From an uncultured Bacilli bacterium (lineage in GTDB: Bacteria > Bacillota_I > Bacilli_A > RF39 > UBA660): a stretch of DNA of 64,000 bases. The stretch spans positions 30,970 through 94,969 of the forward strand of contig CAKPGT010000003.1 in the NCBI GenBank assembly GCA_934155185.1, in the 5' to 3' direction. This document shows positions 1 to 64,000 of the stretch, in pieces (positions within the stretch are counted from its first letter, which is position 1; each line of letters begins with the position of its first letter). The translations under genes and the position numbers were made by a program. The notes under the pieces were generated by a model. That model was not told the origin of the DNA. It did no database searches and was given only the letters and a program-made list of their open reading frames with translations.

Positions 1-855
1 AAAAAGTTAGCACATGAAGATGGTAAGACAAGAAGAAAATTTATAGAAGATTACAAAAGGGTATATGATAGTGGTGCAATAAAAGACGTGTTTTTAAGGG
101 ATTATAAAAGCATATCTGATTATGTAGCGGTAGCTTTTATAACTGAATTAGGTGATTTGCTGTTAAACGCTGATTTTACAAAATTATTTAATAACAATAT
201 AAGAAGTGTTTATGCAGAGTCCCCAGATATTTTAAGTTGCTTTAGAATTTTTTCATTTAATTATAGGAACTTGGGTGTTAAAAATGAAAATATTGGAAAA
301 ACATTTAAGAACTTACTTAAGGAATTTGAAATTCTCTCTAAAACAGGTAAGGTAAATGGTTTTGGTGGAGTAAAATTATATGATTTTTGCAATAAAATGT
401 TAATGGCTAATAATGAGGTTTTAGATATTGTAAATAGAGGTATGAATATTAAAGAGAAACCAGATAATATGATAAATTTATCAGATATATTTTTAAAGGT
501 AGAAAATAGCGATAACTATTTTTCTGATAAATATATGCCATTATTTGTTGATATAACTAGTAGGAATTCTTTTCTTGAATCAATTGTGCAAGATAAAGAA
601 ATTAAAAACGCACTTGTAATAGCATTATTTTTAGTGAAATTAAAAGATGAAGATTTTTTAAAAAGCATTACAACTGAAGATAATCATCTAAATCTTGATA
701 AGGCATGTAAAATAATAAGTACACTTAAAAGTAAAGGTGTTCTAAAAGAACCTTTATATTATAGTCCACATGAATTTTCTAATTATTATAAAATAGTTAA
801 TGATACTTTTGAGGAAAGTAAAAAATGGACAGAAAAGTATAAGAAAATGAATTAA
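1..855 (+). CDS. hypothetical protein, 5' end outside window
   Basis: Frame is open from base 1 and continuous with the 88..855 ORF. No recognisable motif. Lies directly upstream of ftsY. Confidence 0.5.
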   Translation, partial: KKLAHEDGKTRRKFIEDYKRVYDSGAIKDVFLRDYKSISDYVAVAFITELGDLLLNADFTKLFNNNIRSVYAESPDILSCFRIFSFNYRNLGVKNENIGKTFKNLLKEFEILSKTGKVNGFGGVKLYDFCNKMLMANNEVLDIVNRGMNIKEKPDNMINLSDIFLKVENSDNYFSDKYMPLFVDITSRNSFLESIVQDKEIKNALVIALFLVKLKDEDFLKSITTEDNHLNLDKACKIISTLKSKGVLKEPLYYSPHEFSNYYKIVNDTFEESKKWTEKYKKMN

Positions 856-874
856 AAGTGCAAGGAGGATACAT

Positions 875-1846
875 ATGGGATTATTTGATAAAATAAAAAA
901 TGTTTTTAAAAAAGAAGATAAAAGTGTAAGTACATATGAAAAGGGTTTATCTAAAACAAGAAAAAGCTTTGTAAACAAATTAGCTAGTCTTTCAAAAGAG
1001 TATGATGAAATAAATGAAAATTACTTTGAAGAATTAGAAGAACTACTTATTAATGCTGATATAGGAGTTAATACCGTAATGGAATTTATGGATAAGCTCC
1101 AAAAAAGAGTAAGCAAAGAAAAAATTACAGATCCATCTATGCTAACTGAAATAATAGTAGATGAATTATTTATAATATACGTAAATGATGATATATTAAC
1201 TAACAAAATAAATTATAATAATGATGGGCCTACAGTGTTATTATTTGTTGGTGTAAATGGAGTTGGCAAGACAACTACCATAGCAAAATTAGCATCTAAA
1301 TTTAAGAAAGACAAGAAAAAAGTATTATTAGTTGCGGCAGATACATTTAGAGCAGGAGCAAGAGAGCAACTAATAACATGGGGTAAAAAAGTAGGATGTG
1401 ATGTGGTAAGTGATGATACTACAAATGATCCTGCAAGTGTTGTATATCAAGGATTAGAAAAAGCAGTAAAAGAAAAATACGATCTAGTATTAATTGATAC
1501 AGCAGGTAGATTGCAAAATAAGGTTAATCTTATGAAAGAGCTTGAAAAAATAAATAATGTTGCAAGTAAGATAGTGCCAAATGCACCCCATGAAACATTC
1601 TTAGTAATAGATGCAACAACTGGACAAAATGGAATTAGTCAGGCCAAATCATTTAAAGAAATAACAAATTTAACAGGTATAATATTAACTAAACTAGATG
1701 GCACTGCAAAAGGTGGTATAGTTTTAGCTATTAAAGAAGAAGTTAAAGTACCTGTAAGATATATAGGTTTAGGTGAAAAAGAAGAAGATTTACAAGATTT
1801 TGATATAGAAAAATATATATACGGATTATTTAAGGACATGATGTAA
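875..1846 (+). CDS. ftsY: signal recognition particle receptor FtsY
   Basis: SRP-GTPase motifs [15 protein letters not shown] and TKLDG. SD GGAGG upstream. Followed by ylxM and ffh. Confidence 0.95.
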
Positions 1847-2143
1847 ATGGATGAAAGAGAGTATTTGATAATCTTATATGATTATTATGGAGAACTATTA
1901 AATGAAGATAATAAAACCTATTTTGAAGATTATTATTTTGATAATTTATCTTTAGGAGAGATAGCTGAAAACAATAGTATTAGTCGTAATGCTGTCCATA
2001 AGCATATAAAAAGTACTGAGACAAAATTAAGATTTTATGAAGAAAAGTTAGGATTATATGATAGGGATATGCGAATAAAACGTAAATTAAAAAGCATAAA
2101 AGATGAAAAAATATGTAAAATATTAGAAGAATTTTTAAAATAG
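1847..2143 (+). CDS. ylxM: YlxM/UPF0122 HTH protein associated with the SRP operon
   Basis: 98 aa with a sigma-70 region-4-like HTH (LSLGEIAENNSISRNAVH). Classic position between ftsY and ffh. Start abuts the ftsY stop (TAAATG). Confidence 0.85.
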   Translation: MDEREYLIILYDYYGELLNEDNKTYFEDYYFDNLSLGEIAENNSISRNAVHKHIKSTETKLRFYEEKLGLYDRDMRIKRKLKSIKDEKICKILEEFLK

Positions 2144-2208
2144 TGTTTGATTTTTGAAAAAAGATGGTATAATATTACTGAATAGAATAAATAAAAGGAG
2201 TTTGTGAT

Positions 2209-2430
2209 ATGGCAACTAGTAAAAGTAAGACTAAAAAAGAAACTAATAAAAGCGCTAATCCAGTAGGAAGACCAAGAAAGAAATATGGTGCTGAAACATT
2301 AATGGATAACAAAAAAAGTTTTAAAGTAGACAATAATAATATTGTATTTGATAAGTATGGTGATGCTCTAATATTAATGGCAGTAATACTTATTATAGCA
2401 TGTTTAGTTTTATACTTTGCAGTTAAGTAA
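2209..2430 (+). CDS. small tail-anchored membrane protein with AT-hook-like GRPRKK motif
   Basis: SD AAGGAG upstream. Basic N-terminus containing PVGRPRKK. Single C-terminal hydrophobic helix (LILMAVILIIACLVLYFAV). Hairpin plus T-run follows at about 2444..2468. Confidence 0.5.
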   Translation: MATSKSKTKKETNKSANPVGRPRKKYGAETLMDNKKSFKVDNNNIVFDKYGDALILMAVILIIACLVLYFAVK

Positions 2431-2490
2431 TTGTTTGAATGAACTGGACTTAGGTCTGGTTTTTTTGTATAATTAATTATGGTGATAAAA

Positions 2491-3798
2491 ATGTTTGAAA
2501 GTTTAACTGAAAAGATAGAAAAAGCAGTAAATAAACTAAAGGGTAATGGGGTTATAACTGAAGATAATATAACAGATGCTATGCGTGATGTAAGGCTTGC
2601 CTTGCTTGAGGCAGATGTTAACTATAAAGTAGTAAAAGAATTTACAAATAAAGTAAAAGAAAAAGCTTTAGGAGAAGAAGTTAAAAAATCTTTAAAGCCA
2701 GGTGAGGTATTTTTAAAAATATTAAAAGATGAGCTTCTGACTTTATTAGGTGAAGGCAAAACAGAGCTTGATTTATCTAATAATCCATCAGTAATTATGC
2801 TAGTTGGACTTCAAGGTTCTGGTAAGACAACTACTATAGGAAAATTAGCTAATTTATTAAGAAAGAAAAAAAGTAAGAAGCCTCTTCTTATTGCTTGTGA
2901 TGTGTATCGTCCAGCAGCAATTGATCAATTAAAGCAGTTAGGTCGTGAACTTAATATAGAGGTTTATGATGAAGGGCAAGGTAATGCGGTTAAAATAGCA
3001 CAAAATGGTATTTCTTATGCCAAAGAAAATGGTTACGATTTAGTATTAATTGATACGGCAGGTAGATTGCATGTTGATGAAAAATTAATGAATGAATTAA
3101 AGGATATTAATGAGACAGTAAATCCTAATGAAATATTACTAGTAATAGATTCTATGATGGGACAAGATGCAATAAATGTTATAAATGGTTTTAATGATGC
3201 ACTTCCTTTAACTGGTACTATATTAACTAAGATGGATGGTGATACCAAAGGTGGTGTTGCTTTATCTGCAAGGCATTTAACTGGTGTTCCAATTAAGTTT
3301 ATTGGAGTATCTGAAAAACTAGATGGTATAGATGAATTTAATCCAGATAGAATGGTATCTAGAATACTTGGTAATGGTGATATAATGTCAATAATAGAAA
3401 AAGCAGAATCTGTTATTGATGAAAAAGAAGCGCTAAGTACTGTTAAGAAAATACAGGCTGGTAAGATGGATCTTGAAGATTTTTTATCACAGTTAAAACA
3501 AATTAAAAAATTAGGCCCACTTGAAAACTTGCTTAAGCTTTTACCAGGAGCTAGAAAAATGGGCCTTAATAATATAAGTATAGATCAAAAACAGTTTAGT
3601 AAGATAGAAGCTATAATACAGTCTATGACACCTAAGGAAAGAAGAAATCCATCTATTATAAAAGCATCAAGAAAGCAAAGAATAGCTAAAGGTTCTGCAT
3701 CTACTGTTCAAGATGTAAATAAATTACTAAATCAGTTTGAGCAGATGCAAAAAATGATGAAAATGATGAAAAATGGAAATTTTAAAATGCCATTTTAA
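2491..3798 (+). CDS. ffh: signal recognition particle protein Ffh
   Basis: G-domain motifs GLQGSGKTTT, DTAGR and TKMDGD. Met-rich M domain (MQKMMKMMK). Start moved to ATG 2491 (MFESLTEK), the usual Ffh N-terminus. Confidence 0.95.
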   Translation: MFESLTEKIEKAVNKLKGNGVITEDNITDAMRDVRLALLEADVNYKVVKEFTNKVKEKALGEEVKKSLKPGEVFLKILKDELLTLLGEGKTELDLSNNPSVIMLVGLQGSGKTTTIGKLANLLRKKKSKKPLLIACDVYRPAAIDQLKQLGRELNIEVYDEGQGNAVKIAQNGISYAKENGYDLVLIDTAGRLHVDEKLMNELKDINETVNPNEILLVIDSMMGQDAINVINGFNDALPLTGTILTKMDGDTKGGVALSARHLTGVPIKFIGVSEKLDGIDEFNPDRMVSRILGNGDIMSIIEKAESVIDEKEALSTVKKIQAGKMDLEDFLSQLKQIKKLGPLENLLKLLPGARKMGLNNISIDQKQFSKIEAIIQSMTPKERRNPSIIKASRKQRIAKGSASTVQDVNKLLNQFEQMQKMMKMMKNGNFKMPF

Positions 3799-3825
3799 TA
3801 CTTACTATCTTATGTGGAGGAAAAA

Positions 3826-4674
3826 ATGATTAAGGCAAAACCATTTGTTAAATGGGCAGGTGGAAAAAGACAAGTTATTGATAAATTAAAAAAATATGTT
3901 CCATATGAGTTTGATACTTACTATGAACCATTTATAGGTGGGGGTGCCCTTTTATTTGAACTAGCTCCTAAGAAGGCTGTTATTAATGATTCTAATAAGG
4001 AACTTATGAATATATATGAATGTTTATGTGATGAAAATAAATTTAAGAAAATGTGTAGCGTACTAAACAACTATGAAAAAGAACATTCAGAAGAATTTTA
4101 TTATGAAATAAGAAATAAGGACAGAAATAAACATACATATGATAGATTATCTGATTATACTAAAGCAGCTAGAATGATCTATTTAAATAAAGCATGTTTT
4201 AATGGTTTATATAGAGTAAATAGTAAAAATGAGTTTAACGTTCCATTTGGAAAGAAAGCTAAAGTAAATACCTATGATGGCGGTAATTTAATAACTGTTA
4301 GTAATTACTTAACAATGAATGATATTAAGATATTAAGTGTAGACTTTGAAGAAGCTGTAAGTACTGCTAAAAAAGGAGATTTCGTGTACTTTGATCCACC
4401 ATATGATTCAGATACTTCAACTTTTAATAGTTACACTGAAGAAGGTTTTGGTAAGAAGGAACAAAAGAGATTAGCTGAAGTCTTTAAAAAGCTAGATAAA
4501 AAAGGTGTTTATGTTATGTTATCTAACCATGATACTGTTTTAGTAAATGAATTATATAAAGGATATAATAAACATGTAATAGAAGCTAAAAGAAACATAA
4601 ACTCTAATGGACAAAAAAGAGGAAAAGTAAAAGAAGTAATCATAACTAATTTTGAAAATGAAAAGGGATTTTAA
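3826..4674 (+). CDS. Dam-type N6-adenine DNA methyltransferase (orphan)
   Basis: KWAGGKRQ N-terminus, FIGGGA SAM-binding loop and DPPY catalytic tetrapeptide (FVYFDPPYDSD). SD GGAGG precedes ATG 3826. No endonuclease ORF is adjacent. Confidence 0.9.
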   Translation: MIKAKPFVKWAGGKRQVIDKLKKYVPYEFDTYYEPFIGGGALLFELAPKKAVINDSNKELMNIYECLCDENKFKKMCSVLNNYEKEHSEEFYYEIRNKDRNKHTYDRLSDYTKAARMIYLNKACFNGLYRVNSKNEFNVPFGKKAKVNTYDGGNLITVSNYLTMNDIKILSVDFEEAVSTAKKGDFVYFDPPYDSDTSTFNSYTEEGFGKKEQKRLAEVFKKLDKKGVYVMLSNHDTVLVNELYKGYNKHVIEAKRNINSNGQKRGKVKEVIITNFENEKGF

Positions 4675-4688
4675 TTAAAGTCCCTTTT
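4661..4688 (+). terminator. hairpin overlapping the methyltransferase stop (weak intrinsic terminator)
   Basis: AAAAGGGA (4661-4668) pairs with TCCCTTTT (4681-4688) around a 12-nt loop. The U-run is part of the stem. Confidence 0.4.
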
Positions 4689-4747
4689 CTACATATTGTA
4701 GGTAAAAAGCTTAATAAACTCATGATATAATTTTTTTAGGAGGATTT

Positions 4748-5491
4748 ATGAATAAAATAGGTGAAAAGATTAAAGAATATAGGATAAAGGAAGGATTAAC
4801 GCAGAAACAGCTAGGAGATATTTTATATGTTACAGATAAAACAATTTCTAGTTGGGAGATTTGCAGAACTTATCCAGATATAGATATGTTAAAAAAGATA
4901 AGTAAGGCATTAAATTTAAGTATGTTTGAGCTTGTTTATGATAGTGCAAATGAAAATGAAATAGAAATTGAAGTAAAAATAAAGATAGATGAAAATGAAT
5001 ATAAAAGAATAAAAGAACTTATGGAAAAAGAGGGTAATTATATTAGCAAAATGAATCAAAAAGCTACTTATTATGAACCATCGGATAGAAGCTTTACTAA
5101 TTCTGATCCGATTAGAAAATGGCTAAGAATTAGAAAAGAGGGAAATAAAAAAATTCTAAATTATAAATATTGTAATGACAATAGATATTGCTGCGAATAT
5201 GAAGTGGGTATTGATAATGATAATGCTTTAATGAAAATATTTGATGCAATAGGGCTTGTCAAAATGGCAAAGGTTAGTAAAAGAAGAACCCAATATATGT
5301 ATGAAGATAAATATGAGTTTTCCTTCGACAAAGTTGATAACTTAGGATATTTTGTTGAGATAGAAGTAAAAAAGCCAGAGTTAAGTTTAGAGGAAGAGTA
5401 TGAAAAGCTTATAGAACTAATAAACAAATTTAATATTGATATTTCAAAAATAACAACGAAAAGATATCCGTACTATTTTATTAAATCTTAA
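4748..5491 (+). CDS. XRE-family HTH fused to a CYTH (CyaB / class IV adenylyl cyclase-thiamine triphosphatase) domain
   Basis: N-terminal HTH_3 signature (LTQKQLGDILYVTDKTISSWE). The CYTH-type ExExK motif (EIEIEVKIKI) starts the second domain, with acidic strands (FVEIEVK) near the C-terminus. Confidence 0.75.
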   Translation: MNKIGEKIKEYRIKEGLTQKQLGDILYVTDKTISSWEICRTYPDIDMLKKISKALNLSMFELVYDSANENEIEIEVKIKIDENEYKRIKELMEKEGNYISKMNQKATYYEPSDRSFTNSDPIRKWLRIRKEGNKKILNYKYCNDNRYCCEYEVGIDNDNALMKIFDAIGLVKMAKVSKRRTQYMYEDKYEFSFDKVDNLGYFVEIEVKKPELSLEEEYEKLIELINKFNIDISKITTKRYPYYFIKS

Positions 5492-5552
5492 GATAAAGAC
5501 CTATTCAAACATTTAGCCTTGTCATACTATAAAGTAGATAAGGGGGATTTAA

Positions 5553-5825
5553 ATGTTTTTTAATAATAAAAGCAATATGTTCTTTGGTGCTGCTGGATGC
5601 TGTCAAAATAATGATAACGTAAATTGTCCATGCGATCCAGTAATTGAACCAACTATTGAAAGATGTGTAACAAGAGATATTTGCCATACCGTAGAACATA
5701 TTTGCCCAATTCACACAAGAGTTATAAACAATCATATTATTCAACATAACTATACTCCAGAATATACTTGCTCAGAAGAAAATACTGTAACAAATGTTGA
5801 TCCTGGTTGTTGTAACAAGTTCTAG
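5553..5825 (+). CDS. CotD-like cysteine/histidine-rich spore coat protein
   Basis: 90 aa rich in Cys and His, with CotD-like repeated H-x-H/V-x-P segments (HTVEHICPIHTRVINNHIIQHNY). SD GGGGGA upstream. Confidence 0.6.
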   Translation: MFFNNKSNMFFGAAGCCQNNDNVNCPCDPVIEPTIERCVTRDICHTVEHICPIHTRVINNHIIQHNYTPEYTCSEENTVTNVDPGCCNKF

Positions 5826-5852
5826 AAAAATTCCTGTTTAGGAATTTTTTCT
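5826..5852 (+). terminator. intrinsic terminator after the cotD-like gene
   Basis: AAAAATTCC / GGAATTTTT stem with a 6-nt loop, followed by a T-run. Confidence 0.65.
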
Positions 5853-5960
5853 TTATGTAAAATTTCTAGTTTTTTTAAATGTTTACCCATAATTATACAA
5901 AATATGATGATTTAAGGTGATATTATAGAGGCATTTTCATAAAAGAAGGAGAAAAAAATT

Positions 5961-6796
5961 ATGGAAATAAGCTTAAAGGGAGGTGAAGTAGTACCTGTAA
6001 CATCAGATATGATGTTTAAAGCTATATTAATGAATACTTAGCAGTTATATAAAGTAATATATTAGATATAGACAAGAATTATATATTAGATAATTTAGCA
6101 TTTAAGAATACTAAAGCAAGGAATACTAGGTGTATCAGAAAAAAGAAAGGTAACGGATTTAATAGTAGATATAAATAAACTAACAGAGATGAATTAGGGC
6201 ATCCGTTAGGAAAAATAATGCATACCTAAGTAGAATTATGTCAGGTGCTATAGAAAGTGGGAAGACTATGCTAAGCTAGATATAGTCGTGGTTCAAATAA
6301 ACTTTGATAAAGTATGGAAGTTTGAAGATGAACTAATAATTATATTTGAAATGAGAAATAAAAGTACTTATAGAAAAAGAAGTAGTTATATATATAGTAA
6401 TGATCCAGTAATATATCATGTAAATCTTTCAAAAGCATATAAAATGTATTATAAGATAGAAAGTTAAATATATTTATAAGGGAGCTAGCACTTATGATTA
6501 CAAATAATAAGGAAGATTTAAATGAAATATTAAAAGGAGATAAGGTAATGGAAGGCGATAAAAATAAGATAACATCATTATCAATGGATGATTATATAAA
6601 GGAATACTATATAAAAGAAGAGCAAGATGAATGAATGAGAAATGTTGATATAGCTGATGCTAGGAAAATTGGCTTTAATGAAGGAATAAATCAAAATAAG
6701 ATAGAAACTGCTAAGAAAATGAAAGAGGAAAATATACCACTAGATATAATAGCAAAAATAACTAGTCTAACCAAAGAAGAAATAGAAAAACTATAA
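5961..6796 (+). pseudogene. decayed Rpn/YhgA-like (PDDEXK_2, putative transposase) gene
   Basis: N-terminal VVPVTSDMMFKAILMNT and C-terminal GFNEGINQNKIETAKKMKEENIPLDIIAKITSLTKEEIEKL match the typical ends of this family. The body is broken by many stops and frameshifts. Confidence 0.6.
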
Positions 6797-6912
6797 GCAC
6801 GGTTTAAATTTAACAGAAATAAATTTTGTTATAGACTTGCTATATAGACAAAATTATCTATTATTTTCACCTTATTTGTGCTATACTTGTATTAGAAATA
6901 GGAGAATAATTT

Positions 6913-7305
6913 ATGAGTATAGAAGAGACTAGAAATAATATTAATAATACGAAAGATATTATAAGAAGGATTATAAAAGCACATTCATTAGATACCGTCC
7001 TTGGCAATAACAGTAGGGAAGACTTAAATTATGTAGATGTGCTATATCCTTATGTTGAAAAAATATTTGGTCTTGATGTATGCTTAGCATCTATTAATGA
7101 TAAAAATTTACTTAGGTCTTTTTATGAAGAAAATTACGAATCAAGTGTTAATTATGATAAACTATTAGAAATATTTAGTGGTGCCAAAGAAATTTGTGAA
7201 GGCTTAACAGAAAATAATAAATTTCTTAATGTAAGTGATGACCTTAAGGATGTTATAGAAGAAATTATTGACAAAAAAATTGCTATCAAAGCTACTGTAA
7301 AATAA
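6913..7305 (+). CDS. hypothetical protein
   Basis: 130-aa ORF with SD AGGAGA upstream. No recognisable motif. Confidence 0.5.
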   Translation: MSIEETRNNINNTKDIIRRIIKAHSLDTVLGNNSREDLNYVDVLYPYVEKIFGLDVCLASINDKNLLRSFYEENYESSVNYDKLLEIFSGAKEICEGLTENNKFLNVSDDLKDVIEEIIDKKIAIKATVK

Positions 7306-7359
7306 TGTAAATATTATTGATATTAATATATCAAAAGTTGTATACTATAATTAGGGAAG

Positions 7360-7563
7360 GTGATATTAGTGATTTATCCATCAATTGACAAAATACTAAA
7401 TAAGATTGGATCTAAATATTTATTAGTACATGTTGTTTCAAGAAGATCAAAAGAAATGACAGAAACAAAGCATTATCAAATGCCTGAGTCAAAATATAAA
7501 TGTAGTAAAAATATTGGTAGGGCTTTAGAAGAAGTTATGGAAGACTTAATACATGTTAAATAG
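7360..7563 (+). CDS. rpoZ: DNA-directed RNA polymerase subunit omega
   Basis: YPSIDKILNKIGSKYLLVHVVSRRSKEM matches the conserved RpoZ N-terminus. The real start is probably GTG 7369, just after SD GGGAAGGTGA. Confidence 0.85.
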   Translation: MILVIYPSIDKILNKIGSKYLLVHVVSRRSKEMTETKHYQMPESKYKCSKNIGRALEEVMEDLIHVK

Positions 7564-7595
7564 TATTATGTTTTTTTTCTATGGAGGGTGCAATA

Positions 7596-8363
7596 ATGAA
7601 GATAGTTAAATTTAAAAAGACAAGTAAAAGTAAATATAAACTATATTTAGAAAACAATCAAACATTATCCTTGTATGAAGATATAATAATAAAACATAAT
7701 CTTATTTTAAAAAAAGAAATAGACAATAATGAAATTAATAAGTTAGTTAAAGAAAACATTAACTATTCAGCGTATGATTTAGCTCTAAACTATATATCTG
7801 TTAGACTTAGAAGTAAAAAGGAATTAGAAAACTATTTGTTAAAAATGAAAATAGATAAAAACATAGTAGACTTTGTCATTTTAAAGCTAGAAAATGAAGG
7901 CTATCTAAATGACTATAAATTTGCTAAAGCCTATTTAAATGATAATATAACATTAACACCCAAAGGTCCTTATAAAATAAAAAATGAGCTTATAAAGTGC
8001 GGTGTTGATAGCAGTATAATAAGTGAATTATTAGAAGATATAGATGATTCTATTTTAGAAGAAAAGTTGTATAACTTAATGGTAAAACAATTAAGAATAA
8101 AAAAGGGTAGTAAAACTGAAATTAAACTGAAACTTATTAATTATTTTTCAAATTTAGGTTATGATAAAAAAATGATACTTGATATTTTAAGTAAATTTAG
8201 CATTGAAACTGACGTTTCTAATTTGCAAAGGGAATATAATAAATTATATACTAAGTATAAAAAAAAGTATGAAGGAAATACCCTTGATAGGCTTATAACC
8301 TCTAAATTATATTCTAAAGGTTATAGCTTAGATGAGATATCCAAAGTAAAACAAGCTAACTAA
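7596..8363 (+). CDS. recX: RecX-family regulatory protein
   Basis: Three-helix repeat architecture and a YLNDYKFAKAYL-type motif. SD GGAGGG precedes ATG 7596. Confidence 0.8.
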   Translation: MKIVKFKKTSKSKYKLYLENNQTLSLYEDIIIKHNLILKKEIDNNEINKLVKENINYSAYDLALNYISVRLRSKKELENYLLKMKIDKNIVDFVILKLENEGYLNDYKFAKAYLNDNITLTPKGPYKIKNELIKCGVDSSIISELLEDIDDSILEEKLYNLMVKQLRIKKGSKTEIKLKLINYFSNLGYDKKMILDILSKFSIETDVSNLQREYNKLYTKYKKKYEGNTLDRLITSKLYSKGYSLDEISKVKQAN

Positions 8364-8383
8364 AATGTTAACTTGTTTTCTTA

Positions 8384-9691
8384 TTAATTACTAGATGTAG
8401 TTGTTGTAGTTGTAACAGCTTCTTTTATATAGCTTTCGTAATCTTTTTTAACTGTTTTATCTTTAATTTTAATATTATATTTATTTCTTAATGAAATCAT
8501 TGCTTTAGCACTTAAAGTAGTATCGTTTGATTTCTTCTCTTCAACTAATTTCTTAATTATAGTATCTTTTGATTTTTTATAACTTGGTTTTTCTTTTTCA
8601 CCAGTTTTCATTATAATATGGTATCCATAAGTTGTTTTAACAGGTTCTGTTGTATATTCATTAACAGATAATTTGTATGCTGCTTTCTCAAACGCTTCTT
8701 CCATTTCACCAGTATTAAAGTAACCTAAATTACCACCATCTTTTTTAGATGCTTCATCTTCTGAATATTCTTTAGCTAAAGTAGAGAAGTCTTCGCCATT
8801 CTTAAGCTTTTCAATTATTTCTTTAGCTTTTTCTTTAGCCTTCTTATCATTAGCTTCTTTTTCTTCATCAGTTGCGTTATCATCATTCTTAACAGCTATT
8901 AAAATATGTTTAGCTTCAATATCACCAACAATTTTATTTTCATAGTAATCTTTCATTTCTTTTTCAGTTAAGTTTTCTTTTATATAATCTTCTGTTGCTA
9001 ATGTTAATTTACTGTTTTTTATAAGTAAACTTTTTAACTCAGCATCATTAGCAATACCATTATATTCTAGGAATGCTTGATAGCTGTCACCATAAGTACT
9101 TTTATAATTATCAACAGTTGATTTAGCTGAATTTTTCATATCATCAGTTGTTTTATACTTTTTATTTAAAATGTATTCATCAATTATATTGATTGCAATT
9201 TTTTCACCATTTTGCTTTTTAAGTTCACTATAAAGTTCATTAGCAGTAATAGTTTTACCTTTTACACTAACAACGATATCATCACCATTTTTAGTTTTTG
9301 TGTTTTTAGTTGAAACACAAATTAATACTATAAGTAATACAACTATTATAAGAGTACATGATACAACTATTTGTTCTAAAGTTAAACTATTAAACCATTT
9401 AGATAATTTAGACTGTTTTTTAGTCTTGTTAGCCTTTGGTGCATAGTTATCAACTTTAACTTCTTTAACCTCTTTTACTTCTTTTTTAACTTCCTTTTTT
9501 ACAGGACTTTTTTTTGTAGAATTTTTTACTTCTACTTTTTTAGCATTAGTTTTTTTTCTCTCAGCTTTTTTTACAGTTTCTTTCTTTGCAGTTTCTTTTT
9601 TTACTGGTGCTTTTTTTGTAGTACTACTAGTTTTTTTAACATCAGTTTTAGAAGCTGTTTTTTTACTTTGAGCTTTCTTTTTCTCTGCCAT
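8384..9691 (-). CDS. prsA: PrsA-like parvulin peptidyl-prolyl isomerase with Lys-rich N-terminal tail
   Basis: Single TM helix, SurA-N-like region and a parvulin core (AKHILI ... GGNLGYF ... TTYGYHII). The first ~100 aa are KKx repeats. Confidence 0.85.
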   Translation of the reverse strand: MAEKKKAQSKKTASKTDVKKTSSTTKKAPVKKETAKKETVKKAERKKTNAKKVEVKNSTKKSPVKKEVKKEVKEVKEVKVDNYAPKANKTKKQSKLSKWFNSLTLEQIVVSCTLIIVVLLIVLICVSTKNTKTKNGDDIVVSVKGKTITANELYSELKKQNGEKIAINIIDEYILNKKYKTTDDMKNSAKSTVDNYKSTYGDSYQAFLEYNGIANDAELKSLLIKNSKLTLATEDYIKENLTEKEMKDYYENKIVGDIEAKHILIAVKNDDNATDEEKEANDKKAKEKAKEIIEKLKNGEDFSTLAKEYSEDEASKKDGGNLGYFNTGEMEEAFEKAAYKLSVNEYTTEPVKTTYGYHIIMKTGEKEKPSYKKSKDTIIKKLVEEKKSNDTTLSAKAMISLRNKYNIKIKDKTVKKDYESYIKEAVTTTTTTSSN

Positions 9692-9823
9692 TTATTCTCA
9701 TCTCCTAACAATTTACTTATATATCATAACAAATTATATTATAAAACTCAACTTTTTTAACGTCTTTTTTATTTCAATAGTAAGAAAACTATAAATCCTA
9801 TAAAATTTTATTCATAAGCATTC

Positions 9824-9851
9824 ACACATTTTATCTATTTGCCATAAAATA
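9824..9851 (+). promoter_or_regulatory. possible mother-cell (SigK-type) promoter: AC-17 nt-CATAAAATA
   Basis: AC at 9824-9825, a 17-nt spacer, then CATAAAATA at 9843-9851, 31 nt upstream of the YjcZ-like ATG. Pattern match only. Confidence 0.3.
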
Positions 9852-9881
9852 CTTTGAAAAGACAAAAAGGAGGAATGAATT

Positions 9882-9965
9882 ATGGGAAACAATTACGCTT
9901 CTGGCGCTGGAATCATATTAGTACTATTCATCTTATTAGTAATCATAATAGGTGCTTTTGTTTAA
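9882..9965 (+). CDS. YjcZ-like small sporulation membrane peptide (27 aa), absent from the ORF track
   Basis: SD AAGGAGG lies 7 nt upstream. MGNNYASGAGIILVLFILLVIIIGAFV has the YjcZ-family pattern of a short polar head plus one hydrophobic helix. Confidence 0.6.
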   Translation: MGNNYASGAGIILVLFILLVIIIGAFV

Positions 9966-9987
9966 TATAAAAAAGGAGGTTTAAAAA

Positions 9988-10128
9988 ATGGCATGTTGTG
10001 GAAATACAACTAATACTTGCAGTAACCCTTGTCAAAACTCTTGTGGTTCAAGAAAGGGTAATGGATTTTTACTAGTAATAGTATTATATATCTTACTTGC
10101 TATAATAGTTGGATCATTTATATGCTAA
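9988..10128 (+). CDS. Cys-rich small membrane peptide (46 aa), YjcZ-like tail, absent from the ORF track
   Basis: SD AAGGAGG upstream. MACCGNTTNTCSNPCQNSCGS head followed by the hydrophobic helix FLLVIVLYILLAIIVGSFIC. Confidence 0.5.
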   Translation: MACCGNTTNTCSNPCQNSCGSRKGNGFLLVIVLYILLAIIVGSFIC

Positions 10129-10200
10129 AAGAGGCTTTTAAAAGCTTCTTTTTTCTATTTAATGGTGATATAATAAAATTGTAGTAGAAGAGGTAATAGT

Positions 10201-11394
10201 ATGAGTGAAGAAAATAAAAATAATAAAAAATCTAAAAAGAAAATAATAGGTATAGTAGCAATAATTATTGTTTTATTGTTAATAATACTTTTAATATTTC
10301 AGTTTAGGTATGATTCAGTTCAAAAAAGTAAATTAAAAGAAGAATCAAAAAAGTTAAAAGAAATTTGTAATACGAAAGATTTAAGTTTTGAATACGGAAG
10401 TAAAGTAAGCTATAAACAAATATATGAAACAGTAATTAATAAAAATAAAGTAAAAGAAAATATAGATGTTTCTTTATATTTAAATGATAAGAAAATAAGT
10501 AAAAATAAAGAATATAGTTTTCTTGATTTAGGAGTTTCTAATATCAAAATAGTTGTTAAAAAAACTGGCACTAAAAAACTACAATTTGTTATAGATAAAA
10601 GCTCTATAATAAATTTTATTAAGAATTATAAAATAAAGGTTGCACCAATAATTAACGAGTATGAAGCCAAAGTAAAAGTAAATGTAACAGATACAAATAA
10701 ACCAGAAATAAATGGGGTATCTGATAAAGAAATAATTGTTGGCGCTAATATAGATTTAAAAGAAGGTATTACTGCAACAGACAAAGTTGATGGTAATTTA
10801 GACTTTGAAATAGATGGTAATGTTGATATAAATAAAGCTGGGGAATATTTAATAAAAGTAAAAGCAAAAGATAAGAATAATAATGAAACCATTAAGGAGT
10901 TTAAAGTAACCGTTAAAGAAAAAAATAAAGTAATAACAACTAAAAACGTACATAATAAAGTGAATAATTCAAATAAGACAAATAATTCATCTACAAATAA
11001 GGAGCAAAATATAGGTAAATATTCTAAAACTACTCCGGACATGCTTAGTATTATTAATAGTGAAAGGGAAAAACAAGGATTATCTCCGTTAAGCTGGGAT
11101 AGTAGTCTTGCTAAAAGTGCAGAAATAAGAGCTAATGAACTTTTAATAAATTTTTCTCACGCAAGGCCAGATGGTAGCTCACCATTTACTGTTATTCAAG
11201 GCAGTTATGGATATGTAGGAGAAAATATAGCAGCAGGACAAAGAAATAATGTAGCAGTAATGAATAGTTGGATGGCATCTCCTGGACATAGGTCAAATAT
11301 ATTGTCTAGTAATTTTAAAAAAGTAGGAGTAGCACTTTGCTATGATCCTAACTCATCTTATAAATATTATTGGGTACAATTATTTAGTGATTAA
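10201..11394 (+). CDS. membrane-anchored protein with DUF5011-type Ig-like domain and C-terminal CAP/SCP (YkwD-like) domain
   Basis: N-terminal TM helix. Ig-like segment ATDKVDGNLDFEIDG...AGEYLIKVKAKD. C-terminal CAP motifs (RANELL..FSHARPDG, GENIAAG, MNSWMASPGHRSNIL). Confidence 0.8.
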   Translation: MSEENKNNKKSKKKIIGIVAIIIVLLLIILLIFQFRYDSVQKSKLKEESKKLKEICNTKDLSFEYGSKVSYKQIYETVINKNKVKENIDVSLYLNDKKISKNKEYSFLDLGVSNIKIVVKKTGTKKLQFVIDKSSIINFIKNYKIKVAPIINEYEAKVKVNVTDTNKPEINGVSDKEIIVGANIDLKEGITATDKVDGNLDFEIDGNVDINKAGEYLIKVKAKDKNNNETIKEFKVTVKEKNKVITTKNVHNKVNNSNKTNNSSTNKEQNIGKYSKTTPDMLSIINSEREKQGLSPLSWDSSLAKSAEIRANELLINFSHARPDGSSPFTVIQGSYGYVGENIAAGQRNNVAVMNSWMASPGHRSNILSSNFKKVGVALCYDPNSSYKYYWVQLFSD

Positions 11395-11488
11395 TTTAAA
11401 TATTAGGCGCGTTACCTAAAAAAAATTATATTTAGTTTGTTAAAATACCAAAAATAGTATAAAATATAGATGGATAAAGGTGATAGGT

Positions 11489-12868
11489 ATGTTTACTATT
11501 AGAATTGGAAATAAAAAAATTAAACTTTTAAACTGGTTAATATTTCTTCTAGCAGTTGCATTAATTATCTATGTTTTAGGCTCATTGGTATTTTTTATTC
11601 CAATATTTAAAAAGACATATAATTATAAGGTTCGAAAGGAAAACTATGAGATTACTCAAAAAAATGTATTTAAAAACGTATGGTTTAAATGTAATACCAA
11701 AGAAATATATGAAGTTAAAGCATCAGATAATCTTATAAAAGAAAAAATATATAGTGATTTAAAAAATGATGGTTTTAAGGAAAGAAAAGGTATTTTAGTA
11801 AGAAAAACAAAAAGTTTTGGTACATGTAAAAACAAAAGAAAAAACTATGAAAAGTATCACAGGCAAAATGTCTTTATATTTAAACTTAATGGAAAAGATA
11901 ACATTAAAGTTAAATATGGTGATGAATATAATGACGAATACGTAACTTTAGGAAAGAACTATAAAGTTGATATTAATTCAGATTTAAATATAAAACAAAC
12001 TGGTAATTATGTTATATCTTATACTATTAATATTGATAATTTATATAAAGAAAGATTATATAGAAAAGTAAGTGTTATAGATGATGAAAAACCAGTAATA
12101 GAATTATTAGGAGAAGAGGAATTTGTTTTAAAATATAATGTATCTTATAATGAACCTGGGTATACAGCTAAGGATAATTATGATGGTGAAATTACAAAAA
12201 AAGTTAAAGTAAAAAATAACATAAATCCAAAAAAGCCTGGAACTTATAAAATAACTTATACCGTATATGATTCTAATGGGAATAAAGATGTAAAAAAAAG
12301 AAAGGTAATAGTTAATGAAAATACGGGAAAAGTTACAAATGAAAAGTCAAATATAGAAGTAAAAGACGGCATTACTTATGTAAATGGTGTGCTTATTGTT
12401 AACAAAAAGTATAATCTTCCCAAAGATTATGATCCAAAAGTTAATAATGAGGCATTAGAAAACTTAAAAATTATGCAAGCTGATGCTAAAGCATTAAACC
12501 TTAATATACCACTTGTTTCAGGATATAGGTCTTACGCAACTCAAGAAGCTTTATATAACAAATATGTAAAAAAAGATGGCGAAGCAGTCGCTAACACATA
12601 TTCAGCTAAGCCAGGGTTTTCAGAACATCAAACTGGACTAGCATTTGATATAGGAAGCGTGTCTAGGTCGTTTGAGGGTACAACCGAAGCTAAATGGATA
12701 GAAGAAAATGCCCATTTATATGGATTTATAGTGAGATATCCTAAGGGAAAGACAGATATAACAGGCTATATATATGAGCCTTGGCATGTAAGGTATTTAG
12801 GTAAAGAAATAGCATCTAAGGTAAAACAAAGTGGTCTTACACTAGAAGAATATTTAGGATTAAAATAA
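11489..12868 (+). CDS. membrane-anchored DUF5011 Ig-like domains plus VanY/M15B D-Ala-D-Ala carboxypeptidase domain
   Basis: TM helix and Ig-like segments (AKDNYDGEITKKV..PGTYKITYTVYD). M15B motifs SGYRSYATQ, SEHQTGLAFD and EPWHVRY. Start moved to ATG 11489, after SD AAGGTGA. Confidence 0.8.
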   Translation: MFTIRIGNKKIKLLNWLIFLLAVALIIYVLGSLVFFIPIFKKTYNYKVRKENYEITQKNVFKNVWFKCNTKEIYEVKASDNLIKEKIYSDLKNDGFKERKGILVRKTKSFGTCKNKRKNYEKYHRQNVFIFKLNGKDNIKVKYGDEYNDEYVTLGKNYKVDINSDLNIKQTGNYVISYTINIDNLYKERLYRKVSVIDDEKPVIELLGEEEFVLKYNVSYNEPGYTAKDNYDGEITKKVKVKNNINPKKPGTYKITYTVYDSNGNKDVKKRKVIVNENTGKVTNEKSNIEVKDGITYVNGVLIVNKKYNLPKDYDPKVNNEALENLKIMQADAKALNLNIPLVSGYRSYATQEALYNKYVKKDGEAVANTYSAKPGFSEHQTGLAFDIGSVSRSFEGTTEAKWIEENAHLYGFIVRYPKGKTDITGYIYEPWHVRYLGKEIASKVKQSGLTLEEYLGLK

Positions 12869-12894
12869 AGAAGCTTATATTAACTTAAGCTTCT
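12869..12894. terminator. bidirectional hairpin between the convergent VanY-like and HIT genes
   Basis: AGAAGCTTA (12869-12877) pairs with TAAGCTTCT (12886-12894). The right arm overlaps the 3' end of the HIT CDS. Confidence 0.5.
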
Positions 12895-13283
12895 TTTAAA
12901 ATCTCATATATTTCTTTAGGATCTTTTATTAATTCCTTATGCTTTATAAGCTCTATAGATTTTTTATCATTATAATATGGTTTTATATGTAAATGATAAT
13001 GCTTTACTTCTTGAACACTTCCGTTATTTTGAAGTAAAGAAAAACCATCACACCCTAATTTTCCTTCTAATTTTTTTATTAATACTTTTGAAACATTATA
13101 AATGTGAAGTAGCATTTCACTTGGAATATCAAATACATCTTTATAATGCTTTTTAGGTATTATAAGTGTATGACCATCACTATCTGGTGCAATATCTAAA
13201 TATGCTAAAACTAAATCATCTTCATAAATCTTCATACATGGAATTTCTCCATCAATAATTTTACAAAAAATACATTCTTTCAT
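12885..13283 (-). CDS. HIT-family (histidine triad) nucleotide hydrolase
   Basis: CIFCKI N-terminus and the histidine triad HYHLHI. Confidence 0.9.
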   Translation of the reverse strand: MKECIFCKIIDGEIPCMKIYEDDLVLAYLDIAPDSDGHTLIIPKKHYKDVFDIPSEMLLHIYNVSKVLIKKLEGKLGCDGFSLLQNNGSVQEVKHYHLHIKPYYNDKKSIELIKHKELIKDPKEIYEILKEA

Positions 13284-13409
13284 CTTTCCACCTCTATTTA
13301 AATATTAACATAAAAACGCATTTTACACTATCTTTTAAGTTTTTTTCTTGATATATAGTTAAAAATAAAGTAAACTATACTTATGTAATTACTTATATTG
13401 TAGGTTTGA

Positions 13410-13832
13410 ATGGAAGTGACTATTTATATGAAAATGGTAATAGAAAAACTAAAGAAAAATAATAAGACTATATCAACAATGGAATCTTGCACTGGTGGAG
13501 GGGTAGCTAATGCTATTACTAATATAGAGGGTGCATCTGATGTAATTAAATTTAGTGCGGTTACTTATTCTAATGAATATAAAATTAAAATGGGAGTGTC
13601 AAAGGATATTATAGATAAATATTCTGTTTATAGTTTTAAAACAGCAAATGAGATGAGCTATAACATAGCAAAGTTTGCAAATAGTAATTATGGGGTAGGA
13701 ATTACAGGTAAGTTAAACAGAGTAGATAATAATAAATATTATGAATCAAAAGTAGATGCTACTAAAAAAAGTAGAAAAGAAAATAAAGAATTAGTTATAA
13801 ATGAGATAATTAATATGTTGCTGAAAATATAG
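13410..13832 (+). CDS. CinA C-terminal domain / PncC-like nicotinamide-nucleotide amidohydrolase domain protein
   Basis: ESCTGGGVANAIT, GASDVIKFSAVTYSNEYK and GVGITG motifs of the CinA-C family. The C-terminal third diverges. Confidence 0.65.
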   Translation: MEVTIYMKMVIEKLKKNNKTISTMESCTGGGVANAITNIEGASDVIKFSAVTYSNEYKIKMGVSKDIIDKYSVYSFKTANEMSYNIAKFANSNYGVGITGKLNRVDNNKYYESKVDATKKSRKENKELVINEIINMLLKI

Positions 13833-13903
13833 TGGTATTATACAAGAAATATAATATTTATATTTTTTTAATTGCATAAAAAAATAACTATCGTTATTGA
13901 TAG

Positions 13904-14863
13904 TTATACTAATCTTATTCTAAGTTTTTTTCCTTTATTTTTAAGCTCATTATTGATTATTTTTTCACTGTCTTTAAAGAATGATTCCATTCTATCATAT
14001 AAATTACTATCCATGAATATATTTTTTTCTTCATGTAATCTTTCTACAGAAGTGTGTAAATTGGCATTTTTTAATGGTCCATGTGCCCAGTGCATAATTT
14101 CTTCATAACTAAGTAAACTATTAATAACTTCTTCGCAACTAGCGTCTTCCTTATCAAGTCCTGGAAAACATGAAAGTATGTCTTCACGTATAAAAACAGA
14201 AAGTTCATCAAAATTATCATATAATGGGCATATTCTTTTTTGAGTATCTCTTCCATTTAATTTACCACCAGAAATTATTCCAAAGTTATATGGAAATCTG
14301 TCTATGTTTCCATATATTCTATCTGTAAAACAGGTTTTCAAAAAATGTGTACTGATATTATCTTTCTTTAACAGATTATATCCTTCTTGTATATTTGGAG
14401 CTTCTTTAAATGGATTAGTTATTTTTTCATCATTTCTAAGAAAACATATAGAAGCTAGATATTCTCTGTTATCAAGCCTTACTATGTCATAATTAGCAGT
14501 ATTCATATTAAGTGATTTTAAAAAATACATAATAACAAGTTCACCTTTAGAATATGAAGAGAATCTACTTGATTTTAAAAGAAGCTTCGTGCCATTATTT
14601 AAAATAGCCCATTTATTTAATCCACGTCCACCTTCTTTTTTATTTGAAACTATAAGTGGTATTTCATCAAGTATTATTCTTCCTTCTTCATCTCTAGTTA
14701 TATTTTCTGGAAATTTAGCCTTGCAGCTCACATTCATTTTATATGTTCTAAAAAATTCTTCTTCTTTATTAATTTTGAATACCGGGCTATTATTTTCATC
14801 ATATAAATGATTTTGTTTTAATACTTTTATTATTTTTTCTTCCACAATATGCTCCCCCCTCAT
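13904..14863 (-). CDS. HipA-like kinase-fold protein (divergent catalytic loop)
   Basis: IYGNIDRFPYNFGII followed by RICPLYDNF resembles the HipA GNxDxHxxN ... PxYD arrangement, with Phe in place of His. No HipB-like HTH gene is adjacent. Confidence 0.45.
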   Translation of the reverse strand: MRGEHIVEEKIIKVLKQNHLYDENNSPVFKINKEEEFFRTYKMNVSCKAKFPENITRDEEGRIILDEIPLIVSNKKEGGRGLNKWAILNNGTKLLLKSSRFSSYSKGELVIMYFLKSLNMNTANYDIVRLDNREYLASICFLRNDEKITNPFKEAPNIQEGYNLLKKDNISTHFLKTCFTDRIYGNIDRFPYNFGIISGGKLNGRDTQKRICPLYDNFDELSVFIREDILSCFPGLDKEDASCEEVINSLLSYEEIMHWAHGPLKNANLHTSVERLHEEKNIFMDSNLYDRMESFFKDSEKIINNELKNKGKKLRIRLV

Positions 14864-14976
14864 TTATGGCAATATACTATAACACAAAAAATGACAAAAT
14901 ACAAGTTGCCATAATATATTTTATGATGGTATAATTATAAAGAAGATATAAAGATTATAGAAACTAGGTGATTATA

Positions 14977-17900
14977 TTGAAAAAATATAAAGTAATGGAC
15001 GGAAATGAGGCTTGTAGTTATGTCTCATATTTATTTGGTGAGCTAGCGGGAATATATCCAATAACTCCGGCATCTACTATGGCAGAAAAGGTAGATGAAC
15101 TATCAAGCAAGGGATTTAATAACTTGTATGGTTCTCCGCTTAAAGTAGCCCAGATGCAAAGTGAAGCGGGTGCTATAGCATTAGTTCATGGAGCACTAGA
15201 AGCGGGCGTTTTAGCAACTACTTATACAGCATCACAGGGACTTCTTTTAATGATACCTAGTATGTATAAAATAGCAGGAGAATGCCTTCCTTGCGTTATA
15301 AATGTAGCAGCAAGAACAATTGCAACGCATGCGTTAAGTATAATGGGCGATCATAGTGATATATATGCTACAAGACAAACTGGTTTTGCTATGATGGCAT
15401 CGTCATCAGTTCAAGATGTTATGGATTTAACTGCGGTATCATATCTATCATCAATTAAAAATAAGATGCCGGTTTTAAACTTTTTTGATGGCTTTAGAAC
15501 TAGTCATGAACTTAAGAAAATAAGTATACTAGATGGTAATGATTTAAATTATCTGCTTGATAAGAAAGCACTAAATGACTTTAAGAACAATAATTTAGTT
15601 ACGAATAAAGTAATTAGAGGTACTACCCAAAATGATGATATATATTTTCAAAATGTTGAAGCAAGAAATGTAAATTATGATAAGATGCCAGACGTTGTAA
15701 ATGATTATATGCAAAAGATAAATGAAATTACAAAAAAAGATTATAAACCATTTAATTATTATGGAGATAAAAACGCAAGTAAGGTAATAGTTGCTATGGG
15801 ATCTATCTGTGAAACTATAAAAGAAGTAGTACTAAATGAAGAAGATTTAGGCCTTTTAGAAGTGCATTTATATAGACCATTTAGTAAAAAATATTTTTTT
15901 GATGTAATGCCTAAGACAGTCAGGAAAATAGCTGTTTTAGATAGAACAAAAGAACCAGGCAGTATAGGTGAGCCTTTATACTTAGATGTATGCGCGTTAT
16001 ATCAAAATAAAAGTATCTCCCCTTTGATAATAGGTGGTAGATACGGATTATCTGGTAAAAATACTGATGCCGCATGCATAAAAGGCGTATTTGATTTCTT
16101 GGATGATGAAAATAATTTTAATGGATTTACAGTTGGTATAAAAGATGATTTAACAAATAGAAGTATAACTATTCCAGATTATAAAATAAAACATAAAGGG
16201 GTTAGAGAAATATTAGTTTATGGTTATGGTTCTGATGGTATGGTTGGAGCATCTAAAGATATAATAACTATACTTGGAAATTATACAGATGCTTTTGTTC
16301 AAGGATACTTTCAGTATGATTCTAAAAAATCAGGTGGGGTAACTAAGAGCCATTTAAGATTTTCTAAAGATGAAATAAATAGTCCTTATTATATTGATAA
16401 AGCAAATATTTTAGTTTGCACAAAAGATTCATATTTAAAAGACTATAACATAATAGATAAGGTTAAAAAGGGTGGCAAGTTTATAATTGCAACGTCTTTA
16501 AATGAAGAAGAATTAATTTCATTTATACCAAATAAGGTTAAAAGGGTAATAATTGATAATGATATAAAAGTATATAGCATAGATGCTCAAAAGCAAGCTA
16601 GTATTAATAACATTCCAAATAAGATAGGTGTAATTATGGAAACTGCTATATTTAAAGTAGCAGGATTAGTTAATTTTGATTTGATAAAAGATAAAATAAA
16701 AGAGCAGGTTACGAAAAAGTTTTCTAAAAAGGGTACTGAGATAGTTGAAGCTAATTTAAATGCTATAGAAAGTGTCTCTCAAAATTTAAAAGAAATATCA
16801 ATTAACATGACAAGCTTGTCTCAGGATGAAGAATTAAATGATAAGAAGATAGATGATAAAATTCTTAAGAGTACCATAAGACTTGAAGGAGATAAACTAA
16901 CTGTTAAAGACTTTGAAAGCCATATGGATGGTTCATTTAAACCAGGAACATCTAAATTAGAAAAGAGAAATATAGCACATCAGCTTCCTTGCTGGAATAA
17001 AGAAAACTGTATTAGCTGTAATTTTTGCGCAATATCATGTCCTCATGCTGTTATAAGGCCATTTATATTAACAAAAGAAGAGGTTTATAAATATGGTTTA
17101 GATGGTAAGGTAAAAAAGGTAGAAGGTAAGGAAGATTTATTCTTTTACATGGCAATTTCTAAGGAAGACTGCACAGGGTGCGGAGTATGTGAAAATGTAT
17201 GTCCTTCTAAGGATAAGGCAATTACTATGAAACCTTATAATAAGAAAGATATTAAAGATGTTTCTAAGATTTTTGAAAACGTTAAAAATAAAAATATATA
17301 TCCAAAAAACACAGTTAAAGGTTCTCAGTTTGAAAAACCATTATTTGAGTTTTCTGGGGCTTGCGCTGGGTGCGGACAAACACCATATGTTAAACTATTA
17401 ACTCAGTTATTTAATGAAAGATTAGTTATAGCCAATGCAACAGGTTGTTCATCAATATATGGAGCTTCTCATCCAACAATGCCTTATAGCATATCTTGGG
17501 CTAATTCATTATTTGAGGATAATGCTGAGTTTGGTCTTGGAATAAAAATGGGAGATGAGCTTCAAAAAGAAAGGTTTAAAAACATACTTAAAAATAGTAA
17601 TTTAAGTGAAAAAAATAAGGAGCTTTTTGATAACTATCTAGCAAATGAAAATGACCTAGATGTTTGCAATAAGTTTATTAAAAACTTTGATTTTAGTGAA
17701 GCTATAAAAGCTGAGAGATTAAAAAAATATATATTTCCTAAATCAGTTTGGTTAGTAGGCGGAGATGGATGGGCATATGATATTGGTTTTGGTGGTTTAG
17801 ATCATGCACTATCTACAGGAGAAAATATTAATGTATTAGTTTTAGATACTGAAGTATATTCAAATACAGGAGGACAAGCTTCTAAGTCAACAAGAAAAGG

Positions 17901-18375
17901 TGCTACAGCTAAGTTTACATCATCTGGTAAAAAGGGTAATAAAAAAGATTTAGCTAGAATGTTTATGTCATATGAAAATGTTTATGTTGCAGAAATATCT
18001 TTAGGCGGTAACATGAATCAAGCTATTAAAGCATTTGAGGAAGCAGCAAATTATAATGGCCCATCAATTGTAATTGCTTATGCACCTTGTATAACACATG
18101 GCATAAAAAGTGGTATGAAAACAAGTATTAATGAAGAAAAATTAGCTGTTCAAAGTGGATACTGGCCACTATTTAGATATAATCCTTTAGAGAAAAAGTT
18201 ATATTTAGATTATAAAAATCCTGATTTTGATAAATATTATAGCTTTTTAGAAAATGAAAACAGGTATATGATGACAAAAATAGTTAATGAAAAAAGAGCA
18301 TCAGATTTATTAGAAGAAAATAAAGAAGCTGCTAAAAAAAGATTTAATTACTATAAGGAATTATCAGAAAAGTAA
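14977..18375 (+). CDS. nifJ: pyruvate:ferredoxin (flavodoxin) oxidoreductase
   Basis: ~1130-aa single-chain PFOR. MDGNEA N-terminus, two ferredoxin CxxCxxCxxxCP motifs (CISCNFCAISCP, CTGCGVCENVCP) and a TPP domain GGDGWAYDIGFGGLDH. Start is TTG 14977, after SD AGGTGA. Confidence 0.95.
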   Translation: MKKYKVMDGNEACSYVSYLFGELAGIYPITPASTMAEKVDELSSKGFNNLYGSPLKVAQMQSEAGAIALVHGALEAGVLATTYTASQGLLLMIPSMYKIAGECLPCVINVAARTIATHALSIMGDHSDIYATRQTGFAMMASSSVQDVMDLTAVSYLSSIKNKMPVLNFFDGFRTSHELKKISILDGNDLNYLLDKKALNDFKNNNLVTNKVIRGTTQNDDIYFQNVEARNVNYDKMPDVVNDYMQKINEITKKDYKPFNYYGDKNASKVIVAMGSICETIKEVVLNEEDLGLLEVHLYRPFSKKYFFDVMPKTVRKIAVLDRTKEPGSIGEPLYLDVCALYQNKSISPLIIGGRYGLSGKNTDAACIKGVFDFLDDENNFNGFTVGIKDDLTNRSITIPDYKIKHKGVREILVYGYGSDGMVGASKDIITILGNYTDAFVQGYFQYDSKKSGGVTKSHLRFSKDEINSPYYIDKANILVCTKDSYLKDYNIIDKVKKGGKFIIATSLNEEELISFIPNKVKRVIIDNDIKVYSIDAQKQASINNIPNKIGVIMETAIFKVAGLVNFDLIKDKIKEQVTKKFSKKGTEIVEANLNAIESVSQNLKEISINMTSLSQDEELNDKKIDDKILKSTIRLEGDKLTVKDFESHMDGSFKPGTSKLEKRNIAHQLPCWNKENCISCNFCAISCPHAVIRPFILTKEEVYKYGLDGKVKKVEGKEDLFFYMAISKEDCTGCGVCENVCPSKDKAITMKPYNKKDIKDVSKIFENVKNKNIYPKNTVKGSQFEKPLFEFSGACAGCGQTPYVKLLTQLFNERLVIANATGCSSIYGASHPTMPYSISWANSLFEDNAEFGLGIKMGDELQKERFKNILKNSNLSEKNKELFDNYLANENDLDVCNKFIKNFDFSEAIKAERLKKYIFPKSVWLVGGDGWAYDIGFGGLDHALSTGENINVLVLDTEVYSNTGGQASKSTRKGATAKFTSSGKKGNKKDLARMFMSYENVYVAEISLGGNMNQAIKAFEEAANYNGPSIVIAYAPCITHGIKSGMKTSINEEKLAVQSGYWPLFRYNPLEKKLYLDYKNPDFDKYYSFLENENRYMMTKIVNEKRASDLLEENKEAAKKRFNYYKELSEK

Positions 18376-18446
18376 GTTTACATCAAACTTATTTTTTCTT
18401 TTGTTTAAACCTAATAATAAGGTATAATAAATAAGGGTGAAGAAAA

Positions 18447-19706
18447 ATGTTAAATACTATTAAAATAGATGAAATATATGATGTAAATATAGAAGGTTTA
18501 GAAAATGAGGGGGCTGGAGTTTGCAGGATAAATGGAATGGTTGTATTTGTACCTAAAGCTTTGACGGGCGAAAAGGTGAGAATAAGGATTACTGAAATCA
18601 AAAAAAACTATGCTAAAGGAAAGGTAATTGAAGTACTAGAAAAAAGCAAGCACAGGGTAGATTCTGGTTGTCCTTATTATGAAGAATGTGGTGGATGTAA
18701 TTTAAGGCATCAAGATTCTAAAGAAAACCTAAAGTTTAAAAAAGAAAAAGTAGAAAATGCTATAAAACGTATTGGAAAGTTAGATATAAAGGTAAATGAT
18801 GTAGTATCTTCTTTTAGAGATGATAATTATAGAAATAAAGCTAGCTTTAAAGTTGAGAATAACAAAATAGGTTTTTATAGCGAAGGAACATATCAATTAG
18901 TTGATATTAAAGAATGTAAATTAATGAAAAAAGAGATAAATGACTCTTTATATTACATAAGAAAATATTTGGAAGAAAACAAAAATGAAATAAAAAATGT
19001 AACAGTAAAATATGGTAATGCTATGAATGAAATACTTATTGATATATACTCAGTAAACGAAAGTGATATTAATATATGTGATTTTTTAATAAATAATTTG
19101 TCTAGTTTGAAGACAATTATATTTAATGATAAGATTGTATATCAAAATGGATACATAAGTCAGATAATAAATGGATTGATGTTTAATTGTTCCGCTAAAT
19201 CTTTTTTTCAGGTAAATGATATGCAAGCTGAAAAGTTGTATAATTTAGCAATAAAATCCGCTAATTTAAAAAAGAGTGATACGGTATTAGACTTATACTG
19301 TGGAACTGGAACGATATCTTGTATTGTATCTAGTCATGTTAAAAAGGTTATTGGAGTTGAGATAGTAGAAGATGCTGTTCGTGATGCTAAGTGTAATTTG
19401 ATGATTAATAATATTAATAATGTTAAGTTTATAGTGGGTGATGCTGCTAAAAAGGTAAGTAAAATAAAAGAAAAAGTAGATGTTATCTTTGTTGATCCAC
19501 CAAGAAGCGGAATGGATAGAAAGATGATTTCTATAATAAAGAACATTAAAGCAGAAAAAATAGTTTATATATCATGTAATCCTGTTACTATGGCAAGAGA
19601 CTTAAATTATCTAAGTGACACTTATATTACAAGCGAAGTAACACCAGTTGATATGTTCCCTAATACGGCGCATGTTGAATGTGTGTGCTTACTAAATTTA
19701 CGTTAA
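18447..19706 (+). CDS. rlmD: 23S rRNA (uracil-5-)-methyltransferase, RumA/RlmD family
   Basis: TRAM domain (GAGVCRINGMVVFVPKALTGEKV) and Fe-S Cys cluster (CPYYEECGGCNLRH). SAM motif DLYCGTGT, motif IV VDPPRSG and nucleophile region YISCNP. Confidence 0.9.
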   Translation: MLNTIKIDEIYDVNIEGLENEGAGVCRINGMVVFVPKALTGEKVRIRITEIKKNYAKGKVIEVLEKSKHRVDSGCPYYEECGGCNLRHQDSKENLKFKKEKVENAIKRIGKLDIKVNDVVSSFRDDNYRNKASFKVENNKIGFYSEGTYQLVDIKECKLMKKEINDSLYYIRKYLEENKNEIKNVTVKYGNAMNEILIDIYSVNESDINICDFLINNLSSLKTIIFNDKIVYQNGYISQIINGLMFNCSAKSFFQVNDMQAEKLYNLAIKSANLKKSDTVLDLYCGTGTISCIVSSHVKKVIGVEIVEDAVRDAKCNLMINNINNVKFIVGDAAKKVSKIKEKVDVIFVDPPRSGMDRKMISIIKNIKAEKIVYISCNPVTMARDLNYLSDTYITSEVTPVDMFPNTAHVECVCLLNLR

Positions 19707-19801
19707 ATCCTTGTAAATAAAGGAAAATTAACTATTAGGTAGAGGCAAAAAATGGCAAAGAAACAAGCAAATTATTGATGTTTTTACAGATTTATGAAAA
19801 A

Positions 19802-19930
19802 ATGATTTTCGAAGTAAGAGGTAAACAAGTTATTTTATCTTCTGATGTTGCAAAGTTATATAAAGCAGAAACGAGAGTTATAAACCAAGCAAGTAAAAGA
19901 AATATTATGAAAAATATAGAAATAAGATAG
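19802..19930 (+). pseudogene. truncated ORF6N-domain gene fragment
   Basis: MIFEVRGKQVILSSDVAKLYKAETRVINQASKRNI matches the ORF6N core (IRGQxVMLDxDLAxLYxVETKxLNxxVKRN). It ends after 42 codons. Confidence 0.5.
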
Positions 19931-20004
19931 TAGTAAAAGTGAAAGTTATGTAAATTATGTTTTAATTTATTACTAGAGGCAAGATAAAAATTGGGAGGTA
20001 ATAG

Positions 20005-20397
20005 CCACTTATTGGAATATGTGCAGGATTCAATAATATCTCAAGGGCTTTAGGCACGGGTATAATTGAAGATAAAACAAAAAGTCACGATATATATGAT
20101 AAAAATTATAGACATGAAGTTACATTAATAAACGGTACAAAACTATATGACCTGGTAAATAAAGACAAATATAATGTAAATAGTATTCATGCGATGATAG
20201 CACTTAAAGAAAATGTTGAAGGTTATGCAAAAATATCAACTATTTCTTATGATGGATTAGTAGGAAGTTTTGAATTGGATAATAAAAAATTTGCAATGAG
20301 AATAAAATGGCACCCAGAATTAATGATAGATGATGATGTTGAACCAAGCATTAAGTTAGTAAAACGTATTAAATCTAGAATTAATAAAGATAAATAA
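20005..20397 (+). pseudogene. 5'-truncated class I glutamine amidotransferase / peptidase C26 (PuuD-like) fragment
   Basis: Frame opens at PLIGICAGFNNI (nucleophile-elbow Cys), then VNSIHAMI and IKWHPE motifs. The N-terminal ~80 aa are missing and a stop lies at 20002. Confidence 0.65.
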
Positions 20398-20461
20398 GTG
20401 GATACACAAGGTAAAGTATATATATGACAAAAAGGGTGACTAATTAGTCATCCTTTTTCAG

Positions 20462-20614
20462 TTACTTAGACATTGGTTTTTTTTCCTCATTTAATTTATA
20501 TTCAAGCAGTACAGAATTAACGGCATCCTTTATCAAATAATCATCACTTATTTGGAAGGATTCTTTTTCTACACCATTAATATTATATTTAAAAGTCTTT
20601 TTATCATAATTCAT
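20462..20614 (-). CDS. small hypothetical protein (50 aa), absent from the ORF track
   Basis: ATG-to-TAA ORF MNYDKKTFKYNINGVEKESFQISDDYLIKDAVNSVLLEYKLNEEKKPMSK with a GGAG-like SD (AAGGAGATGA) upstream. No homology recognised. Confidence 0.3.
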   Translation of the reverse strand: MNYDKKTFKYNINGVEKESFQISDDYLIKDAVNSVLLEYKLNEEKKPMSK

Positions 20615-20771
20615 TCTATCATCTCCTTAAAATACAATACAATTATATCGTACGTGAGATTATTCTTGCAATCTAGCAAATATAAGGTATTAAAAAGCAT
20701 TGCATAATATAATAAAAAATTATATTATATTTATAGTTAATGCATTTTTAAGAAAGGAAAGAGTTATTAAG

Positions 20772-21254
20772 ATGGATAAAAATTGTGTAGAAGTAAATAT
20801 TTCGGATTATAGTTTTCTAAGACTTTTGGTTTCTTCAATTATATTAAAAGGACAAAATCCAATAATTGTAAATAATAAGTTAGAAAGAAATTTGTATAGT
20901 TTTTTTAATAGGGAACAATACAACTTTTTGTTTGAAGATATTTGCAAAAAAAGTGATGTTTTTTGTGAAAATGACTACGTTGATTTAAGTCGCGCGTTTC
21001 AGCAGGCATATGCATTGGGATTAATTTTCCAGGTTCATAGTTGTCTAAATGAAATGAGAACAGTAATAAACATTTCGATGGATGAAGCTAAGCAAATACA
21101 GTCTCAATATAGTCAGGAGCAAATCAAAGCTATGTCTAATATGGTTGATGAAATGTTTAAATTAAGAATAGATAAAGGTTCAGATAAATTTGTGGAAAAT
21201 GATTTAATTAATGAGGTGCCAGCCTTAAAAAAAGACAGAAAATTTGGCAAATAA
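20772..21254 (+). CDS. hypothetical protein
   Basis: 160-aa ORF from ATG 20772, preceded by a purine-rich SD. No recognisable motif. Confidence 0.4.
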   Translation: MDKNCVEVNISDYSFLRLLVSSIILKGQNPIIVNNKLERNLYSFFNREQYNFLFEDICKKSDVFCENDYVDLSRAFQQAYALGLIFQVHSCLNEMRTVINISMDEAKQIQSQYSQEQIKAMSNMVDEMFKLRIDKGSDKFVENDLINEVPALKKDRKFGK

Positions 21255-21332
21255 CTAATTTTTATAACGATAATACTACTCATTTTCTTAATATTAAATA
21301 TTATTAAGGTAAAAAATAGGGAGGAATATTAA

Positions 21333-21746
21333 TTGAATAAAATAATACCAATTGTTTTTAATATAAATGAGTTAGAAGCAAGTGCAAAAAATAGTGATGG
21401 ATTATCTTGCTATATATTAGGTAGAAGCTATGATAGTGGTGAAAATGGTGTTAAACAAAATTTTGAAAAAGCTTTATACTGGTATAATAAGGGAAAATTA
21501 CTTGGTGATCCCAGATGAATTTATGGCGTTGGCGCTTGTTATTACTTTGGTGATGGTATAGAACAAGATGAAGATCAAGCATATCAACTTTTTGTTAAAG
21601 CATATCAGCCTTTATTAGAATCAATAGAGCAAGAAAAAGATACGCCAAATAAGCAAGCGTTTTCTATATTTTGTTTAGGAGCATATTATTATTTTAATAA
21701 ACAAAATTATGAGTATATAGGTTTAGATTTTTTAAAAAAATGTTGA
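21333..21746 (+). pseudogene. Sel1-repeat protein gene with an in-frame TGA and a chimeric 3' end
   Basis: Sel1-like units (YILGRSYDSGENGVKQNFEKALYWYNKG; YGVGACYYFGDGIEQDEDQAYQLF). In-frame TGA at 21516-21518. The last ~18 codons duplicate part of the methyltransferase gene at 23297..23351. Confidence 0.6.
21689..21742 (+). repeat. 54-bp direct repeat, copy 1 (pairs with 23297..23351)
   Basis: TTATTTTAATAAACAAAATTATGAGTATATAGGTTTAGATTTT(T/C)AAAAAAA(A)TG is near-identical in both copies, with one substitution and one A-run length difference. Confidence 0.85.
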
Positions 21747-21756
21747 GGAGGAATAA

Positions 21757-23103
21757 ATGGCAGAATTAAAAGTTTTAAATCAAAAAATTTCTTATTTTAA
21801 AATAGAAGATGAAGATTATATTTCTATTACAGATATGCTTAAATCTAAAGATGGTGATTTCTTCGTATCTGATTGGTTGAGAAATAGAAATACTATCGAA
21901 TTTTTAGGTATTTGGGAAGAAATTCATAATCCTAATTTTAATTATGGCGAATTCGCCATAATTAAAAGTCAAGCAGGTTTAAATAGTTATAAAATTAGTG
22001 TTAAAGAATGGGTAGAAAAAACAAATGCAATTGGTATAATGTCAAAAGCAGGAAGATATGGTGGAACTTATGCCCATAAAGATATCGCTTTTGAATTTGG
22101 TATGTGGATTAGTCCAAAGTTTAAATTATTACTTATTAAAGAATTTGAAAGACTAAAAGCAGAAGAGCAAAAACAACTTGGCTGGAATGCAAAACGTGAA
22201 CTTTCAAAGATTAATTACAGAATACATACTGATGCAATAAAACAGAATTTAATACCTAATGAGTTAACAAAAGAACAAATTAATTATGTATATGCTGAAG
22301 AAGCTGATGTTTTAAATATGGCTCTATTTGGTATGACTGCTAAAGAATGGAGAAATAAAAATAAGAATCTAGATGGTAACATTAGAGATCATGCAACTAT
22401 AAATGAATTAATATGTTTAGCAAATTTAGAAAATCTTAATTCGGTATTTATAAATGATGGATTAAATCAATCTAAAAGACTTGTTAGACTTAATAAAATA
22501 GCAATATCTCAAATGAAAATTTTAAATGATAGCGATGTAAAGTATTTAAAAGGAGATGAAATGAATGAAAATTATGTAATAATTCATGGTAGTTTTGGTT
22601 CAAATGAAGGTAATTGGTTCCCTTGGTTAAAAGAACAGCTAGAGACAAAAGGAAAACAAGTTTTTGTTCCACAAATGCCAGTTGGTGTAGGAAATCAAAA
22701 CTTTGAAAATTGGTCTAATGTATTAAATCAATTAGATATAAATGAAAATGCAGTTATTATAGCTCATAGCATAGCACCTATATTTGTATGTAAATATCTA
22801 ATAACGAATCAGATAAAAGTAAAGAAGTTAATATTTGTATGTGGTTTTAACAATTATTTAGGGATTGATTCTGATTTTGATGCTGTTAATAAACCGATGT
22901 TTATTAATAACTATGCAGATGTAAAACTATATTGTAAAGATATAGTTTGTTATTATTCTGACAATGATCCATATGTTAAATATGATGTTGAAAAAGAATT
23001 TGCTGACAAACTTACTGATAAACAGTATGTTATAAAAAATGGTGGGCATATAAATGCAGAAACCGGTTATACAAAGTTTGAAGAAATTTTGAAGGAGATA
23101 TAA
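21757..23103 (+). CDS. KilA-N domain protein fused in frame to a YdeN/RBBP9-like alpha/beta serine hydrolase
   Basis: The N-terminal 140 aa match the KilA-N family (ISITDMLKSKDG..WLRNRNTIEFLGIWE..AGRYGGTYAHKDIAFEFGMWISP). The C-terminal 180 aa carry IIHGSFGS and AHSIAP (GxSxG-like). An internal SD AGGAG plus ATG lies at 22551/22561. Confidence 0.75.
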   Translation: MAELKVLNQKISYFKIEDEDYISITDMLKSKDGDFFVSDWLRNRNTIEFLGIWEEIHNPNFNYGEFAIIKSQAGLNSYKISVKEWVEKTNAIGIMSKAGRYGGTYAHKDIAFEFGMWISPKFKLLLIKEFERLKAEEQKQLGWNAKRELSKINYRIHTDAIKQNLIPNELTKEQINYVYAEEADVLNMALFGMTAKEWRNKNKNLDGNIRDHATINELICLANLENLNSVFINDGLNQSKRLVRLNKIAISQMKILNDSDVKYLKGDEMNENYVIIHGSFGSNEGNWFPWLKEQLETKGKQVFVPQMPVGVGNQNFENWSNVLNQLDINENAVIIAHSIAPIFVCKYLITNQIKVKKLIFVCGFNNYLGIDSDFDAVNKPMFINNYADVKLYCKDIVCYYSDNDPYVKYDVEKEFADKLTDKQYVIKNGGHINAETGYTKFEEILKEI

Positions 23104-23105
23104 TA

Positions 23106-23777
23106 GTGGATATTACTAAAAGTTCCTTTGATAAAAGACAATCTGTTCAAAAAAATTATGATTTGATAGCAGAACAATATAGTAATGAATTTGGAACTTA
23201 TATTGAAGATTTAGATGTATATGAAAAATTTGAACAACATCTAGTTGAAAACGCTAAAATTTTAGATTTAGGTGCAGGCTCTGTAAGAACATATTCTTAT
23301 TTTAATAAACAAAATTATGAGTATATAGGTTTAGATTTTTCAAAAAAAATGAAAGATTGTGCATATAATTTACATGGGGAATTTCCATATATTGTAGACG
23401 ATATGGTTAATGTAAAAAAGTATTTTTCTAATAATTCATTAGATGCTGTTTTTGCTGTTTATTCTCTATTTCATTTACCTAAGAATGATTTTAATAATTT
23501 ATTTTCAGATGTATATGATATTTTAAAAGTTAATGGTTTATTTTTATTTACATACCAAATAGGTCAAGGTAAAGATATGGCAGATGAACCATATTTAAAT
23601 GAAAAAGGTAAAAACTCATTATATATGTGCTATCATACAAATGAAGAAATAAATGATTTACTTCATTCTTTTTCATATACAGAATTATTTAAAAAGCAAA
23701 AAATAGAAATATCTCCTTCAGCTATTAACAGTAATAGTGTTACAACTGTCTTTATACTGGCTAAAAAGATTAAATGA
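23106..23777 (+). CDS. class I SAM-dependent methyltransferase
   Basis: Motif I ILDLGAGSVR, an acidic loop GLDFS, and a motif post-II region. Confidence 0.8.
   Translation: MDITKSSFDKRQSVQKNYDLIAEQYSNEFGTYIEDLDVYEKFEQHLVENAKILDLGAGSVRTYSYFNKQNYEYIGLDFSKKMKDCAYNLHGEFPYIVDDMVNVKKYFSNNSLDAVFAVYSLFHLPKNDFNNLFSDVYDILKVNGLFLFTYQIGQGKDMADEPYLNEKGKNSLYMCYHTNEEINDLLHSFSYTELFKKQKIEISPSAINSNSVTTVFILAKKIK
23297..23351 (+). repeat. 54-bp direct repeat, copy 2 (inside the methyltransferase CDS)
   Basis: See copy 1 at 21689..21742. Confidence 0.85.
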
Positions 23778-24134
23778 TTCTATTGGGATTGAGGGACCCA
23801 TAGTAGAATTTGTATGGGAGTACAAATTCAGTGCTGGCTAGACATAGATTTTATTCCCATATTCAAAAAAAGAGGATTAAATTATTTTGATAATTTTTTA
23901 CTCTTTTTTGAAAATCATTTATATAAAATAAAAACTTACGAACAATTAAGTCCGTAAGTTGATTTCAAATGGATCATTTGATAGGAAGGTTTTAAACCTT
24001 TTATCAAAAAAAATATCCCTCACTTGTTAAATTAATTATATGATAAATTCTTATATAAATCAATAGTCGCATAGGAATTTCTTGGTATTTATAGTATAAT
24101 TATATTAAGAAAAATCTTATTAAGGAGGGATTTT

Positions 24135-25154
24135 ATGCTAGAAAATAACGATAAATATTTTGAAGTATTAAATGATATTAAGAAAACTTTAATTGTTACT
24201 AGAAATAAAATAGTTGAAAACGCAAATAAAGATTTAGTTTTAATGTATTATAATATCGGTTTAAAGTTAATTGAAAATAATAAATGGGGTTCATCTTTTA
24301 TTGATACATTAGCAAAGGATTTAAAAATTGAATTTCCTACATTAAAAGGTATGTCTGCAAGAAATTTGAGATATATGCAAAAGTTTGCAACAGAATTTGA
24401 TAATGATGAATTTTTGCAACATCATGTTGCAAAATTACCTTGGTCTTCTATAACAACTATAATGGATCAAGTCAAAGATAAAGGGCAAAGAAATTGGTAT
24501 ATTACGGAAGCTATTCAAAATGGTTGGGCTAGACCTGTTATAGTTCATCAAATTGCAAGTAAGTTATATGAAAGACAAGCATTATTAGAAAATAAAACTA
24601 CTAATTTTGATGAAACCTTACCATCTCCAAATAATGAGCAAGCAAAAGAGTTATTAAAAAATCCATATATATTTGACTTTATAACTGCTGATAAAGATTT
24701 AAAAGAATTAGATATTGAAAGAGAACTGACTGCTAATATAACTAAGTTATTATTAGAGTTAGGAAATGGTTTTGCATTTGTCGGAAGACAATATCATTTG
24801 GAAATAGAAAATGAAGATTACTATATTGATTTGTTGTTCTATAATTTAAAAGTAAGAAGTTATGTTGTAATAGAATTAAAGACAACTGAATTTAAACCGG
24901 AATATGCAGGTAAACTTAATTTCTATTTGAGTGCAGTAGATAAATATATTAAAGATGAAAATGATAATCCTACATTTGGAATATTACTTTGCAAAGATAA
25001 AAAAAGAGTAACTGCTGAATTAGCATTAAAAGATATTAATAAACCTATCGGTGTAAGTGAATATAAAATTTTGTCAGAGATACCTGAGTTTTTAGAAAAT
25101 ACTCTTCCAAGTATCGAAGATATAGAAAAGAGATTGGAGGAAGATTCTGAATGA
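24135..25154 (+). CDS. DUF1016 / YhcG-like PD-(D/E)XK nuclease, paralogue 1
   Basis: Family hallmarks: NLRYMQKFA, LPWSSI, ELGNGFAFVGRQY, YYIDLLFYN and VVIELK (D...E-x-K core). Confidence 0.85.
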   Translation: MLENNDKYFEVLNDIKKTLIVTRNKIVENANKDLVLMYYNIGLKLIENNKWGSSFIDTLAKDLKIEFPTLKGMSARNLRYMQKFATEFDNDEFLQHHVAKLPWSSITTIMDQVKDKGQRNWYITEAIQNGWARPVIVHQIASKLYERQALLENKTTNFDETLPSPNNEQAKELLKNPYIFDFITADKDLKELDIERELTANITKLLLELGNGFAFVGRQYHLEIENEDYYIDLLFYNLKVRSYVVIELKTTEFKPEYAGKLNFYLSAVDKYIKDENDNPTFGILLCKDKKRVTAELALKDINKPIGVSEYKILSEIPEFLENTLPSIEDIEKRLEEDSE

Positions 25155-25492
25155 ATATAAATATTAATAGAGTAAAAATTATTGTTACTATACCATTAGA
25201 AAACGTAGAAGAAGTTAGAAATGCTATATGCGAAGCTGGTGCAGGTGTTATTGGTAATTATACTCATTGCTCAATGTCTACTAAATGCGTAGGAACATTT
25301 AAACCAACTGATGAAGCAAGTCCATATATTGGAGAAAAAAATAACTTAGAATTTGTTGATGAAGAAAAGTTAGAAGTTGTTTGTGATGTTAAGAAAGTAA
25401 AAGAAGTTATTTTGATGTTAAGAAAGGTACATCCTTATGAAGAACCTGCAACAGATATTATTCCTTTAATTGATGAAAGTTATTTTGAATAA
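25151..25492 (+). CDS. PII-like small protein related to the NIF3/YqfO insert domain (COG3323-like)
   Basis: 113 aa with IIVTIP..VEEVRNAICEAGAG.IGNY..CS....G.FKP......PYIGE.......EE.KLE. and HPYEEPA. The ATGA start overlaps the stop of the DUF1016 gene. Confidence 0.5.
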   Translation: MNININRVKIIVTIPLENVEEVRNAICEAGAGVIGNYTHCSMSTKCVGTFKPTDEASPYIGEKNNLEFVDEEKLEVVCDVKKVKEVILMLRKVHPYEEPATDIIPLIDESYFE

Positions 25493-25506
25493 ATAGGGGC
25501 AAGATT

Positions 25507-25752
25507 ATGAAAAAGAATTATTTATTAGTACATGGAAGTTTTGGAAATCCATTTTCAAATTGGATTCCATATTTAAGAAAGAAAATTGAAGATAAAAATT
25601 TATAAGTTTATACTCCGGATTTCCCAACTGGCGTTGGTTATCAAAATTGTGAAAATTGGTTTAAACTTTTAAAGACATATGTTGATGCAAATATTATTAA
25701 TGCAAATACAATTATATTTGCTCATTCTATTGGTGTTAGTATAGATATATAG
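25507..25752 (+). pseudogene. truncated YdeN-like alpha/beta hydrolase paralogue with an in-frame TAA
   Basis: MKKNYLLVHGSFGNPFSNWIPYL ... FAHSIG parallels the C-terminal half of 21757..23103. In-frame TAA at 25603-25605 and premature end at 25752. Confidence 0.6.
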
Positions 25753-25775
25753 ACACGAAAATCTGTATAACATGA

Positions 25776-25925
25776 GAATGCAAGTATCATATAGTATTTG
25801 CATTAAAATTTAAAAGATAGAAAATATATGGGCGTTGAAACAATTCGTTCAAAAATATTTCAAGGAACACGGTGATGATATTAGAAAGGTATCATATATT
25901 GTCTATGAAGATAGAGCCGAATATT
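25776..25925 (+). mobile_element. degraded IS200/IS605-type TnpA (Y1 transposase) remnant
   Basis: One frame reads CKYHIVFALKFKR*KIYGR, against the conserved TnpA CKYHIVFxPKYRRxVIYG. Downstream is heavily decayed. Confidence 0.4.
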
Positions 25926-26077
25926 TAGTTAATGATTGGTATTTGTTTGTAGTGAAAAATTAAATAAATCTTATGTCAATATTTTTTTCTTAATTTTGGT
26001 CTTGTTTTATGCCAAAATGGCATTGATTTAAACAATATGGCATTGACAATTAATATCTGAAAAAACTTATAAAATAG

Positions 26078-26102
26078 AAAAAAACGTTGATTTCTCAACG
26101 TT
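26078..26102 (-). terminator. intrinsic terminator downstream of tRNA-Gly
   Basis: AACGTTGA / TCAACGTT 8-bp stem with a 4-nt loop. The A-run on the plus strand is a U-run on the tRNA strand. Confidence 0.65.
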
Positions 26103-26113
26103 CAGTTTTTTTA

Positions 26114-26187
26114 TGGAGCAGGTGAGGAGAATCGAACTCCCGTATCAAGCTTGGAAGGCTTGGGTTCTACCATTAAACTACACCTGC
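26114..26187 (-). tRNA. tRNA-Gly (anticodon UCC)
   Basis: Reverse complement GCAGGTGTAGTTTAATGGTAGAACCCAAGCCTTCCAAGCTTGATACGGGAGTTCGATTCTCCTCACCTGCTCCA. 7-bp acceptor stem, anticodon stem CAAGC/GCTTG with loop CTTCCAA, T-loop GTTCGATTC and encoded CCA. Confidence 0.95.
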
Positions 26188-26313
26188 AATCAAGTAGGCA
26201 ATTCTAATTATACTTATTTTTAAGACTATGTCAATAGAATTTATAAAAAAAGTTGAAAAACCATGCCTGCCTAATTATTATATGTAAATTAATATTTTGT
26301 TATTCATACAATT

Positions 26314-27372
26314 ATGATAAAATTAGTTAGAGGAGTTATTAAGATGATAGTAAATATTTTAGTTTTGGTTATACTTATATTAATTAATGGAATTTTATCA
26401 GCTAGTGAACTTGCGTTCTTATCACTAGAAAAATTTGAACTAGATAAAATGATAAGAAAAAAGAAAAAGAACGCAAAGAAAATAAAAAAGGTGCTAGATA
26501 ATCCAAGTAATTTTTTGTCTACTATACAAGTTGGAATAACACTTGCGGGATTTTTATCAAGTGCGTTTGCCGCATCAACATTTGCAGATGAAATAATGAA
26601 AACTGGATTTATGATAGTAAGTCCAAATTTTACTAATGCTTTTTTAATAATTATTATAACAATAATATTATCTTATTTTACACTGGTGTTTGGTGAATTA
26701 GTGCCAAAAAAGATTGCTCTTTCTAGTCCATTTATGGTTGCAAGTTTTTCTGTTAATTTAATTAAGATTATGCAGGTATTATTTTTCCCACTCATAAAGC
26801 TTTTATCAATATCAACTGACTTAATTTGTAAGATGCTTAATATTGAGAAAAAAGAAGAAGACTTTACTGAAGATGATATAAAAAGAATTATAATAACAGG
26901 AACAAAGGACGGAATAATTGAAAAGAAAGAAAAAGAATATATATTTAATATATTTAAGTTTAATGATACAACGGTTGACAAGGTAATGACCCCAAAAGAT
27001 GAATGCATATTAATTAACGTTAACACTAAGTTTGGTGCGCTTCTTAAAAGACTGAAAAAAACAAAGTTTACAAGATACCCTGTATATGATGGAAATACAA
27101 ATAATATAATAGGTATCTTTAATGTAAAAGACTACATTATGTATAAGAAAGACAACGATGATTTTAATTTAAGAAACCTTCTTTTTGATGTTAGAAAATT
27201 TAATTATGACGAAAAAATAGATGATGTTTTTGCTACCATGCAAAAAGAGCATGTTCAGATGGCTATTGTAACTAAAAAAGATGAATTCATAGGAATTATA
27301 ACTTTAGAAGATGCTGTTGAAGAAGTATTAGGAAAAATATATGATGAGTATTATGAGGAAGATGATGATTAA
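26314..27372 (+). CDS. CNNM/DUF21 transmembrane domain plus CBS-pair protein (TlyC/CorB-like)
   Basis: Four N-terminal TM helices with GELVPKKIA, followed by tandem CBS motifs. There is no CorC_HlyC C-terminal domain. The real start may be ATG 26344. Confidence 0.85.
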   Translation: MIKLVRGVIKMIVNILVLVILILINGILSASELAFLSLEKFELDKMIRKKKKNAKKIKKVLDNPSNFLSTIQVGITLAGFLSSAFAASTFADEIMKTGFMIVSPNFTNAFLIIIITIILSYFTLVFGELVPKKIALSSPFMVASFSVNLIKIMQVLFFPLIKLLSISTDLICKMLNIEKKEEDFTEDDIKRIIITGTKDGIIEKKEKEYIFNIFKFNDTTVDKVMTPKDECILINVNTKFGALLKRLKKTKFTRYPVYDGNTNNIIGIFNVKDYIMYKKDNDDFNLRNLLFDVRKFNYDEKIDDVFATMQKEHVQMAIVTKKDEFIGIITLEDAVEEVLGKIYDEYYEEDDD

Positions 27373-27442
27373 ATCATCTTTTTTTGGTTTATAACCCAGC
27401 CTAATTTTTAATTAGATGTATATAATAGGCTAGGAGGTAAAA

Positions 27443-27952
27443 ATGATGGAAAATTATTCTAGTTATAACTTAGATGACATTTTAGTAAGAACATTTATGA
27501 TGCCTGCTGTGATGCCAAATGAATACACTAACATGAATATGCTACCAAAAACTAATGCTGAAATATACATGAATAACAATAACAATAATCTATCCTATAA
27601 TTCGAAGTTTTTAAATCCAGAGGAAGGATTTTTAAAAGGAAATATGGAAAGAGGAACATATGAGCCATATAGAAATATGACTTATATAAAACCAAATATA
27701 ACAAATGAAAGAGATATGATGTTATATAAAATACAACAAATGGCCTTTGCAGCTCACGATATAAACTTATATTTAGACACTCACCCAAATGATACAAATT
27801 CTATAAGTCTTTATAACAAGTATAATAAGGAAACAAAAAAGCTTACTAATGAGTATGAAAGAAAATATGGCCCTATTGATTTATCAGATGATGAAGGCTT
27901 AGGGATGACACCTTGGTCTTGGATAAATGAACCTTGGCCATGGAACAAATAA
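27443..27952 (+). CDS. cotJB: spore coat protein CotJB with an N-terminal extension (possible CotJA-CotJB fusion)
   Basis: C-terminal half: MLYKIQQMAFAAHDINLYLDTHPND...YERKYGPI...PWSWINEPWPW (CotJB hallmarks). N-terminal EEGFLKGNMERGTYEPY resembles the CotJA core. Directly upstream of cotJC. Confidence 0.75.
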   Translation: MMENYSSYNLDDILVRTFMMPAVMPNEYTNMNMLPKTNAEIYMNNNNNNLSYNSKFLNPEEGFLKGNMERGTYEPYRNMTYIKPNITNERDMMLYKIQQMAFAAHDINLYLDTHPNDTNSISLYNKYNKETKKLTNEYERKYGPIDLSDDEGLGMTPWSWINEPWPWNK

Positions 27953-27973
27953 TTAAGGAAAGGAAGATAACTT

Positions 27974-28534
27974 ATGTGGAAATATTCTAAAAAACTTCAG
28001 TATCCAATAAACATAAGAAACAAGAATTTAAAGATGGCTAAAACGGTTATTAGCCAGTATGGTGGAGCTCAAGGTGAATTAGGTGCAGCATTAAGATATT
28101 TAAATCAAAGATATACTATGCCAGATGCAAAGGGTAGGGCTTTATTAAACGATATTGGAACTGAAGAACTTGCTCACGTCGAGATGATATGTACAATGGT
28201 ATATCAAATGATGAAAGGTGCAACTCCAAAAGAATTAGAAGAAGCTGGCTTATCAGCTCACTATACAGAACATGGTTTAGCATTATTCCCAAGTGATGCT
28301 AATGGTAATGCATGGACAGCTAATTACATATCTACGACTGGAGATCCTATAGCGGACTTAGAGGAGGATTTAGCTGCAGAACAAAAAGCTCGTGCAGTAT
28401 ATGAAAACTTAATAAATCAAACTAATGACCCCGATATACTAGGACCACTTCTTTGGCTTAGACAAAGGGAAGTAGTTCATTATAACAGATTTAAAGAACT
28501 ATCTGATGAGTATAAGAAAAAAGGATACAATTAA
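27974..28534 (+). CDS. cotJC: spore coat protein CotJC (manganese catalase family)
   Basis: YGGAQGELGAALRYLNQRY, TEELAHVEM and AAEQKARAVYE di-metal ligand helices. Confidence 0.9.
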   Translation: MWKYSKKLQYPINIRNKNLKMAKTVISQYGGAQGELGAALRYLNQRYTMPDAKGRALLNDIGTEELAHVEMICTMVYQMMKGATPKELEEAGLSAHYTEHGLALFPSDANGNAWTANYISTTGDPIADLEEDLAAEQKARAVYENLINQTNDPDILGPLLWLRQREVVHYNRFKELSDEYKKKGYN

Positions 28535-28547
28535 TAAATAATTAATC

Positions 28548-28576
28548 GCTTACGAATATTCGTAAGCTCTTTTTTT
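28548..28576 (+). terminator. perfect 20-nt palindrome GCTTACGAATATTCGTAAGC plus T-run (cotJ operon terminator); copy 1 of a 25-bp repeat
   Basis: 10-bp arms followed by TCTTTTTTT. The 25-mer AATCGCTTACGAATATTCGTAAGCT recurs exactly at 30726..30750. Confidence 0.8.
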
Positions 28577-28789
28577 AAGAATGCTAATAAATTAATTATG
28601 TAGCTATTAAATTGCCATAACAATATTTATTATGATGTTATAGTAATTTAAAATAACTGGACACAATAAAGGCAAAATATTAGTTATAGGAAAGCTTACA
28701 TTGAATAAGAACTTATGTGTAGCATGCAAAACTTGAAAAGCAAAGAAAAACGTGTATAATATTAATACAAGTTTATAAAAGGAGAACCT

Positions 28790-30709
28790 ATGAATAAATA
28801 TAATTATGATATTAAAAGAATTAATTCTGTGGAGGAAATATTGGATGGTAAAAAACTATTAATTAAAGAATTCATTAACATGGATTTGTCTAATTTGGAT
28901 TTGAGTATAATTCCTAAAGAGGCTTTTGAAAACTGCTTTTTTTATAATACAAACTTTAAAAATACAGGTATTAAATTTATTCCAAATAAATTAGCACCTG
29001 CAACAGAAAAGCAAATGGAGCTTTTCCAATTACCATGGCAATACAAATACAAGAATTCTATTTATTTTTGTAATTTTAGTGACAATGATTTAACATATTT
29101 GAGTCACGAAGATTTTTTACTTGGGGAGAAGCCTAAAAGAAATAACGAGTATTTTGAGGTTGCAACGATGGGTTGTGACTTTACAAATACAGGAATAAAT
29201 TTTTTAAATACATTAATTAATGTTAAGCTTGATTCTTCATATCAAAATTATGATTTTAACGACAAATTTTGGAAGTTTAATGGTGGATTGCTTCATTGGC
29301 CTGATTTTATAGATATTAACACAATTTTAATGAATCCATTTTTAAATGTACCTTCTTTTAGATTTCTTATTGCTATTAGATATTATATAGGTGATGTTGA
29401 ATTATTACTATATTCTGATACTCTTAGATCTAGAGTATCAAGTGATCCAAAAATGATGAAAAAAATTGTAGAAAAATGTGAAAGCTTTTTAGAATATGAT
29501 AAACAAGGATATGGCAAAAAACTTTATAATAAATTATCCCCATTTATGGATTTATATGCAAAAATCAGGTTTTTTGGAGCTTTTAGCATATGCAATTTGA
29601 ATCTTAAAAATATAGATTTTGAAGATATTCCAACAGAAGTTTTACGATTTTATGAAATACAGAATAATAATTTTGAAAATATAACTTTTAATTATACAAT
29701 TAATGATTTATTAAAGATTCCAGGCGGACCAAGTCATTTTTTGGATACAATTAGTGGTTATGAAAATAAATACAAGGATTTGTTTATTACTAAAATAAAT
29801 TATAATAGTTGGCAAGAAAATCCAAATGCTGTAAAAAGAGTATCAGAAAGTGCTATTACTTTTTTTACGAAAGTATATGTAGAACTAAATAGAATATGTA
29901 ACGCTAAGTGTACTTTTTGCAGAAACGAAACATTTAATAAGAGTAAGTATGATTTAAATAAAATAATAGATACTTTAGACTCGATTAAGAATTACATCAA
30001 TGCTATAGTAATAGGCGGTGGGGAGCCTACACTTAGATTAGATGATGTAAAGAAGCTTCATGATAGCATTATCAATAATGACTTAGATTGGCATTTATTT
30101 ACTAATGGAAGTAATCCTTCTATCATAAAAGATGATTATATAATGGATAATTTTAGGCTTAATTTAAGCAGGCATGCTGTTAATGACAATGAAAACGCTA
30201 AAATATTTAATATGGATAGTAATAAGATTATGACTACCCATGAAATAGAAAAACTAAATTGTAGGAATGAAGAAGTAACATTAAATGCTGTTTGCTTTAA
30301 AGGCGGATTAGATAGTTTTGATAAAATAATAGAATATATAAAATACGCAAGGGAAATTGGTTGTAAAAAAGTATTAATTCAAGATTTACAAAGAGAGTTA
30401 TCTTTAGGTAATAATTATATAAATAATGATATATGTATAGACGCTGTTATTTTACCTAGGGTAAGAGAGTATTTAAAAAGTATTGGTTATAAAGAAAAGT
30501 ATCCAATTTATGCAACTGGTGGCTATGTATCTTATGTATTAGAAAAAGATGGATTTTCTATTTCATTACAAAAATATATTACCCAAAGCGAGTTAGATGA
30601 AAACTGGGTTAAGTCTATAAAAAGAGCATTCGATTTATCAGTAGATCCAAGTGGCAATTTATATGAAAATTGGAATCAAAAAGATGGTAGGGTAAAGATT
30701 AAAAAATAA
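28790..30709 (+). CDS. pentapeptide-repeat-like N-terminal region fused to a radical SAM domain
   Basis: CX3CX2C cluster motif CNAKCTFC (29897..29920) followed by GGGEPTL. The N-terminal ~350 aa have loose pentapeptide-like units (LSNLDLSIIP, FCNFSDNDLT, GCDFTNTGINF, ICNLNLKNIDF). Confidence 0.75.
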   Translation: MNKYNYDIKRINSVEEILDGKKLLIKEFINMDLSNLDLSIIPKEAFENCFFYNTNFKNTGIKFIPNKLAPATEKQMELFQLPWQYKYKNSIYFCNFSDNDLTYLSHEDFLLGEKPKRNNEYFEVATMGCDFTNTGINFLNTLINVKLDSSYQNYDFNDKFWKFNGGLLHWPDFIDINTILMNPFLNVPSFRFLIAIRYYIGDVELLLYSDTLRSRVSSDPKMMKKIVEKCESFLEYDKQGYGKKLYNKLSPFMDLYAKIRFFGAFSICNLNLKNIDFEDIPTEVLRFYEIQNNNFENITFNYTINDLLKIPGGPSHFLDTISGYENKYKDLFITKINYNSWQENPNAVKRVSESAITFFTKVYVELNRICNAKCTFCRNETFNKSKYDLNKIIDTLDSIKNYINAIVIGGGEPTLRLDDVKKLHDSIINNDLDWHLFTNGSNPSIIKDDYIMDNFRLNLSRHAVNDNENAKIFNMDSNKIMTTHEIEKLNCRNEEVTLNAVCFKGGLDSFDKIIEYIKYAREIGCKKVLIQDLQRELSLGNNYINNDICIDAVILPRVREYLKSIGYKEKYPIYATGGYVSYVLEKDGFSISLQKYITQSELDENWVKSIKRAFDLSVDPSGNLYENWNQKDGRVKIKK

Positions 30710-30729
30710 TATAAAAATATATTAAAATC

Positions 30730-30755
30730 GCTTACGAATATTCGTAAGCTTTTTA
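30730..30755. terminator. second exact copy of the GCTTACGAATATTCGTAAGC palindrome (bidirectional terminator)
   Basis: Identical 20-nt palindrome followed by TTTTTA. It lies between the radical SAM gene (+) and the convergent 30753..31196 gene (-). Confidence 0.75.
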
Positions 30756-31196
30756 TATTGTATGCTTTTTGAAATCTAAATCATAGTTTACATTTTCTAT
30801 TTCGCCACTGTTAGCTAAATCCTCTATAATTTTCTTATTATCTATAATTGGATCTTGAAGTACGTAAGAAAAATGATAAACAGTATAATTATTTAGGTCC
30901 TTAAAATTGTATGAAGAAATAGGGTTAATATCTAAAGCTAAGCTAATATCCTTTACTAATTTGTTAACAATATCATTATCAATACTATTTTCGGCTATAA
31001 CAGTTAATGAACCATTTTGCTTTTGAAAACAAATGCTTAGGTATCCATTTACATTTTCTTTATTTATACTTTTTATATTAACTTCATAATTTTCATATTC
31101 GCAAGTTTTTATAGAAACTTCATATTCATCTTGCAAAGCTCTAAATATTTTTGCAAAAGAACTTATGTAGGACTTTTCATAATTAGCATTTAACAT
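30753..31196 (-). CDS. hypothetical protein
   Basis: 147-aa ORF with no recognisable motif. Confidence 0.45.
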   Translation of the reverse strand: MLNANYEKSYISSFAKIFRALQDEYEVSIKTCEYENYEVNIKSINKENVNGYLSICFQKQNGSLTVIAENSIDNDIVNKLVKDISLALDINPISSYNFKDLNNYTVYHFSYVLQDPIIDNKKIIEDLANSGEIENVNYDLDFKKHTI

Positions 31197-31257
31197 ATAT
31201 AATCACCATTACTATTATAGGTAAAAAGAAAAAAACTTATGAGTAAAATTCATAAGT

Positions 31258-32691
31258 TTAATATTGCTTAGCCCAGTAAATCTTTGTTTTTGCATCTTTA
31301 CCACAGCATACACATTTTTTATCGCCATCAGGTTCAGCACCTTCAAAAGGCATACATCTAGATTTTAGCCCGAGTTCATCTTTTATTTTGTTTTCGCATG
31401 AAACATCACCGCACCAATTACTATATATAAATCCAGGCTTACTTGCTGTTTCTTTCATTTCATCCCAAGAAGATACGTTATATAGCATAGCATTTCTTCT
31501 CTTTAATGCTCTTTGATACATATCATTTTGTATATTTACTAATAGTTCACTTATCTTAATTGAAGCTTCATTAATAGATATATCTTCTTTTTCTAATGTA
31601 TCTCGTCTTACTATAGTAACAGTATTATTTGATAGACCACGTTTTCCTATTTCAATTCTAATAGGGTATCCCTTTACTTCAGCTTCAGCAAACTTAAATC
31701 CAGGAGTTTTATCCTTATTATCTATTTTATAGGTTATACTTAAATCTTTTAGTTCATTAGAAATTTTATCTACCACATTATTAACCTCATCATCATTTCC
31801 AATAGGTATTATAACTACTTTATAAGGTGCAATTCTAGGTGGAAGAACAAGCCCTCTATCATCACCATGAACCATTATTATTTCACCAATCATTCTAGTT
31901 GTACTACCCCAAGATGTTTGGTAAGGAGTTTCTAATTTATTTTCTTTATTTAAAAACTTTATATCAAATGCCCTTGCAAAACCTTGCCCAAAATAATGTG
32001 ACGTAGCGCTTTGAAGAGCAACCCCATCATACATCATAGCTTCAATAGAGTATGTATCTTCTGCACCAGCAAATTTTTCCTTATCGGTCTTTTTTCCTGT
32101 AAAAACAGGTACAGCTAATACGTTTCTTTGAAAATCTTCATATACTTTAAGCATTCTAAGTGTTTCATTAACGGCTTCTTCTTTACTAGCATGCATTGTA
32201 TGACCTTCTTGCCAAAGTATTTCTCTAGTTCTTAAAAAAGGCCTTGTAGTTTTTTCCCATCTAACTATTGTACACCACTGATTATATAAAAGTGGTAAGT
32301 CCCTATAAGAATTAATTATTTTTTTAAAATGTTCACAAAACAATGTCTCAGAAGTAGGCCTAATACACATTTTTTCTTCTAATTTATTTGAGCCACCTTG
32401 CGTAACCCAGGCTACTTCAGGCGCAAATCCTTCTACATGATCTTTTTCTACTTGTAAAAGGCTTTCTGGTATAAAGGCTGGCATTCTTAGGTTTTCATGC
32501 CCTGTTTCTTTAAACTTTTTATCCATTATACTTTGTATATTTTCCCAAATAGCATATCCATAAGGTCTTATTATCATACTTCCTTTTACTGATGAGTAAT
32601 CTACTAAATCAGCTTTTTTACAAACATCTGTATACCACTGTGCAAAGTTAGTATCACGACTTGTTATTTCTTTTACTTGTTTATCATTCAT
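31258..32691 (-). CDS. proS: proline--tRNA ligase (archaeal/eukaryote-like type)
   Basis: Class II motifs (IRPTSET, FRTREILWQEGH, GxGxGxxR-like region) and a C-terminal Zn-binding-type tail ending WAKQY. Start is at ATG 32691 (MNDKQV), after SD AAGGA. Confidence 0.95.
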   Translation of the reverse strand: MNDKQVKEITSRDTNFAQWYTDVCKKADLVDYSSVKGSMIIRPYGYAIWENIQSIMDKKFKETGHENLRMPAFIPESLLQVEKDHVEGFAPEVAWVTQGGSNKLEEKMCIRPTSETLFCEHFKKIINSYRDLPLLYNQWCTIVRWEKTTRPFLRTREILWQEGHTMHASKEEAVNETLRMLKVYEDFQRNVLAVPVFTGKKTDKEKFAGAEDTYSIEAMMYDGVALQSATSHYFGQGFARAFDIKFLNKENKLETPYQTSWGSTTRMIGEIIMVHGDDRGLVLPPRIAPYKVVIIPIGNDDEVNNVVDKISNELKDLSITYKIDNKDKTPGFKFAEAEVKGYPIRIEIGKRGLSNNTVTIVRRDTLEKEDISINEASIKISELLVNIQNDMYQRALKRRNAMLYNVSSWDEMKETASKPGFIYSNWCGDVSCENKIKDELGLKSRCMPFEGAEPDGDKKCVCCGKDAKTKIYWAKQY

Positions 32692-32704
32692 ATAAAACAC
32701 ATCC

Positions 32705-33220
32705 TTATCCTAAAATTCCTCTTAATAGTCCAAAAGATAAACTTCCAACTATAATTCCTGCTAAAATAACACCAAGTGTTATTGCTAAAAGTGCTTTTTT
32801 CTTATCCATATTTATTAAAGCTGCTATTAAGCTTCCTGTCCATCCACCCGTTCCGGGAAGGGGAATACCAACAAATAGTAGAAGACCAAAAAATTCAGCT
32901 TTTTCTATTTTATCTTTTTTACTTAGTGCTTTATTTTCTATTTTATTTACTAGCTTACTAAAGTGCTTAGTTTTTTTAAGCCAATTGAATATTGGAGTTA
33001 TAAGCCATAAAATAAATGGAATTGGAATTAAATTACCAATTAAACATATTATAAATGCTGGAACTATATCAAGCCCTAGTAAAGCTGCTGCGATAAGCCC
33101 GCCTCTAAGTTCTAATATTGGCATTAAGGAAATAATAAAAACAATTAATTCCTTACCAAATGGAATACTTCTTAACCCATCAAATAATCCTAATAAAGTA
33201 TGTACTAAGCTTTCTGCCAT
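32705..33220 (-). CDS. small multidrug export-like membrane protein (COG2426 family)
   Basis: Polytopic 171 aa with the PILELRGGLIAA motif. Ends 5 nt from the proS ORF. Confidence 0.7.
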   Translation of the reverse strand: MAESLVHTLLGLFDGLRSIPFGKELIVFIISLMPILELRGGLIAAALLGLDIVPAFIICLIGNLIPIPFILWLITPIFNWLKKTKHFSKLVNKIENKALSKKDKIEKAEFFGLLLFVGIPLPGTGGWTGSLIAALINMDKKKALLAITLGVILAGIIVGSLSFGLLRGILG

Positions 33221-33373
33221 AAAAAAATCACCTCATATAGTTAGTATTATATCATATATAATCTTGTAATATGAATACCTATTTAATATTTTATGTAAAT
33301 TAATGCAAACAAAGGCGACTTATATAAATAAAAAACTAATTATTATGTTAAAATTATTATAGAGGTATAAAAT

Positions 33374-34078
33374 ATGGAAAAGATAATTATTGATGATATA
33401 AATAAACTAAAAAATATTTTAATTTCCTTTAATATAGGAGAGGAAATCTTTAATCATGCCTCTAAAATGGACTTTAATATAGAAAAAATGTTTTATGATA
33501 AAATAATAAATGATTATTCAGATAAAACTTTAGATGAAGTTACAAGAAACTTATTAGGGGTATATGGAAATTATATTGCAACACTTTATTATAAGAAGAT
33601 ATATAATGATACTAAAAATGAGGTTCCTATAATAGACGATGATGGAAAAGAAGTAACAAGAGCGGATATATCGTTTACAGATGGTTTAGGTAAAAAAACT
33701 TATGTAGAAGTGAAAGCTGCAAAACAAATAATAGATAATATTAGAAATTATGTTGATTTAGATGAGGATTTAAGTAATTGTTATTCGGATAAAGATAGTG
33801 AAATAATTAAATATAAGATGATTGGTAAGAAATTAATTACTCAAGTAAAGAAATTATCTAAAACTGGGGCAAATGTAATTGTCGCTATATTTGATGGTTG
33901 TTATATGGATGATATAATAAAAGATGAATTAAAAGATTTAAATGCTAAAATAAACATCATTAATATGAATATAAATGATTTAGAAGAAGAAATAAAAAGA
34001 AAACTTATTTTAGCAAGAAACTATATTATGGAAAATACTACTTTAAATATTGAAAATAAAAAGAGTGCTAAAATGTGA
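33374..34078 (+). CDS. hypothetical protein with a possible PD-(D/E)XK-like motif
   Basis: RADISFTD ... TYVEVKAAK gives a D-(x)n-E-x-K arrangement. Otherwise unrecognised. Confidence 0.35.
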   Translation: MEKIIIDDINKLKNILISFNIGEEIFNHASKMDFNIEKMFYDKIINDYSDKTLDEVTRNLLGVYGNYIATLYYKKIYNDTKNEVPIIDDDGKEVTRADISFTDGLGKKTYVEVKAAKQIIDNIRNYVDLDEDLSNCYSDKDSEIIKYKMIGKKLITQVKKLSKTGANVIVAIFDGCYMDDIIKDELKDLNAKINIINMNINDLEEEIKRKLILARNYIMENTTLNIENKKSAKM

Positions 34079-34128
34079 CATGTGCATTCTTTTTGTTTAC
34101 ATAACATAAAATAATTTAGGTGATTTAT

Positions 34129-35502
34129 TTGACTAGATTAACGGTTAAAGATTTAATTGATGTATCTCATGCCAAATTAGTAAGTGGAAATTTACTAGAT
34201 GAAATAGGAGAGTGCTTTATAGATAGTAGTAAGGTTAATAATGGTGGTTGCTTTTTTGGTATTAAGGGTTGTAATACGGATGGCTCACTATTTTATAAAG
34301 AAGCTTTTTTAAATGGTGCTAGTGTATGTGTTATAAATGAGAAAATAGAGTTTGATATAAATGATTTTAAAGATAAAACTCTTCTAACGGTTAAAGATAC
34401 TAAAGAATCATTACAGCTTTTAGCTAAAAGAAAAAGAGATTTATTTAAAGGTACTGTAGTTGCTATAACAGGTAGCGTTGGTAAAACATCGACTAAGGAA
34501 ATGATATATAATATATTAAATAAAAAATATAAAGTTTTAAAAACGATAGGTAATCAAAATAGTCAGCTTGGACTACCACTTACTATATTAAGATTAAAAG
34601 ATGAAGAAGTTATGGTACTTGAAATGGGAATGAATGATTTAGGACAGATAGAAAAGTTATCACTTATAGCAAGACCAGATATTTCAGTTATAACAAACAT
34701 ATATGATTCACATATAGGTATTTTAGGCTCTAGAGAAAATATACTAAAGGCTAAACTTGAGATAGTGCGTGGCATGAAAAAGGGCTATTTAATAGTTAAT
34801 AATGATAATGATATGCTTTATAATTTAGAACTTAAAAATAAAAATATAGATATTATAACCTATGGTATTAAAAATAGTTCAAACTATATGGCTTATAATG
34901 TTAAAGAAGATGATATAGTTACGTTTGATACAAAAGATATTAAAGATATAAAAATAAGGGAAGGAGTGCCATTTGTCTATAACGCACTAGCTTCTATTAT
35001 AGTAGGGAAAATGCTTTTGGTTACAAATGAATTGATTAAAGATGGTATAAATGATAGAAGAAGTGTAAGCCATAGACTAGAGGATATTAAGATAAATAAT
35101 TATTTAATAATTGATGATACATATAATGCCAGCTATGAGTCTTTAAAAGTAGCATTAAATTATATGAGTAAGATAAATGGAAGAAAAGTAGTTATTTTAG
35201 GTGATATTTTAGAACTAGGCGAGGATTCTATAAGTATACATAAAAAAATAGGAAAATTATTACTAGATTATAATATTGATTATTTGATAACAATAGGAAG
35301 CTACTCTAAATATATAGACTCAAGCATTATAGATAATGGATTTAATAAAGATAATGTAAAACATTTTGATAATGAACTTAATTCGAGAAAGTTTATTAAA
35401 GATTTAATAAAAGAAAATGAAGTGGTTTTAATAAAAGGTTCGAACAGTACTAATTTAGTAAACATAATAAATTATTTAAAAAAGAAGGATTTAAGATTTT
35501 AG
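34129..35502 (+). CDS. murF: UDP-N-acetylmuramoyl-tripeptide--D-alanyl-D-alanine ligase
   Basis: Mur ligase P-loop ITGSVGKTSTKE, plus VLEMGMN, DTYNAS and GDILELG motifs. Start is TTG 34129, after SD AGGTGA. Confidence 0.9.
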   Translation: MTRLTVKDLIDVSHAKLVSGNLLDEIGECFIDSSKVNNGGCFFGIKGCNTDGSLFYKEAFLNGASVCVINEKIEFDINDFKDKTLLTVKDTKESLQLLAKRKRDLFKGTVVAITGSVGKTSTKEMIYNILNKKYKVLKTIGNQNSQLGLPLTILRLKDEEVMVLEMGMNDLGQIEKLSLIARPDISVITNIYDSHIGILGSRENILKAKLEIVRGMKKGYLIVNNDNDMLYNLELKNKNIDIITYGIKNSSNYMAYNVKEDDIVTFDTKDIKDIKIREGVPFVYNALASIIVGKMLLVTNELIKDGINDRRSVSHRLEDIKINNYLIIDDTYNASYESLKVALNYMSKINGRKVVILGDILELGEDSISIHKKIGKLLLDYNIDYLITIGSYSKYIDSSIIDNGFNKDNVKHFDNELNSRKFIKDLIKENEVVLIKGSNSTNLVNIINYLKKKDLRF

Positions 35503-36204
35503 TCCTTCTTTTAACATGTCTTCTAATTTTTTACATCTTTCTTTATCCATGCTAGGAGTACCCTTTAATGGATAACAAATTCCTAGCTCTTCATACTTAT
35601 GAACTCCTAAGGTATGGTATGGTAAAAGCTCTATTTTTTCTACATTTTTAAGAGGTTTAATAAAATAAATTAGTTCATTTATATATTCTTTGGTATCATT
35701 TATTCCTGGTACAATAACAACTCTAATCCAGAGCTTTTTATCTAATTTTTCACATTGCCTTAAGAATAATAGTGAATTTTTAATATCAAACCCAGTCATA
35801 TTTTTATAGTTTTCCTGATTAGTTCCTTTTATGTCAAATAAGACGAGATCAGTATATTTTAAAACCTCTTCACAGTTAGGTATGCTGCCTGCAGTATCTA
35901 AGCATGTGTGAATATCATTTTTTTTGCATAGTTTTAAACATTCAAGTAGAAAGTCTTTTTGCATTAGAGGTTCTCCGCCTGAAAATGTTACTCCACCATT
36001 ATTTTTAAAATATGGTTTATAGTTAAGAATTTTATTTATTAATTCCTCTGGTGTATAATTAGATGCTTTTCCATTCAAATCCCATGTTTCAGGATTATGG
36101 CAAAATTTACACCTAAGGGGACAGCCTTGCATAAATACAACAAATCTAACTCCTGGTCCATCAACTAATCCCATTGTTTCTATACTATTTATTTTTCCAA
36201 TCAT
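35491..36204 (-). CDS. pflA: pyruvate formate-lyase activating enzyme (radical SAM)
   Basis: IETMGLVDGPGVRFVVFMQGCPLRCKFCHNPETW and GGVTFSGGEP. Start is ATG 36204, after SD GGTGAT. The 3' end overlaps murF by 12 bp (convergent). Confidence 0.9.
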   Translation of the reverse strand: MIGKINSIETMGLVDGPGVRFVVFMQGCPLRCKFCHNPETWDLNGKASNYTPEELINKILNYKPYFKNNGGVTFSGGEPLMQKDFLLECLKLCKKNDIHTCLDTAGSIPNCEEVLKYTDLVLFDIKGTNQENYKNMTGFDIKNSLLFLRQCEKLDKKLWIRVVIVPGINDTKEYINELIYFIKPLKNVEKIELLPYHTLGVHKYEELGICYPLKGTPSMDKERCKKLEDMLKEGLKS

Positions 36205-36308
36205 ATCTATCACCATGTTAATTATATATTAAAAGCAAACAATATCCAACAATATTTTTAAAAATAATTAATATAATAGACGGTTAAACAAAAGGAGAGA
36301 TAGGTATT

Positions 36309-37199
36309 ATGAACTATTATAATGAAATAAAGGAAGAACTAGTAAATAATGAAGTATATAAAAAGGTAAAGGATTACTCTAAAAATAGAAGTGATTTAAA
36401 AACGTATTATAATGTTGGAAAGTTATTAAATGATGCTGGTAAAAAATATGGTGAGGGTATTATAAAAAAGTATTCTGATAAATTAAGCAGAGACCTAGGT
36501 AAAAAGTATAATGAAAGAACACTTAGAAGATTTAGACAATTTTATAATTTGTTTAGTGAACAAAAATGGACGACAGTGTCGACCAAATTGCTATGGAGTC
36601 ATTATGTTGAATTATTATCAATGGATGATATATGTGAAATTAATTATTACATAAAAATAGCGGAAGAAGAAAATTTATCTGTAAGAAAGTTAAGAGAGCG
36701 AATAAAAAATAATGAATATGAAAGACTAGATGACAAGACTAGGATTAAATTAAGTTCTAAGAAAAAAACGGATGCACATGATTTTATAAAAAATCCTATA
36801 CTTATAAGAAATAAATTTGATACTGATAAACTATCTGAAAAAATGTTAAAGCAAAGTGTGTTAGAAGACCTTTCACATTTTTTAAATGAATTAGGTAGTG
36901 GATATGCATTTATAAGAGAAGAATATCCAATAAAACTAGGTGATAGATATAATTATATAGATATACTTTTGTTTAATTATGTAAATAATAACTTTGCTGT
37001 AGTAGAGCTTAAAATAGGTGAAATAAAAAAAGAACATATAGGGCAGGTACAAACATATATGAATTATATTGATAAAAATTTAAAAACAATTAATCAAAAT
37101 GACACCATAGGAATTATTATCTGTAAAAAAGGTAATAGCTTTATAATGCAGTATGTTACAAACAAAAATATATACGAAAGAGAGTATGAACTAATATAA
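36309..37199 (+). CDS. DUF1016 / YhcG-like PD-(D/E)XK nuclease, paralogue 2
   Basis: TLRRFRQFY, LLWSHYVELL, ELGSGYAFIREEY, YIDILLFN and AVVELK motifs. Confidence 0.85.
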   Translation: MNYYNEIKEELVNNEVYKKVKDYSKNRSDLKTYYNVGKLLNDAGKKYGEGIIKKYSDKLSRDLGKKYNERTLRRFRQFYNLFSEQKWTTVSTKLLWSHYVELLSMDDICEINYYIKIAEEENLSVRKLRERIKNNEYERLDDKTRIKLSSKKKTDAHDFIKNPILIRNKFDTDKLSEKMLKQSVLEDLSHFLNELGSGYAFIREEYPIKLGDRYNYIDILLFNYVNNNFAVVELKIGEIKKEHIGQVQTYMNYIDKNLKTINQNDTIGIIICKKGNSFIMQYVTNKNIYEREYELI

Positions 37200-37214
37200 T
37201 TTAAAACACTAATT

Positions 37215-37400
37215 ATTATAATGAAATAAGAGTGAACTAATAAATAATGTGGTATATAAAAAAGTATTTTGACAAGTTAACTAAAGAGTTAGGGAAAGGC
37301 TATACATTTATTTCATTTGTAAGAATGAGACAATTTTTTAGTATTTCTAAAAAAATTGCGACACTGTCGCAACTATTATTGTTGAGTCATTATACTGAAT
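37215..37400 (+). pseudogene. degenerate partial duplicate of the 5' part of the DUF1016 gene
   Basis: DNA ATTATAATGAAATAAGAGTGAACTAATAAATAATGTGGTATATAAAAAAGTA parallels the start of 36309. Translated fragments KELGKGYTFISFVRMRQFF and LLLSHYTEF, with stops. Confidence 0.55.
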
Positions 37401-37502
37401 TTATAATATAGATAAAATTAATTGTTCCATAAAAACGGCAAAAAAGAAAATTTATTTGCAAGAAAAAAATATAGGGAGCAATTCACCTATATTTTAATTT
37501 TT

Positions 37503-39737
37503 TTAACATCCTAATTTTTCGTGGAAAGTACGTGATATAACTTCCTCTTGATGAGCTCTAGATAATTTGTCAAAAAGTACAGCATAACCTGATACTCTAA
37601 TTGTTAAAGTAGGGTATTTTCCAGGATTATTCATAGCATCTATCAACATTTCACGATTTAAAACATTTACATTTAAATGATGAGCACCTTTTTCAAAATA
37701 TCCATCTAATACATTTACTAAGTTTTCTACTTGTTCTTCCTTAGTATGACCTAATGCGTTAGGAACTATAGAAAATGTATTTGAAATACCATCTTCGCAG
37801 CAGTTTGCATAAGGCATTTTTGCTACCGAGTTAAGTGATGCAAGTGCACCTGATGAATCCCTGCCATGCATTGGGTTAGCTCCTGGAGCAAAAGCAGCGC
37901 CTTTTTTTCTTCCATCAGGAGTTGAACCGGTTTTCTTACCATACATAACGTTAGAAGTAATTGTAAGCACTGATAGGGTATGTTTAGCTCCTTTATATAG
38001 TTTATGGTCACATAAATCTTTATAAAACTCTTCTAAGATTTCTTTTCCTATTAAATCAACTCTATCATCATCATTACCATATTTTGGAAATTCACCTTCT
38101 ATTTCAAAATCAACTGCTATACCATCTTCATCTCTTATAGGCTTAACTTTAGCATATTTAATTGCTGATAGTGAGTCTGTTGCAACAGAAAATCCAGCAA
38201 CGCCAAAAGCCATTAGTCTATCAACCAGAGTATCATGAAGAGCCATTTGACCTCTTTCATATGCATATTTATCATGCATATAATGGATAATATTCATAGC
38301 ATCAACATATGTTTTAGCTACCTTTTTCATAGCTTTAAAATAAGCCTTTTTAACTGTTTCATAGTCTAAATATTCATCTTCTATTTTATCTAAACCAGAT
38401 ACAACAAGTTCTTTCTTAACTTCATCTACACCACCGTTAATAGCGTATAAAAGAGTTTTGGCTAAATTACATCTAGCACCAAAAAATTGCATTTGTTTTC
38501 CAACAGTCATTGCCGAAACGCAGCATGCTATAGCATAGTCTGAGCCATGAAGAGGTCTCATAAGTTCATCTGACTCATACTGGATAGCATCTGTATCGAT
38601 TGATACTTTAGCACAGTAATTTTTAAAGTTCTGAGGTAGTTTATCACTCCATAAAACGGTAAGATTAGGCTCAGGTGCTGAACCTAAATTATATAGAGTA
38701 TGTAGGTATCTAAATGAATTTTTAGTAACAAGAGATTTTCCGCCTTCAGTCATTCCACCTATACTTTCAGTAACCCAAGTTGGATCACCTGCAAAAAGTT
38801 CATTATATTCAGGTGTTCTTAAATGTCTTGCCATTCTAAGTTTCATTATAAATTGATCTATAATTTCTTGGGCTTCAATCTCATTTAACACGCCATCTTT
38901 TAAATCTCTTTCAAAATATATATCTAAAAATGTAGATGTTCTACCTAAACTCATAGCAGCACCATTATTTTCTTTAATAGCTGCTAAATATCCAAAATAT
39001 AACCATTGAGTAGCTTCTTTAGCATTACTTGCAGGCTTTGAAATATCAAATCCATACTTTGATGCCATACTTTTCATTTCACCTAAAGCAATAATTTGTT
39101 CAGACACTTCTTCTCTTAGCCTTATCTTACTTTCTGTTAAAACTTCCTCTTCAAGTGTTAGTAAATCATTTTTCTTTTCTTCAATTAATCTATCTATTCC
39201 ATAAAGAGCAATTCTTCTATAATCTCCGATTATTCTTCCTCTTCCGTAAGCATCAGGAAGTCCAGTTAATAAACCAGCATGTCTTGCTTTTCTAATGTCA
39301 GTTGTATAAGCAGAAAACACACCATCATTATGAGTTTTTCTATATTTAAAATATTCTTCAACACTATTATCTAATTTGTATCCATATGCTTCCAAAGCTT
39401 GACGCACCATACGCATTCCACCAAAAGGATTAACTATTCTTTTTAATGGAGCATCAGTTTGAAGACCAACAATTACTTCATCTTCTTTTATTATATAGCC
39501 AGGGTTATAAGCATCTATGCCAGATACTGTTTTTGTATCAACATCATATATCCCTTTTTCTATTTCAACTTTTGCCATTTCCATATATTTATCATTTAAT
39601 CTTTTGGTCTTTAAAGTAGGGGACTGTAAGAAACTTTCATCGCCAGTATATTCTGTATAATTATCCAAAATAAACTGCTTAACGTCTATAGTATCTCTCC
39701 ATTTATCACCTTTAAAATCATGCCAATTATCATTCAT
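37503..39737 (-). CDS. pflB: formate C-acetyltransferase (pyruvate formate-lyase)
   Basis: 744 aa with active-site ACCVSAM, a glycyl-radical C-terminus TIRVSGYAV and a typical PFL N-terminus. Confidence 0.95.
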
Positions 39738-39825
39738 AATTATTACCTCCTAATTTTGCGCTCTTAACCATTATAACAGCAATAAAAAAAATATCAATGC
39801 TTATTATATTAACATTGACATTTTT

Positions 39826-42366
39826 TTACTGATTTATGTTATTTAATTCACCTATAATACTAATTTTTCTAAAATTTATATGTAATAATATACTTAATAT
39901 AGTAATGATACAAAATGTAATTAAAAATGAGATTATATAGGTTAAAAAACTAATACTGAGTTTAAACGAGAATATATTTGTTTCACAAGAATTAATAATA
40001 AAGTTAGTTAAGATACTTCCAAATATAGTGCCTATTATAGAACAGATAAAAGTCATAAAGACGTATTCTTTTAACATATCTTTAATAATTTCTAAATCAT
40101 ATATACCTAAAGATTTTTTAATTACATATTCTTTTTTATTTTCATTTAATATGTACTTCATAGCACAAAACATAAAGATTATTACAATTATGATTAAAAC
40201 AAATATGACATTATTTAGAGGCTTTATATCATTTTTATACATATCTTTAACATCATCAGTTAATGTATAAGTTATTACGTTACTATCTTCTTTTACCTCA
40301 TTAATTAGAGAATTTAATTTCTTTTTATTATTATCTTTTACACATATTAATATTGTATTATATAAGACATCATTTTCTGTTAACTTTTTATATAAATTAT
40401 TTGATATATAAGCATAACTGTTTATGTAGTTTAAAGATATATCTGATACCTTTACTTTATATTCTTTTTCATCTATTGCTATTTTTATATTATCATTTTT
40501 CTTAACATTTAATGTATTAGCTGTCTTATTAGAAATAATTATTCCATTATCATTAAGTTTTAAGTTTTTGCCTTTAGTATTACTTAGCTTGATAAATGAG
40601 CTTAATTTTTTACCATCAGATGGGATAATTAAAGTTAAATCACCAGATGCATTTTTTTTCTTAACGTATGTGTTTGCTTCATTTACTTTACTTATTTTGA
40701 TAACATTTTTATTTTTTGCAAGTTTGCTTTCTAAAACGCCAAGATCTTCCTTGGTTATATTTGAATTTATGTGTAAAGATATATCATACTTATTTATTTT
40801 ATTATACTCATTATTAATTGTGTTACTTATAGAAGATTTAAAAGATAACATCGTTAGTATAAGTGAAAACATAAGACTTGATAAAATGGTTTTTGTTAAA
40901 AAATCTTTTTTATTAATTAATTTAAACTTTCTAAGTATGAAGTCTAACTTATTTATTTTCTTTTTTTCACTCATTAATTCAGATGGATTTTCTATAGAGT
41001 ATTTAATAAGTATTACAGATGTCATAACAAGTAGTAAAAATACTTCAAGTATGCAAAGTTTAACCGAATATTTAAATTGAGTACAGTTAATTATACTTGG
41101 TATTTCATAAGAACTTTTATAACACATAAATATTATTTTAGAAATAACCTTACTAAATAGAAATGAACCAAGGACGCAGCCCATAGAACCTGCTAAAAGG
41201 GTATAAAGTACATACCTGAATGAAACTTCTAATCTATTATATCCTGTAGCTCTTAAAGCGCCAATTTCTTTTCTTTCATTATTTATAAACTTATAGATTA
41301 TAAATAAACTAGATAAAGACATAGCTACAATAAAAAATATAGAAAATACTTTAGAGATACTACTTATTTTCTTAATTTCTAATTCATATTCATAAAAGCT
41401 TTGTGTTTCATTTCTTCTTAAAGTATAGCTTTTAGGTTCTGGTATACTTTTAAGATTATTTTTTGCATCATTTAATTCGTTTGATAGTTCTTTTATTGAT
41501 TCATTTAGTAACTCTTGAGGAACATCTGATGAGTAAAGTAAATTTAAACTACTTTCTAAATTTTCAATGCTACTTTTTAAATCACTTACTGTATAGTCAT
41601 ATTTACTTTTTGTGCTTTCACTTATTATATTAAGTATTTCAGTTTTATTATTATCAATATAATCATTATATTCTTTACTATATGTATCATAGTTTTTTTC
41701 ATTTTTAAATGTTACATATCCTTCAGTATAATAATTAACATTAAAATCATTTTCTTCAACATATATGTAATAATCTATTTTACTATTTTTAGAGTCTATT
41801 AAATTACCATTAGGTGAGTGGTAGCTGCTTTTAACTGTACCTACTATTTTTATTTTTTTAGCTCTTAAGTCATTACTATTATCAGGCATTAGAGTAATTA
41901 AATCACCAAGCTTTACATTATGTTCCTTAAGTAATTTTTCCTCAACAAGTCCTTCATTAATAGTAGAGGGATATCTACCACTTGTTAGTATAAGTCTATT
42001 TATATAATCATTATTTTTTTTACTTCTATCTTTATTTATAGAATTAACTTTTATAGTATAATCATTATCATTTATACTAGCATTTGTACTTAATGATTTA
42101 ATTAATGATATTCCTTTTACTTCTTTTAGTTCTTTTATTTTGATTAGATCATCGCTAGAAAATCCCATGGTGGATACTAGTTTTAAATCCATGAAATTTG
42201 TATCATCATAATATTTTTTAGAAGCACTTTTCATGTTAGATGAAATGGAGTTTAAACTTACACAAACGCTAGTTCCAAGTATTAATATAAAGATAAGACT
42301 TATAAAACTTTTTTTACTATTTTTAATCTTTATGAAAGCATTTTTTAAAATACTTTTTATTACCAT
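39826..42366 (-). CDS. ABC transporter permease with two FtsX-type modules
   Basis: 846 aa. N-terminal TM helix plus a large extracytoplasmic region and a 3-TM FtsX block, repeated twice. Overlaps the upstream ATPase gene by 7 bp. Confidence 0.85.
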   Translation of the reverse strand: MVIKSILKNAFIKIKNSKKSFISLIFILILGTSVCVSLNSISSNMKSASKKYYDDTNFMDLKLVSTMGFSSDDLIKIKELKEVKGISLIKSLSTNASINDNDYTIKVNSINKDRSKKNNDYINRLILTSGRYPSTINEGLVEEKLLKEHNVKLGDLITLMPDNSNDLRAKKIKIVGTVKSSYHSPNGNLIDSKNSKIDYYIYVEENDFNVNYYTEGYVTFKNEKNYDTYSKEYNDYIDNNKTEILNIISESTKSKYDYTVSDLKSSIENLESSLNLLYSSDVPQELLNESIKELSNELNDAKNNLKSIPEPKSYTLRRNETQSFYEYELEIKKISSISKVFSIFFIVAMSLSSLFIIYKFINNERKEIGALRATGYNRLEVSFRYVLYTLLAGSMGCVLGSFLFSKVISKIIFMCYKSSYEIPSIINCTQFKYSVKLCILEVFLLLVMTSVILIKYSIENPSELMSEKKKINKLDFILRKFKLINKKDFLTKTILSSLMFSLILTMLSFKSSISNTINNEYNKINKYDISLHINSNITKEDLGVLESKLAKNKNVIKISKVNEANTYVKKKNASGDLTLIIPSDGKKLSSFIKLSNTKGKNLKLNDNGIIISNKTANTLNVKKNDNIKIAIDEKEYKVKVSDISLNYINSYAYISNNLYKKLTENDVLYNTILICVKDNNKKKLNSLINEVKEDSNVITYTLTDDVKDMYKNDIKPLNNVIFVLIIIVIIFMFCAMKYILNENKKEYVIKKSLGIYDLEIIKDMLKEYVFMTFICSIIGTIFGSILTNFIINSCETNIFSFKLSISFLTYIISFLITFCIITILSILLHINFRKISIIGELNNINQ

Positions 42367-43061
42367 TTAAGATCACCTGCACTAACTGGCTTTTTATTTA
42401 TCTTAATACTTGAAATGCGTCCACCTTTAAGATTAATAACTTTATTAGCTATAGGTGAAATAAGATTGTTATTTGCTGTTATTATAATAACTTTTTTTTC
42501 TTTTTTAGCTAAATTTTTAAGTAATTTTATTATTTGCTTTGAACCCTTAATATCAAATTGCATTAAAGACTCATCACATAAAATAATACTAGGATTTTTA
42601 GATAATGCTCTAGCAATTGTTAAACGTCTTTTTTCTTCATTAGTTAAGTTTTCTGCTTTTATATATGCTTTATCTAATAAGCCTATTTTTTTAAGTAATA
42701 AATCAGTTTCTATGCTATTTCTACTTAAAACGGATGCTAGCTTTATATTTTCTATAACTGTTAAGCTAGACATTAAATTATATGATTGAAATACAAATCC
42801 AATATCATTTCGCCTATACTTGTTAAGATATCTTTCTTTTAAGCCACAGATGTTTTTTTCATCAACAATAATACTTCCACTATCAGGTTTATCAATTCCT
42901 GCAAGCAAGTTTAAAAGGGTAGTTTTGCCAGAACCTGATTGGCCTACTATGACTACTATTTCACCTTTTTTTATTTCAAAATTAATATTATCCAATGCTT
43001 TTATTTCTGATTCTTCATTCTCATAAGCTTTACAAATTTCTTTAAATTCTATATATGCCAT
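42360..43061 (-). CDS. ABC transporter ATP-binding protein with a degenerate signature motif
   Basis: Walker A GQSGSGKTTLLN and a Q-loop. The signature position reads LTNEEKRR instead of LSGGQ, and the Walker B region reads IILCDES. Confidence 0.85.
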   Translation of the reverse strand: MAYIEFKEICKAYENEESEIKALDNINFEIKKGEIVVIVGQSGSGKTTLLNLLAGIDKPDSGSIIVDEKNICGLKERYLNKYRRNDIGFVFQSYNLMSSLTVIENIKLASVLSRNSIETDLLLKKIGLLDKAYIKAENLTNEEKRRLTIARALSKNPSIILCDESLMQFDIKGSKQIIKLLKNLAKKEKKVIIITANNNLISPIANKVINLKGGRISSIKINKKPVSAGDLKW

Positions 43062-43239
43062 AGTAAGTGCCTCCTTTTTCAGTTATTATATTACATTTTG
43101 ATAATTTAAATGTCAACGTTTCTTAGATAAATATTTTAATTTTTAACTTGATATATTTACAGAGATTATAATATTGCTTTGATTTTTAATTAAAGTGATG
43201 TTATAATGTCGTTAGAAGATAAAAAATAGGGGTGAAAAG

Positions 43240-45216
43240 ATGAATGAGAATAATATAGGAAACACTGATGAACTTGGCTTTGAAAATGCTAATTTGGACC
43301 AAAACATAAATGAATCTGTTCAAGGAGATGTTAATATTTTAGGCGATTCTTCAATTAATACTAATTTAGACAGCACAGTAAATGATGCTAATACGCTTTC
43401 ATTAGAAAATCAGAAGTATAATGATACTTATAATGAACCACGAACTGAGTTACTCCCAGACGAAATAGGTAGAGTAAAAGATATTAGCGGTGATAAGGTA
43501 ATAGTAGGTATTACATCTGATTTAGCATATTCTAAAAATTTAGTTGATCATCATGTAGTATTTCAAGTAGAAAATGATCAGAAAATAGTTGGAACATTAA
43601 CTAGCATAAACAAGGAAACAGCAGAGATTCAACTAATTGGTGAGATAAAAGCAGATAGGTTTATAGCAGGAGTTTTAATTAAACCTCAAATTGGTAGTGT
43701 ATGTCAAATTGCAAGTGAAAACGAAACTAGTTTAATAGTAATTGATGGTAGTAATAATTCTACAAGTAAAGTCTTAGTAGGACAAATGCCTCTTTATAAT
43801 AATGCACCAGCGTATGTACCAACTAACACATTTTTCAGTAATCACTTTGCAATTTTTGGAAATACTGGTTCAGGTAAGTCTTGCGGTGTTGCAAGATTAC
43901 TTCAAAACGTATTTTTTAATACGAATCAAATTCCAAGAAATGCATGTATGTTTATATTTGATGCTTATGGTGAATACGAAAACGCATTATCTATTCAAAA
44001 TAGTAGTATATTATTTAAAAGGTATTCTACCAACGTAAGGACTAATTCAAATACGTTAATAAAGTTGCCACTTTGGCTTCTTGATATAGATGATTTTGCG
44101 TTATTACTTGATGTTGATGACCCATCGCAACTTCCAATAATAGAAAAGGCACTTAGACTAGTTACAGTATTTTCAGGACCAGAAGAAGAAACAAAGATAT
44201 ATAAAAATGATATAATTGCTAAAGCAATACTTGAGGTTTTATATTCAGGCGGTGCGGCATCACAAATACATGACCAAATATTTGCAATATTAACATCATT
44301 TAATACATCTGATCTAAACTTAGAATCTTTAATTGTACAACCGGGATATACGAGAACATTAAGACAATGCCTAATAATTGATAAAGAAGGTAAAATAGGT
44401 GAGATACAGTTAGTATCAGAATTTATAAAGAGATTTATTAATGATAATTTAAGACTAGAATTACCTGATGGAACTATACCATTTACACTTGAAAATCTAA
44501 AAGAAGCATTTGATTTTGCTTTAATATCTGAGGGTATACTAAAGAGTGATAAAATATATGATAAAGCTAATGTTTTAAAAGTAAGATTAGATTCTCTAAT
44601 AAAGAGTGAATACTCAGAATATTTTAAAGTTGATAAATATATTGACAAAGTTAATTTTATTAAGCAACTAATTACTGCGCCTAATGGTGGAAGAACACAA
44701 ATAATAAATATAAATATTAGTTACCTAGATGATAGATTAGCTAAAACTATATGTAAAATATATTCAAAATTATTGTTTGATTTTACATCTAAACTTAGAG
44801 TAAGGGGATCGTTTCCTATTCACTTAATATTAGAAGAAGCTCATCGTTATGTACAAAATGATGATGATGTAAAAATATTTGGATATAATATATTTGATAG
44901 AATTGCAAAAGAGGGAAGAAAGTATGGTGTTATACTTGGATTAATATCACAAAGACCATCTGAATTATCTGAAACTACAATGTCTCAGTGTTCTAATTTC
45001 TTAATTTTCAAAATGCAGCATCCTTATGATGTTAAGTTTATTAGGGAAATGGTGCCTTACATAACAGACGAAATAGTTGAAAAAATGAAAGGTTTGCAGC
45101 CAGGTACTTGCGTAGCCTTTGGCTCAGCATTTAAACTTCCAACTATTATAAAATTAGAAATGCCAAATCCGCAACCAATGAGTCAAAACGTTGACATATC
45201 AAGATTGTGGTATTAA
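43240..45216 (+). CDS. HerA/DUF87-type (HerA-FtsK superfamily) ATPase with Asn/Asp-rich N-terminal tail
   Basis: Barrel-like N-domain (GRVKDISGDKVIVG...), Walker A FGNTGSGKS, Walker B/sensor HLILEEAHRY and GLISQRPSELSETTMSQCSNFLIFKM. Confidence 0.8.
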   Translation: MNENNIGNTDELGFENANLDQNINESVQGDVNILGDSSINTNLDSTVNDANTLSLENQKYNDTYNEPRTELLPDEIGRVKDISGDKVIVGITSDLAYSKNLVDHHVVFQVENDQKIVGTLTSINKETAEIQLIGEIKADRFIAGVLIKPQIGSVCQIASENETSLIVIDGSNNSTSKVLVGQMPLYNNAPAYVPTNTFFSNHFAIFGNTGSGKSCGVARLLQNVFFNTNQIPRNACMFIFDAYGEYENALSIQNSSILFKRYSTNVRTNSNTLIKLPLWLLDIDDFALLLDVDDPSQLPIIEKALRLVTVFSGPEEETKIYKNDIIAKAILEVLYSGGAASQIHDQIFAILTSFNTSDLNLESLIVQPGYTRTLRQCLIIDKEGKIGEIQLVSEFIKRFINDNLRLELPDGTIPFTLENLKEAFDFALISEGILKSDKIYDKANVLKVRLDSLIKSEYSEYFKVDKYIDKVNFIKQLITAPNGGRTQIININISYLDDRLAKTICKIYSKLLFDFTSKLRVRGSFPIHLILEEAHRYVQNDDDVKIFGYNIFDRIAKEGRKYGVILGLISQRPSELSETTMSQCSNFLIFKMQHPYDVKFIREMVPYITDEIVEKMKGLQPGTCVAFGSAFKLPTIIKLEMPNPQPMSQNVDISRLWY

Positions 45217-45235
45217 TTAAATAAAAATGTATTAT

Positions 45236-45272
45236 AAAAACCTTTTCCATAGTTAATGTGGTTAGGTTTTTT
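45236..45272 (+). terminator. probable intrinsic terminator between the HerA-like gene and the T7SS block
   Basis: AAAAACCT / AGGTTTTT outer stem plus CCATA/TGTGG inner stem, with a T-rich tail. Confidence 0.5.
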
Positions 45273-45382
45273 ATTTACGTTTTTTATTTGCAATAATTGA
45301 CTAAAGCTTGTTAAAAATGCTATTATATAGATAGTAAAAGATAGTAGATGATTCTTTTACATAGTAATGAGGAGGCATATAC

Positions 45383-45637
45383 ATGTATTCTAATAAACTT
45401 TTAATATCTGTTGAAGTGCCGTCGATAGAGCAAAATTTTAACTTATTTATTCCAATAAATAAAAAACTTGGGACTATAAAGAAGTATATTACTGATAGTA
45501 TTTTTGAACTATCAGGAAAAATACTAGAACAAAAAAAATACTCTTTTTTCGACATTGATACTGGGGTTAAATATGGAAGTAATGTATATGTAAAAGACAG
45601 CGGAATAAAAAACGGGGCAAGAATAATTATGATTTAA
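45383..45637 (+). CDS. esaB: YukD/EsaB-like ubiquitin-fold T7SS protein
   Basis: 84 aa with a pattern of alternating beta-strand residues, ending NGARIIMI. SD GAGGAGG upstream. Immediately precedes the WXG100 genes. Confidence 0.7.
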   Translation: MYSNKLLISVEVPSIEQNFNLFIPINKKLGTIKKYITDSIFELSGKILEQKKYSFFDIDTGVKYGSNVYVKDSGIKNGARIIMI

Positions 45638-45650
45638 GGAGGTGAAAAAA

Positions 45651-45932
45651 ATGGCAGATTTAAAAATTAATTATGCTAATACAAGAAGTGCAGGTAACAC
45701 TGTTAAACAAAAATCATCAGAGTTTTCTGATTTATTAAAGGCAATTCATGAACAAAATGAAGAATTAAAATCTCACTGGCAAGGTGCTGATGCGGATAGC
45801 TATACAAAAAAAATATCAGAACAAGAACAAGTTATGAAAAACCTAAAATCAGCAATGGATGAAATGGGTGAGTATTTAGTTAAAGTTGCTAATGCTTATG
45901 AAGAAGCAATGGAAAGTAACAAAATAAATTAA
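45651..45932 (+). CDS. esxA: WXG100-family protein (EsxA-like)
   Basis: 93-aa helical hairpin with a central W-x-G (SHWQGADADSY). SD AGGAGGTGA precedes ATG 45651. Confidence 0.85.
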   Translation: MADLKINYANTRSAGNTVKQKSSEFSDLLKAIHEQNEELKSHWQGADADSYTKKISEQEQVMKNLKSAMDEMGEYLVKVANAYEEAMESNKIN

Positions 45933-45953
45933 TATTGATAAGGAGGATTACAT

Positions 45954-46247
45954 ATGGGAACAGAATTTTCTGGTTTATCATACGCGCAAATAAGAGGGAT
46001 AGCTGCAACTTTGAAGTCAAAAGCTACCTCTATGCAAGGAATACTAAATGAAGTTAAAACAGAGTTTGATAAAATAGGTGGAGATGACACTTGGAGTGGA
46101 ACATCTGCAGGAGCAGCAAAAGAACAATTTGATGCACTTTCAGCAAAATTTCCAGAATTTTATGAAGCAATAACTTCTTGCTCTCAGTATCTTGAGAGAG
46201 TAGTTCAAAGCTATGAAGCTGTTGATGCTAAAATTAAAGGAATATAG
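45954..46247 (+). CDS. WXG100-family protein (second paralogue)
   Basis: 97 aa with a central W-x-G (DDTWSGTSAGAA). SD AGGAGG upstream. Confidence 0.85.
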   Translation: MGTEFSGLSYAQIRGIAATLKSKATSMQGILNEVKTEFDKIGGDDTWSGTSAGAAKEQFDALSAKFPEFYEAITSCSQYLERVVQSYEAVDAKIKGI

Positions 46248-46334
46248 TTATTAGAGCACTAAAGCTCTTTGACAAAAAAGTGTTATTAAAATAGCATTTT
46301 TTTGTGAAACAGATTTAGAAAGGCAAGATGATAC

Positions 46335-46619
46335 ATGAAGATAAAGGCTTCAAGTGAACTGGTAAAAAGTGCAAGTTTAATTAATGATCGTTTTAGTGAA
46401 ATATATAAGAGTATTGATACGATTCAGAACTATATTGGGCAGACAAATAAGGTTTGGAAAGGAACAGACGCTGATTCTTTTACAAAGAAATATAATGAAG
46501 AAGTAATACCTAATTTAAGAAAATTTAAAAGTTCTATGGAAAAATATGTGACGTTTTTGTCAAAGGTTTATCCTGTTTATAAAGCACTGGACGAATATTA
46601 TGACAAACCCATAAATTGA
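46335..46619 (+). CDS. WXG100-like small helical protein (possible LXG-effector targeting factor)
   Basis: 94 aa with a central VWKGTDADSF. Confidence 0.6.
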   Translation: MKIKASSELVKSASLINDRFSEIYKSIDTIQNYIGQTNKVWKGTDADSFTKKYNEEVIPNLRKFKSSMEKYVTFLSKVYPVYKALDEYYDKPIN

Positions 46620-46633
46620 TTGGAGTGATTATT

Positions 46634-46921
46634 ATGTATGCAAATTATGATGGAATGAATGAGCTACGTGAACGTTTAGACTCTGAAATAGATAAGATGG
46701 TTAAAAATATGAAAGATGCTAAAGATTTAGTTTCAAAGCTTGATAATAATGATTACTGGGATGGGAATGGATTTAACAGTTATAATGAAAAATTTAATAA
46801 ACTAGCTATGAATTTTAATTCATTTTGTAATGATATCCAAAAGCTTAATAATAACATCAAAGTTGCAATTTCAAATTATCAGGAAATAGATAAAAAAGTT
46901 GAAGGAAGCATAGGTACATAA
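46634..46921 (+). CDS. WXG100-like small helical protein
   Basis: 95 aa from ATG 46634, after SD TGGAGTGA. Central YWDGNGFNSY. Confidence 0.6.
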   Translation: MYANYDGMNELRERLDSEIDKMVKNMKDAKDLVSKLDNNDYWDGNGFNSYNEKFNKLAMNFNSFCNDIQKLNNNIKVAISNYQEIDKKVEGSIGT

Positions 46922-46923
46922 TT

Positions 46924-47352
46924 ATGGCATATGAAAATATAGATGTTAATAAGTTGAAAACTGCACTAAGTACAATAAATAATATTAATAATTCAAAGAT
47001 AGACAACTTAGTACAAAAAATGGACTCGGAGCAGTGGCAAAGTCCTGTAAGAAGCAGACTTCAAACTGCACTTTCAAACATATCAAAGCAATATGCAAGT
47101 TTAAAAAAAGATATAGATACTTATAAAGAAATTGCAAATCATATTGAAAAATATAATCGTGCTAAAAGCGATTATGATAGATTAAATGACGATGTGAATT
47201 ATTACAATAATAAATTAAATAGTTTAGATGAAAATTCTAGCTTTTATGAATATAATAAAAGTTATTTTAAGTCGAAGCTAGATAATAATGTTTTGGCTAG
47301 AAATAATGCTAGAGCTAGTATGAATGAAATAGAAAAAAAGATTAATTTGTGA
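46924..47352 (+). CDS. small helical protein with a degenerate WxG-like turn
   Basis: 142 aa with EQWQSPVRSR at the turn position. Coiled-coil-like composition. Tightly packed with its neighbours. Confidence 0.45.
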   Translation: MAYENIDVNKLKTALSTINNINNSKIDNLVQKMDSEQWQSPVRSRLQTALSNISKQYASLKKDIDTYKEIANHIEKYNRAKSDYDRLNDDVNYYNNKLNSLDENSSFYEYNKSYFKSKLDNNVLARNNARASMNEIEKKINL

Positions 47353-47362
47353 GGAGAAAAAG

Positions 47363-47671
47363 ATGAATAATAATGTTAATTTAGGAAAATATTTGCCAAT
47401 AGGAACTGTAGTTCTTTTGAGAGGTGGAAAAAAAAGACTTATGATTACGGGCTTTTGTTCTTTAGCTGAGAATGATAGTTCAAAATTATACGATTATAGT
47501 GGTTGTTTATATCCAGAAGGAGTAATTGAAAGTAAAAGCATGGCTTTGTTTAATCATAATCAAATAGAAAAAATATTCTATTTAGGATACTCTGATTTAG
47601 AAGAAAAAAACTTTAAGAAGGAATTAGTTACAGAGGTTGCAAAACTAGTTCAAGATCAAGAAAATAACTAA
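47363..47671 (+). CDS. DUF4176-family protein (T7SSb effector chaperone-like)
   Basis: LPIGTVVLLRGGKKRLMITGF ... YDYSGCLYPEG ... FNHNQIEKIFYLGY matches the DUF4176 pattern. Confidence 0.75.
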   Translation: MNNNVNLGKYLPIGTVVLLRGGKKRLMITGFCSLAENDSSKLYDYSGCLYPEGVIESKSMALFNHNQIEKIFYLGYSDLEEKNFKKELVTEVAKLVQDQENN

Positions 47672-47704
47672 GAATATAAATAATAACAAGGAGGTGAAAT
47701 TTTT

Positions 47705-50700
47705 ATGGGACTGTATAATTTAACTAGAATAGAGGGATGGTACGAAGATTTCACCGACTTAAAAAATCGATTTAACAATGACTATTATCAAGATTTTAAG
47801 AGTAGTTATTTAAGAAAGTGCCCTAATCAATTAGTGTCAAAAATGTATTTAAATTTGCAAGAAAAGTATTTTAAAATACGTGAATTGTATAAAAAAGTTG
47901 ATACAGTTTGGAGTGAATATATAGTTGATTTAGAAAACACAGATAATAGATTAGCTGGGCAAAGTGGAAGTGTTAGTGCGTCAACTGTATCGTCATTATT
48001 GTCTAAAATGCCACAACTAAATGATACTCAGTATAGCTTATCTAATTCTGGAGGCCAAAGCAAAAACGCAGTACTTGAAATTGGGGAAAAAATTCTTTCA
48101 ACGGGTGCTGTTGTTACAACTACCGTGTATAGTGGTTTATTTAAATTAAGAGAAAAATTTCAAGATGGTGCATTATGGCTTGTAGCAACTGTTACTGCTC
48201 CGGTTGTTTCATTGTTTAATAAAGAAGCTGGGGAAAAATATAAAGAAGCAATGATGGATGCAATTGCTGTAGATAGGGTTGCAGAGGCAAATAAATATTT
48301 TTATGAAAATACTAAAGTTGGAAAATACATTAATGAAAAATCTTACTTAAAGTATGATAGTGAATTTGCAAAGAAAATGCAAAATTATTCAGAAAAAGGC
48401 TTTGAAATTGCAGCAGCAACTGCATTAACCGTAGCAACTGGTGGACTTGCTGCACCTGTATCTGCTCTACTGGTTGTGGGTACTGGCTTTGCTATTGGAG
48501 CAGGTGAAAAAGCAGAGGAAAATTATCAGCAAGAAGATAGAAGTTTTTATGGGGACGCTGGTGAAATTGCATTTGCAGGTTTAATCAAAGGAATTGAATT
48601 CTATGGCACTGGAAAGACGGGACAGGGAATTATTACTGCAGCCAAAGCAGTTGCAAGTTCTGGAGGTATAAAATCTATATCTACGGTTGCAAAACAATTA
48701 TTTACTAAAAGTGGAAATAAAAAAATCACTATGAAATCACTATTTAAAAAAGCGTCAGAAACGTTAAAAACAGCTTTATCAGATGTGGATACACATATGG
48801 ATTCGCTTAGCGCAGCAGCGGATAATATAACTTATAGTAAAGAAGAGGGTATAAAGGTTAATTGGAAAGGTTTTGCAAAAAAAACTGTTAAATATTTCAT
48901 TGCCAATTGTTGTTCAGCATTTGTTAGCAATCTATATGCACCACCAAAGACAAAAGCAGATAATGGTATAGAGAAATTTAAAGGTACAAAAAGTACATCA
49001 GCTGACGATTTAGAATCATTAAAAAAAGAATATAATGAGTTACTAGCCAAATCAAAAGAAAAATGGTTTATAGATGCAAAAGATGCTATGGATAATGGCT
49101 ATGCTTGGAAGTTAGATGATATTAAATCAGCAGATGATATTGCAAAAAGAATGAATGAAATAGAAAAGGCCCTTGGCATAGATAGCCCAAAAGTTAATGT
49201 AAAAGGAATAGAATCAGGAAGTACTCATAAATCTGATTTAGAACAACTAAAAAAAGAATATAATGAGTTATTAGCTAAGTCAAAAGAAAATTGGTTTATA
49301 GATGCAAAGAATGCTATGGATAATGGCTATGCTTGGAAATTAGATGATATTAAATCAGCAGATGACATCTCAAAAAGAATGGATGAAATAGAAAGAATTT
49401 TGTATAGTGATTCAAAAAATTTGACTAGTTCAGCTTACCCTGAAGCATTTAGTAGAAAATCATTAAGTAATATGACAAATTATGAGGTACATAAGTCATT
49501 AAGTGACATGGATATTGTTATTAAAAATATAGAGTCAAAATATCCGGGTGAGGGAGTACGTCGCTTAGAAGAATATTTAAAAACTGGTAATATAAATATG
49601 ATTACATCTCTTGGTGGTTCTAGAAACTATGTAGCTCAATTTGAACCTGATTTTATTGAATATTATCTTAAAAAAAGATATAATATTGATGTAAAAGTTA
49701 GTTCATCATTCTATGATTTAAATCAAACAGTACGTAGTGGTACATTAAAAAGTAGTAGTAATGAAGAATTATATAGTTTCTTTTCAAATAACGGAAGTTC
49801 ATTAAATGAAACATATGGTGCTGATCAAGGTGGAATAGATAAGCTATGTGATTATTATTTAAATGGAACAAGGTATTCTTGCTCTGAAGCCAAGGAGATA
49901 GCGAATTCGTATAAAGAGAGAGGATTGCCTTTACCAAAATTTAAAAAAGAGGCTGCAGTAGAAGAATACTTTACATTAAAAAATAAGTTAGTTTCAAAGG
50001 GATTAACTAGTGCTCAAGCCTCTGTTATATTATCAAGTTTTGATGATGTTGGCGCGTGTACTTATGCTGGAAAAGCTAATTCAATCTTTTTTAAGTTTTC
50101 AGATAATCCAGAACTATTTGAGAAAAAATTTGGCTTTCCAATGTATAAAATAGATAGTAATGGGCGTAAGGTTCTTAATTCAAATGAACTTTTATTAGAT
50201 ATGTATATGCATATAAATGATATATCGAATGGTGGAATGTTATTTACGAAAGTTAACGATTCATATGTTTTAAATTGCAGTGATAAAATTGATGTATTTG
50301 GCAGAAAAATGCTTGATACCGAGCATCAGGTTTATCTTTCTAATTTTGGCGGTTCAAATGACTATGCTTTAAATAATTATTTAAAATCTAAAAATTTAAA
50401 GTGGGATTCTTATAATTTGATTTCAAATCCTTCTGGTAAAAAATTAAACACGTCGGAATTAGTTGACTACGTTAATGCAATCTCTTCCAGTATTGAAGAT
50501 GGAAAGGCAGTACAAATGAACATCTTCTCTTCTGACAATAATATTACCATGCATTCAACAAATCCGGGTTCCTATAGTAGTAAATCAACAGATTCATGGA
50601 TAAAAGAAATAGTAAATGAAAATGGCAAAATTGAAAAGAAACACAGTGGTCATGCAGTAATGATTACCGGAATAAAAAATGATGGTTTTACAGTTAGTTC

Positions 50701-50797
50701 TTGGGGTCAGGAATATAAGATTTTGTATAATGATTTAATAAATGGAGGAGAATTTAACATAACAATAGATAATGTTATTGATCCTGTAGTTAGTTAG
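47705..50797 (+). CDS. large putative T7SS substrate/toxin with C-terminal Cys-His (papain-fold-like) domain
   Basis: Occupies the position of an LXG-type effector. Helical N-terminus, Gly/Ala-rich hydrophobic core and 2 x 76-aa repeat. C-terminal GACTYAG ... HSGHAVMITG ... SSWGQEY. Confidence 0.55.
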   Translation: MGLYNLTRIEGWYEDFTDLKNRFNNDYYQDFKSSYLRKCPNQLVSKMYLNLQEKYFKIRELYKKVDTVWSEYIVDLENTDNRLAGQSGSVSASTVSSLLSKMPQLNDTQYSLSNSGGQSKNAVLEIGEKILSTGAVVTTTVYSGLFKLREKFQDGALWLVATVTAPVVSLFNKEAGEKYKEAMMDAIAVDRVAEANKYFYENTKVGKYINEKSYLKYDSEFAKKMQNYSEKGFEIAAATALTVATGGLAAPVSALLVVGTGFAIGAGEKAEENYQQEDRSFYGDAGEIAFAGLIKGIEFYGTGKTGQGIITAAKAVASSGGIKSISTVAKQLFTKSGNKKITMKSLFKKASETLKTALSDVDTHMDSLSAAADNITYSKEEGIKVNWKGFAKKTVKYFIANCCSAFVSNLYAPPKTKADNGIEKFKGTKSTSADDLESLKKEYNELLAKSKEKWFIDAKDAMDNGYAWKLDDIKSADDIAKRMNEIEKALGIDSPKVNVKGIESGSTHKSDLEQLKKEYNELLAKSKENWFIDAKNAMDNGYAWKLDDIKSADDISKRMDEIERILYSDSKNLTSSAYPEAFSRKSLSNMTNYEVHKSLSDMDIVIKNIESKYPGEGVRRLEEYLKTGNINMITSLGGSRNYVAQFEPDFIEYYLKKRYNIDVKVSSSFYDLNQTVRSGTLKSSSNEELYSFFSNNGSSLNETYGADQGGIDKLCDYYLNGTRYSCSEAKEIANSYKERGLPLPKFKKEAAVEEYFTLKNKLVSKGLTSAQASVILSSFDDVGACTYAGKANSIFFKFSDNPELFEKKFGFPMYKIDSNGRKVLNSNELLLDMYMHINDISNGGMLFTKVNDSYVLNCSDKIDVFGRKMLDTEHQVYLSNFGGSNDYALNNYLKSKNLKWDSYNLISNPSGKKLNTSELVDYVNAISSSIEDGKAVQMNIFSSDNNITMHSTNPGSYSSKSTDSWIKEIVNENGKIEKKHSGHAVMITGIKNDGFTVSSWGQEYKILYNDLINGGEFNITIDNVIDPVVS
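49010..49402 (+). repeat. in-frame tandem duplication (228-bp period, about 1.7 copies) inside the effector gene
   Basis: LESLKKEYNELLAKSKEKWFIDAKDAMDNGYAWKLDDIKSADDIAKRMNEIEKAL versus LEQLKKEYNELLAKSKENWFIDAKNAMDNGYAWKLDDIKSADDISKRMDEIERIL. Unit starts are at 49010 and 49238. Confidence 0.9.
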
Positions 50798-50805
50798 GAG
50801 GTATT

Positions 50806-51363
50806 ATGAGAGAAATTGATAATTATAAGTATATGTTTTTTAAAGAAGTGTATAACACTATAAATCTTAAAAGTGTGGAACAGAAAATGTTAGGTGATAA
50901 TATAAAGCCACTTGAAGTAATAAAAGATGATAAATATGATGTAATTTCAAACTACTTTTTCTTGCTAAATGTTTTTAACATTGAGGCCTTGTCTAAGGAA
51001 CAGTTACAAGATTTTTATACGTACTTTTCTAAAGATATTAATTCTTTAAATGAACAAGAACTCCAAAAAACAAGAGAATTTATAAATGAAACTTATTCTA
51101 CGGTATTGTTTCCTAAGACTGATAGTAAATACGTATATTATGGTCCAATTAATGATGACTATTTATGCCCAAGAGATGCTATTGTAATAGGATTATACTA
51201 TGATGCTTTTGGGGAATATGGCGATTTTGAACTAGAAAATAAACTAGCAGATATTATTAATTATATTCAGTTCTCATTGGATAAAAAGAATTATAGTAAA
51301 ATTGCTGTTATACCATTTAATCAAATTACATTAGAAAATAGAATTAGTAGTTTAAATAAATAG
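50806..51363 (+). CDS. hypothetical protein; candidate cognate immunity protein
   Basis: 185 aa with no TM segment. Starts 9 nt after the effector stop and has its own SD (AGGAGG). Confidence 0.4.
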   Translation: MREIDNYKYMFFKEVYNTINLKSVEQKMLGDNIKPLEVIKDDKYDVISNYFFLLNVFNIEALSKEQLQDFYTYFSKDINSLNEQELQKTREFINETYSTVLFPKTDSKYVYYGPINDDYLCPRDAIVIGLYYDAFGEYGDFELENKLADIINYIQFSLDKKNYSKIAVIPFNQITLENRISSLNK

Positions 51364-51383
51364 CATTATAAGGAGTGAATAAA

Positions 51384-54300
51384 ATGAGGGTTTCATTAAT
51401 AAAAAAAGATAGAATAAGGCATGTTAACATACCAGATGTACCATCTGGTAACTTTTGGGTTACTGACTATGACGAAAACGGTAAAGAAGTTAATTTACTA
51501 AACATAAAGTCAGAAAATGGCAAGTGGAAATTAATTAGTAATTCAGAGTTTTACTGCTTACTAAACAATAACTATGTTGATAGTTTAGATTTAAAAAATT
51601 ATTGTTTTTATTCTATAAGAAAAGCTTCAAGTGATGAAACAATGCTAATATATTCATCTAGTTCATGCGATAGTAAAAAGGTTGAATACCTAATTAATCA
51701 AAATAATAATCCTTTAATTTCAATTGGTAGTGCTGTTAACTGTAATATTTCATTTCCATTCTTAGATGAGGTTACAGCTAATCTTATGTTTGAAAGAGGA
51801 AAGTATGTCTTACAAGTAATGTCTCCTAAAGTTGGGGTATATATAAATAATTTAAGAGTATATGATAAAAAGGTACTAGAATATGGCGATATATTATTTT
51901 TAAACGGATTAAAAATAGTATTTATGAAATGTGAGGGCAATGATAGATTAATAATATATTATTTCGGGAATAATTTAATTGTAAATGGACTTGCTAGTTC
52001 TACATATGATGATTACGAAGAACCTTTTGAAGAAGCTAAAGAAGATTTGGATATTAAATGGTACAAAGATGAAGACTTTTTTCACAAAACTCCAAGATTT
52101 GTATCTGAAATAAAAGAAAAAGAAATTAAAATAGATGTTCCTCCATCAAAGGAAGAGCAAAATGATATGCCCGTGATATTAACAATAGGGCCAATGCTTA
52201 CTATGAGTATGTCGTCTATGGTTATGGCATTTACATCAATAAGTAATGCAAGAAGTAATGGTGGTTCGTTAGCTTCTGCGATTCCATCTATTGTAATGTC
52301 TTTAGCTATGGTTGCATCTGTATTGCTATGGCCATCTTTAACAAGAAAATTTGAAGATAAAAGAAGACAAAAAAAGGAAAAAGAAAGAATAGATAAGTAT
52401 TCCAAATATATAGATTCTAGAAGAAAGATGATACTAGATGAGCTTGAAAGTCAAACTAAGTCTTTAAAAGGTAATTATCCAAGTCTTTTAGAATGTAATA
52501 GAATAATTTTAAACAAGGAGCCTGTTTTATGGCAAAGAAAAATTGAAGATGAAGATTTCTTAAAAGTTAGTTTAGGGTATGGAAGCTACGATATGAAGCT
52601 TAAAATTTCTTATCCAGAAGAACAGTTTTCAATGATAGAAGATGAGCTTAAGGATTTGGCTGATAAGTTAAGCAGGGAGCCAAAAGTTTTGCAAAATGTT
52701 CCGATTCCTTATTCTTTTTTAGAAAATAATATCTCTGCTATTGTAGGACAATATAATGATAGAAGTGAGTACTTAAAAAAGATATTATTTCAAATAATTA
52801 CGTTTCATAGCTATGTTGATTTGAAAATAGTTATTTTAACAGATAATGATAAAAAAAGTACATGGGAGAATATAAAGAATTTACCATATTGCTTTACGGA
52901 TGATAGAAGTCTTAGATTATTTGCTTCAAAAAATGAAGAGTATAGCATTGTATGTTCTTATCTTGAAAAAATATTTAGTTTAAGAAAGGAAGCTAGTAAA
53001 ACTGATGTTAATCCTCATATATACGATAAAATATATTTAATTATTACTGATTCATTTAAATCAGTAAGGAATCAAGACTTTATAGATAATCTTTTAAAGG
53101 AAAAGAATAATTATGGATTTAGTTTTATTGTTTCAAATGGTAAAATATCAACTCTTCCAGAACAGTGCAAGACATTTATAAATGTCGGATTAAATGGTGG
53201 ATATTTGTCTAAAAATATTGTAAATTCACAGAATCAAAATTTTATAACAGATTTAAATAGTGGAATAAACTACAATGAATGTTACAAAATACTTTGTAAC
53301 ATACCAATTGAAACAAATGATTCATCATCTTCTAAAATACCAGATAAAGTTGGATTTTTGGAGATGTATGATGTTGGTAAAGTAGAACAACTAAATTCAT
53401 CTAACAGATGGGAAAAGAGTAATCCAATGAATACTTTATCAGCACCTGTTGGTTATGGAAAAAACAGTGAAATCCAGTATATTGACTTACATGAAAAGTA
53501 TCATGGTCCGCATGGTTTAATAGCAGGTATGACAGGTTCTGGTAAATCAGAATTTATAATTACTTATATACTATCTTTAGCAGTTAATTATAGTCCACTT
53601 GAAGTTCAATTTATATTAATAGACTATAAAGGCGGTGGACTTGCTGGAGCATTTGAAAACTCTAACTCCGGAAAGAAATTACCTCACTTAGTAGGTACTA
53701 TTACTAACTTAGATGCGAGTGAAATTAAAAGAAGTATTTCTAGTATAGAAAGTGAGCTTAAAAGAAGGCAGCGTTTGTTTAATATAGCTAGGGATAAGAC
53801 AGGCGAAAGTACAGTTGATATATATAAATATCAGCGATTTTATAGAGAAGGTAGGGTTGATGAACCGGTATCTCATTTATTTATAATATCTGATGAGTTC
53901 GCTGAGTTAAAAAATCAACAACCTGAATTCATGGATCAGCTTATATCTACGGCACGTATAGGACGTTCATTAGGTGTGCATTTAATTTTAGCAACACAAA
54001 AGCCAAGTGGTGTAGTAGACCCTCAAATATGGTCAAATACAAGGTTTAGAGTTTGCTTAAGAGTTCAAGATAAGAGTGATTCTAATGAAGTAATTAAATG
54101 CCCAGATGCTGCATTTTTAAAACAAACAGGTAGATTTTACTTTCAAGTTGGTTATAATGAAGTATTTACTTTAGGACAAGCTGCTTGGGCAGGAGAAAAA
54201 TATGTACCAAAAGAAAAAACCAAAAAACCAGTAGATACGACAATAAAGTTTATTAATAATGTTGGTTATGTAATAAAAAAGGTAGCAACTAGAAAAATTC

Positions 54301-56039
54301 AAACTAATCAAGATGAAAAGAAATATGGGGAAGAATTATTAAATGTTGTAAATTATTTATCTGATATTGCTACAGAATTAAAAATAAAGGCAAAGCCATT
54401 GTGGCTTGATAAGATTCCAAGTTTTATTAAGATAAGAGATTTAATTAAAAAGTATGATTATAAATCTAATGTTCCAATAATTGATATACCTGTAGGTGAA
54501 TTTGATATACCTCAGCAGCAAAGACAAAGTATACTTACAGTTCCTATAAGTAATGGTGGAAACGTTTTACTATATGGAACTACCGGTTCTGGTAAAGAAA
54601 ACTTTATTATGACACTTATATATTCTTCAATGCTATTATATACACCAGAAGAGATTAATTTTTATATAATGGATTTTGGTGCAGAGGTACTTAAAGTATT
54701 TAAAGACTCACATTATGTCGGTGATATAGTTCAAATTGATGAAGAGGAAAAAATTAAGAATCTATATAAGTTAATAAATAATATGATAGATGAAAGAAAG
54801 GAGATGCTTTCATCTTATGGTGGAAGTTTCTTAAGTTACTTAAAAAATGGTGGTAAAAAGTTGCCAAGTATTGTAGTAGTTCTTAATAATTATGAAGCTT
54901 ATTATGATACTTACGAAGAACTTGATGATACGTTTAATATACTAACTAGAGAATGTGCTAAGTATGGTATATATTTCATAATTACTTTAAATACTCCTAA
55001 TGGAATGCGCTTTAAATTACGTCAGAACTTTTCACAAATATACTGTTTGCAACAAAATAATGAGGATGATTACATAAGTATTCTTGGTAATACTGGAAAA
55101 AGTTACCCATCTAAATTATTTGGTAGAGGTATAATTAAAAGAGATAATGTATATGAATTTCAAACAGCTTCTATAGATGTTCAAGAGAAATTAAATGAAA
55201 GTATACAACTTGAAATATCAAACTCAAATAATAAAACTAATTTTGTTGCTAAAAAGATACCTATACTTCCTAAGGTTGTAGATTATGAATATATTAAAGA
55301 TAGTATAGACTATAATGATGAAGAAGTTATAATTGGTGTTGAAAAACAAAGCTTAGAAGTTTGCAAGTATAATTTTAGAAGAGATTTAATAAACGTAATT
55401 TCTGCTAATGATAGTGATATGATGTCTGATTTTGTTAATTCTTTCATAAATCAAATTAAAATAAATAAGAAATTCCAGACTATGGTTATTGATGCTTCAG
55501 AATTAAGAATTGATGATGATACTAAAGAGAAAGTTGCTTATGAGGAAAATAATTACAATGAGGTATTTGAAAGAATATTAAAGTATGAGAATGATTGCTA
55601 TGATGTATATAGAAATAATAATTATAATAATTTAATATTCCGTAATCAAAAACCACTTATTGTAGTTATAAACGGTATAGATAGTTTTGTTTCTAAATTA
55701 TCTGATGAAAATAAACTAAACGTATCTGACTTCTTTACAAAAGCAAAAGATTTAAACATAATTAATTTTGTTTTAATAGATAGTGTAAGCGGTATAAAGA
55801 AAGTTGAGTACGAATCATGGTTTAAGGAAGGGTTTAATCCTAATGATGGTATATTTATTGGTGATGGTATAAATGACCAATATACAATGAAAGTATCTGT
55901 TAGAACACAAGAAATAAAGGAAACTATAAGTGATGATTTTTGCTTTGTACTATTAAGGGGTAAACCAGTACTTGTTAAGTACATTAGTAGTTTTAATCCT
56001 ATTTTAGATGATATGATAGAGATTCCTAGTGAAAAGTAA
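51384..56039 (+). CDS. essC: T7SS FtsK/SpoIIIE-family ATPase EssC/YukBA
   Basis: FHA-like N-terminal modules and two TM helices (MPVILTIGPMLTMSM.., IPSIVMSLAMVASVLLW). ATPase modules have P-loops GMTGSGKSEF and GTTGSGKENF, with Walker B IISDEF. The third module lacks a P-loop. Start is ATG 51384, after SD AAGGAG. Confidence 0.9.
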   Translation: MRVSLIKKDRIRHVNIPDVPSGNFWVTDYDENGKEVNLLNIKSENGKWKLISNSEFYCLLNNNYVDSLDLKNYCFYSIRKASSDETMLIYSSSSCDSKKVEYLINQNNNPLISIGSAVNCNISFPFLDEVTANLMFERGKYVLQVMSPKVGVYINNLRVYDKKVLEYGDILFLNGLKIVFMKCEGNDRLIIYYFGNNLIVNGLASSTYDDYEEPFEEAKEDLDIKWYKDEDFFHKTPRFVSEIKEKEIKIDVPPSKEEQNDMPVILTIGPMLTMSMSSMVMAFTSISNARSNGGSLASAIPSIVMSLAMVASVLLWPSLTRKFEDKRRQKKEKERIDKYSKYIDSRRKMILDELESQTKSLKGNYPSLLECNRIILNKEPVLWQRKIEDEDFLKVSLGYGSYDMKLKISYPEEQFSMIEDELKDLADKLSREPKVLQNVPIPYSFLENNISAIVGQYNDRSEYLKKILFQIITFHSYVDLKIVILTDNDKKSTWENIKNLPYCFTDDRSLRLFASKNEEYSIVCSYLEKIFSLRKEASKTDVNPHIYDKIYLIITDSFKSVRNQDFIDNLLKEKNNYGFSFIVSNGKISTLPEQCKTFINVGLNGGYLSKNIVNSQNQNFITDLNSGINYNECYKILCNIPIETNDSSSSKIPDKVGFLEMYDVGKVEQLNSSNRWEKSNPMNTLSAPVGYGKNSEIQYIDLHEKYHGPHGLIAGMTGSGKSEFIITYILSLAVNYSPLEVQFILIDYKGGGLAGAFENSNSGKKLPHLVGTITNLDASEIKRSISSIESELKRRQRLFNIARDKTGESTVDIYKYQRFYREGRVDEPVSHLFIISDEFAELKNQQPEFMDQLISTARIGRSLGVHLILATQKPSGVVDPQIWSNTRFRVCLRVQDKSDSNEVIKCPDAAFLKQTGRFYFQVGYNEVFTLGQAAWAGEKYVPKEKTKKPVDTTIKFINNVGYVIKKVATRKIQTNQDEKKYGEELLNVVNYLSDIATELKIKAKPLWLDKIPSFIKIRDLIKKYDYKSNVPIIDIPVGEFDIPQQQRQSILTVPISNGGNVLLYGTTGSGKENFIMTLIYSSMLLYTPEEINFYIMDFGAEVLKVFKDSHYVGDIVQIDEEEKIKNLYKLINNMIDERKEMLSSYGGSFLSYLKNGGKKLPSIVVVLNNYEAYYDTYEELDDTFNILTRECAKYGIYFIITLNTPNGMRFKLRQNFSQIYCLQQNNEDDYISILGNTGKSYPSKLFGRGIIKRDNVYEFQTASIDVQEKLNESIQLEISNSNNKTNFVAKKIPILPKVVDYEYIKDSIDYNDEEVIIGVEKQSLEVCKYNFRRDLINVISANDSDMMSDFVNSFINQIKINKKFQTMVIDASELRIDDDTKEKVAYEENNYNEVFERILKYENDCYDVYRNNNYNNLIFRNQKPLIVVINGIDSFVSKLSDENKLNVSDFFTKAKDLNIINFVLIDSVSGIKKVEYESWFKEGFNPNDGIFIGDGINDQYTMKVSVRTQEIKETISDDFCFVLLRGKPVLVKYISSFNPILDDMIEIPSEK

Positions 56040-56115
56040 AGGCTTATTTTGTCTTTACTTTTTACTTTAATCATTTAATTTATTATGATAAAATATAAAT
56101 ATAACAGGAGGAATT

Positions 56116-56574
56116 ATGAAAGAGCAAACTAAAAAGAAAATACTTTTAATAATATTATGCACGTTAACACTTTTGGTTTTATATGTAGCTATAAGACTAA
56201 ACTCAAATAGAAAGCATAGTTTATTGTTAAATTCGGATATTAAAGGATACTTAAGTGAGATAAAGTATGAAGAAATAGAATCTCATGTAAAGGAAAGGCC
56301 TAATGTAATCATATATGTTTCAAATAGCAGTCAAAATGAGTCAATTAAGTTTGAAAGAATGTTTAAAGATATAATTAAAAAATATAATTTAGAAAATGAA
56401 GTAATCTACATAAATATAAATGAAACAACAATTATTGATCCGATATATCAAAATGCCCCAGAACTTGTATTTTATAAAGATGGTACAATTAGTGATATTA
56501 TTGATTGCAGTACATTAAAAAGCAAGAAAAGTATTATAAATGAGTTAAAAGAAAGAAGTGTTATAGATGATTAA
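56116..56574 (+). CDS. N-terminally anchored membrane protein, possibly a thioredoxin-like fold without CxxC
   Basis: One TM helix (ILLIILCTLTLLVLYVAI) followed by an alpha/beta-like ~110 aa. The stop overlaps the trmL start. Confidence 0.4.
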   Translation: MKEQTKKKILLIILCTLTLLVLYVAIRLNSNRKHSLLLNSDIKGYLSEIKYEEIESHVKERPNVIIYVSNSSQNESIKFERMFKDIIKKYNLENEVIYININETTIIDPIYQNAPELVFYKDGTISDIIDCSTLKSKKSIINELKERSVIDD

Positions 56575-57097
56575 TGTTGTATTATATGAACCAGAAATAC
56601 CTGGAAATACAGGCAATATTATGCGTACATGTGCAGCTACAGATACGCATCTTCATTTAATTAAACCACTTGGTTTTTCATTAGACGAAAGCTATATTAA
56701 AAGAAGCGGGGCTAACTATATTAATGATTGTAATTATACTTTGTATGAAAACTGGGATGACTTTAAAAGCAAAAATAAAGGAACATATTATTACTTAACA
56801 AGATATGGTAAAAAAGCACATACTTCTTTTGATTATAGTAATAAGGATGAAAATATCTATCTTGTATTTGGGAGGGAAAGTAGTGGATTACCTCTTGAAA
56901 TATTAAAAGATGATTTAGATCATTGCCTTAGAATTCCTATGACAAATAAAGTAAGAGCACTTAATTTATCTAATTGTGCTGCTATTATGGTTTATGAGGT
57001 ACTAAGACAACAAGATTATAGAGATTTATTAAGAAAAGAACCATTTAAGGGTGAAGACTATATAGAAACAGGTATAGATATTAGTAAGCAAGACTAA
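56567..57097 (+). CDS. trmL: tRNA (cytidine/uridine(34)-2'-O)-methyltransferase TrmL (SpoU family)
   Basis: VVLYEPEIPGNTGNIMRTC, LVFGRESSGLP and NLSNCAAIMVYE SPOUT motifs. Confidence 0.9.
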   Translation: MINVVLYEPEIPGNTGNIMRTCAATDTHLHLIKPLGFSLDESYIKRSGANYINDCNYTLYENWDDFKSKNKGTYYYLTRYGKKAHTSFDYSNKDENIYLVFGRESSGLPLEILKDDLDHCLRIPMTNKVRALNLSNCAAIMVYEVLRQQDYRDLLRKEPFKGEDYIETGIDISKQD

Positions 57098-57126
57098 AAA
57101 AAGACAGTCAATTGATTGTCTTTTTT
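57098..57126. terminator. bidirectional terminator between trmL and the convergent lipoprotein gene
   Basis: AAAGACAGTCAA / TTGATTGTCTTT stem (one mismatch) flanked by A- and T-runs. Confidence 0.65.
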
Positions 57127-57997
57127 AATTATTTACTTCTAACTTTATTGAATTAATATTATCCATCATTATATTTATATAGTTTTTCTTATCTTTTCTT
57201 TCACTAGCTCTAAGAGTAGATAGTGAATTTAAACTAACAGTTTGAATTTTATATTTTTCTTTTAAATTAGCAATTGTTTTATTAGGTTCTTCGTTATCCT
57301 TTAAAAATATATATTTTACAGACTTACTTGAAAGAATCTTATTAACATCAGAAAGAAGTTTATCTGTTAAGTTTTCATTTTCTTCAAGGGATATAACAGT
57401 AAAACCATATTTTTCTAAATACTTAAATGTATCACTACTAACTATTAAAGTTTTCTTAGAAGAATTATTAGCTACTGCTTTTAATTCAGCATCTATTTCA
57501 GAAATATCTAGCTTTAGTTTATCATAATTTTCTTCAATTTCTTTTAAATCAATATGTTCACTAACGTATTCTTGTAGTCCTTTTTTAATATTAGATGCCA
57601 TCATTAAGTAGTTAGAAGGATTAAGCCATGTCTCTGCAATATCATTTGTATAATCCATTCCAAGAGATGCATCAATTATTTTAATCCGTTTATTTTTATT
57701 TAGTAATTTAACAGCATAGTCTTTTTCTTTTTTTATAATACCACTATATACGTATAAATCTCCTTTACTATAATCAGATAACTGTTTACTAGACAGATTA
57801 TAGTTTTTATAATCGTTACCATCTGGGTATATACTATATATAGCAGTTTTATTACCATATAAATTATCTAGTATATACTCAACAGGATATACACTAGTAT
57901 ATGCTGTCATAGTGCTTTTATCTTCTTCATAGGAACATCCACTTAAAGTTAAAAGACAGGTAAGAAGTCCTACTATAATTATTAGTTTATTTCTCAT
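57125..57997 (-). CDS. metal (Zn/Mn-type) ABC transporter substrate-binding lipoprotein, ZnuA/TroA-like
   Basis: Lipobox LTLSGC after [21 protein letters not shown] and TWLNPSN motifs of cluster A-I SBPs. No partner ATPase or permease is adjacent. Confidence 0.7.
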
Positions 57998-58220
57998 TTT
58001 TATTCTCCTTTTTAGGTACAGGATCATATCCAAAACTTCCAAGTGGCCTGCATTTTAGTATCCTTTTTATAGATAAAAATCCACCTTTAAAAACACCATA
58101 TGTATCAATAGCTTCATAAGCATAATTAGAACATGTTGGTATATGTTTACAATACCCGTGAAAATTTCCAGGAATTTTCTGATATAACTTAATTGTACCT
58201 AATAATATATTTTTTATCAT
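57987..58220 (-). CDS. yidD: membrane protein insertion efficiency factor YidD
   Basis: LIKLYQK-type N-terminus, C-x-x-x-P-T-C-S-x-Y ([15 protein letters not shown]) and [13 protein letters not shown]. Confidence 0.9.
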
Positions 58221-58371
58221 AAATACATTCTAGCATTTTTTTAATATTTCTACAAGCCCTAGCTGTATATGCAAAAGAGCATTATAAATTAAAATTTTGA
58301 AAAACGTATATAAATTTATATGATTTTATAGTATAATTTTGGTATAAAAAATTAATGATAGGGGGAAGGAT

Positions 58372-59399
58372 ATGAATAGTAAATTAATTAGTAATGATAA
58401 AGAATTTAATTATGTTTTTGATAATATTAAGGATTTAATAATAAATAGTAGAAATAAGGTATACCAAGCTGTTAATACAGAAATGCTTAATCTATATTGG
58501 AATATAGGAAAAATAATAATGGAAATACAGCAGGGTGATGAAAGAGCAAGTTATGGAGATGCTGTACTTGATAGATTATCTCAAAAATTAACTGATGAAT
58601 TTGGCAAGGGATTTTCTTCAAGAAATTTAAGAACTATGAGAAAATTCTATTTGATGTATCCAATTTGGAAGACAGTGTCTTCCAAATTAAGTTGGTCACA
58701 TTATTTAGAGCTTATTAAAATAGATGAAGAACCTAAAAGAAAGTTTTATTTAAATGAATGTATAAATTCAAGATGGAGTGTTAGAGAACTGCAAAGACAA
58801 AGAACATCTTTACTTTATGAAAGATTAACTATGTCAGCTGATAAAGAAAAAGTACTTGAATTATCTGAAAAAGGGCAAGTTTTAAATACGAGTAAAGACT
58901 TAGTAAAAGATCCTTTCGTTTTAGAATTTCTGGATATAAAAGAAAATACAAATTATCTTGAAAGTGACTTAGAAAAAACTTATTAGAACATTTAAAAGAA
59001 TTTTTGCTTGAACTTGGAAAAGGGTTTAGTTTTATTGGAAGTCAAGTTAGAATTACATTAGGAGGAGAGCATTTTTATCCAGATTTAGTTTTCTATAATA
59101 GACTATCAAAATGCTTTGTTATAATTGATTTAAAGATTGGCAAAGTTACGCACCAAGATATTGGTCAAATGCAAATGTATGTTAATTACTATGATAGAGA
59201 AATTAAAAGTGAAGATGAAAATAAAACAATAGGAATACTACTATCAACTAATAAAAGTGAAACAATTGTAAAATATACTTTACCGCTTGATAATAATACA
59301 ATATTCTCATCAGAATATAAGTTACATATGCCAACAGAGCAAGAATTAATTAGTGTTGTTGAAGAAGAAAAGAAAAATTTTGAATTGAATGAAGGATAA
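58372..59399 (+). pseudogene. DUF1016 / YhcG-like PD-(D/E)XK nuclease, paralogue 3, frameshifted in an A6 tract
   Basis: Two ORFs (58372..58986 and 59004..59399) together reconstruct the family. Adding one A to the A6 run at 58973..58978 restores ...DLEKNLLEHLKEFLLELGKGFSFIG. Confidence 0.8.
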
Positions 59400-59501
59400 T
59401 AAAATCAATTTAAATTTGTGTGCAATAAACTATACTTTACGTAAAGTGTAGTTTTTTTTGATATTATTTTTATATAATTATATGGACTAATATTTATTAA
59501 T

Positions 59502-59547
59502 GTGGTAGTATAATGGTAGCTAGTGGAATATAGTGGTAGATTGTGGG
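59502..59547 (+). promoter_or_regulatory. array of five (G/A)TGG direct repeats at 10-11-bp spacing: candidate MraZ operator
   Basis: GTGG at 59502, ATGG at 59513, GTGG at 59523, 59533 and 59543, immediately upstream of mraZ ATG 59556. Confidence 0.55.
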
Positions 59548-59555
59548 GGATAAAT

Positions 59556-59990
59556 ATGTTCATGGGAGAGTATCATCATAACATAGATGATAAGTCAAGA
59601 ATAGTATTACCATCCAAGTTAAGAGAAGAACTTGGTATGCGTTTTGTTGTAACCCGTGGATTAGAAGGCTGTCTATTCGTGTATTCATCTGATGAATGGA
59701 ATAGGCTTGTTGATAAATTAAAAAAACTTCCATTTACCAAGAAAGATGCTAGAGCTTTTCTTAGATTCTTCTTATCTGGTGCAACAGAATGCACATTTGA
59801 TAAGCAAGGAAGAATAGCATTACCAGTTCCACTTGTTAATTACGCTAAACTAAAAAAAGAGTGCGTAATTATTGGAGTGAATGACAGGCTAGAGATATGG
59901 GCAGAGGATTCATTTAATGAGTTCTTTAGTGAAAATGAGGAAAATATATCAGATTTGGCTGAGGACTTATTTGATAATATGGAGGACTAA
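59556..59990 (+). CDS. mraZ: transcriptional regulator MraZ
   Basis: MFMGEYHHNIDDKSRIVLPSK and a second DKQGRIALP SpoVT-AbrB repeat. The ORF-track start 59523 lies within the repeat array; ATG 59556 follows SD GGGGGA. Confidence 0.95.
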   Translation: MFMGEYHHNIDDKSRIVLPSKLREELGMRFVVTRGLEGCLFVYSSDEWNRLVDKLKKLPFTKKDARAFLRFFLSGATECTFDKQGRIALPVPLVNYAKLKKECVIIGVNDRLEIWAEDSFNEFFSENEENISDLAEDLFDNMED

Positions 59991-60917
59991 ATGAAACATA
60001 TAAGCGTTTTATTAAATGAAACTATCGATGCTCTTAATATCAAAGAAGATGGCGTATATGTTGATTGTACGTTAGGCTATGCTGGTCATTCTAGTGCAAT
60101 CTTAAGAAGATTAAAAAAGGGAAAACTATTTGCTTTTGATCAAGATGATGAGGCAAGAAAATTTAGTGAAAACGCACTTAGCAAAATCAGTAATAACTTT
60201 ACTATTATTCCTTCAAATTTTGTTAATTTGAAAGATGAATTAATAAAAAGAGGCATTACTGAAGTAGACGGTATTACATTTGACTTAGGCGTTTCTAGCC
60301 CACAGTTAGATGATAGTTCAAGGGGGTTTAGTTTTCACGAAGATGCTTTGCTAGATATGAGAATGGATAAAGGTGCTAATTTAAGTGCTTATGATGTAGT
60401 TAACACATATTCTTACGAAGACTTAGTTAGAATAATAAAAAACTATGGTGAAGAAAAATATGCAAAGCAAATAGCAAGAAAAATTGAAAGTAAAAGAAGT
60501 ATAAAACCTATTAGGACAACTTTAGAATTAGTTGATGTTATATCAGAAGCTGTACCCGCTAAATATAAAAAATTAACTCATCCAGCAAGAAGAACATTTC
60601 AAGCTATTAGAATAGAAGTTAACAAAGAGCTTTCCATACTTCCTAAGGCTTTAAATGATGCTATAGATATGTTAAAAGAAGGCGGAGTAATCGCAGTAAT
60701 TACATTTCACTCGCTAGAAGATAGAATATGTAAAAACATATTTAAAGAGCGTTCATACGAAGATGAATTAACAAAGGGAATGCCTGGTATATCAGATAAA
60801 TATAAACCAGAACTTAAAGTTCTAAAAAAAATAAAACCATCTAAAGAAGAAGTAGAAAAAAATAAAAGGAGTAGGAGTGCAACACTTAGAGTAGCAATTA
60901 AGCAAAGGAGAAAATAA
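59991..60917 (+). CDS. rsmH: 16S rRNA (cytosine(1402)-N4)-methyltransferase
   Basis: HISVLLNE, DCTLGYAGHS, FDLGVSSPQLD and SLEDRI motifs. Confidence 0.95.
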   Translation: MKHISVLLNETIDALNIKEDGVYVDCTLGYAGHSSAILRRLKKGKLFAFDQDDEARKFSENALSKISNNFTIIPSNFVNLKDELIKRGITEVDGITFDLGVSSPQLDDSSRGFSFHEDALLDMRMDKGANLSAYDVVNTYSYEDLVRIIKNYGEEKYAKQIARKIESKRSIKPIRTTLELVDVISEAVPAKYKKLTHPARRTFQAIRIEVNKELSILPKALNDAIDMLKEGGVIAVITFHSLEDRICKNIFKERSYEDELTKGMPGISDKYKPELKVLKKIKPSKEEVEKNKRSRSATLRVAIKQRRK

Positions 60918-60918
60918 C

Positions 60919-61206
60919 ATGGCAAGTAAAAAGAAACGTAAAACTAAGTTTGAAAAAACTATGATATCACTTACATTAAGCACTATTTTTTGTGTATTTA
61001 TATCTGTACTCTTTTTTAAAGTTCAACTATCTTCTGTTAACATAGAAGTTGAAAGGCTAAAGAAAAGTGTTTCAAAAGAAGAGAAAATAAATGAAAGTTT
61101 AACTATGAAAGTAAATGAACTTGTTTCTTTAGAAAATATGCAACTTGTTGCAGCAAATAACGGATTGGAGTATAATAACAATAATATAATTGTAATTAAA
61201 AAATAA
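60919..61206 (+). CDS. ftsL: cell division protein FtsL
   Basis: 95-aa bitopic protein (basic N-terminus, one TM helix, coiled coil) in the canonical position after rsmH. Confidence 0.7.
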   Translation: MASKKKRKTKFEKTMISLTLSTIFCVFISVLFFKVQLSSVNIEVERLKKSVSKEEKINESLTMKVNELVSLENMQLVAANNGLEYNNNNIIVIKK

Positions 61207-61218
61207 GGGTGATTATTT

Positions 61219-63339
61219 ATGAAAAGGGAAGTATTAATTAAAAACAGGAACTTAACAGCAAAAGTTTTTACATTGATATTTTTCCTTATTCTTTTTTTAT
61301 TTGTTATAAGACTTGGGTATTTATGCCTTACTGGAAAGGTTGATGGCATTGACTTAAAGAGTTTTGCAAATAAAAGAAATACTAAAAAGGAAACACTTTT
61401 GGCGTCTAGAGGAAATATATATGATGCTAATTCTGAAGTTTTAGCACAAACAATAAATTCTTATACCATTATAGCGTATTTAGATGAATCAAGAAGTGAG
61501 GGTTCAAAAAAACCTATGCATGTAGTAAATAAAGAACTTACTGCAGAAAAATTATCAACCGTTCTTAACATGTCAAAAGAAAAAATACTAGAAAGATTAA
61601 ATAAAAAAGCATACCAAGTTGAATTTGGATCTGCTGGTAAGGGACTTACAGAACTTCAAAAAGAAGCTATAGAAAATTTAGAATTATCTGGTATAGACTT
61701 TATTACAACTCATAAAAGATATTATCCTAATAATACTTTTTTATCATATATAATTGGTTATACAACTGATGATGATACTACAATGAAAGGTGAAATGGGT
61801 ATAGAAAAGTCTTATAATGATGTAATGACTGGTGTTAATGGTTTTGTTGAATATCAAAAGGATTTAAATGGTTATAAATTTCCAAATGCTAATGAAATTA
61901 GAAAAGAAAAAGTAGATGGTAATGACGTTTATTTAACAATAGATTCAAATGTTCAAATGTCACTTGAAACCATAACAGCTAAGGCTTCTTCTGAATCTGA
62001 TTCTGATTGGATGATAGCAGTTGTTGCTGATGCTAAAACTGGAAAAATATTAGGTTCTGCAACATCACCAACTTTTAATCCAAATACTAAAGAAATTAGT
62101 AATTATTTAAATCCACTTGTTTCTTATACATATGAACCAGGTTCTGTTATGAAAACTTATAGTTATATGGCTGCTATGGAAAATAATCCAACTTGGGATG
62201 TATCAAATACAACCTGTTTTACTGCACCATATACGATAGGTGATGATGTAGTAAGCGACTGGAATAAAACTGGTTGGGGAGAAATTAGTTATAGGAAAGG
62301 TTATACTTTATCATCAAATACATGTGTTGCAAATATGATAAAAAATTACCTAACGAAAGATAAACTAATGGATTTTTATAAAAAAATAGGCTTTGGTTCT
62401 AAAACAGGAATAGATTTGCCAAATGAATATTCAGGAAAAGTTAAGTTTAAGTATGATGTAGAAGTTGTTAATGCAGGATTTGGTCAAGGTATTACAACAA
62501 CACCTATACAGCAGGTAAGGGCGTTAACAGCAATTGCTAATAATGGAGTTATTCTAAAACCTTATATAGTATCTAAAACAGTTAATTCATCTACTAGTGA
62601 AGTTACCTATGAAGGAAAAGTTAAAGAAGAAGGAAGAGTTGCATCGGCTGAAACAGTAAATAAGATAAAAGATCTTATGTATGGGGTAGTTAATGGAGAC
62701 TCATCTGAAACAACGGGTAGTGCTTATAGGATGGATGGATATGATTTAATTGGTAAAACAGGTACTGCACAAATCGCTAATCCAAAAACTGGAAAATATT
62801 ATACAGGAAGCCATGATTATATTACTTCCTTTGCAGGAATGTATCCTAAGGATAATCCTGAAGTTATAATATATGTTGCTATGCAAAGAAGTAAAAACTC
62901 AAAGGTATTACCAGAAACAGTTAAGACAATTGTTAAAGATACTGCAAAGTATTTAGGAATATTTGAAAAAGCTCCTGAGCTTAATAGTGAAATATCAACA
63001 TATAAACTTGGTAATTATAAAAATAAGGAAACTGAGGAAGTAAAAAATGAACTTAACAGTAAATCAGCTACATATGTTGTATTTGGAAATGGTACTAGAG
63101 TAATAGATCAATTTCCATCAAAAGATACAAAAATGAATACTAAAGATAAAGTATTTATATTTACTAATGATGAAGTTATAACTATGCCAGATTTGACGGG
63201 ATACTCTGTTAAAAATGCTTTTGTAGTTTTAACTAAGTTAGGAATTAAGCATGAATGTTTATCTAATGGATATGTTAGTAGTCAAAGTATATCACCAGGT
63301 ACTGTTATAACTAATGATATGACAGCTACGTTAAATTAA
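61219..63339 (+). CDS. class B penicillin-binding protein (PBP2B/SpoVD/FtsI type) with C-terminal PASTA domain
   Basis: N-terminal TM helix, dimerisation domain, and transpeptidase motifs SVMK, SSN and KTGTA. PASTA-like tail (MPDLTGYSVKNAFVVLTKLG). Confidence 0.9.
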   Translation: MKREVLIKNRNLTAKVFTLIFFLILFLFVIRLGYLCLTGKVDGIDLKSFANKRNTKKETLLASRGNIYDANSEVLAQTINSYTIIAYLDESRSEGSKKPMHVVNKELTAEKLSTVLNMSKEKILERLNKKAYQVEFGSAGKGLTELQKEAIENLELSGIDFITTHKRYYPNNTFLSYIIGYTTDDDTTMKGEMGIEKSYNDVMTGVNGFVEYQKDLNGYKFPNANEIRKEKVDGNDVYLTIDSNVQMSLETITAKASSESDSDWMIAVVADAKTGKILGSATSPTFNPNTKEISNYLNPLVSYTYEPGSVMKTYSYMAAMENNPTWDVSNTTCFTAPYTIGDDVVSDWNKTGWGEISYRKGYTLSSNTCVANMIKNYLTKDKLMDFYKKIGFGSKTGIDLPNEYSGKVKFKYDVEVVNAGFGQGITTTPIQQVRALTAIANNGVILKPYIVSKTVNSSTSEVTYEGKVKEEGRVASAETVNKIKDLMYGVVNGDSSETTGSAYRMDGYDLIGKTGTAQIANPKTGKYYTGSHDYITSFAGMYPKDNPEVIIYVAMQRSKNSKVLPETVKTIVKDTAKYLGIFEKAPELNSEISTYKLGNYKNKETEEVKNELNSKSATYVVFGNGTRVIDQFPSKDTKMNTKDKVFIFTNDEVITMPDLTGYSVKNAFVVLTKLGIKHECLSNGYVSSQSISPGTVITNDMTATLN

Positions 63340-63340
63340 A

Positions 63341-63370
63341 AGAAGTAAGAATTTTGTTCATCTTACTTCT
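63341..63370. terminator. bidirectional terminator between the PBP gene and convergent rnhC
   Basis: AGAAGTAAGA / TCTTACTTCT 10-bp stem with a 10-nt loop, flanked by A/T runs. Confidence 0.7.
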
Positions 63371-63371
63371 T

Positions 63372-64000
63372 TTAATTTAATATTTTTTCTGTATTTTTAA
63401 AATTTAATTTAGCAACTTTCCTAAGAATATCTCTGCCATGCTTTTTAACTATTTCTTTACCAAATTCATCTACTTTTATCCCAGCACCTTTAGGAATAGT
63501 ACTACCTAATACTTTAGATATCTTTTCCATTTCTTTTATAAATACATATCTACTAATTAGCGAGCCACAAGCAACAGATAGACATTTGTCCTCTGCCTTA
63601 GTAGTAAAATCTATTTTTCTAAATACATTACTAGATTCTTTTAAATATCCAAAATAATTTCTTGGGTAGCAAAACTGGTCAACAACAACTTTATCAACAA
63701 TATAATTATCTTTTTTCATTAAATTAAGTAGTGCTTTATTATGGAGAATTGCTTTTACTTTATTCATATTATATGAAGGGTTGCTGTTATATTCTTCATT
63801 ACTATATATTATTGTTTCGTAAGGTATTTTCTTTATTATTTTAGGTACTATTTTTAATATTTTATCATCTGTTAATTTTTTTGAATCTCTAACACCTAGT
63901 TCTTCTAAAAAAGGAATATTTTCTTTAGATACATATGATGCAGTAACAACTATCGGTCCAAAATAATCGCCAGTACCAACTTCGTCAGAACCTATAGAAT
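63372..64000 (-). CDS. rnhC: ribonuclease HIII, 5' end outside window
   Basis: Frame is open to the window edge. GSDEVGTGDYFGPIVV catalytic motif near 63990, KAEDKCLSVACGSLISRY, and a C-terminal AKLNFKNT. Confidence 0.8.
   Translation of the reverse strand, partial: SIGSDEVGTGDYFGPIVVTASYVSKENIPFLEELGVRDSKKLTDDKILKIVPKIIKKIPYETIIYSNEEYNSNPSYNMNKVKAILHNKALLNLMKKDNYIVDKVVVDQFCYPRNYFGYLKESSNVFRKIDFTTKAEDKCLSVACGSLISRYVFIKEMEKISKVLGSTIPKGAGIKVDEFGKEIVKKHGRDILRKVAKLNFKNTEKILN

Follow-up and report, generated by a model that had tools for sequence, protein, structure and literature searches.

A radical SAM fusion gene inserted as a single-gene cassette at a duplicated terminator in an uncultured gut Bacilli species

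Background

Viperins are antiviral radical SAM enzymes that convert CTP, UTP or GTP to the 3'-deoxy-3',4'-didehydro-NTP. Qnr, MfpA, AlbG and McbG are pentapeptide-repeat proteins, DNA mimics that bind gyrase or other DNA-binding proteins. Two further radical SAM anti-phage systems have been described: Ophion (OpnA + PHP + PRTase), whose OpnA is viperin-related but distinct (bioRxiv 10.1101/2025.09.30.679545), and HXS (HxsB/HxsC/HxsD/HxsA), in which HxsB/C have two clusters (PMC13128918). Like these, the gene analyzed here encodes a radical SAM enzyme outside the viperin family proper. However, Ophion and HXS are multi-gene systems with obligatory partners, whereas this gene is solitary, has a single cluster and has no such neighbours; the NCBIfam HxsC model matches its product weakly (32 bits against a cutoff of 268).

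Results and Discussion

Anatomy of the cassette

The DNA analyzed, here termed the window, is a stretch of 64,000 nucleotides from an uncultured gut Bacilli species of 27% GC, related to Ca. Aphodocola. The sequence AATCGCTTACGAATATTCGTAAGCT is found at exactly two sites on the + strand of the window (Table 1), where 100 shuffles gave a chance expectation of 0; the sole other matches are reverse-strand self-matches of the palindrome that it contains. When extended past the 25-mer, identity between the copies reaches 28/29 nt. Within each copy lies the perfect 20-nt palindrome GCTTACGAATATTCGTAAGC, with an 8-bp stem and a 4-nt loop, followed by a T run. An initial annotation made from the sequence had described exactly these paired repeats and palindromes, and direct search of the window bears it out. 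Both hairpins were scored as terminator-like, the right-hand one on both strands, with folding energies of -11 to -12 kcal/mol (z -3.5 to -4.7).

The inserted segment (28569-30750) comprises 2,182 bp, that is, 2,157 bp of new sequence plus the second copy of the 25-bp terminator. The 5' spacer holds no sense-strand ORF, matches no RNA family and has no DNA homology to relatives, and an Rfam search of the leader and cassette likewise matched no RNA family. The promoter downstream of the spacer is the top promoter-like site of the region (11/12 matches) and is unique within the window; the block is conserved along with the gene in L035 and L036, and even its spacer sequence is conserved in a homologue of 70% identity. 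No second ORF of at least 50 aa was found inside the cassette. As the initial annotation had it, a single gene with its own leader lies between the repeats, encoding 639 aa with CNAKCTFC and GGGEPTL motifs. The cassette is a self-contained expression unit: its one gene is preceded by a strong sigma-A-type promoter and a Shine-Dalgarno sequence and followed by the terminator that the duplication provided.

Table 1. Features of the cassette and its flanks, in positions of the window
Feature	Position	Strand	Remarks
cotJC (Mn-catalase family)	27974..28534	+	Pfam Mn_catalase, E 3.8e-57; upstream of the insertion, outside the cassette; also at empty sites
Left 25-bp direct repeat copy	28544..28568	+	Holds the cotJC terminator hairpin (28548-28567), then T run; same as the single copy at empty sites
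Cassette 5' spacer	28569..28727	+	AT-rich; without recognisable feature
Conserved promoter block	28728..28774	+	-35 TTGAAA (28733-28738), 16-nt spacer, -10 TATAAT (28755-28760)
Shine-Dalgarno AGGAG	28780..28784	+	Read directly; 5 nt ahead of ATG
Radical SAM fusion gene	28790..30709	+	Sole cassette gene; 639 aa, two modules, rare unnamed family
N-terminal module, residues 1-344	28790..29821	+	Acidic; degenerate pentapeptide-repeat units and helices
Radical SAM catalytic module, residues 345-639	29822..30706	+	Cluster motif C370/C374/C377 (nt 29897-29920)
Right 25-bp repeat copy	30726..30750	.	Hairpin 30730-30749; bidirectional terminator, ending both the radical SAM gene and the convergent 147-aa gene
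147-aa hypothetical gene	30753..31196	-	Flanks the insertion, outside the cassette; no Pfam hit; 101 homologues; present at all empty sites
Prolyl-tRNA synthetase gene proS	31258..32700	-	Conserved flank; Pfam tRNA-synt_2b, HGTP_anticodon and ProRS-C_1 on the identical gene in L032

Occupied and empty sites

Sites lacking the cassette were located through homologues of the 147-aa flanking gene. The 20-nt palindrome was tried as a guide and rejected: its metagenome matches were five contigs of unrelated organisms (34-55% GC) in which this hairpin also serves as a terminator; they have no relation to the locus, nor is any of them an empty site (0/5 in each case). The flanking gene led to 14 contigs of the same species group without the radical SAM gene. 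Ten of the 14 hold exactly one 25-mer with identical flanks at the site; in them cotJC, this 25-mer and the 147-aa gene (flanks 96-99% identical overall) have nothing else between them. These observations show that the insertion is precise and recent and took place at the level of the strain. In a sister lineage (77-80% nucleotide identity), four contigs are also empty and carry a different hairpin at the site, and the empty state is therefore ancestral. All occupied copies are at least 99.9% identical to the window, representing a single near-clonal lineage to which the cassette is confined within the species. We thus have next to no doubt that the arrangement is a recent, strain-specific gain at the bidirectional terminator in which cotJC and the convergent 147-aa gene both end.

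A single-gene cassette inserted at the cotJ terminator was what the initial annotation had proposed, with a comparison of the cotJC-to-proS interval across relatives as the check. That comparison revealed a presence/absence polymorphism, with the terminator duplicated in the occupied state. Conservation of the gene as core genome, which the annotation had named as contrary evidence, was not found; the gene is strain-variable and its context is different in every relative.

A single copy, as seen at the empty sites, is just what recombination or slippage between direct repeats of 25 bp would leave behind, and in a compositional test for foreign origin the cassette could not be distinguished from its host. 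The empty sites might then be repeated deletions, the occupied arrangement older and the 25-mers not insertion scars. We regard this as highly improbable. The sister lineage is empty and has another hairpin, the ten same-species empty contigs differ from one another elsewhere yet match exactly at the site, whereas the occupied copies are near-clonal, and the nearest homologues are located at unrelated loci. Two identical terminators would, moreover, still require a duplication event.

The insertion was probably made by host recombination rather than by a transposase, because the cassette encodes no recombinase (its sole ORF is the fusion gene) and the target-derived repeats are of very unequal length. 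No integrase or transposase lies within or adjoining the cassette. The flanking repeats of other family members are also derived from the target; in L010 and L024 they span about 190-250 bp and include secA sequence from its 3' end, so that repeat length across the family, the window included, ranges from 25 to about 250 bp. The insertion could have arisen through a single crossover, if a circular cassette carried one hairpin copy, or through break repair at the hairpin. A transposon, IS or integron cassette was rejected, since the single ORF is not a recombinase, the repeat is the host terminator itself and its length is not fixed. The cassette does resemble phage morons and integron-type cassettes: it is a lone gene with a promoter and a terminator of its own, it was inserted exactly at a hairpin, it has direct-repeat flanks and it varies between strains. 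Unlike a moron, however, it is not inside a prophage, and its repeat is the host's own terminator rather than a conserved attC/att site. Searches of phage and plasmid collections and IMG/VR gave generic radical SAM matches only, the family being essentially absent from them, and two viral scans with the stand-alone clade (see below) gave no match. Contig L054 carries a disrupted remnant of the gene, joined in frame with a Holliday-junction resolvase of a phage; the remnant lacks the cluster motif and is therefore not phage cargo.

A rare family with two modules

Among 5.8 billion proteins we found 73 homologues (clusters) with 30-70% identity and the same full-length architecture. All are from gut Bacillota metagenome assemblies, their occurrence is patchy, and L017 carries a tandem pair of paralogues. 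An AlphaFold2 model of the full-length protein reached a pLDDT of 90.5 and a pTM of 0.86, and this confidence over the full length implies a fixed packing of the domains. The family to which the protein belongs is rare and unnamed, and its two-module architecture is fixed. Apart from the generic Radical_SAM model, the protein reached no family threshold in NCBIfam, Pfam, PADLOC or PDB searches, and we found no paper describing a pentapeptide/radical-SAM fusion. The domain combination, which the initial annotation had not recognised from any characterised family, is thus unrecognised in these sources as well.

No neighbour or partner gene is conserved across the family loci, and almost every locus has its own set of adjoining genes. 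Housekeeping genes (SecA, aminoacyl-tRNA synthetases, MnmA, ClpP, ABC transporters) make up most of the 107 neighbours from 20 loci. The neighbours show no defence-island enrichment, only isolated PADLOC candidates: one PDC-S05/RhuM, one PDC-S23 and one IetA-like. A link between the radical SAM gene and an adjoining gene of about 147 aa was considered and rejected, as the neighbour in L040, of 148 aa, has no relation to the 147-aa ORF of the window.

The radical SAM module

The C-terminal ~290 aa had been assigned to a radical SAM domain, and Pfam Radical_SAM (PF04055) indeed covers residues 365-515 (E 2.5e-11; 44.5 bits, cutoff 29.5). C370, C374, C377 and GGGEPT (409-414) are invariant among 65 members. 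Further conserved features are TNG (438-440), SRH (460-462), an invariant C502 and a C-terminal KRxFDLSxDPxGxxxExW. The same clade motifs recur in stand-alone relatives, which at about 310 aa have no N-terminal module; this suggests that the catalytic unit can work without it. The protein is very probably catalytically active and represents a new radical SAM clade.

The nearest relatives of solved structure are viperins, which the family profile matches at E 7e-7 and the clade profile at E 6e-14. In Foldseek comparisons, called for in the initial annotation for both halves of the protein, this half matched SuiB, MoaA and viperin, with the peptide-modifying SuiB and CteB ranking slightly above viperin; the N-terminal half had no significant neighbour. 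About 205 residues align with viperin/pVip structures (6Q2P, 7N7I, 9DGW), at Foldseek TM-scores of 0.53-0.66. Shared features are CxxxCxFC, GG(G)EP, TNG, a beta-4 Sxx motif followed by N-x-x-I, and also the downstream Asn and the Arg that precedes the first Cys, both kept here. Viperins, moreover, are single genes, and the gene described here also lacks a conserved partner. It differs from them in the C-terminal extension KRxFDLSxDPxGxxxExW, in the fused 340-aa N-terminal module and in having no defence-island context. The viperin motifs were taken from the aligned structures, and the residue-level comparison is confined to these aligned motifs: the positions concerned read Y363-x-E365-L-x-R368-x-C370-N and S460-R461-H462-A. 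Membership in viperin/pVip was rejected on scores under the curated cutoff and on the replacement of NYHF(S/T)R by Y.EL.R and of SCDS by SRHA. The viperin model NF038283 gave 27.2 bits against a cutoff of 180, TIGR04278 (cutoff 450) was absent from the match list, and the PADLOC pVip model gave 32.6 bits over residues 362-489 only; clade relatives scored at most 52 bits with viperin models.

MoaA (GTP 3',8-cyclase) shares the partial-barrel radical SAM fold (Foldseek E 2e-8, TM-score 0.56) and gives weak profile matches. However, the protein has no second C-terminal Fe-S cysteine triad, only C502 being invariant beyond the SAM cluster, and no molybdenum-cofactor genes surround the family. Assignment to MoaA was rejected on about 30-36 bits against cutoffs of 231-325 and on the lack of the three-Cys second cluster. 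A SPASM/twitch RiPP maturase was likewise rejected, as there was no SPASM Pfam hit in 65 members, no sense-strand small ORF and no conserved neighbour.

The N-terminal module

Pentapeptide-like units occupy approximately residues 26-63, 94-104, 129-138 and 266-301, and a helical insert spans about 176-264. They are of the A(D/N)(L/F)xx type, for example MDLSN, LDLSI, TNFKN, CNFSD, NDLTY and CDFTN. The loose pentapeptide repeats reported earlier for the N-terminal ~350 aa find partial backing at the level of the family, in which PF00805 matches 13/65 members (best E 1.2e-6), Pentapeptide_4 5/65 and Pentapeptide_3 2/65; QnrB1 is also matched by the family profile, at E 0.004. For the window copy taken singly the label is weak, since its N-terminal half had no Pfam hit at E<=0.1. 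The first 170 aa are acidic, with a median pI of 4.9. The AlphaFold2 model of the module has a pLDDT of 88.8, and Foldseek searches of PDB and BFVD returned nothing significant, MfpA ranking seventh at E 5.

Conserved pentapeptide-type units, family-level Pfam hits and acidic character recall Qnr, MfpA and AlbG (PF00805). The repeats here, however, are short and interrupted by loops and by the 90-aa helical insert, the module is fused to an enzyme whereas the known proteins stand alone, and it has no significant Foldseek match to pentapeptide-repeat beta-helices. The module was found in this family and its fragments only, never in other architectures or with another effector domain, and a role as a modular sensor is therefore unsupported.

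Possible functions

In the mechanism that we propose, C370, C374 and C377 would bind a [4Fe-4S] cluster, and reductive cleavage of SAM would yield a 5'-deoxyadenosyl radical, which would take hydrogen from a substrate held in a partial barrel of the viperin/MoaA type. The most likely substrate would be a phosphorylated, nucleotide-like small molecule, and the clade-specific SRH, C502 and C-terminal KR...DLS...W may set a chemistry unlike that of viperin. The acidic pentapeptide-repeat/helical module would pack on the barrel and is probably partner-binding or regulatory. A nucleotide-like substrate is a possibility that we entertain with some reserve, and a role in defence or immunity is a little more doubtful still. 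Phage resistance or nucleotide-analogue production, as raised in the initial annotation, gains from the similarity to viperin as nearest neighbour but from nothing in the gene neighbourhoods; the missing defence-island enrichment and the near absence of the family from phages and plasmids speak against a defence role.

Other activities have to be weighed against this proposal. The enzyme might modify a protein, docked through its pentapeptide module to a target such as host gyrase, topoisomerase or polymerase, or a protein of an invader, and so confer toxin or antibiotic immunity or inactivate the foreign protein. The acidic N-terminal module with its pentapeptide homology, including the QnrB1 match, points this way, as do the top Foldseek matches SuiB, CteB, SkfB, anSME and the epimerase EpeE/YydG (clade profile against YydG, E 1e-8). 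Epimerases use a Cys as hydrogen-atom donor, and the invariant C502, outside the cluster motif, could serve likewise; a single gene with its own promoter is also a layout like that of a resistance gene. Against this, the protein lacks SPASM/twitch auxiliary-cluster cysteines and a peptide-recognition domain, stand-alone relatives keep all the catalytic motifs without the N-terminal module, viperins outscore every protein-modifying enzyme by sequence profile, and Foldseek gave no structural confirmation of a pentapeptide fold. On balance we consider protein modification unlikely. Slightly less probable again is an accessory enzyme modifying tRNA, rRNA or a cofactor precursor, with no part in conflict and with its strain variability due to neutral gain and loss. 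The translation-rich housekeeping neighbours (proS in the window and L001; alaS, metG, mnmA and secA elsewhere) are consistent with such an enzyme, as are the missing defence-island signal, the appearance of RlmN among the weaker PDB matches and the host-like composition of the cassette. However, these genomes are small and housekeeping-dense, so that such neighbours are expected by chance, and which genes they are varies from locus to locus. The family is very rare and occurs in one lineage of the species, which is atypical of RNA-modification enzymes, and no RNA-binding domain was detected.

An activase of a glycyl-radical enzyme, or a RiPP maturase, with its partner encoded elsewhere appears scarcely credible, even though the top NCBIfam match is the NrdG2 activase, the PflA and YjjW activases are also listed, and RiPP maturases are among the top Foldseek matches. 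Assignment to PflA or NrdG was rejected on scores far under the cutoffs (TIGR02495, 47.2 bits against 131; TIGR02493, 27.9 against 232), so that the homology to a known activase named earlier as contrary evidence did not appear; the NrdG2 and PflA alignments span the cluster-binding and GGGEP segment only. A pyruvate formate-lyase gene (37503-39737) lies 7 kb off, but it has its own adjacent activase (35491-36216), and both are also present in the cassette-free strain L048. The pair lies 5-7 kb from the cassette. The earlier remark had been that no glycyl-radical enzyme, substrate peptide or transporter is adjacent; neither a precursor peptide ORF, a SPASM domain nor a transporter was found in the cassette or conserved nearby.

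The best overall explanation, which we put forward tentatively and with somewhat less than even confidence, is that the inserted cassette encodes a viperin-neighbour enzyme acting on a nucleotide-like substrate, and that this enzyme is an accessory trait, exchanged horizontally, with a part in conflict (anti-phage, or toxin/antibiotic immunity). Its accessory nature is indicated by strain-level presence and absence, by the tandem paralogues of L017 and by the patchy occurrence of the family; its function we infer, as there is no defence-island signal. A bolder and rather improbable extension is a single-protein immune or immunity system, in which the DNA-mimicking acidic module would detect, or dock onto, a nucleic-acid enzyme of an invader or a host enzyme targeted by a toxin, and would gate the viperin-related domain, which would make a new modified nucleotide or protein modification. 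Its promoter-gene-terminator cassette would spread among gut Bacillota and capture terminator hairpins of its hosts.

Conclusion

The cassette is a well-documented case of gene gain at an intrinsic terminator hairpin, with duplication of that hairpin, and near-identical strains with and without the 2.2-kb segment provide a natural isogenic comparison; being self-contained, the segment is also a construct ready for use in a heterologous host. We found no earlier example of a pentapeptide-repeat module on a radical SAM domain, and the module offers a handle on substrate or partner. If the enzyme is active, the family would represent a new radical SAM clade beside viperin, with stand-alone and fused forms and active-site residues of its own, and a new radical-mediated modification of nucleotides or proteins could come from it.

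Insertion of a single-gene cassette at the cotJ terminator

Empty sites were located through contigs carrying homologues of the 147-aa gene downstream of the cassette. In fourteen contigs, which lack the radical SAM gene at this site, cotJC and the 147-aa gene are convergent and separated by 36-42 bp only. In ten of these (L048-50, L052-53 and L066-70) the flanks are 96-99% identical to those of the window, and at the junction a single 25-mer connects the two flanks, left to right as in the window. The other four belong to a sister lineage (77-80% nucleotide identity) with a different hairpin at the site, so emptiness is the ancestral condition. Copies with the cassette (L032-34) match the window at 99.9% identity or more, so the cassette marks one near-clonal lineage; it is carried in samples ERZ27287456, ERZ28614815 and ERR7738167. 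What the window contains is a precise, recent insertion: 2,157 bp of new sequence, together with a second copy of the 25-bp terminator. The initial annotation had described two exact 25-mers with a palindromic terminator around one 639-aa gene, and had proposed that this single-gene cassette was inserted at the cotJ terminator; sequence searches confirm the former, and the ten contigs with a single 25-mer bear out the latter. The species group of the window was also found in a Hadza human-gut sample.

The 25-mer, AATCGCTTACGAATATTCGTAAGCT, occurs exactly twice in the window, where no copies are expected by chance. Repeat identity reaches 28 of 29 nt and ends in AT-rich sequence. Inside each copy is a perfect hairpin with an 8-bp stem and a 4-nt loop, followed by a T run (folding energy -11 to -12 kcal/mol, z-scores -3.5 to -4.7). 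Both copies score as intrinsic terminators, the right-hand copy on both strands.

The exact 20-nt palindrome, GCTTACGAATATTCGTAAGC, with flanking A and T runs, also occurs in unrelated contigs from metagenomes (L043-L047, 34-55% GC), where it again forms a terminator-like hairpin. Five such stretches were found, against an estimated 1-2 chance matches or so in a collection of that size; convergent evolution towards a favourable hairpin may account for them. The palindrome is not specific to the element.

Features of the cassette region, of loci in relatives and of other loci in the window
Feature	Locus	Position	Strand	Remarks
25-mer, left copy	window	28544-28568
25-mer, right copy	window	30726-30750
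35-nt promoter block	window	28728-28774
Promoter TTGAAA-16-TATAAT	window	28733-28760	+	11/12 matches, best sigma-70-type match in region
Cassette gene	window	28790-30709	+	639 aa; CNAKCTFC and GGGEPTL
147-aa gene downstream of cassette	window	30753-31196	-	many close homologues
KilA-N/serine hydrolase fusion	window	21757-23103		448 aa
SAM-dependent methyltransferase	window	23106-23777		small
YhcG-type nuclease genes	window	24135-25154, 36309-37199		DUF1016_N and YhcG_C
HerA/DUF87-type ATPase gene and two very large ORFs	window	43240-45216 and 47705-56039		ORFs of 1,030 and 1,554 aa
35-nt promoter block	L035	1579-1626, 9940-9990
AAA-ATPase-like paralogue	L035	5212-7122		78% identical
Direct repeats	L010	7624-7814, 9933-10122
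Direct repeats	L024	3010-3250, 5327-5505
Tandem family paralogues	L017	8001-11612		612 and 591 aa
Shortened cotJC region	L048	8481-11031		112 aa; also in L049 and L050
Resolvase/family ORF	L054	7566-8768		400 aa
Catalytic-domain relative P0073	L061	8001-9215		404 aa

The cassette gene and its promoter

The cassette gene is the only ORF of at least 50 aa between the 25-mers. AGGAG lies 5 nt ahead of its ATG. The 221-bp leader matched no Rfam family and contains no sense-strand peptide ORF. A 35-nt promoter block and its spacer are kept between the window and a 70%-identical homologue in L035/L036, and the block is unique within the window, indicating that the promoter travels with the gene. From these signals the cassette gene is predicted to be expressed from its own promoter. 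The GC content of the cassette is 25.4%, with both GC and GC3 typical of the host, so the donor was similar in composition.

The same block (AAACTTGAAAA..AAAGAAAAACGYGTATAAT, spacer kept) occurs twice in L035, ahead of the radical SAM homologue and also of an unrelated 636-aa AAA-ATPase-like gene; possibly this promoter is mobile or co-regulated. A paralogue of the ATPase-like gene on this contig adjoins a DUF2201 protein and an 856-aa protein without known function, an arrangement resembling a MoxR/vWA-type island.

Mobility

No recombinase gene was detected in the cassette by ORF and Pfam searches. Direct repeats about 2.31 kb apart also bracket the distant family members L010 and L024; these repeats are 190-250 bp long and 80-96% identical; the L010 repeat starts within the last codons of the upstream secA (GSGKKYKNCCGK*). 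The repeats in these two loci and the window are local target pieces of varying length, arguing against a transposase-type fixed target duplication; host recombination appears the more favoured explanation. The cassette could have arrived as a circle that included a copy of the target segment and integrated by a single crossover, or it could have been inserted during repair at a hairpin-induced break.

Both L010 and L024 are rabbit-gut Bacilli assemblies. L024 has secA-3' remnants to either side of the family member but no adjacent secA, suggesting that the unit moved whole, flanking repeats included.

In three sibling strains of the same species (L048-L050), the shortened cotJC adjoins a 719-aa large serine recombinase and then phage-like genes (CI-type repressor, Phage_gp49_66, integrase). 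The arrangement resembles that of the skin element, with a prophage or intervening element apparently inserted into a spore-coat gene. Another large serine recombinase is found about 2.5 kb past cotJB in L066 and L067.

Distribution of the family

A search of 5.8 billion proteins identified 73 relatives, almost all unnamed, with 30-70% identity; length and architecture are the same in nearly all of them. When the catalytic half was compared exhaustively, without a profile, against 1.84 billion representatives, 65 matched at E<1e-30, and there was also a tier of stand-alone proteins (about 310-360 aa) covering the whole catalytic domain. Members come from metagenome-assembled genomes of rabbit, goat and mouse gut, which carry labels such as Bacilli, Clostridia and Lachnospiraceae. 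Neighbourhoods of the closest relatives (70%, 63% and 54% identity) are unrelated, and neighbour clustering across 27 loci revealed no conserved partner gene. The 107 neighbours from 20 loci are mainly housekeeping genes, with defence candidates occurring only in isolation. One locus, L017, carries two family paralogues in tandem. The cassette gene does not need a conserved neighbour and is gained and lost at the strain level.

No family member occurs in PLSDB plasmids or deposited phages; the single IMG/VR member is a disrupted remnant without the cluster motif. This remnant is an ORF in L054 in which the N-terminus of a phage Holliday-junction resolvase (phrog_843, E 9e-34) continues in frame into the family's C-terminal 250 aa, from GGGEPT onwards and without CxxxCxxC, with a tRNA-like sequence just upstream; it is probably a prophage junction disrupting the gene, or an assembly chimera. 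P0073, a distant catalytic-domain relative with ISRHHYDD and a Ser/Cys/Gly-rich tail, is encoded on a phage-like contig with PhoH, DHFR, NAD synthase, two DNA methylases, a nucleoside deoxyribosyltransferase-like gene and Tad3 (anti-Thoeris).

The window itself contains two genes for YhcG-type PD-(D/E)xK nucleases at most 12 kb apart, the first matching PADLOC candidate family PDC-S02 (E 2e-129). The methyltransferase gene directly follows one whose product combines a serine hydrolase domain with a KilA-N DNA-binding domain, and the two very large ORFs lie a few kb beyond the ATPase gene.

The catalytic module

The catalytic module spans residues 345-639 and matches Pfam Radical_SAM. All 65 members examined share C370, C374, C377, GGGEP, N439, S460, R461, N469, C502, D508 and W628 without variation. 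NCBIfam models all score far short of their cutoffs with the window protein (NrdG2, 47 bits, cutoff 131 bits; MoaA archaeal model, 36 and 325; HxsC, 32 and 268; prokaryotic viperin, 27 and 180), and the same is true of the stand-alone relatives and the next tier out. Motifs common to the clade's stand-alone relatives are CxxxCxFCRN, GGGEP, TNG, LSRHxxDDxxN, TCxKGG and RTxDLSxxPxGxxxxDW. Viperins are the best solved relatives by family profile (E 7e-7); the clade profile matches them at E 6e-14 to 3e-9 over about 205 residues, and MoaA at 8e-7. With the full-length AlphaFold2 model (pLDDT 90.5, pTM 0.86), Foldseek returned SuiB, MoaA, CteB, SkfB, BlsE and viperin at E 1e-8 to 1e-6, with TM-scores of 0.56-0.66 on MoaA and viperin. 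In alignments, NYHF(S/T)R-x-CN of viperin is Y-x-E-L-x-R-x-CN in the cassette protein, and SCDS is SRHA. These scores, motifs and structural matches place the catalytic domain in an unnamed clade beside viperin and MoaA.

Assignment as a viperin, MoaA, activase or SPASM maturase was ruled out. The NrdG2, MoaA and viperin scores are far below their cutoffs, and the viperin motifs are replaced.

The N-terminal module

Residues 1-344 of the window copy have no Pfam match, and their conserved positions fall in A(D/N)(L/F)xx units (MDLSN, LDLSI, TNFKN, CNFSD, NDLTY, CDFTN). Among 65 family members, 13 match PF00805 (best E 1.2e-6), and two further pentapeptide models also match; with the family profile, QnrB1 scores E 0.004 and three more pentapeptide-repeat structures score more weakly. 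Because of these family matches and the conserved units, a pentapeptide ancestry appears supported at the family level. The AlphaFold2 model of the module (pLDDT 88.8, pTM 0.88) gave nothing significant by Foldseek in PDB (best E 1.6; MfpA, E 5) or BFVD, and searches with the N-terminal half alone returned only the same family. The module is acidic (median pI 4.9 over the first 170 residues) and the catalytic half basic (median 8.1). As a whole, with its interrupted repeats and 90-residue helical insert, the module has no described counterpart.

Possible function

Sequence analysis shows the cassette protein to be a conserved and intact radical SAM enzyme whose N-terminal module is fixed. SAM would be cleaved at the C370/C374/C377 cluster, and the resulting radical would take hydrogen from a substrate, most likely a nucleotide-like small molecule, in a viperin/MoaA-type barrel; the N-terminal module might serve in partner binding or regulation. 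The cassette may confer an accessory, conflict-type trait; the only grounds for a conflict role are strain variability, cassette-like mobility, the tandem paralogues and the resemblance to viperin, and the absence of a defence-island association speaks against it. The main rival explanation is a protein-modifying enzyme docked by its pentapeptide module onto a DNA-binding protein, that is, a Qnr-like immunity with added chemistry.

Known radical SAM defence systems are pVip, Ophion (10.1101/2025.09.30.679545) and HXS (PMC13128918). A literature comparison found the architecture of the cassette protein in none of the three, and neither a curated model for this rare family nor, in the literature, a paper on it was found. 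On present sequence comparisons, the cassette gene is best regarded as a variant member of the radical SAM superfamily that carries, as a fusion, a novel module of pentapeptide origin.

Follow-up and report, generated by a model that had tools for sequence, protein, structure and literature searches.

The bacterial order RF39 carries a near-universal, often duplicated, and vertically inherited core gene for a HerA-type ATPase that stands alone. HerA ATPases are normally one half of two-part machines: NurA is the partner in DNA repair, SIR2 or DUF4297 in phage defence. The explanation that we favour, with about even confidence, is that this ring ATPase descends from a SIR2-HerA system and was exapted to a cellular job. 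In these gut bacteria with minimal genomes, HerA has no partner and belongs to the core genes of the entire order, and the closest relatives of this protein are defence proteins. In reduced genomes, herA would be kept only if the gene earned its place and, if the proposed history is right, an immune-system motor has been exapted for a cellular function under strong genome reduction.

The HerA Gene and Its Product

The gene was analysed in a window of 64,000 nucleotides, the whole stretch of DNA under study. Its 658-aa ORF starts at an ATG preceded by a GGGGTGA ribosome-binding site and encodes a real, intact HerA-type ATPase, with a β-barrel, a RecA core with a helical insert, and conserved ATP-site motifs. 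The sequence-only reading had recognised HerA-type motifs in this ORF, and they are confirmed, with Pfam, PADLOC, PDB, and AF2 in agreement. The Pfam DUF87/HerA match has E = 9e-23 (81.9 bits vs a cut-off of 23.2), the PADLOC HerA model PDLC04102 matches residues 130–658 at 7e-111, and every match in a PDB sequence search is a HerA chain. The AF2 model, which is a monomer, has a pLDDT of 79.7 and a pTM of 0.75, and Foldseek aligns it with solved HerA structures over approximately 600–660 columns (best 8yhx, E 1.5e-33). The gene and its parts are as follows.

43240..45216, + strand: herA-type ATPase gene (P0001), 658 aa (Pfam, PADLOC, PDB, and AF2/Foldseek matches)
43240..43287, + strand: conserved tip motif M-x-E/D-N-N-h-x-N-h-D-E-L, residues 1–16 (alignment of 83 distinct genus-level N-termini)
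43288..43464, + strand: variable acidic linker rich in Asn/Asp/Glu/Ser, residues 17–75, predicted disordered (composition, charge, pLDDT)
43462..43710, + strand: N-terminal β-barrel (HAS-barrel-like) domain, residues 75–157 (AF2 strands, full-length Foldseek alignment)
43855..43881, + strand: Walker A, FGNTGSGKS, residues 206–214 (G207, G210, G212, K213, and S214 invariant)
44086..44673, + strand: helical insertion in the RecA core, residues 283–478 (AF2 secondary structure; cf. PMC11472057)
44824..44850, + strand: Walker B, LILEEAHRY, residues 529–537 (E532, E533, H535, R536, and Y537 invariant)
44911..44967, + strand: EGRKYG (arginine-finger region, residues 558–563) to QRPSEL (sensor region, residues 571–576), with invariant columns

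Both hallmarks of the HerA clade are present. The AF2 strands at residues 75–157 form a HAS-type β-barrel that is included in the Foldseek alignment, and the RecA core has GxxGSGKS (207–214), EEAHRY (532–537), EGRKYG (558–563), and QRPS (571–574) as invariant motifs. Among 76 homologues FGNTGSGKS, LILEEAHRY, QRPSEL, and SQCSNFLIFKM (residues 582–592) are all invariant or nearly so. By analogy with the HerA/FtsK family, the EGRKYG and QRPSEL regions are inferred to provide the arginine finger and the sensor.

The low-complexity stretch that the sequence-only reading called an Asn/Asp-rich tail is real and about 75 aa long, but it is not a C-terminal tail, as it corresponds to residues 1–75 of the ORF. 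This disordered, acidic N-terminal extension contains 21% N, 11% D, and 11% E, has a net charge of −14, and is modelled with pLDDT <50 across residues 1–68 (block means 25–37). The linker differs in length and sequence among the homologues of the window's genus, and the whole extension is missing from the HerA proteins of other genera, whose matches begin at about residue 76. Judging from the alignments, a genus-specific extension made of a conserved tip motif and a variable acidic linker is new here. In a hexamer of this genus, six such arms, each tipped by the short motif, would project from the barrel face. The barrel face is the docking face of NurA or SIR2 in the known systems, and the arms would recruit or regulate a putative partner.

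Distribution in RF39

HerA is found in 239 of the 251 sampled genomes of the order and in 105 of its 110 genera, including all genomes (25/25) of the window's genus, and two copies are frequent. This genus is probably CAG-594/Ca. Aphodocola. GTDB species representatives contain at least 577 confirmed loci, all in MAGs of uncultured gut Bacilli/"Tenericutes". Among 266 genomes of the class Bacilli outside RF39 there is a single orthologue (G030, family f7, 48% identity) and three weak matches at 26%–36% identity. Approximately 5% of the RF39 genomes have no HerA match, so that the gene is possibly dispensable.

Missing Partners and Probable Defence Ancestry

Defence genes are normally patchy and island-borne. 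The sequence-only reading had described herA as an orphan, and indeed Pfam searches of the window reveal no nuclease, SIR2, or DUF4297 gene on either side of it. In the genome, which is 91.7% complete, there is no match to SIR2_2 (PF13289) or to NurA (PF09376), the NurA search having matched in seven control genomes. SIR2 is also absent from 61 related loci, and no NurA, Mre11, or Rad50 gene occurs near any HerA homologue. DUF4297/Cap4 (PF14130) has no match in the genome either, although this is a weak negative since the same search matched no control genome.

The nearest HerA relatives outside the lineage (33%–38% identity) come from anti-phage SIR2-HerA pairs. Two of them (P0134 and P0407, 38% and ~35% identity) and three others (P0277, P0300, and P0331, ~33%) all have SIR2_2 immediately upstream; identity to the RF39 protein is 38% for the SIR2-linked HerAs of Negativicutes and ~33% for those of Bacteroidota. 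In a quick midpoint-rooted tree, with contexts checked for part of the rows, the solitary clade has the SIR2-linked HerAs as its closest neighbours. The HerA of RF39 is thus probably an exapted defence ATPase that has lost its SIR2, the direction of evolution (SIR2 loss) resting on this tree. The defence link would then survive only as ancestry.

SIR2-HerA (Nezha) anti-phage systems include those of Paenibacillus sp. 453MF (PDB 8wiv and 8wld) and Escherichia coli (8j4u and 8sub). The RF39 protein shares with their HerA subunits the catalytic motifs and the succession of an N-terminal β-barrel, a RecA core, and an α-helical insert (PMC11472057). The insertion in the RecA core has its counterpart in the α-bundle domain of SIR2-linked HerAs, as in the domain plan of the Paenibacillus HerA (PMC11472057). 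Unlike these systems, the RF39 herA has no SIR2 gene, adjacent or elsewhere in the genome, and is a core, vertically inherited, and often duplicated gene instead of a patchy, island-borne one. The protein also scores under the cut-offs of the NCBIfam anti-phage HerA equivalogs NF042943 and NF042944 (151.2 and 165.7 bits vs 800 and 850, respectively), and in the window's genus it carries the disordered extension at what would be the docking face of SIR2. On its own, the HerA of SIR2-HerA systems is a poor ATPase and does not act as a helicase (PMC11472057). Without a partner, a descendant would therefore depend on a different activator or on intrinsic activity.

Sequence and structure resemblance extends to the two other kinds of HerA machine. 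For HerA-DUF4297 (Cap4-nuclease) anti-phage complexes (PDB 9c1m, 8xau, and 8ziq), the likeness is the closest in PDB sequence searches, as 9c1m is the best match (5.9e-43, C-terminal half), and such complexes are also among the top structural matches; the difference is the missing DUF4297/Cap4 nuclease, with the caveat on that search given above. The HerA-NurA end-resection systems of archaea and some bacteria, such as those of Sulfolobus (4d2i), Thermococcus (9x1m), and Deinococcus, share fold and motifs with the RF39 protein (4d2i, 1.3e-25 in the PDB sequence search; 9x1m, E 4.4e-25 in Foldseek), and the chromosome-processing role proposed here would be similar. They differ in that this genome has no NurA and no Mre11/Rad50 operon around herA, in that AddA is present for end resection, and in that the RF39 HerA resembles the defence-type HerAs more closely in sequence.

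The sequence-only reading proposed, as one option, a single-gene defence or maintenance module. The partner-less single gene stands; near-universal vertical inheritance, housekeeping neighbours, and the lack of an effector argue for a cellular (maintenance) role over a classical defence module, which is unlikely. HerA might still be anti-phage, as a sensor or motor that acts by itself or together with an unrecognised effector from another part of the genome. This would fit its best profile matches, which are defence-associated HerA models (PDLC04102), its closest solved structures, which are anti-phage HerA complexes, and its nearest outside relatives, which belong to SIR2-HerA pairs of defence islands or ICEs. 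However, SIR2_2, Cap4/DUF4297, and NurA are not found in the genome, the equivalog scores are far under the cut-offs, no conserved neighbour is able to serve as effector, and the gene occupies stable housekeeping positions in ~95% of the genomes of the order, often in duplicate. We consider such a role quite unlikely.

A Type VII Secretion Cassette beside herA

The immediate neighbours of herA and the signals around it are the following.

39826..43061, − strand: ABC transporter (FtsX-type permease and ATPase), divergent upstream neighbour, variable within the genus
43179..43207, + strand: herA promoter-like site, TTGATT-17-TATAAT with TG (consensus scan, 10/12 matches; a consensus match only)
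45236..45272, + strand: terminator-like hairpin followed by a U run (74-nt fold of −20.3 kcal/mol, z = −6.0 vs shuffles)
45383..56039, + strand: type VII secretion system (T7SS) cassette, with yukD-like gene, WXG100 genes, DUF4176, 1030-aa ORF, and essC (Pfam matches), outside the HerA unit
56116..57097, + strand: DUF6568 protein and SpoU/TrmL-type methylase, directly 3′ of herA in T7SS-less species of the genus

herA has its own promoter-like site and its own terminator-like hairpin. A further promoter-like site with a TG-extended −10 box precedes the yukD-like gene (45297..45326, consensus scan), the count of such sites in the region being not above shuffled expectation. The terminator that had been predicted between herA and yukD is borne out by the fold and the U run after it; a simple terminator scan 3′ of herA gives no match because the stem is AT-rich, and the hairpin is seen on folding. 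On the upstream side, the ABC transporter has no match in G006 and its permease none in G005 and G016 (E ≤ 1e-6, at least half of the query length).

The adjacency of herA and the T7SS genes makes it tempting, but wrong, to regard HerA as a T7SS ATPase. The sequence-only reading had offered an accessory ATPase recruited to the secretion locus as its other option and had suggested surveying the neighbourhoods of homologues for linkage to essC/WXG100. This survey shows no conserved linkage, as just one of the 61 loci from other genera has T7SS genes near HerA, and the systematic co-occurrence with essC/WXG100 that one would expect of a T7SS component is not observed: EssC is present in 124 of the 251 RF39 genomes vs 239 for HerA, and half of the HerA-positive genomes lack it. 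Within the genus, EssC occurs in 18 of 25 genomes, and herA is intact in the seven without an EssC match; in six of these seven species the herA match extends into the N-terminal extension. In G004, G002, and G220 the site is cleanly empty, and herA is followed at once by the genes that in the window lie 3′ of essC. Within the genus, some species have the T7SS block as a cassette at one site 3′ of herA and others do not, and two EssC types are found at this site, which is a hotspot of T7SS cassette swapping and loss. Hence, herA and the T7SS genes are adjacent because the cassette comes and goes at the herA site in one genus.

Distribution, the 61-locus survey, and the empty sites lead us to reject a T7SS role. 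A form of it in which HerA was recruited in this genus as accessory ATPase of the adjacent T7SS, with the N-terminal motif as a tether, is extremely improbable. In its favour, both genes share a contig in 15 EssC-positive species of the genus, and in 14 of these the T7SS lies directly 3′ of herA despite two EssC types and different gene orders; the genus HerA clade has a long stem (0.76) and gained the extension; and in another genus, G050, essC and a yukD-like gene are found just upstream of herA. Yet the EssC-less species keep the gene and mostly the extension, the T7SS of G016 is 33 kb from herA, the terminator-like hairpin and the separate promoter-like site stand between herA and the T7SS genes, and outside the genus T7SS genes are lacking near herA in 60 of the 61 loci. 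Two chance adjacencies in ~60 genera are roughly what is expected for small 1-Mb genomes.

Housekeeping Neighbourhoods and Possible Function

Neighbour clustering of the 61 HerA loci identifies no universal neighbour. The order yqeG-yqeH > herA is found in nine loci, and herA > sepF > divIVA (> ileS) in 13, with gaps of 30–83 nt that contain no strong hairpin. ftsK lies within ~9 kb of herA in five loci, with 15 nt between its end and the start of herA in one genus. In another five loci a HerA paralogue lies between ylxM and ffh, in the SRP operon. These housekeeping contexts follow the HerA tree, and the adjacency to division genes may be one ancestral arrangement inherited as synteny, not a series of independent events. 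A literature search for stand-alone HerA in RF39, or for HerA linked to sepF/divIVA, returned nothing relevant.

In relatives, the gene is not the remnant of a conjugative element. An alternative in which HerA drives a different transport process for DNA or protein, for example in DNA uptake, as a leftover of conjugation, or in pilus assembly, could invoke weak NCBIfam matches to CedD, a DNA import ATPase (1.5e-16), and to a VirB4-like family, along with the pilin-like genes that adjoin a HerA homologue in one relative (L044). We find it very unlikely, as the CedD and VirB4-like scores are far under the cut-offs (60 vs 600 and 25 vs 325), no relaxase, coupling-protein, or T4SS genes are nearby, and the pilin neighbourhood is restricted to 1 of 61 loci. 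In this genome no such motor is missing: two T2SSE-type pilus/competence ATPases and T2SSF platform proteins are present, and HerA as a missing pilus or competence motor is therefore rejected.

Under the exaptation that we favour, the ancestor of the clade would have been the HerA component of an anti-phage SIR2-HerA pair; having lost SIR2, the protein would have been taken up for a constitutive cellular job. The predicted hexamer would most likely translocate or remodel dsDNA through its central pore, driven by ATP, and the motor would act in chromosome maintenance or division. Counting against this explanation, there is no obvious gap for such a motor, because FtsK, AddA, and RecA are already in the genome. 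A replacement of missing AddAB/RecBCD resection by HerA is rejected (AddA scores 741 bits, over the cut-off, and RecA is present). RecJ is not found in this genome (91.7% complete).

A more specific proposal is that the defence-derived HerA became, without NurA or SIR2, a housekeeping chromosome-handling motor coupled to cell division. The ftsK-herA-sepF-divIVA blocks, the second copy in the SRP operon, and the disordered tails with docking-like motifs are the reasons to propose it, and we regard it as tentative and rather doubtful. If true, RF39 would be the first bacterial lineage with HerA as a core cellular ATPase. An old proposal has HerA as the archaeal counterpart of FtsK, and a division-coupled HerA motor would echo it. 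Like FtsK/SpoIIIE and EssC, HerA belongs to the FtsK-HerA superfamily of P-loop ring ATPases, and several RF39 genera have herA next to ftsK and sepF-divIVA. Unlike them, it has neither a membrane domain nor a γ domain, its Pfam FtsK_SpoIIIE match scores 20.5 vs a cut-off of 24 and covers only 30 residues around the P-loop, and this genome has its own FtsK (733-aa open frame, G000:C3:~4379) and EssC.

Candidates for a partner were sought on the 3′ side and in fusions. A conserved small downstream partner is rejected, as the gene 3′ of herA varies by clade (sepF, various membrane-anchored proteins, and others). Fusions give no clue either, since the long representatives (829–943 aa) add nothing but low-complexity tails rich in S/N/T, in which Pfam recognises no domain. 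An apparent 1358-aa open frame in genus g73 is not a fusion but ftsK and herA lying in-frame, with a TAA stop and four codons between them.

Identity and Transcription of herA

The herA open reading frame (ORF; 43240..45216, +; 658 aa, with a good ribosome-binding site) is real and its product is a HerA-type ATPase, as the sequence-only reading had proposed from its motifs. The product matches Pfam DUF87, "Helicase HerA central domain" (9e-23), and, over residues 130–658, the PADLOC HerA model PDLC04102 (7e-111), and its sequence matches in PDB are HerA chains without exception. An AlphaFold2 model from an alignment of 68 homologues (pLDDT 79.7, pTM 0.75) predicts a beta-barrel (75–157), a RecA core, and a helical insert (283–478), and Foldseek aligns it with solved HerA structures over ~600–660 columns (best 8yhx, E 1.5e-33). 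The motifs occupy residues 206–214, 529–537, 571–576, and 582–592, in columns invariant or nearly so across HerA homologues.

Features of the window around herA
36309..37199 (+), YhcG-type PDDEXK nuclease (DUF1016) gene, between PFL activase and PFL
43179..43207 (+), promoter-like TTGATT-17-TATAAT (TG-extended), 5′ of herA, a consensus-type match
45297..45326, second promoter-like site, 5′ of the yukD-like gene
45383..56039, type VII secretion (T7SS) block, 10.7 kb
56116..56574, DUF6568 gene, next to herA at empty sites
56567..57097, SpoU/TrmL-type methylase gene, next in line at empty sites

The terminator suspected between herA and yukD finds support, as the segment at about 45236..45272 has a folding energy of −20.3 kcal/mol (z = −6.0) and a U run 3′ of the hairpin. 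Given this hairpin and the separate promoter-like sites, herA looks monocistronic. Upstream of it lie PFL and a divergently transcribed ABC transporter made up of an FtsX-type permease and an ATPase, and downstream lies the T7SS block; the earlier observation that no partner nuclease, SIR2, or DUF4297 gene stands beside it is thus correct, and it extends to the genome. NurA and SIR2_2 have no match anywhere in the window's genome, G000 (1.21 Mb, 41 contigs, 91.7% complete), nor does Cap4/DUF4297, a weak negative because the same search was blank in every control genome too. G000 encodes its own FtsK and EssC.

Distribution of HerA

The 120 best database matches of the product are all at least 73% identical to it; one carries the name Candidatus Aphodocola excrementigallinarum, Candidatus Aphodocola being the GTDB genus CAG-594 of order RF39 (PMC8035907). 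HerA is present, as a single copy, in all 25 genomes of the window's genus, and in an even sample of the order it occurs in 239/251 genomes and 105/110 genera, many with two copies. Among 266 genomes from the rest of class Bacilli there are only one orthologue (G030, 48% identity) and three weak matches (26%–36% identity). Scanning GTDB species representatives for a sequence pattern gave at least 577 confirmed HerA loci; the 80 listed are without exception from metagenome-assembled genomes, which bear the labels Bacilli, Tenericutes, Mycoplasmatota, or, wrongly, Muribaculaceae. HerA is distributed in the manner of a lineage-specific core gene, not of a mobile defence gene. Hence, of the suggestion of a single-gene defence or maintenance module, the partner-less single gene stands, and a classical defence role is unlikely. 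The gene is a partner-less core HerA of RF39.

The T7SS Block Is a Variable Cassette

The alternative suggestion, an accessory ATPase recruited to the secretion locus, draws on the adjacency of the two. Within the genus, EssC is found in 18/25 genomes, and of the 15 EssC-positive species with both genes on one contig, 14 have T7SS genes directly 3′ of herA; in G016 they are 33 kb away. These blocks carry two EssC types (~70% and ~39% identical to the window's EssC) in differing gene orders, some species having a tandem pair of essC genes. Three genomes (G004, G002, and G220) show a clean empty site, with ~90–210 bp from herA to the orthologues of the window genes that follow essC and outer flanks all syntenic, while G003 and G005 have ~1.7 kb of other DNA at this position. 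The empty sites, together with the varied EssC types and gene orders, therefore show that the T7SS block is a cassette that is exchanged or lost while herA stays in place.

Outside the genus, ~20 kb around each of 61 HerA genes was searched with the window's T7SS proteins, the check for essC/WXG100 co-occurrence that had been proposed. Conserved linkage was not borne out: essC and a yukD-like gene lie close to herA at a single locus (L067, in G050), and the remaining weak EssC matches are FtsK. In the same even sample, EssC is present in just 124/251 genomes and 60/110 genera, and where both coordinates are given it is almost always on a separate contig from HerA or tens of kilobases distant. 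Distribution, neighbourhood survey, and empty sites together refute the recruitment of herA to the T7SS, by the yardstick that the sequence-only reading had itself set. Within the block, the 1030-aa ORF (47705..50797) has no Pfam match, the 84-aa "yukD" (45383..45637) has no Pfam or NCBIfam match and is assigned by size and position only, and no EssB/EsaA-type component was recognised among the scanned ORFs.

Gene Contexts in Other Genera

Clustering the neighbours across the 61 loci and mapping them on the HerA tree reveals clade-specific housekeeping contexts, with no universal neighbour.

Contexts of herA outside the window's genus
yqeG-yqeH > herA, 9 loci
herA > sepF > divIVA (> ileS), 13 loci, gaps of 30–83 nt without a strong hairpin
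ftsK within ~9 kb of herA, five loci
membrane protein (cluster c22) > herA, the arrangement of the sister clade of the window's genus
second HerA paralogue inside the SRP operon, flanked by ylxM and ffh, 5 loci (L034, L041, L057, L059, L074)

The SRP cluster is otherwise conserved as ftsY-ylxM-ffh; the window's genus has a single HerA copy. In genus g73 (L070, G117:C3, 9036..13094, −), ftsK (760 aa) stops 15 nt 5′ of herA, in the same frame and with a single TAA between, and sepF and divIVA come next in a compact ftsK-herA-sepF-divIVA block. In G030, which represents another family, herA is flanked by a dacF-like gene on one side and spoIIAA-spoIIAB-sigF on the other. These contexts show herA embedded in core operons; they are inherited arrangements, so they represent few independent events, and for a link to division they are no more than a hint.

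The G030 locus (L020, G030:C3:33000-52000) belongs to a 0.9-Mb genome with the sporulation genes spoIIAA, spoIIAB, sigF, and spoVAD; on one side of its herA is the gene for the dacF-like carboxypeptidase, on the other a DUF308 gene that lies upstream of spoIIAA.

Ancestry and Possible Role

A homologue search over 1.84 billion representatives returned 239 clusters at E ≤ 1e-30. Nearest below the RF39-type sequences are P0134 (38% identity) with its Veillonella/Anaerovibrio relatives, and P0148-like proteins of Bacteroidota (~33%). In every context looked up, both types have SIR2_2 directly 5′ of herA, the two genes overlapping or abutting, and the surroundings are often those of an ICE or of restriction-modification genes, whereas the window's herA has no SIR2_2 match in its flanks or elsewhere in G000. 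A maximum-likelihood tree built by a quick method places the solitary RF39 clade in one well-supported group (SH-aLRT 100), with these SIR2-linked HerAs as its nearest neighbours. Under midpoint rooting, the simplest reading is that SIR2 was lost and HerA exapted in the RF39 lineage; RF39 HerA thus probably derives from a SIR2-HerA system. By itself, the HerA of the Paenibacillus SIR2-HerA system is a weak ATPase and shows no helicase activity (PMC11472057), and a partner-less descendant must therefore have altered regulation or another partner. As a best guess, its cellular role would be that of a hexameric DNA motor, serving either chromosome maintenance or division.

Other functions were considered and rejected. 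G000 has AddA and RecA, which argues against replacement of a missing end-resection system, and two T2SSE ATPases, which argues against a missing pilus or competence motor. Apparent HerA fusions gave no partner clues, the long tails having no Pfam domain and the g73 ftsK and herA merely sharing a frame.

The N-Terminal Extension

The Asn/Asp-rich stretch of ~75 aa described as a tail is real but is not C-terminal, being the first 75 residues of the ORF (21% Asn, 11% Asp, 11% Glu, net charge −14), with pLDDT < 50 over residues 1–68. Only the window's genus has it, matches in other genera beginning at about residue 76. Among 83 distinct aligned N-termini, a conserved tip, M-x-(E/D)-N-N-(F/I/Y)-x-N-h-D-E-L, precedes an acidic N/D/E/S-rich linker variable in length and sequence, then a conserved LLPNEIGRV at the barrel start. 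The alignment has the pattern expected of a short motif for docking, borne on a flexible tether. Because NurA and SIR2 dock on the barrel face in known complexes, six such arms on a putative hexameric ring could recruit or gate a partner.

Some second-paralogue copies in other genera have disordered C-terminal tails of 250–360 aa. Those of the representatives P0126, P0127, and P0137 are Ser/Asn/Thr-rich; two end alike (..LVNFIENMN and ..LSSFIDNM) and one bears the motif EHNPALDFG three times.

Upstream Neighbours

The divergent ABC transporter adjoining herA (39826..43061, −) is variable within the genus: it has no match in G006, and its permease none in G005 and G016 (E ≤ 1e-6, half-length coverage). 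Elsewhere in the genus it is only 31%–44% identical, the PFL beside it being 83%–91% identical. In L001 the DUF1016 gene is split, and in several relatives none was seen, which makes it a probable small accessory insertion.

Follow-up and report, generated by a model that had tools for sequence, protein, structure and literature searches.

The textbook type VII secretion system of the T7SSb type needs three membrane proteins, EssB/YukC, EsaA/YueB and EssA/YueC, which in Bacillus and Staphylococcus are the peripheral crown and the wall-spanning parts of the machine. In B. subtilis, the central channel of ~13 Å has been modelled as a hexamer of YukB, with YukC dimers as the outer crown. The FHA and DUF domains of YukB grip YukD, and the FHA also binds YukC (bioRxiv 10.1101/2025.01.24.634720). 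How the complete T7SSb apparatus is built and by which route effectors cross the wall are open questions (PMC13492133). The subtypes T7SSc-j are known variants without EssA, EssB and EsaA, and each described subtype has its own accessory set beyond the TsxA/B/C core; the ATPase of T7SSf and T7SSj is phylogenetically close to T7SSb EssC (Garrett 2024, PMC11217815). The question at stake is which parts of a T7SS make the channel and which are accessories.

Here we describe a T7SS locus in a 64,000-nt stretch of DNA from an uncultured Bacilli bacterium (contig CAKPGT010000003.1), called the window below. We consider the locus to be a streamlined, self-contained type VII secretion and toxin-delivery island of an RF39 gut bacterium, without EssB, EsaA and EssA, and give this reading a probability of about 0.6.

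The T7SS block is a presence/absence island

Comparison with syntenic contigs shows the T7SS block to be self-contained and present or absent as one unit. Using blastn, we found that synteny with the window extends from 33143 to 63339 in contig L085 and from 37502 in contig L087. The indel edges lie at 45222/45216 and then at 56055/56054 of the window, and only 11-26 bp separate them in the two contigs. In L085, L087 and L116, herA is followed directly by the gene of a 152-aa protein, with no T7SS block between. L085 and L087 lack exactly 45217-56054; the island is therefore flanked by, and does not include, herA and the 152-aa gene. Since the indel in these contigs marks the island border, nothing beyond yukD-essC travels with the system. 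The island is 10.8 kb long, and all of its genes are on the plus strand and tightly packed:

45217..56054, strand ".", T7SS island, in the window and absent from the syntenic contigs L085 and L087
45383..45637, +, YukD/EsaB-like ubiquitin-fold protein, 84 aa (AlphaFold2 and Foldseek; PF08817 in relatives)
45642..45932, +, core WXG100 protein 1, HWQGAD (PF06013 E=3.4e-12; TIGR03930 over cutoff)
45954..46247, +, core WXG100 protein 2, TWSGTS, with the C-terminal export-type motif YEAVD (PF06013 E=3.8e-13)
46335..46619, +, Lap-like small helical partner, 94 aa, VWKGTD, C-terminal YKALD (sub-threshold WXG100/ESAT6 matches)
46616..46921, +, Lap-like small helical partner, 95-101 aa, YWDGNG, C-terminal YQEID (PF06013 below cutoff)
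46924..47352, +, third helical accessory protein, 142 aa (weak helical-family matches only)
47363..47671, +, DUF4176 protein of the toxin chaperone class (PF13780 E=3e-26)
47705..50797, +, predicted polymorphic T7SS toxin, 1030 aa (shared N-terminus, swapped C-termini)
50806..51363, +, probable cognate immunity protein, 185 aa (cluster c38, co-occurring with the toxin C-terminus)
51384..56039, +, EssC, 1551 aa, with an FHA region, two TM helices and DUF/D1/D2/D3 FtsK-SpoIIIE modules (TIGR03928, YukB match)

All eleven ORFs are intact. The intergenic gaps within the island measure 167, 88 and 77 bp, which is too short for a hidden accessory gene. Every gene that the earlier note had listed for 45383-56039 was recovered at its stated position. 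A scan for promoters and terminators gave no better result than shuffled sequences (93 sites vs 92.6 expected); the pair TTGACT-18-TATTAT at 45297-45326 is a promoter candidate only.

EssC, the YukD-like protein and the WXG100 pair

By its profile and structure matches, EssC is a true Firmicutes-type (T7SSb-type) protein. It scored 1025 bits with NCBIfam TIGR03928 (T7_EssCb_Firm; cutoff 778) and matched Pfam FtsK_SpoIIIE (PF01580, E=1e-41) in two stretches, and its best solved relative was YukB of B. subtilis (9qks_G, E=5e-119). Hydrophobic segments were found at 267-285 and 299-317. Walker A motifs are present at 715 (GMTGSGKS) and 1065 (GTTGSGKE), and the last module has none, so that the layout read earlier from the letters, with two TM helices, two P-loops and a third module lacking one, holds. 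The FHA match is marginal in the window copy (E=0.098), and PF00498 is precomputed for most homologues. The Walker A of D1 is invariant.

The 84-aa YukD-like ORF itself had no Pfam match, and PF08817 (YukD) was found in 9 of 36 family members, with a best E of 2e-5. A fold search was used because the family profile had no matches among PDB sequences. The AlphaFold2 model is a ubiquitin beta-grasp (pLDDT 94). Its top Foldseek match was the Ubl domain of EccD5 from ESX-5 (7np7_D2, E=9e-6), and it also matched chain A of the B. subtilis T7b core unit (9qks_A, TMq 0.74). The protein ends in ARIIMI, without a C-terminal Gly-Gly. In 66 of 79 loci, essC has a YukD homologue as a neighbour. Blastp clustering recognised no YukD in 7 of the 47 loci with both flanks available, and thus even the core is not uniform.

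WXG100 protein 1 ends in AYEEAME and has no exact YxxxD/E, a motif that is present in only 3 of its 24 positional orthologues. For WXG100 protein 2, YxxxD/E was found within the last 30 residues of 18/24 positional orthologues. As judged from these counts, the two genes are an asymmetric, non-identical pair in which the export-type signal is kept mainly on the second.

The cargo module

Between the core WXG100 genes and essC lies a gene group with the layout of an LXG module as defined in PMC13492133 and PMC12482557: Lap-like partners upstream, a DUF4176 protein, a toxin with a variable C-terminus and an adjacent immunity gene. DUF4176 proteins stabilise LXG toxins prior to export (PMC12482557). 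The 94-aa and 101-aa ORFs matched WXG100 families below threshold (PF06013 for the 101-aa ORF, E=1e-5, 26.1 bits vs a cutoff of 27.3), and the 94-aa ORF grouped with the WXG family by blastp. Both genes have the same distribution and occur solely in loci with a large toxin. Cluster c10, to which the 142-aa ORF belongs, has members in 17 loci, and each time the WXG-like genes lie on one side of it and the DUF4176/toxin genes on the other.

The 1030-aa protein had no Pfam match. It consists of a helical targeting region (residues 1 to ~120), a Gly/Ala-rich hydrophobic module (~130-330), two repeats of ~75 aa and a variable C-terminal toxin domain (~600-1030) in which a papain-like Cys...His...SSWG pattern is visible by eye. 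Its N-terminus (1-520) is shared with proteins ending in PF03496 (ADP-ribosyltransferase) or PF14021 (TNT), and its C-terminus with proteins of 1911 aa and 386 aa from other loci. By this sharing of an N-terminus and swapping of C-termini, the protein is classed as a polymorphic toxin substrate. Among 24 homologous toxin N-termini, none matched PF04740 (LXG) at E<=0.1, and a profile of the N-terminus found only generic helical bundles in the PDB. Since the N-terminal domain is not Pfam LXG, the analogy with LXG export is positional. Homologues of the 185-aa protein (cluster c38) occur in two other loci, L019 and L055, in each case directly after a protein with the C-terminal domain of the window toxin. 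This co-variation makes the 185-aa protein the probable cognate immunity protein.

A phmmer search of the PDB with the toxin C-terminus found nothing. Its AlphaFold2 model, from a two-sequence alignment, had a pLDDT of 51, and Foldseek returned nothing below E=0.01. The weak Foldseek matches (Lpg2622, a Josephin-type DUB and the C39 domain of PCAT1) are papain-fold proteins, which agrees with the Cys/His/SSWG pattern but does not amount to evidence.

Search for EssB, EsaA and EssA

The earlier note had reported no EssB, EsaA or EssA in the locus, and profile searches agreed. Pfam and NCBIfam models of the YukC, EssA and EsaA/YueB families found nothing at E<=0.1 in all ORFs from 39826 to 58042, EssA/YueC (PF10661) having no match among the ORFs near the window essC. 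Nor did the three families appear at E<=0.01 when ten more of the window's ORFs, unannotated or membrane, were scanned. A Pfam scan of the 39 conserved neighbour clusters of essC in relatives found no EssB/YukC, EssA or EsaA, only housekeeping families. A screen of the 79 loci for EssB-like or EsaA-like topology gave no recurrent candidate; the neighbourhood of essC in the clade contained no long polytopic ORFs other than those of an FtsX permease, an LtaS-type protein and an unscanned 695-aa singleton in L016. These searches cover ~64 kb of the source genome and +/-10 kb around essC in relatives, and homologues whose genes lie far from essC would escape them. The criterion was Pfam and NCBIfam profiles with a crude hydropathy screen, which a very divergent or non-homologous membrane partner could evade.

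Three local stand-ins had been proposed, and all of them failed. The HerA-like ATPase, considered as an accessory ATPase, lies near essC in 12/79 loci, distant subclades included, yet it is outside the indel, and 77 of 80 metagenome loci with a HerA homologue have no nearby T7SS gene. The 152-aa anchored protein at 56116, considered in place of EssA, is DUF6568/PedC-like (E=9e-13); its gene overlaps trmL by 8 bp and is also outside the indel. The hydrophobic core of the 1030-aa protein had suggested an EsaA analogue; the protein has one hydrophobic segment and is the predicted toxin described above.

Recurrence of the short gene set in RF39

We compared the locus with its counterparts in relatives, as the earlier note had proposed. 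EssC was found in 79 loci of gut MAGs of the order RF39, 40-73% identical and from about 80 species. The MAGs are labelled uncultured Bacilli, Mycoplasma sp. CAG:877, Ca. Aphodocola and Ca. Faecisoma; the last two are assigned to the order RF39 (PMC8035907). It turned out that, across these loci, no T7SS genes recur beside essC other than those of YukD and small helical proteins. Ribosomal proteins, RpoA, MurD, FtsW and similar proteins make up the 39 recurrent neighbour clusters. In different subclades, the island occupies differing chromosomal sites with unrelated flanking genes. In other loci, the four unannotated ORFs that immediately precede yukD are unrelated singletons. In 10 loci, all from one subclade, the gene of a small single-TM protein (cluster c22) comes immediately before yukD.

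One and the same small set of genes recurs around essC in 79 loci. This comparison of loci supports a variant T7SS architecture, which belongs to one of the two options offered in the earlier note, and not a chance local gap.

Comparison with described systems

Like the T7SSb of S. aureus (ess) and B. subtilis (yuk), the island encodes a Firmicutes-type EssC with FHA, two TM helices, DUF and three ATPase modules, the last degenerate. WXG100 proteins are present as well, and the ubiquitin-like YukD/EsaB is a protein on its own. The cargo layout of helical partners, DUF4176 chaperone, large polymorphic toxin and immunity gene is also that of T7SSb. Unlike T7SSb, the island, the checked window ORFs and the surroundings of essC in the 79 loci contain no EssB/YukC, EsaA/YueB or EssA/YueC. 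In place of the single homodimeric EsxA there are two non-identical WXG100 genes with the export signal on one, the toxin N-terminus is not Pfam LXG, and the D2 Walker A has Glu for Ser/Thr.

T7SSg of Acetivibrio and Paenibacillus, described as 'relatively simple' (PMC11217815), is similar in having two WXG100 proteins, a ubiquitin-like protein (TsgB) and the ATPase. In contrast to EssC of the island, which keeps FHA, its ATPase TsgC has none. T7SSg also has TsgL, a DUF5050 beta-propeller, and ever-adjacent Tad pilus genes, and neither is present here: no DUF5050 or Tad families were found in the window scans or in the 39 neighbour clusters. T7SSf and T7SSj of Clostridia (Garrett 2024) share the N-terminal FHA on the ATPase, a YukD-like protein and a WXG100 protein, but they have a PPM phosphatase, a DUF6382-FHA protein and an AAA+ ATPase (T7SSf), or a kinase and a large Ig-like protein (T7SSj). 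None of the T7SSe/f/j markers (PPM phosphatase, Ser/Thr kinase, DUF6382-FHA, AAA+ TsfV, Ig-rich TsxI) was found in the island or among its conserved neighbours. The adjacent non-identical WXG100 genes with YxxxD/E on one partner resemble EsxA/EsxB of ESX-type T7SSa; unlike T7SSa, the island has no EccB, EccD, EccE or MycP, and its ATPase is a single FHA-bearing polypeptide.

As judged by gene content and described features, the gene set matches none of T7SSc-j. The RF39 lineage is absent from the supplementary files of Garrett 2024, which have no MAG, Mycoplasma or Candidatus entries. The literature searched contained no T7SS subtype past j and nothing linking T7SS with RF39 or RFN20.

Proposed mechanism and alternatives

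In the mechanism that we propose, an EssC hexamer with two TM helices per subunit would form the membrane channel unaided. YukD would be clasped between the FHA and DUF domains of EssC, as in the B. subtilis core unit, which would explain why FHA and YukD are kept despite the missing EssB/YukC. The C-terminal ATPase module may receive a single YxxxD signal from the WXG100 heterodimer. The toxin would form a bundle with its helical partners, be held by DUF4176 and the immunity protein, and be exported to poison neighbouring bacteria. EssB, EsaA and EssA would have been lost in the reduced-genome RF39 lineage. There are signs in the sequences that the system is in use: the invariant D1 Walker A, the polymorphic toxins, the co-varying immunity and the YxxxD on the second WXG100 protein (18/24 vs 3/24). 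A stronger reading is that this is a natural minimal T7SS, in which the EssC hexamer, YukD clamp and WXG100 heterodimer suffice to move large polymorphic toxins through the envelope of a Gram-positive cell, while the genome nowhere encodes EssB, EsaA, EssA or a substitute. We hold it tentatively, at somewhat less than an even chance.

The machine could instead contain lineage-specific membrane parts unrelated to EssB, EsaA and EssA, as in T7SSc-j, encoded outside the island or recruited from housekeeping proteins. All described subtypes do have an accessory set of their own beyond TsxA/B/C, and the c22 protein beside yukD indicates that accessory membrane proteins can occur in the RF39 clade. 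We consider such parts rather unlikely here: the window island holds none, its gaps leave no room for one, and no accessory cluster is common to several subclades. An ordinary split T7SSb, built as in Bacillus and Staphylococcus with essB, esaA and essA elsewhere in the genome, would agree with an EssC above the T7SSb equivalog cutoff and with the retention of FHA, which binds YukC in B. subtilis, and the absence covers the window and the surroundings of essC rather than the whole genome. FHA domains bind YukD too, so EssB is not needed to explain why they are kept. In 79 species-level loci, the 10 kb on either side of essC contain no member of the three families, while YukD and WXG genes are almost always adjacent, and gain or loss affects the island as a single unit of 10.8 kb that does not include essB, esaA or essA. 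Its chromosomal site differs among subclades; all three genes would then have had to part from essC at the root of a very large clade and stay apart ever since. Thus, a split system is unlikely.

It would be most surprising if the island were a decaying, non-functional T7SSb remnant. RF39 genomes are indeed reduced (the complete genome of one relative is 1.49 Mb), and some close relatives have no island. Against decay stand the intact, tightly packed ORFs, an EssC of full length with conserved motifs at the identities given above over about 80 species, and toxin and immunity genes that diversify as in active systems.

If the streamlined island is what it appears to be, a widespread EssC, YukD and WXG100 system with diversifying toxin-immunity cargo would point to EssC as a sufficient translocon. 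If the minimal reading is true, the system would be an eleventh subtype past T7SSa-j and would define the irreducible T7 translocon. The four-gene set is small enough for reconstitution and structural work. It would also appear that RF39, an abundant, uncultured and genome-reduced gut lineage, invests in contact-type antibacterial weaponry, with toxin domains that are mostly unannotated.

A 139.9-kb ENA metagenome contig carries a recorded protein identical to this EssC; its recorded start is ATG 51384 and not GTG 51375.

Gene content of the T7SS locus

The earlier note had described a reduced T7SSb-like locus in the window. We confirmed this observation, since the genes it listed were identified and the membrane protein families remained unmatched in the ORFs checked. 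An 84-aa YukD-like ORF opens the locus, and the 1030-aa and 185-aa ORFs precede essC.

Features of the locus with their profile matches (window coordinates)
45642-45932, WXG100 protein, first of the pair, passes PF06013
45954-46247, WXG100 protein, second of the pair, passes PF06013
46335-46619, WXG100 relative, sub-threshold
46616-46921, WXG100 relative, sub-threshold
46924-47352, helical protein, no family
47363-47671, DUF4176, E=3e-26
51384-56039, EssC, TIGR03928 T7_EssCb_Firm (NCBIfam) at 1025 bits (cutoff 778), Pfam FtsK_SpoIIIE at E=1e-41

In profile searches, the 84-aa ORF itself had no family match, and PF08817 was matched by 9 of the 36 members of its family. The AlphaFold2 model of the protein is a ubiquitin beta-grasp (pLDDT 94). 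Foldseek placed the EccD5 Ubl domain of ESX-5 first among the matches; chain A of the B. subtilis T7b core unit was matched too. Thus, the protein is YukD-like, as proposed. In loci ordered yukD-wxg-wxg, YxxxD/E is found in the last 30 residues of the second WXG100 protein in 18 of 24 cases and of the first in 3 of 24. This asymmetry is typical of heterodimeric pairs, whereas the canonical T7SSb has a single homodimeric EsxA (PMC11217815).

The best solved relative of the window EssC is B. subtilis YukB. The two TM helices expected from the sequence correspond to hydrophobic segments at residues 267-285 and 299-317; of the FHA-like modules, the profile search recovered only a marginal match. 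The P-loops were found as Walker A motifs GMTGSGKS in D1 and GTTGSGKE in D2, whereas the last module lacks one, in line with the degenerate D3 normally seen in T7SSb (PMC13492133). The D2 motif (GxxGxGKE, window 54576-54599, EssC residues 1065-1072) carries Glu where Ser/Thr is usual. This Glu is invariant in 12 EssC family members of 49-100% identity. The motif suggests that D2 binds nucleotide yet is catalytically altered.

Boundaries of the island

We compared the window with related herA loci. Synteny with contig L085 runs from 33143 to 63339 and with contig L087 starts at 37502, and both alignments jump from 45222/45216 to 56055/54. In these two contigs, herA is separated by 11-26 bp from the gene for the 152-aa protein (DUF6568/PedC-like) with its promoter region; L116 has the same junction. 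Since the synteny skips exactly this block, 45217-56054 is a discrete 10.8-kb presence/absence island, and it contains only the genes from yukD to essC. It is flanked by HerA and the 152-aa protein. Both had been proposed as missing parts of the machine, and neither proposal held. HerA (43240-45216) was initially a candidate because it is near essC in 12 loci. It turned out that no gene for EssC, YukD or a WXG protein lies within 10 kb in 77 of 80 metagenome loci of HerA homologues (45-84% identity); its position outside the indel is more decisive. The 152-aa protein was rejected as well, being retained in L085 and L087 without the island.

In the window, no partner gene accompanies the HerA-like DUF87 ATPase, which is extended at its N-terminus by ~75 residues rich in Asn/Asp. 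In many metagenome relatives, a conserved gene pair (~173 aa and ~330 aa) precedes herA. Scores against the anti-phage HerA NCBIfam models are far under cutoff (166 bits vs 850). Compared with L085, the window has two more extra blocks, 36234-37502 and 58241-59431, both encoding a YhcG/DUF1016-type PDDEXK nuclease. The gene at 36309-37199 is intact, and the other consists of two separate ORFs, DUF1016_N and YhcG_C (58372-58986 and 59004-59399). A similar ORF, the third, occupies 24135-25154. They behave like mobile or hitch-hiking insertions.

Reduced gene set in relatives and the missing membrane components

Scanning a single genome of each GTDB species gave more than 570 stretches encoding EssC relatives. 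The best 80 of these are 40-73% identical, all come from gut or rumen MAGs and are labelled uncultured Bacilli, Erysipelotrichaceae, Tenericutes or Mycoplasma sp. CAG:877. One relative lies on a complete 1.49-Mb chromosome. ORFs of all loci were called and clustered. After redundancy was removed, 79 loci had an EssC ORF, and in 66 of these it adjoins a YukD homologue; small helical proteins are present in almost all of them. At its smallest, a locus consists of yukD-wxg-wxg-essC (as in L022) or essC-yukD-69aa-72aa, and the chromosomal context varies between subclades. The reduced set, which recurs with no further conserved partner in the 79 loci, is a property of the clade.

Absence was judged by profile HMMs and hydropathy in window ORFs and essC loci. 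Pfam/NCBIfam profiles of YukC, EssA and EsaA/YueB matched none of the ORFs from 39826 to 58042, nor ten further window ORFs that either lack annotation or encode membrane proteins. Among 39 recurrent neighbour clusters near essC no T7SS membrane component was found; these are ribosomal proteins, RpoA, MurD, FtsW, iPGM and similar. No recurrent candidate of EssB-like topology (300-560 aa, TM mid-protein) or EsaA-like size and topology occurs near essC in the clade loci. At other loci, the four ORFs without annotation that immediately precede yukD proved to be unrelated singletons. As the searches covered the window and essC loci, the membrane genes could lie elsewhere in the genome; we consider such a split T7SSb unlikely. 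That the machine uses unknown lineage-specific partners is slightly less improbable, and still doubtful.

In the subclade of 40-44% identity (L038, L040, L050, L054, L059-L067, L070, L072-L076, L078, L079, L082, L083), the whole locus is essC-yukD with two ~70-aa helical proteins without WxG motif, the smallest form seen. Where upstream sequence is present, it adjoins an rpsM-rpsK-rpoA-rplQ-ecfA-truA-rplM-rpsI block. L008, L009 and L021 carry a tandem essC pair, the first at ~10001-14630 and the second directly downstream. A separate yukD follows the second, so that two reduced T7SSs with different gene order adjoin each other. In most of L042, L043, L046, L049, L052, L053, L057 and L084, yukD is directly preceded by a gene of ORF cluster c22 (10 members, absent from the window). 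Its 63-85-aa proteins resemble a zinc ribbon at the N-terminus and have a single TM helix at the C-terminus; they could serve this subclade as a small accessory in the membrane.

Toxin and probable immunity proteins

Profile searches gave no family match for the 1030-aa and 185-aa ORFs. The 1030-aa protein shares its first ~100-520 residues with the N-termini of many large proteins in related loci and the protein database. These differ in their C-termini, some being PF03496 (ADP-ribosyltransferase toxin) or PF14021 (TNT NADase). The C-terminal ~430 residues recur in 1911-aa and 386-aa proteins of other loci, each directly followed by a gene homologous to that for the 185-aa protein. A common N-terminus, swapped C-termini and a homologue of the 185-aa ORF tracking the shared C-terminus are the signature of a polymorphic toxin, with the 185-aa ORF as its predicted cognate immunity gene. 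The hydrophobic core of the 1030-aa protein (~130-330) had been suggested as a missing membrane part; it belongs to the toxin N-terminal half common to homologues (such as P0235), and we rejected it as a machine component. As in published T7SSb cargo modules, helical genes and DUF4176 come before the toxin (PMC13492133; PMC12482557). In contrast to LXG toxins, the N-terminal domain is not a member of Pfam LXG.

The toxin C-terminal domain resembles papain in its pattern of motifs, with GAC-TY where a helix starts, HSGHAV in a strand and SSWG after these; the structure model was of too low quality to confirm the resemblance. Toxins that have the N-terminal half of the window toxin end in HD, PF03496 or PF14021 (L010 6042-9560; proteins P0230, P0231, P0235). 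Since five of seven large toxins scanned had no Pfam match and a sixth only a sub-threshold one, the loci hold a pool of uncharacterised toxin domains.

Comparison with described subtypes and proposed mechanism

Garrett, Higginson and Palmer (2024) described T7SSc-j from RefSeq; TsxA/B/C are common to all, EssA, EssB and EsaA are missing, and accessories are subtype-specific (PMC11217815). Compared by gene content, the RF39 set matches none of them. Closest in simplicity is T7SSg. Its ATPase, however, has no FHA domains, and the system includes TsgL and lies beside Tad genes. The ATPases of T7SSf and T7SSj have FHA, as does RF39 EssC, but these systems also have phosphatase, FHA-protein, AAA+ or kinase/Ig components (PMC11217815). 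The supplements of that study hold zero MAG, Candidatus or Mycoplasma entries (PMC11217815). In the literature searched, we found no subtype later than j and no publication linking T7SS to RF39 or RFN20. The existence of reduced or variant T7SSs is already published; this minimal form, with FHA domains and two WXG100 proteins, in a large order of uncultured bacteria is, as far as this literature shows, unpublished.

In a B. subtilis cryo-EM study, the modelled central ~13 A channel is a hexamer of YukB around which YukC dimers form an outer crown, and YukD is held between the YukB FHA and DUF domains (bioRxiv 10.1101/2025.01.24.634720). By analogy, the RF39 mechanism probably resembles this core without the crown. 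Unlike the observed gene content, conservation and island boundaries, its steps are what we infer. EssC by itself would form the channel. YukD would still lock the EssC FHA and DUF domains, which would explain why both are retained. The WXG100 heterodimer and the toxin-partner bundle would dock on the C-terminal ATPase modules, and the crown and wall-spanning parts would be dispensed with.

Source organism

The window has a G+C content of ~27%, and a co-directional ORF run extends from 43240 to 57097. The exact EssC product is also present on a 139.9-kb ENA metagenome contig. Its nearest named relative (72% identity) is that of Candidatus Aphodocola excrementigallinarum, assigned by its describers to GTDB order RF39, family CAG-433 (PMC8035907); Ca. 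Faecisoma, also RF39 (PMC8035907), is among the EssC matches. By eye, the remaining window ORFs are housekeeping genes, e.g., FtsY, Ffh, PFOR, ProS, MurF and PFL. Also by eye, 27443-28534 and 5553-5825 hold ORFs resembling CotJB and CotJC (manganese catalase) and a 90-aa ORF rich in Cys; these are possibly spore-coat gene remnants in a reduced-genome lineage.
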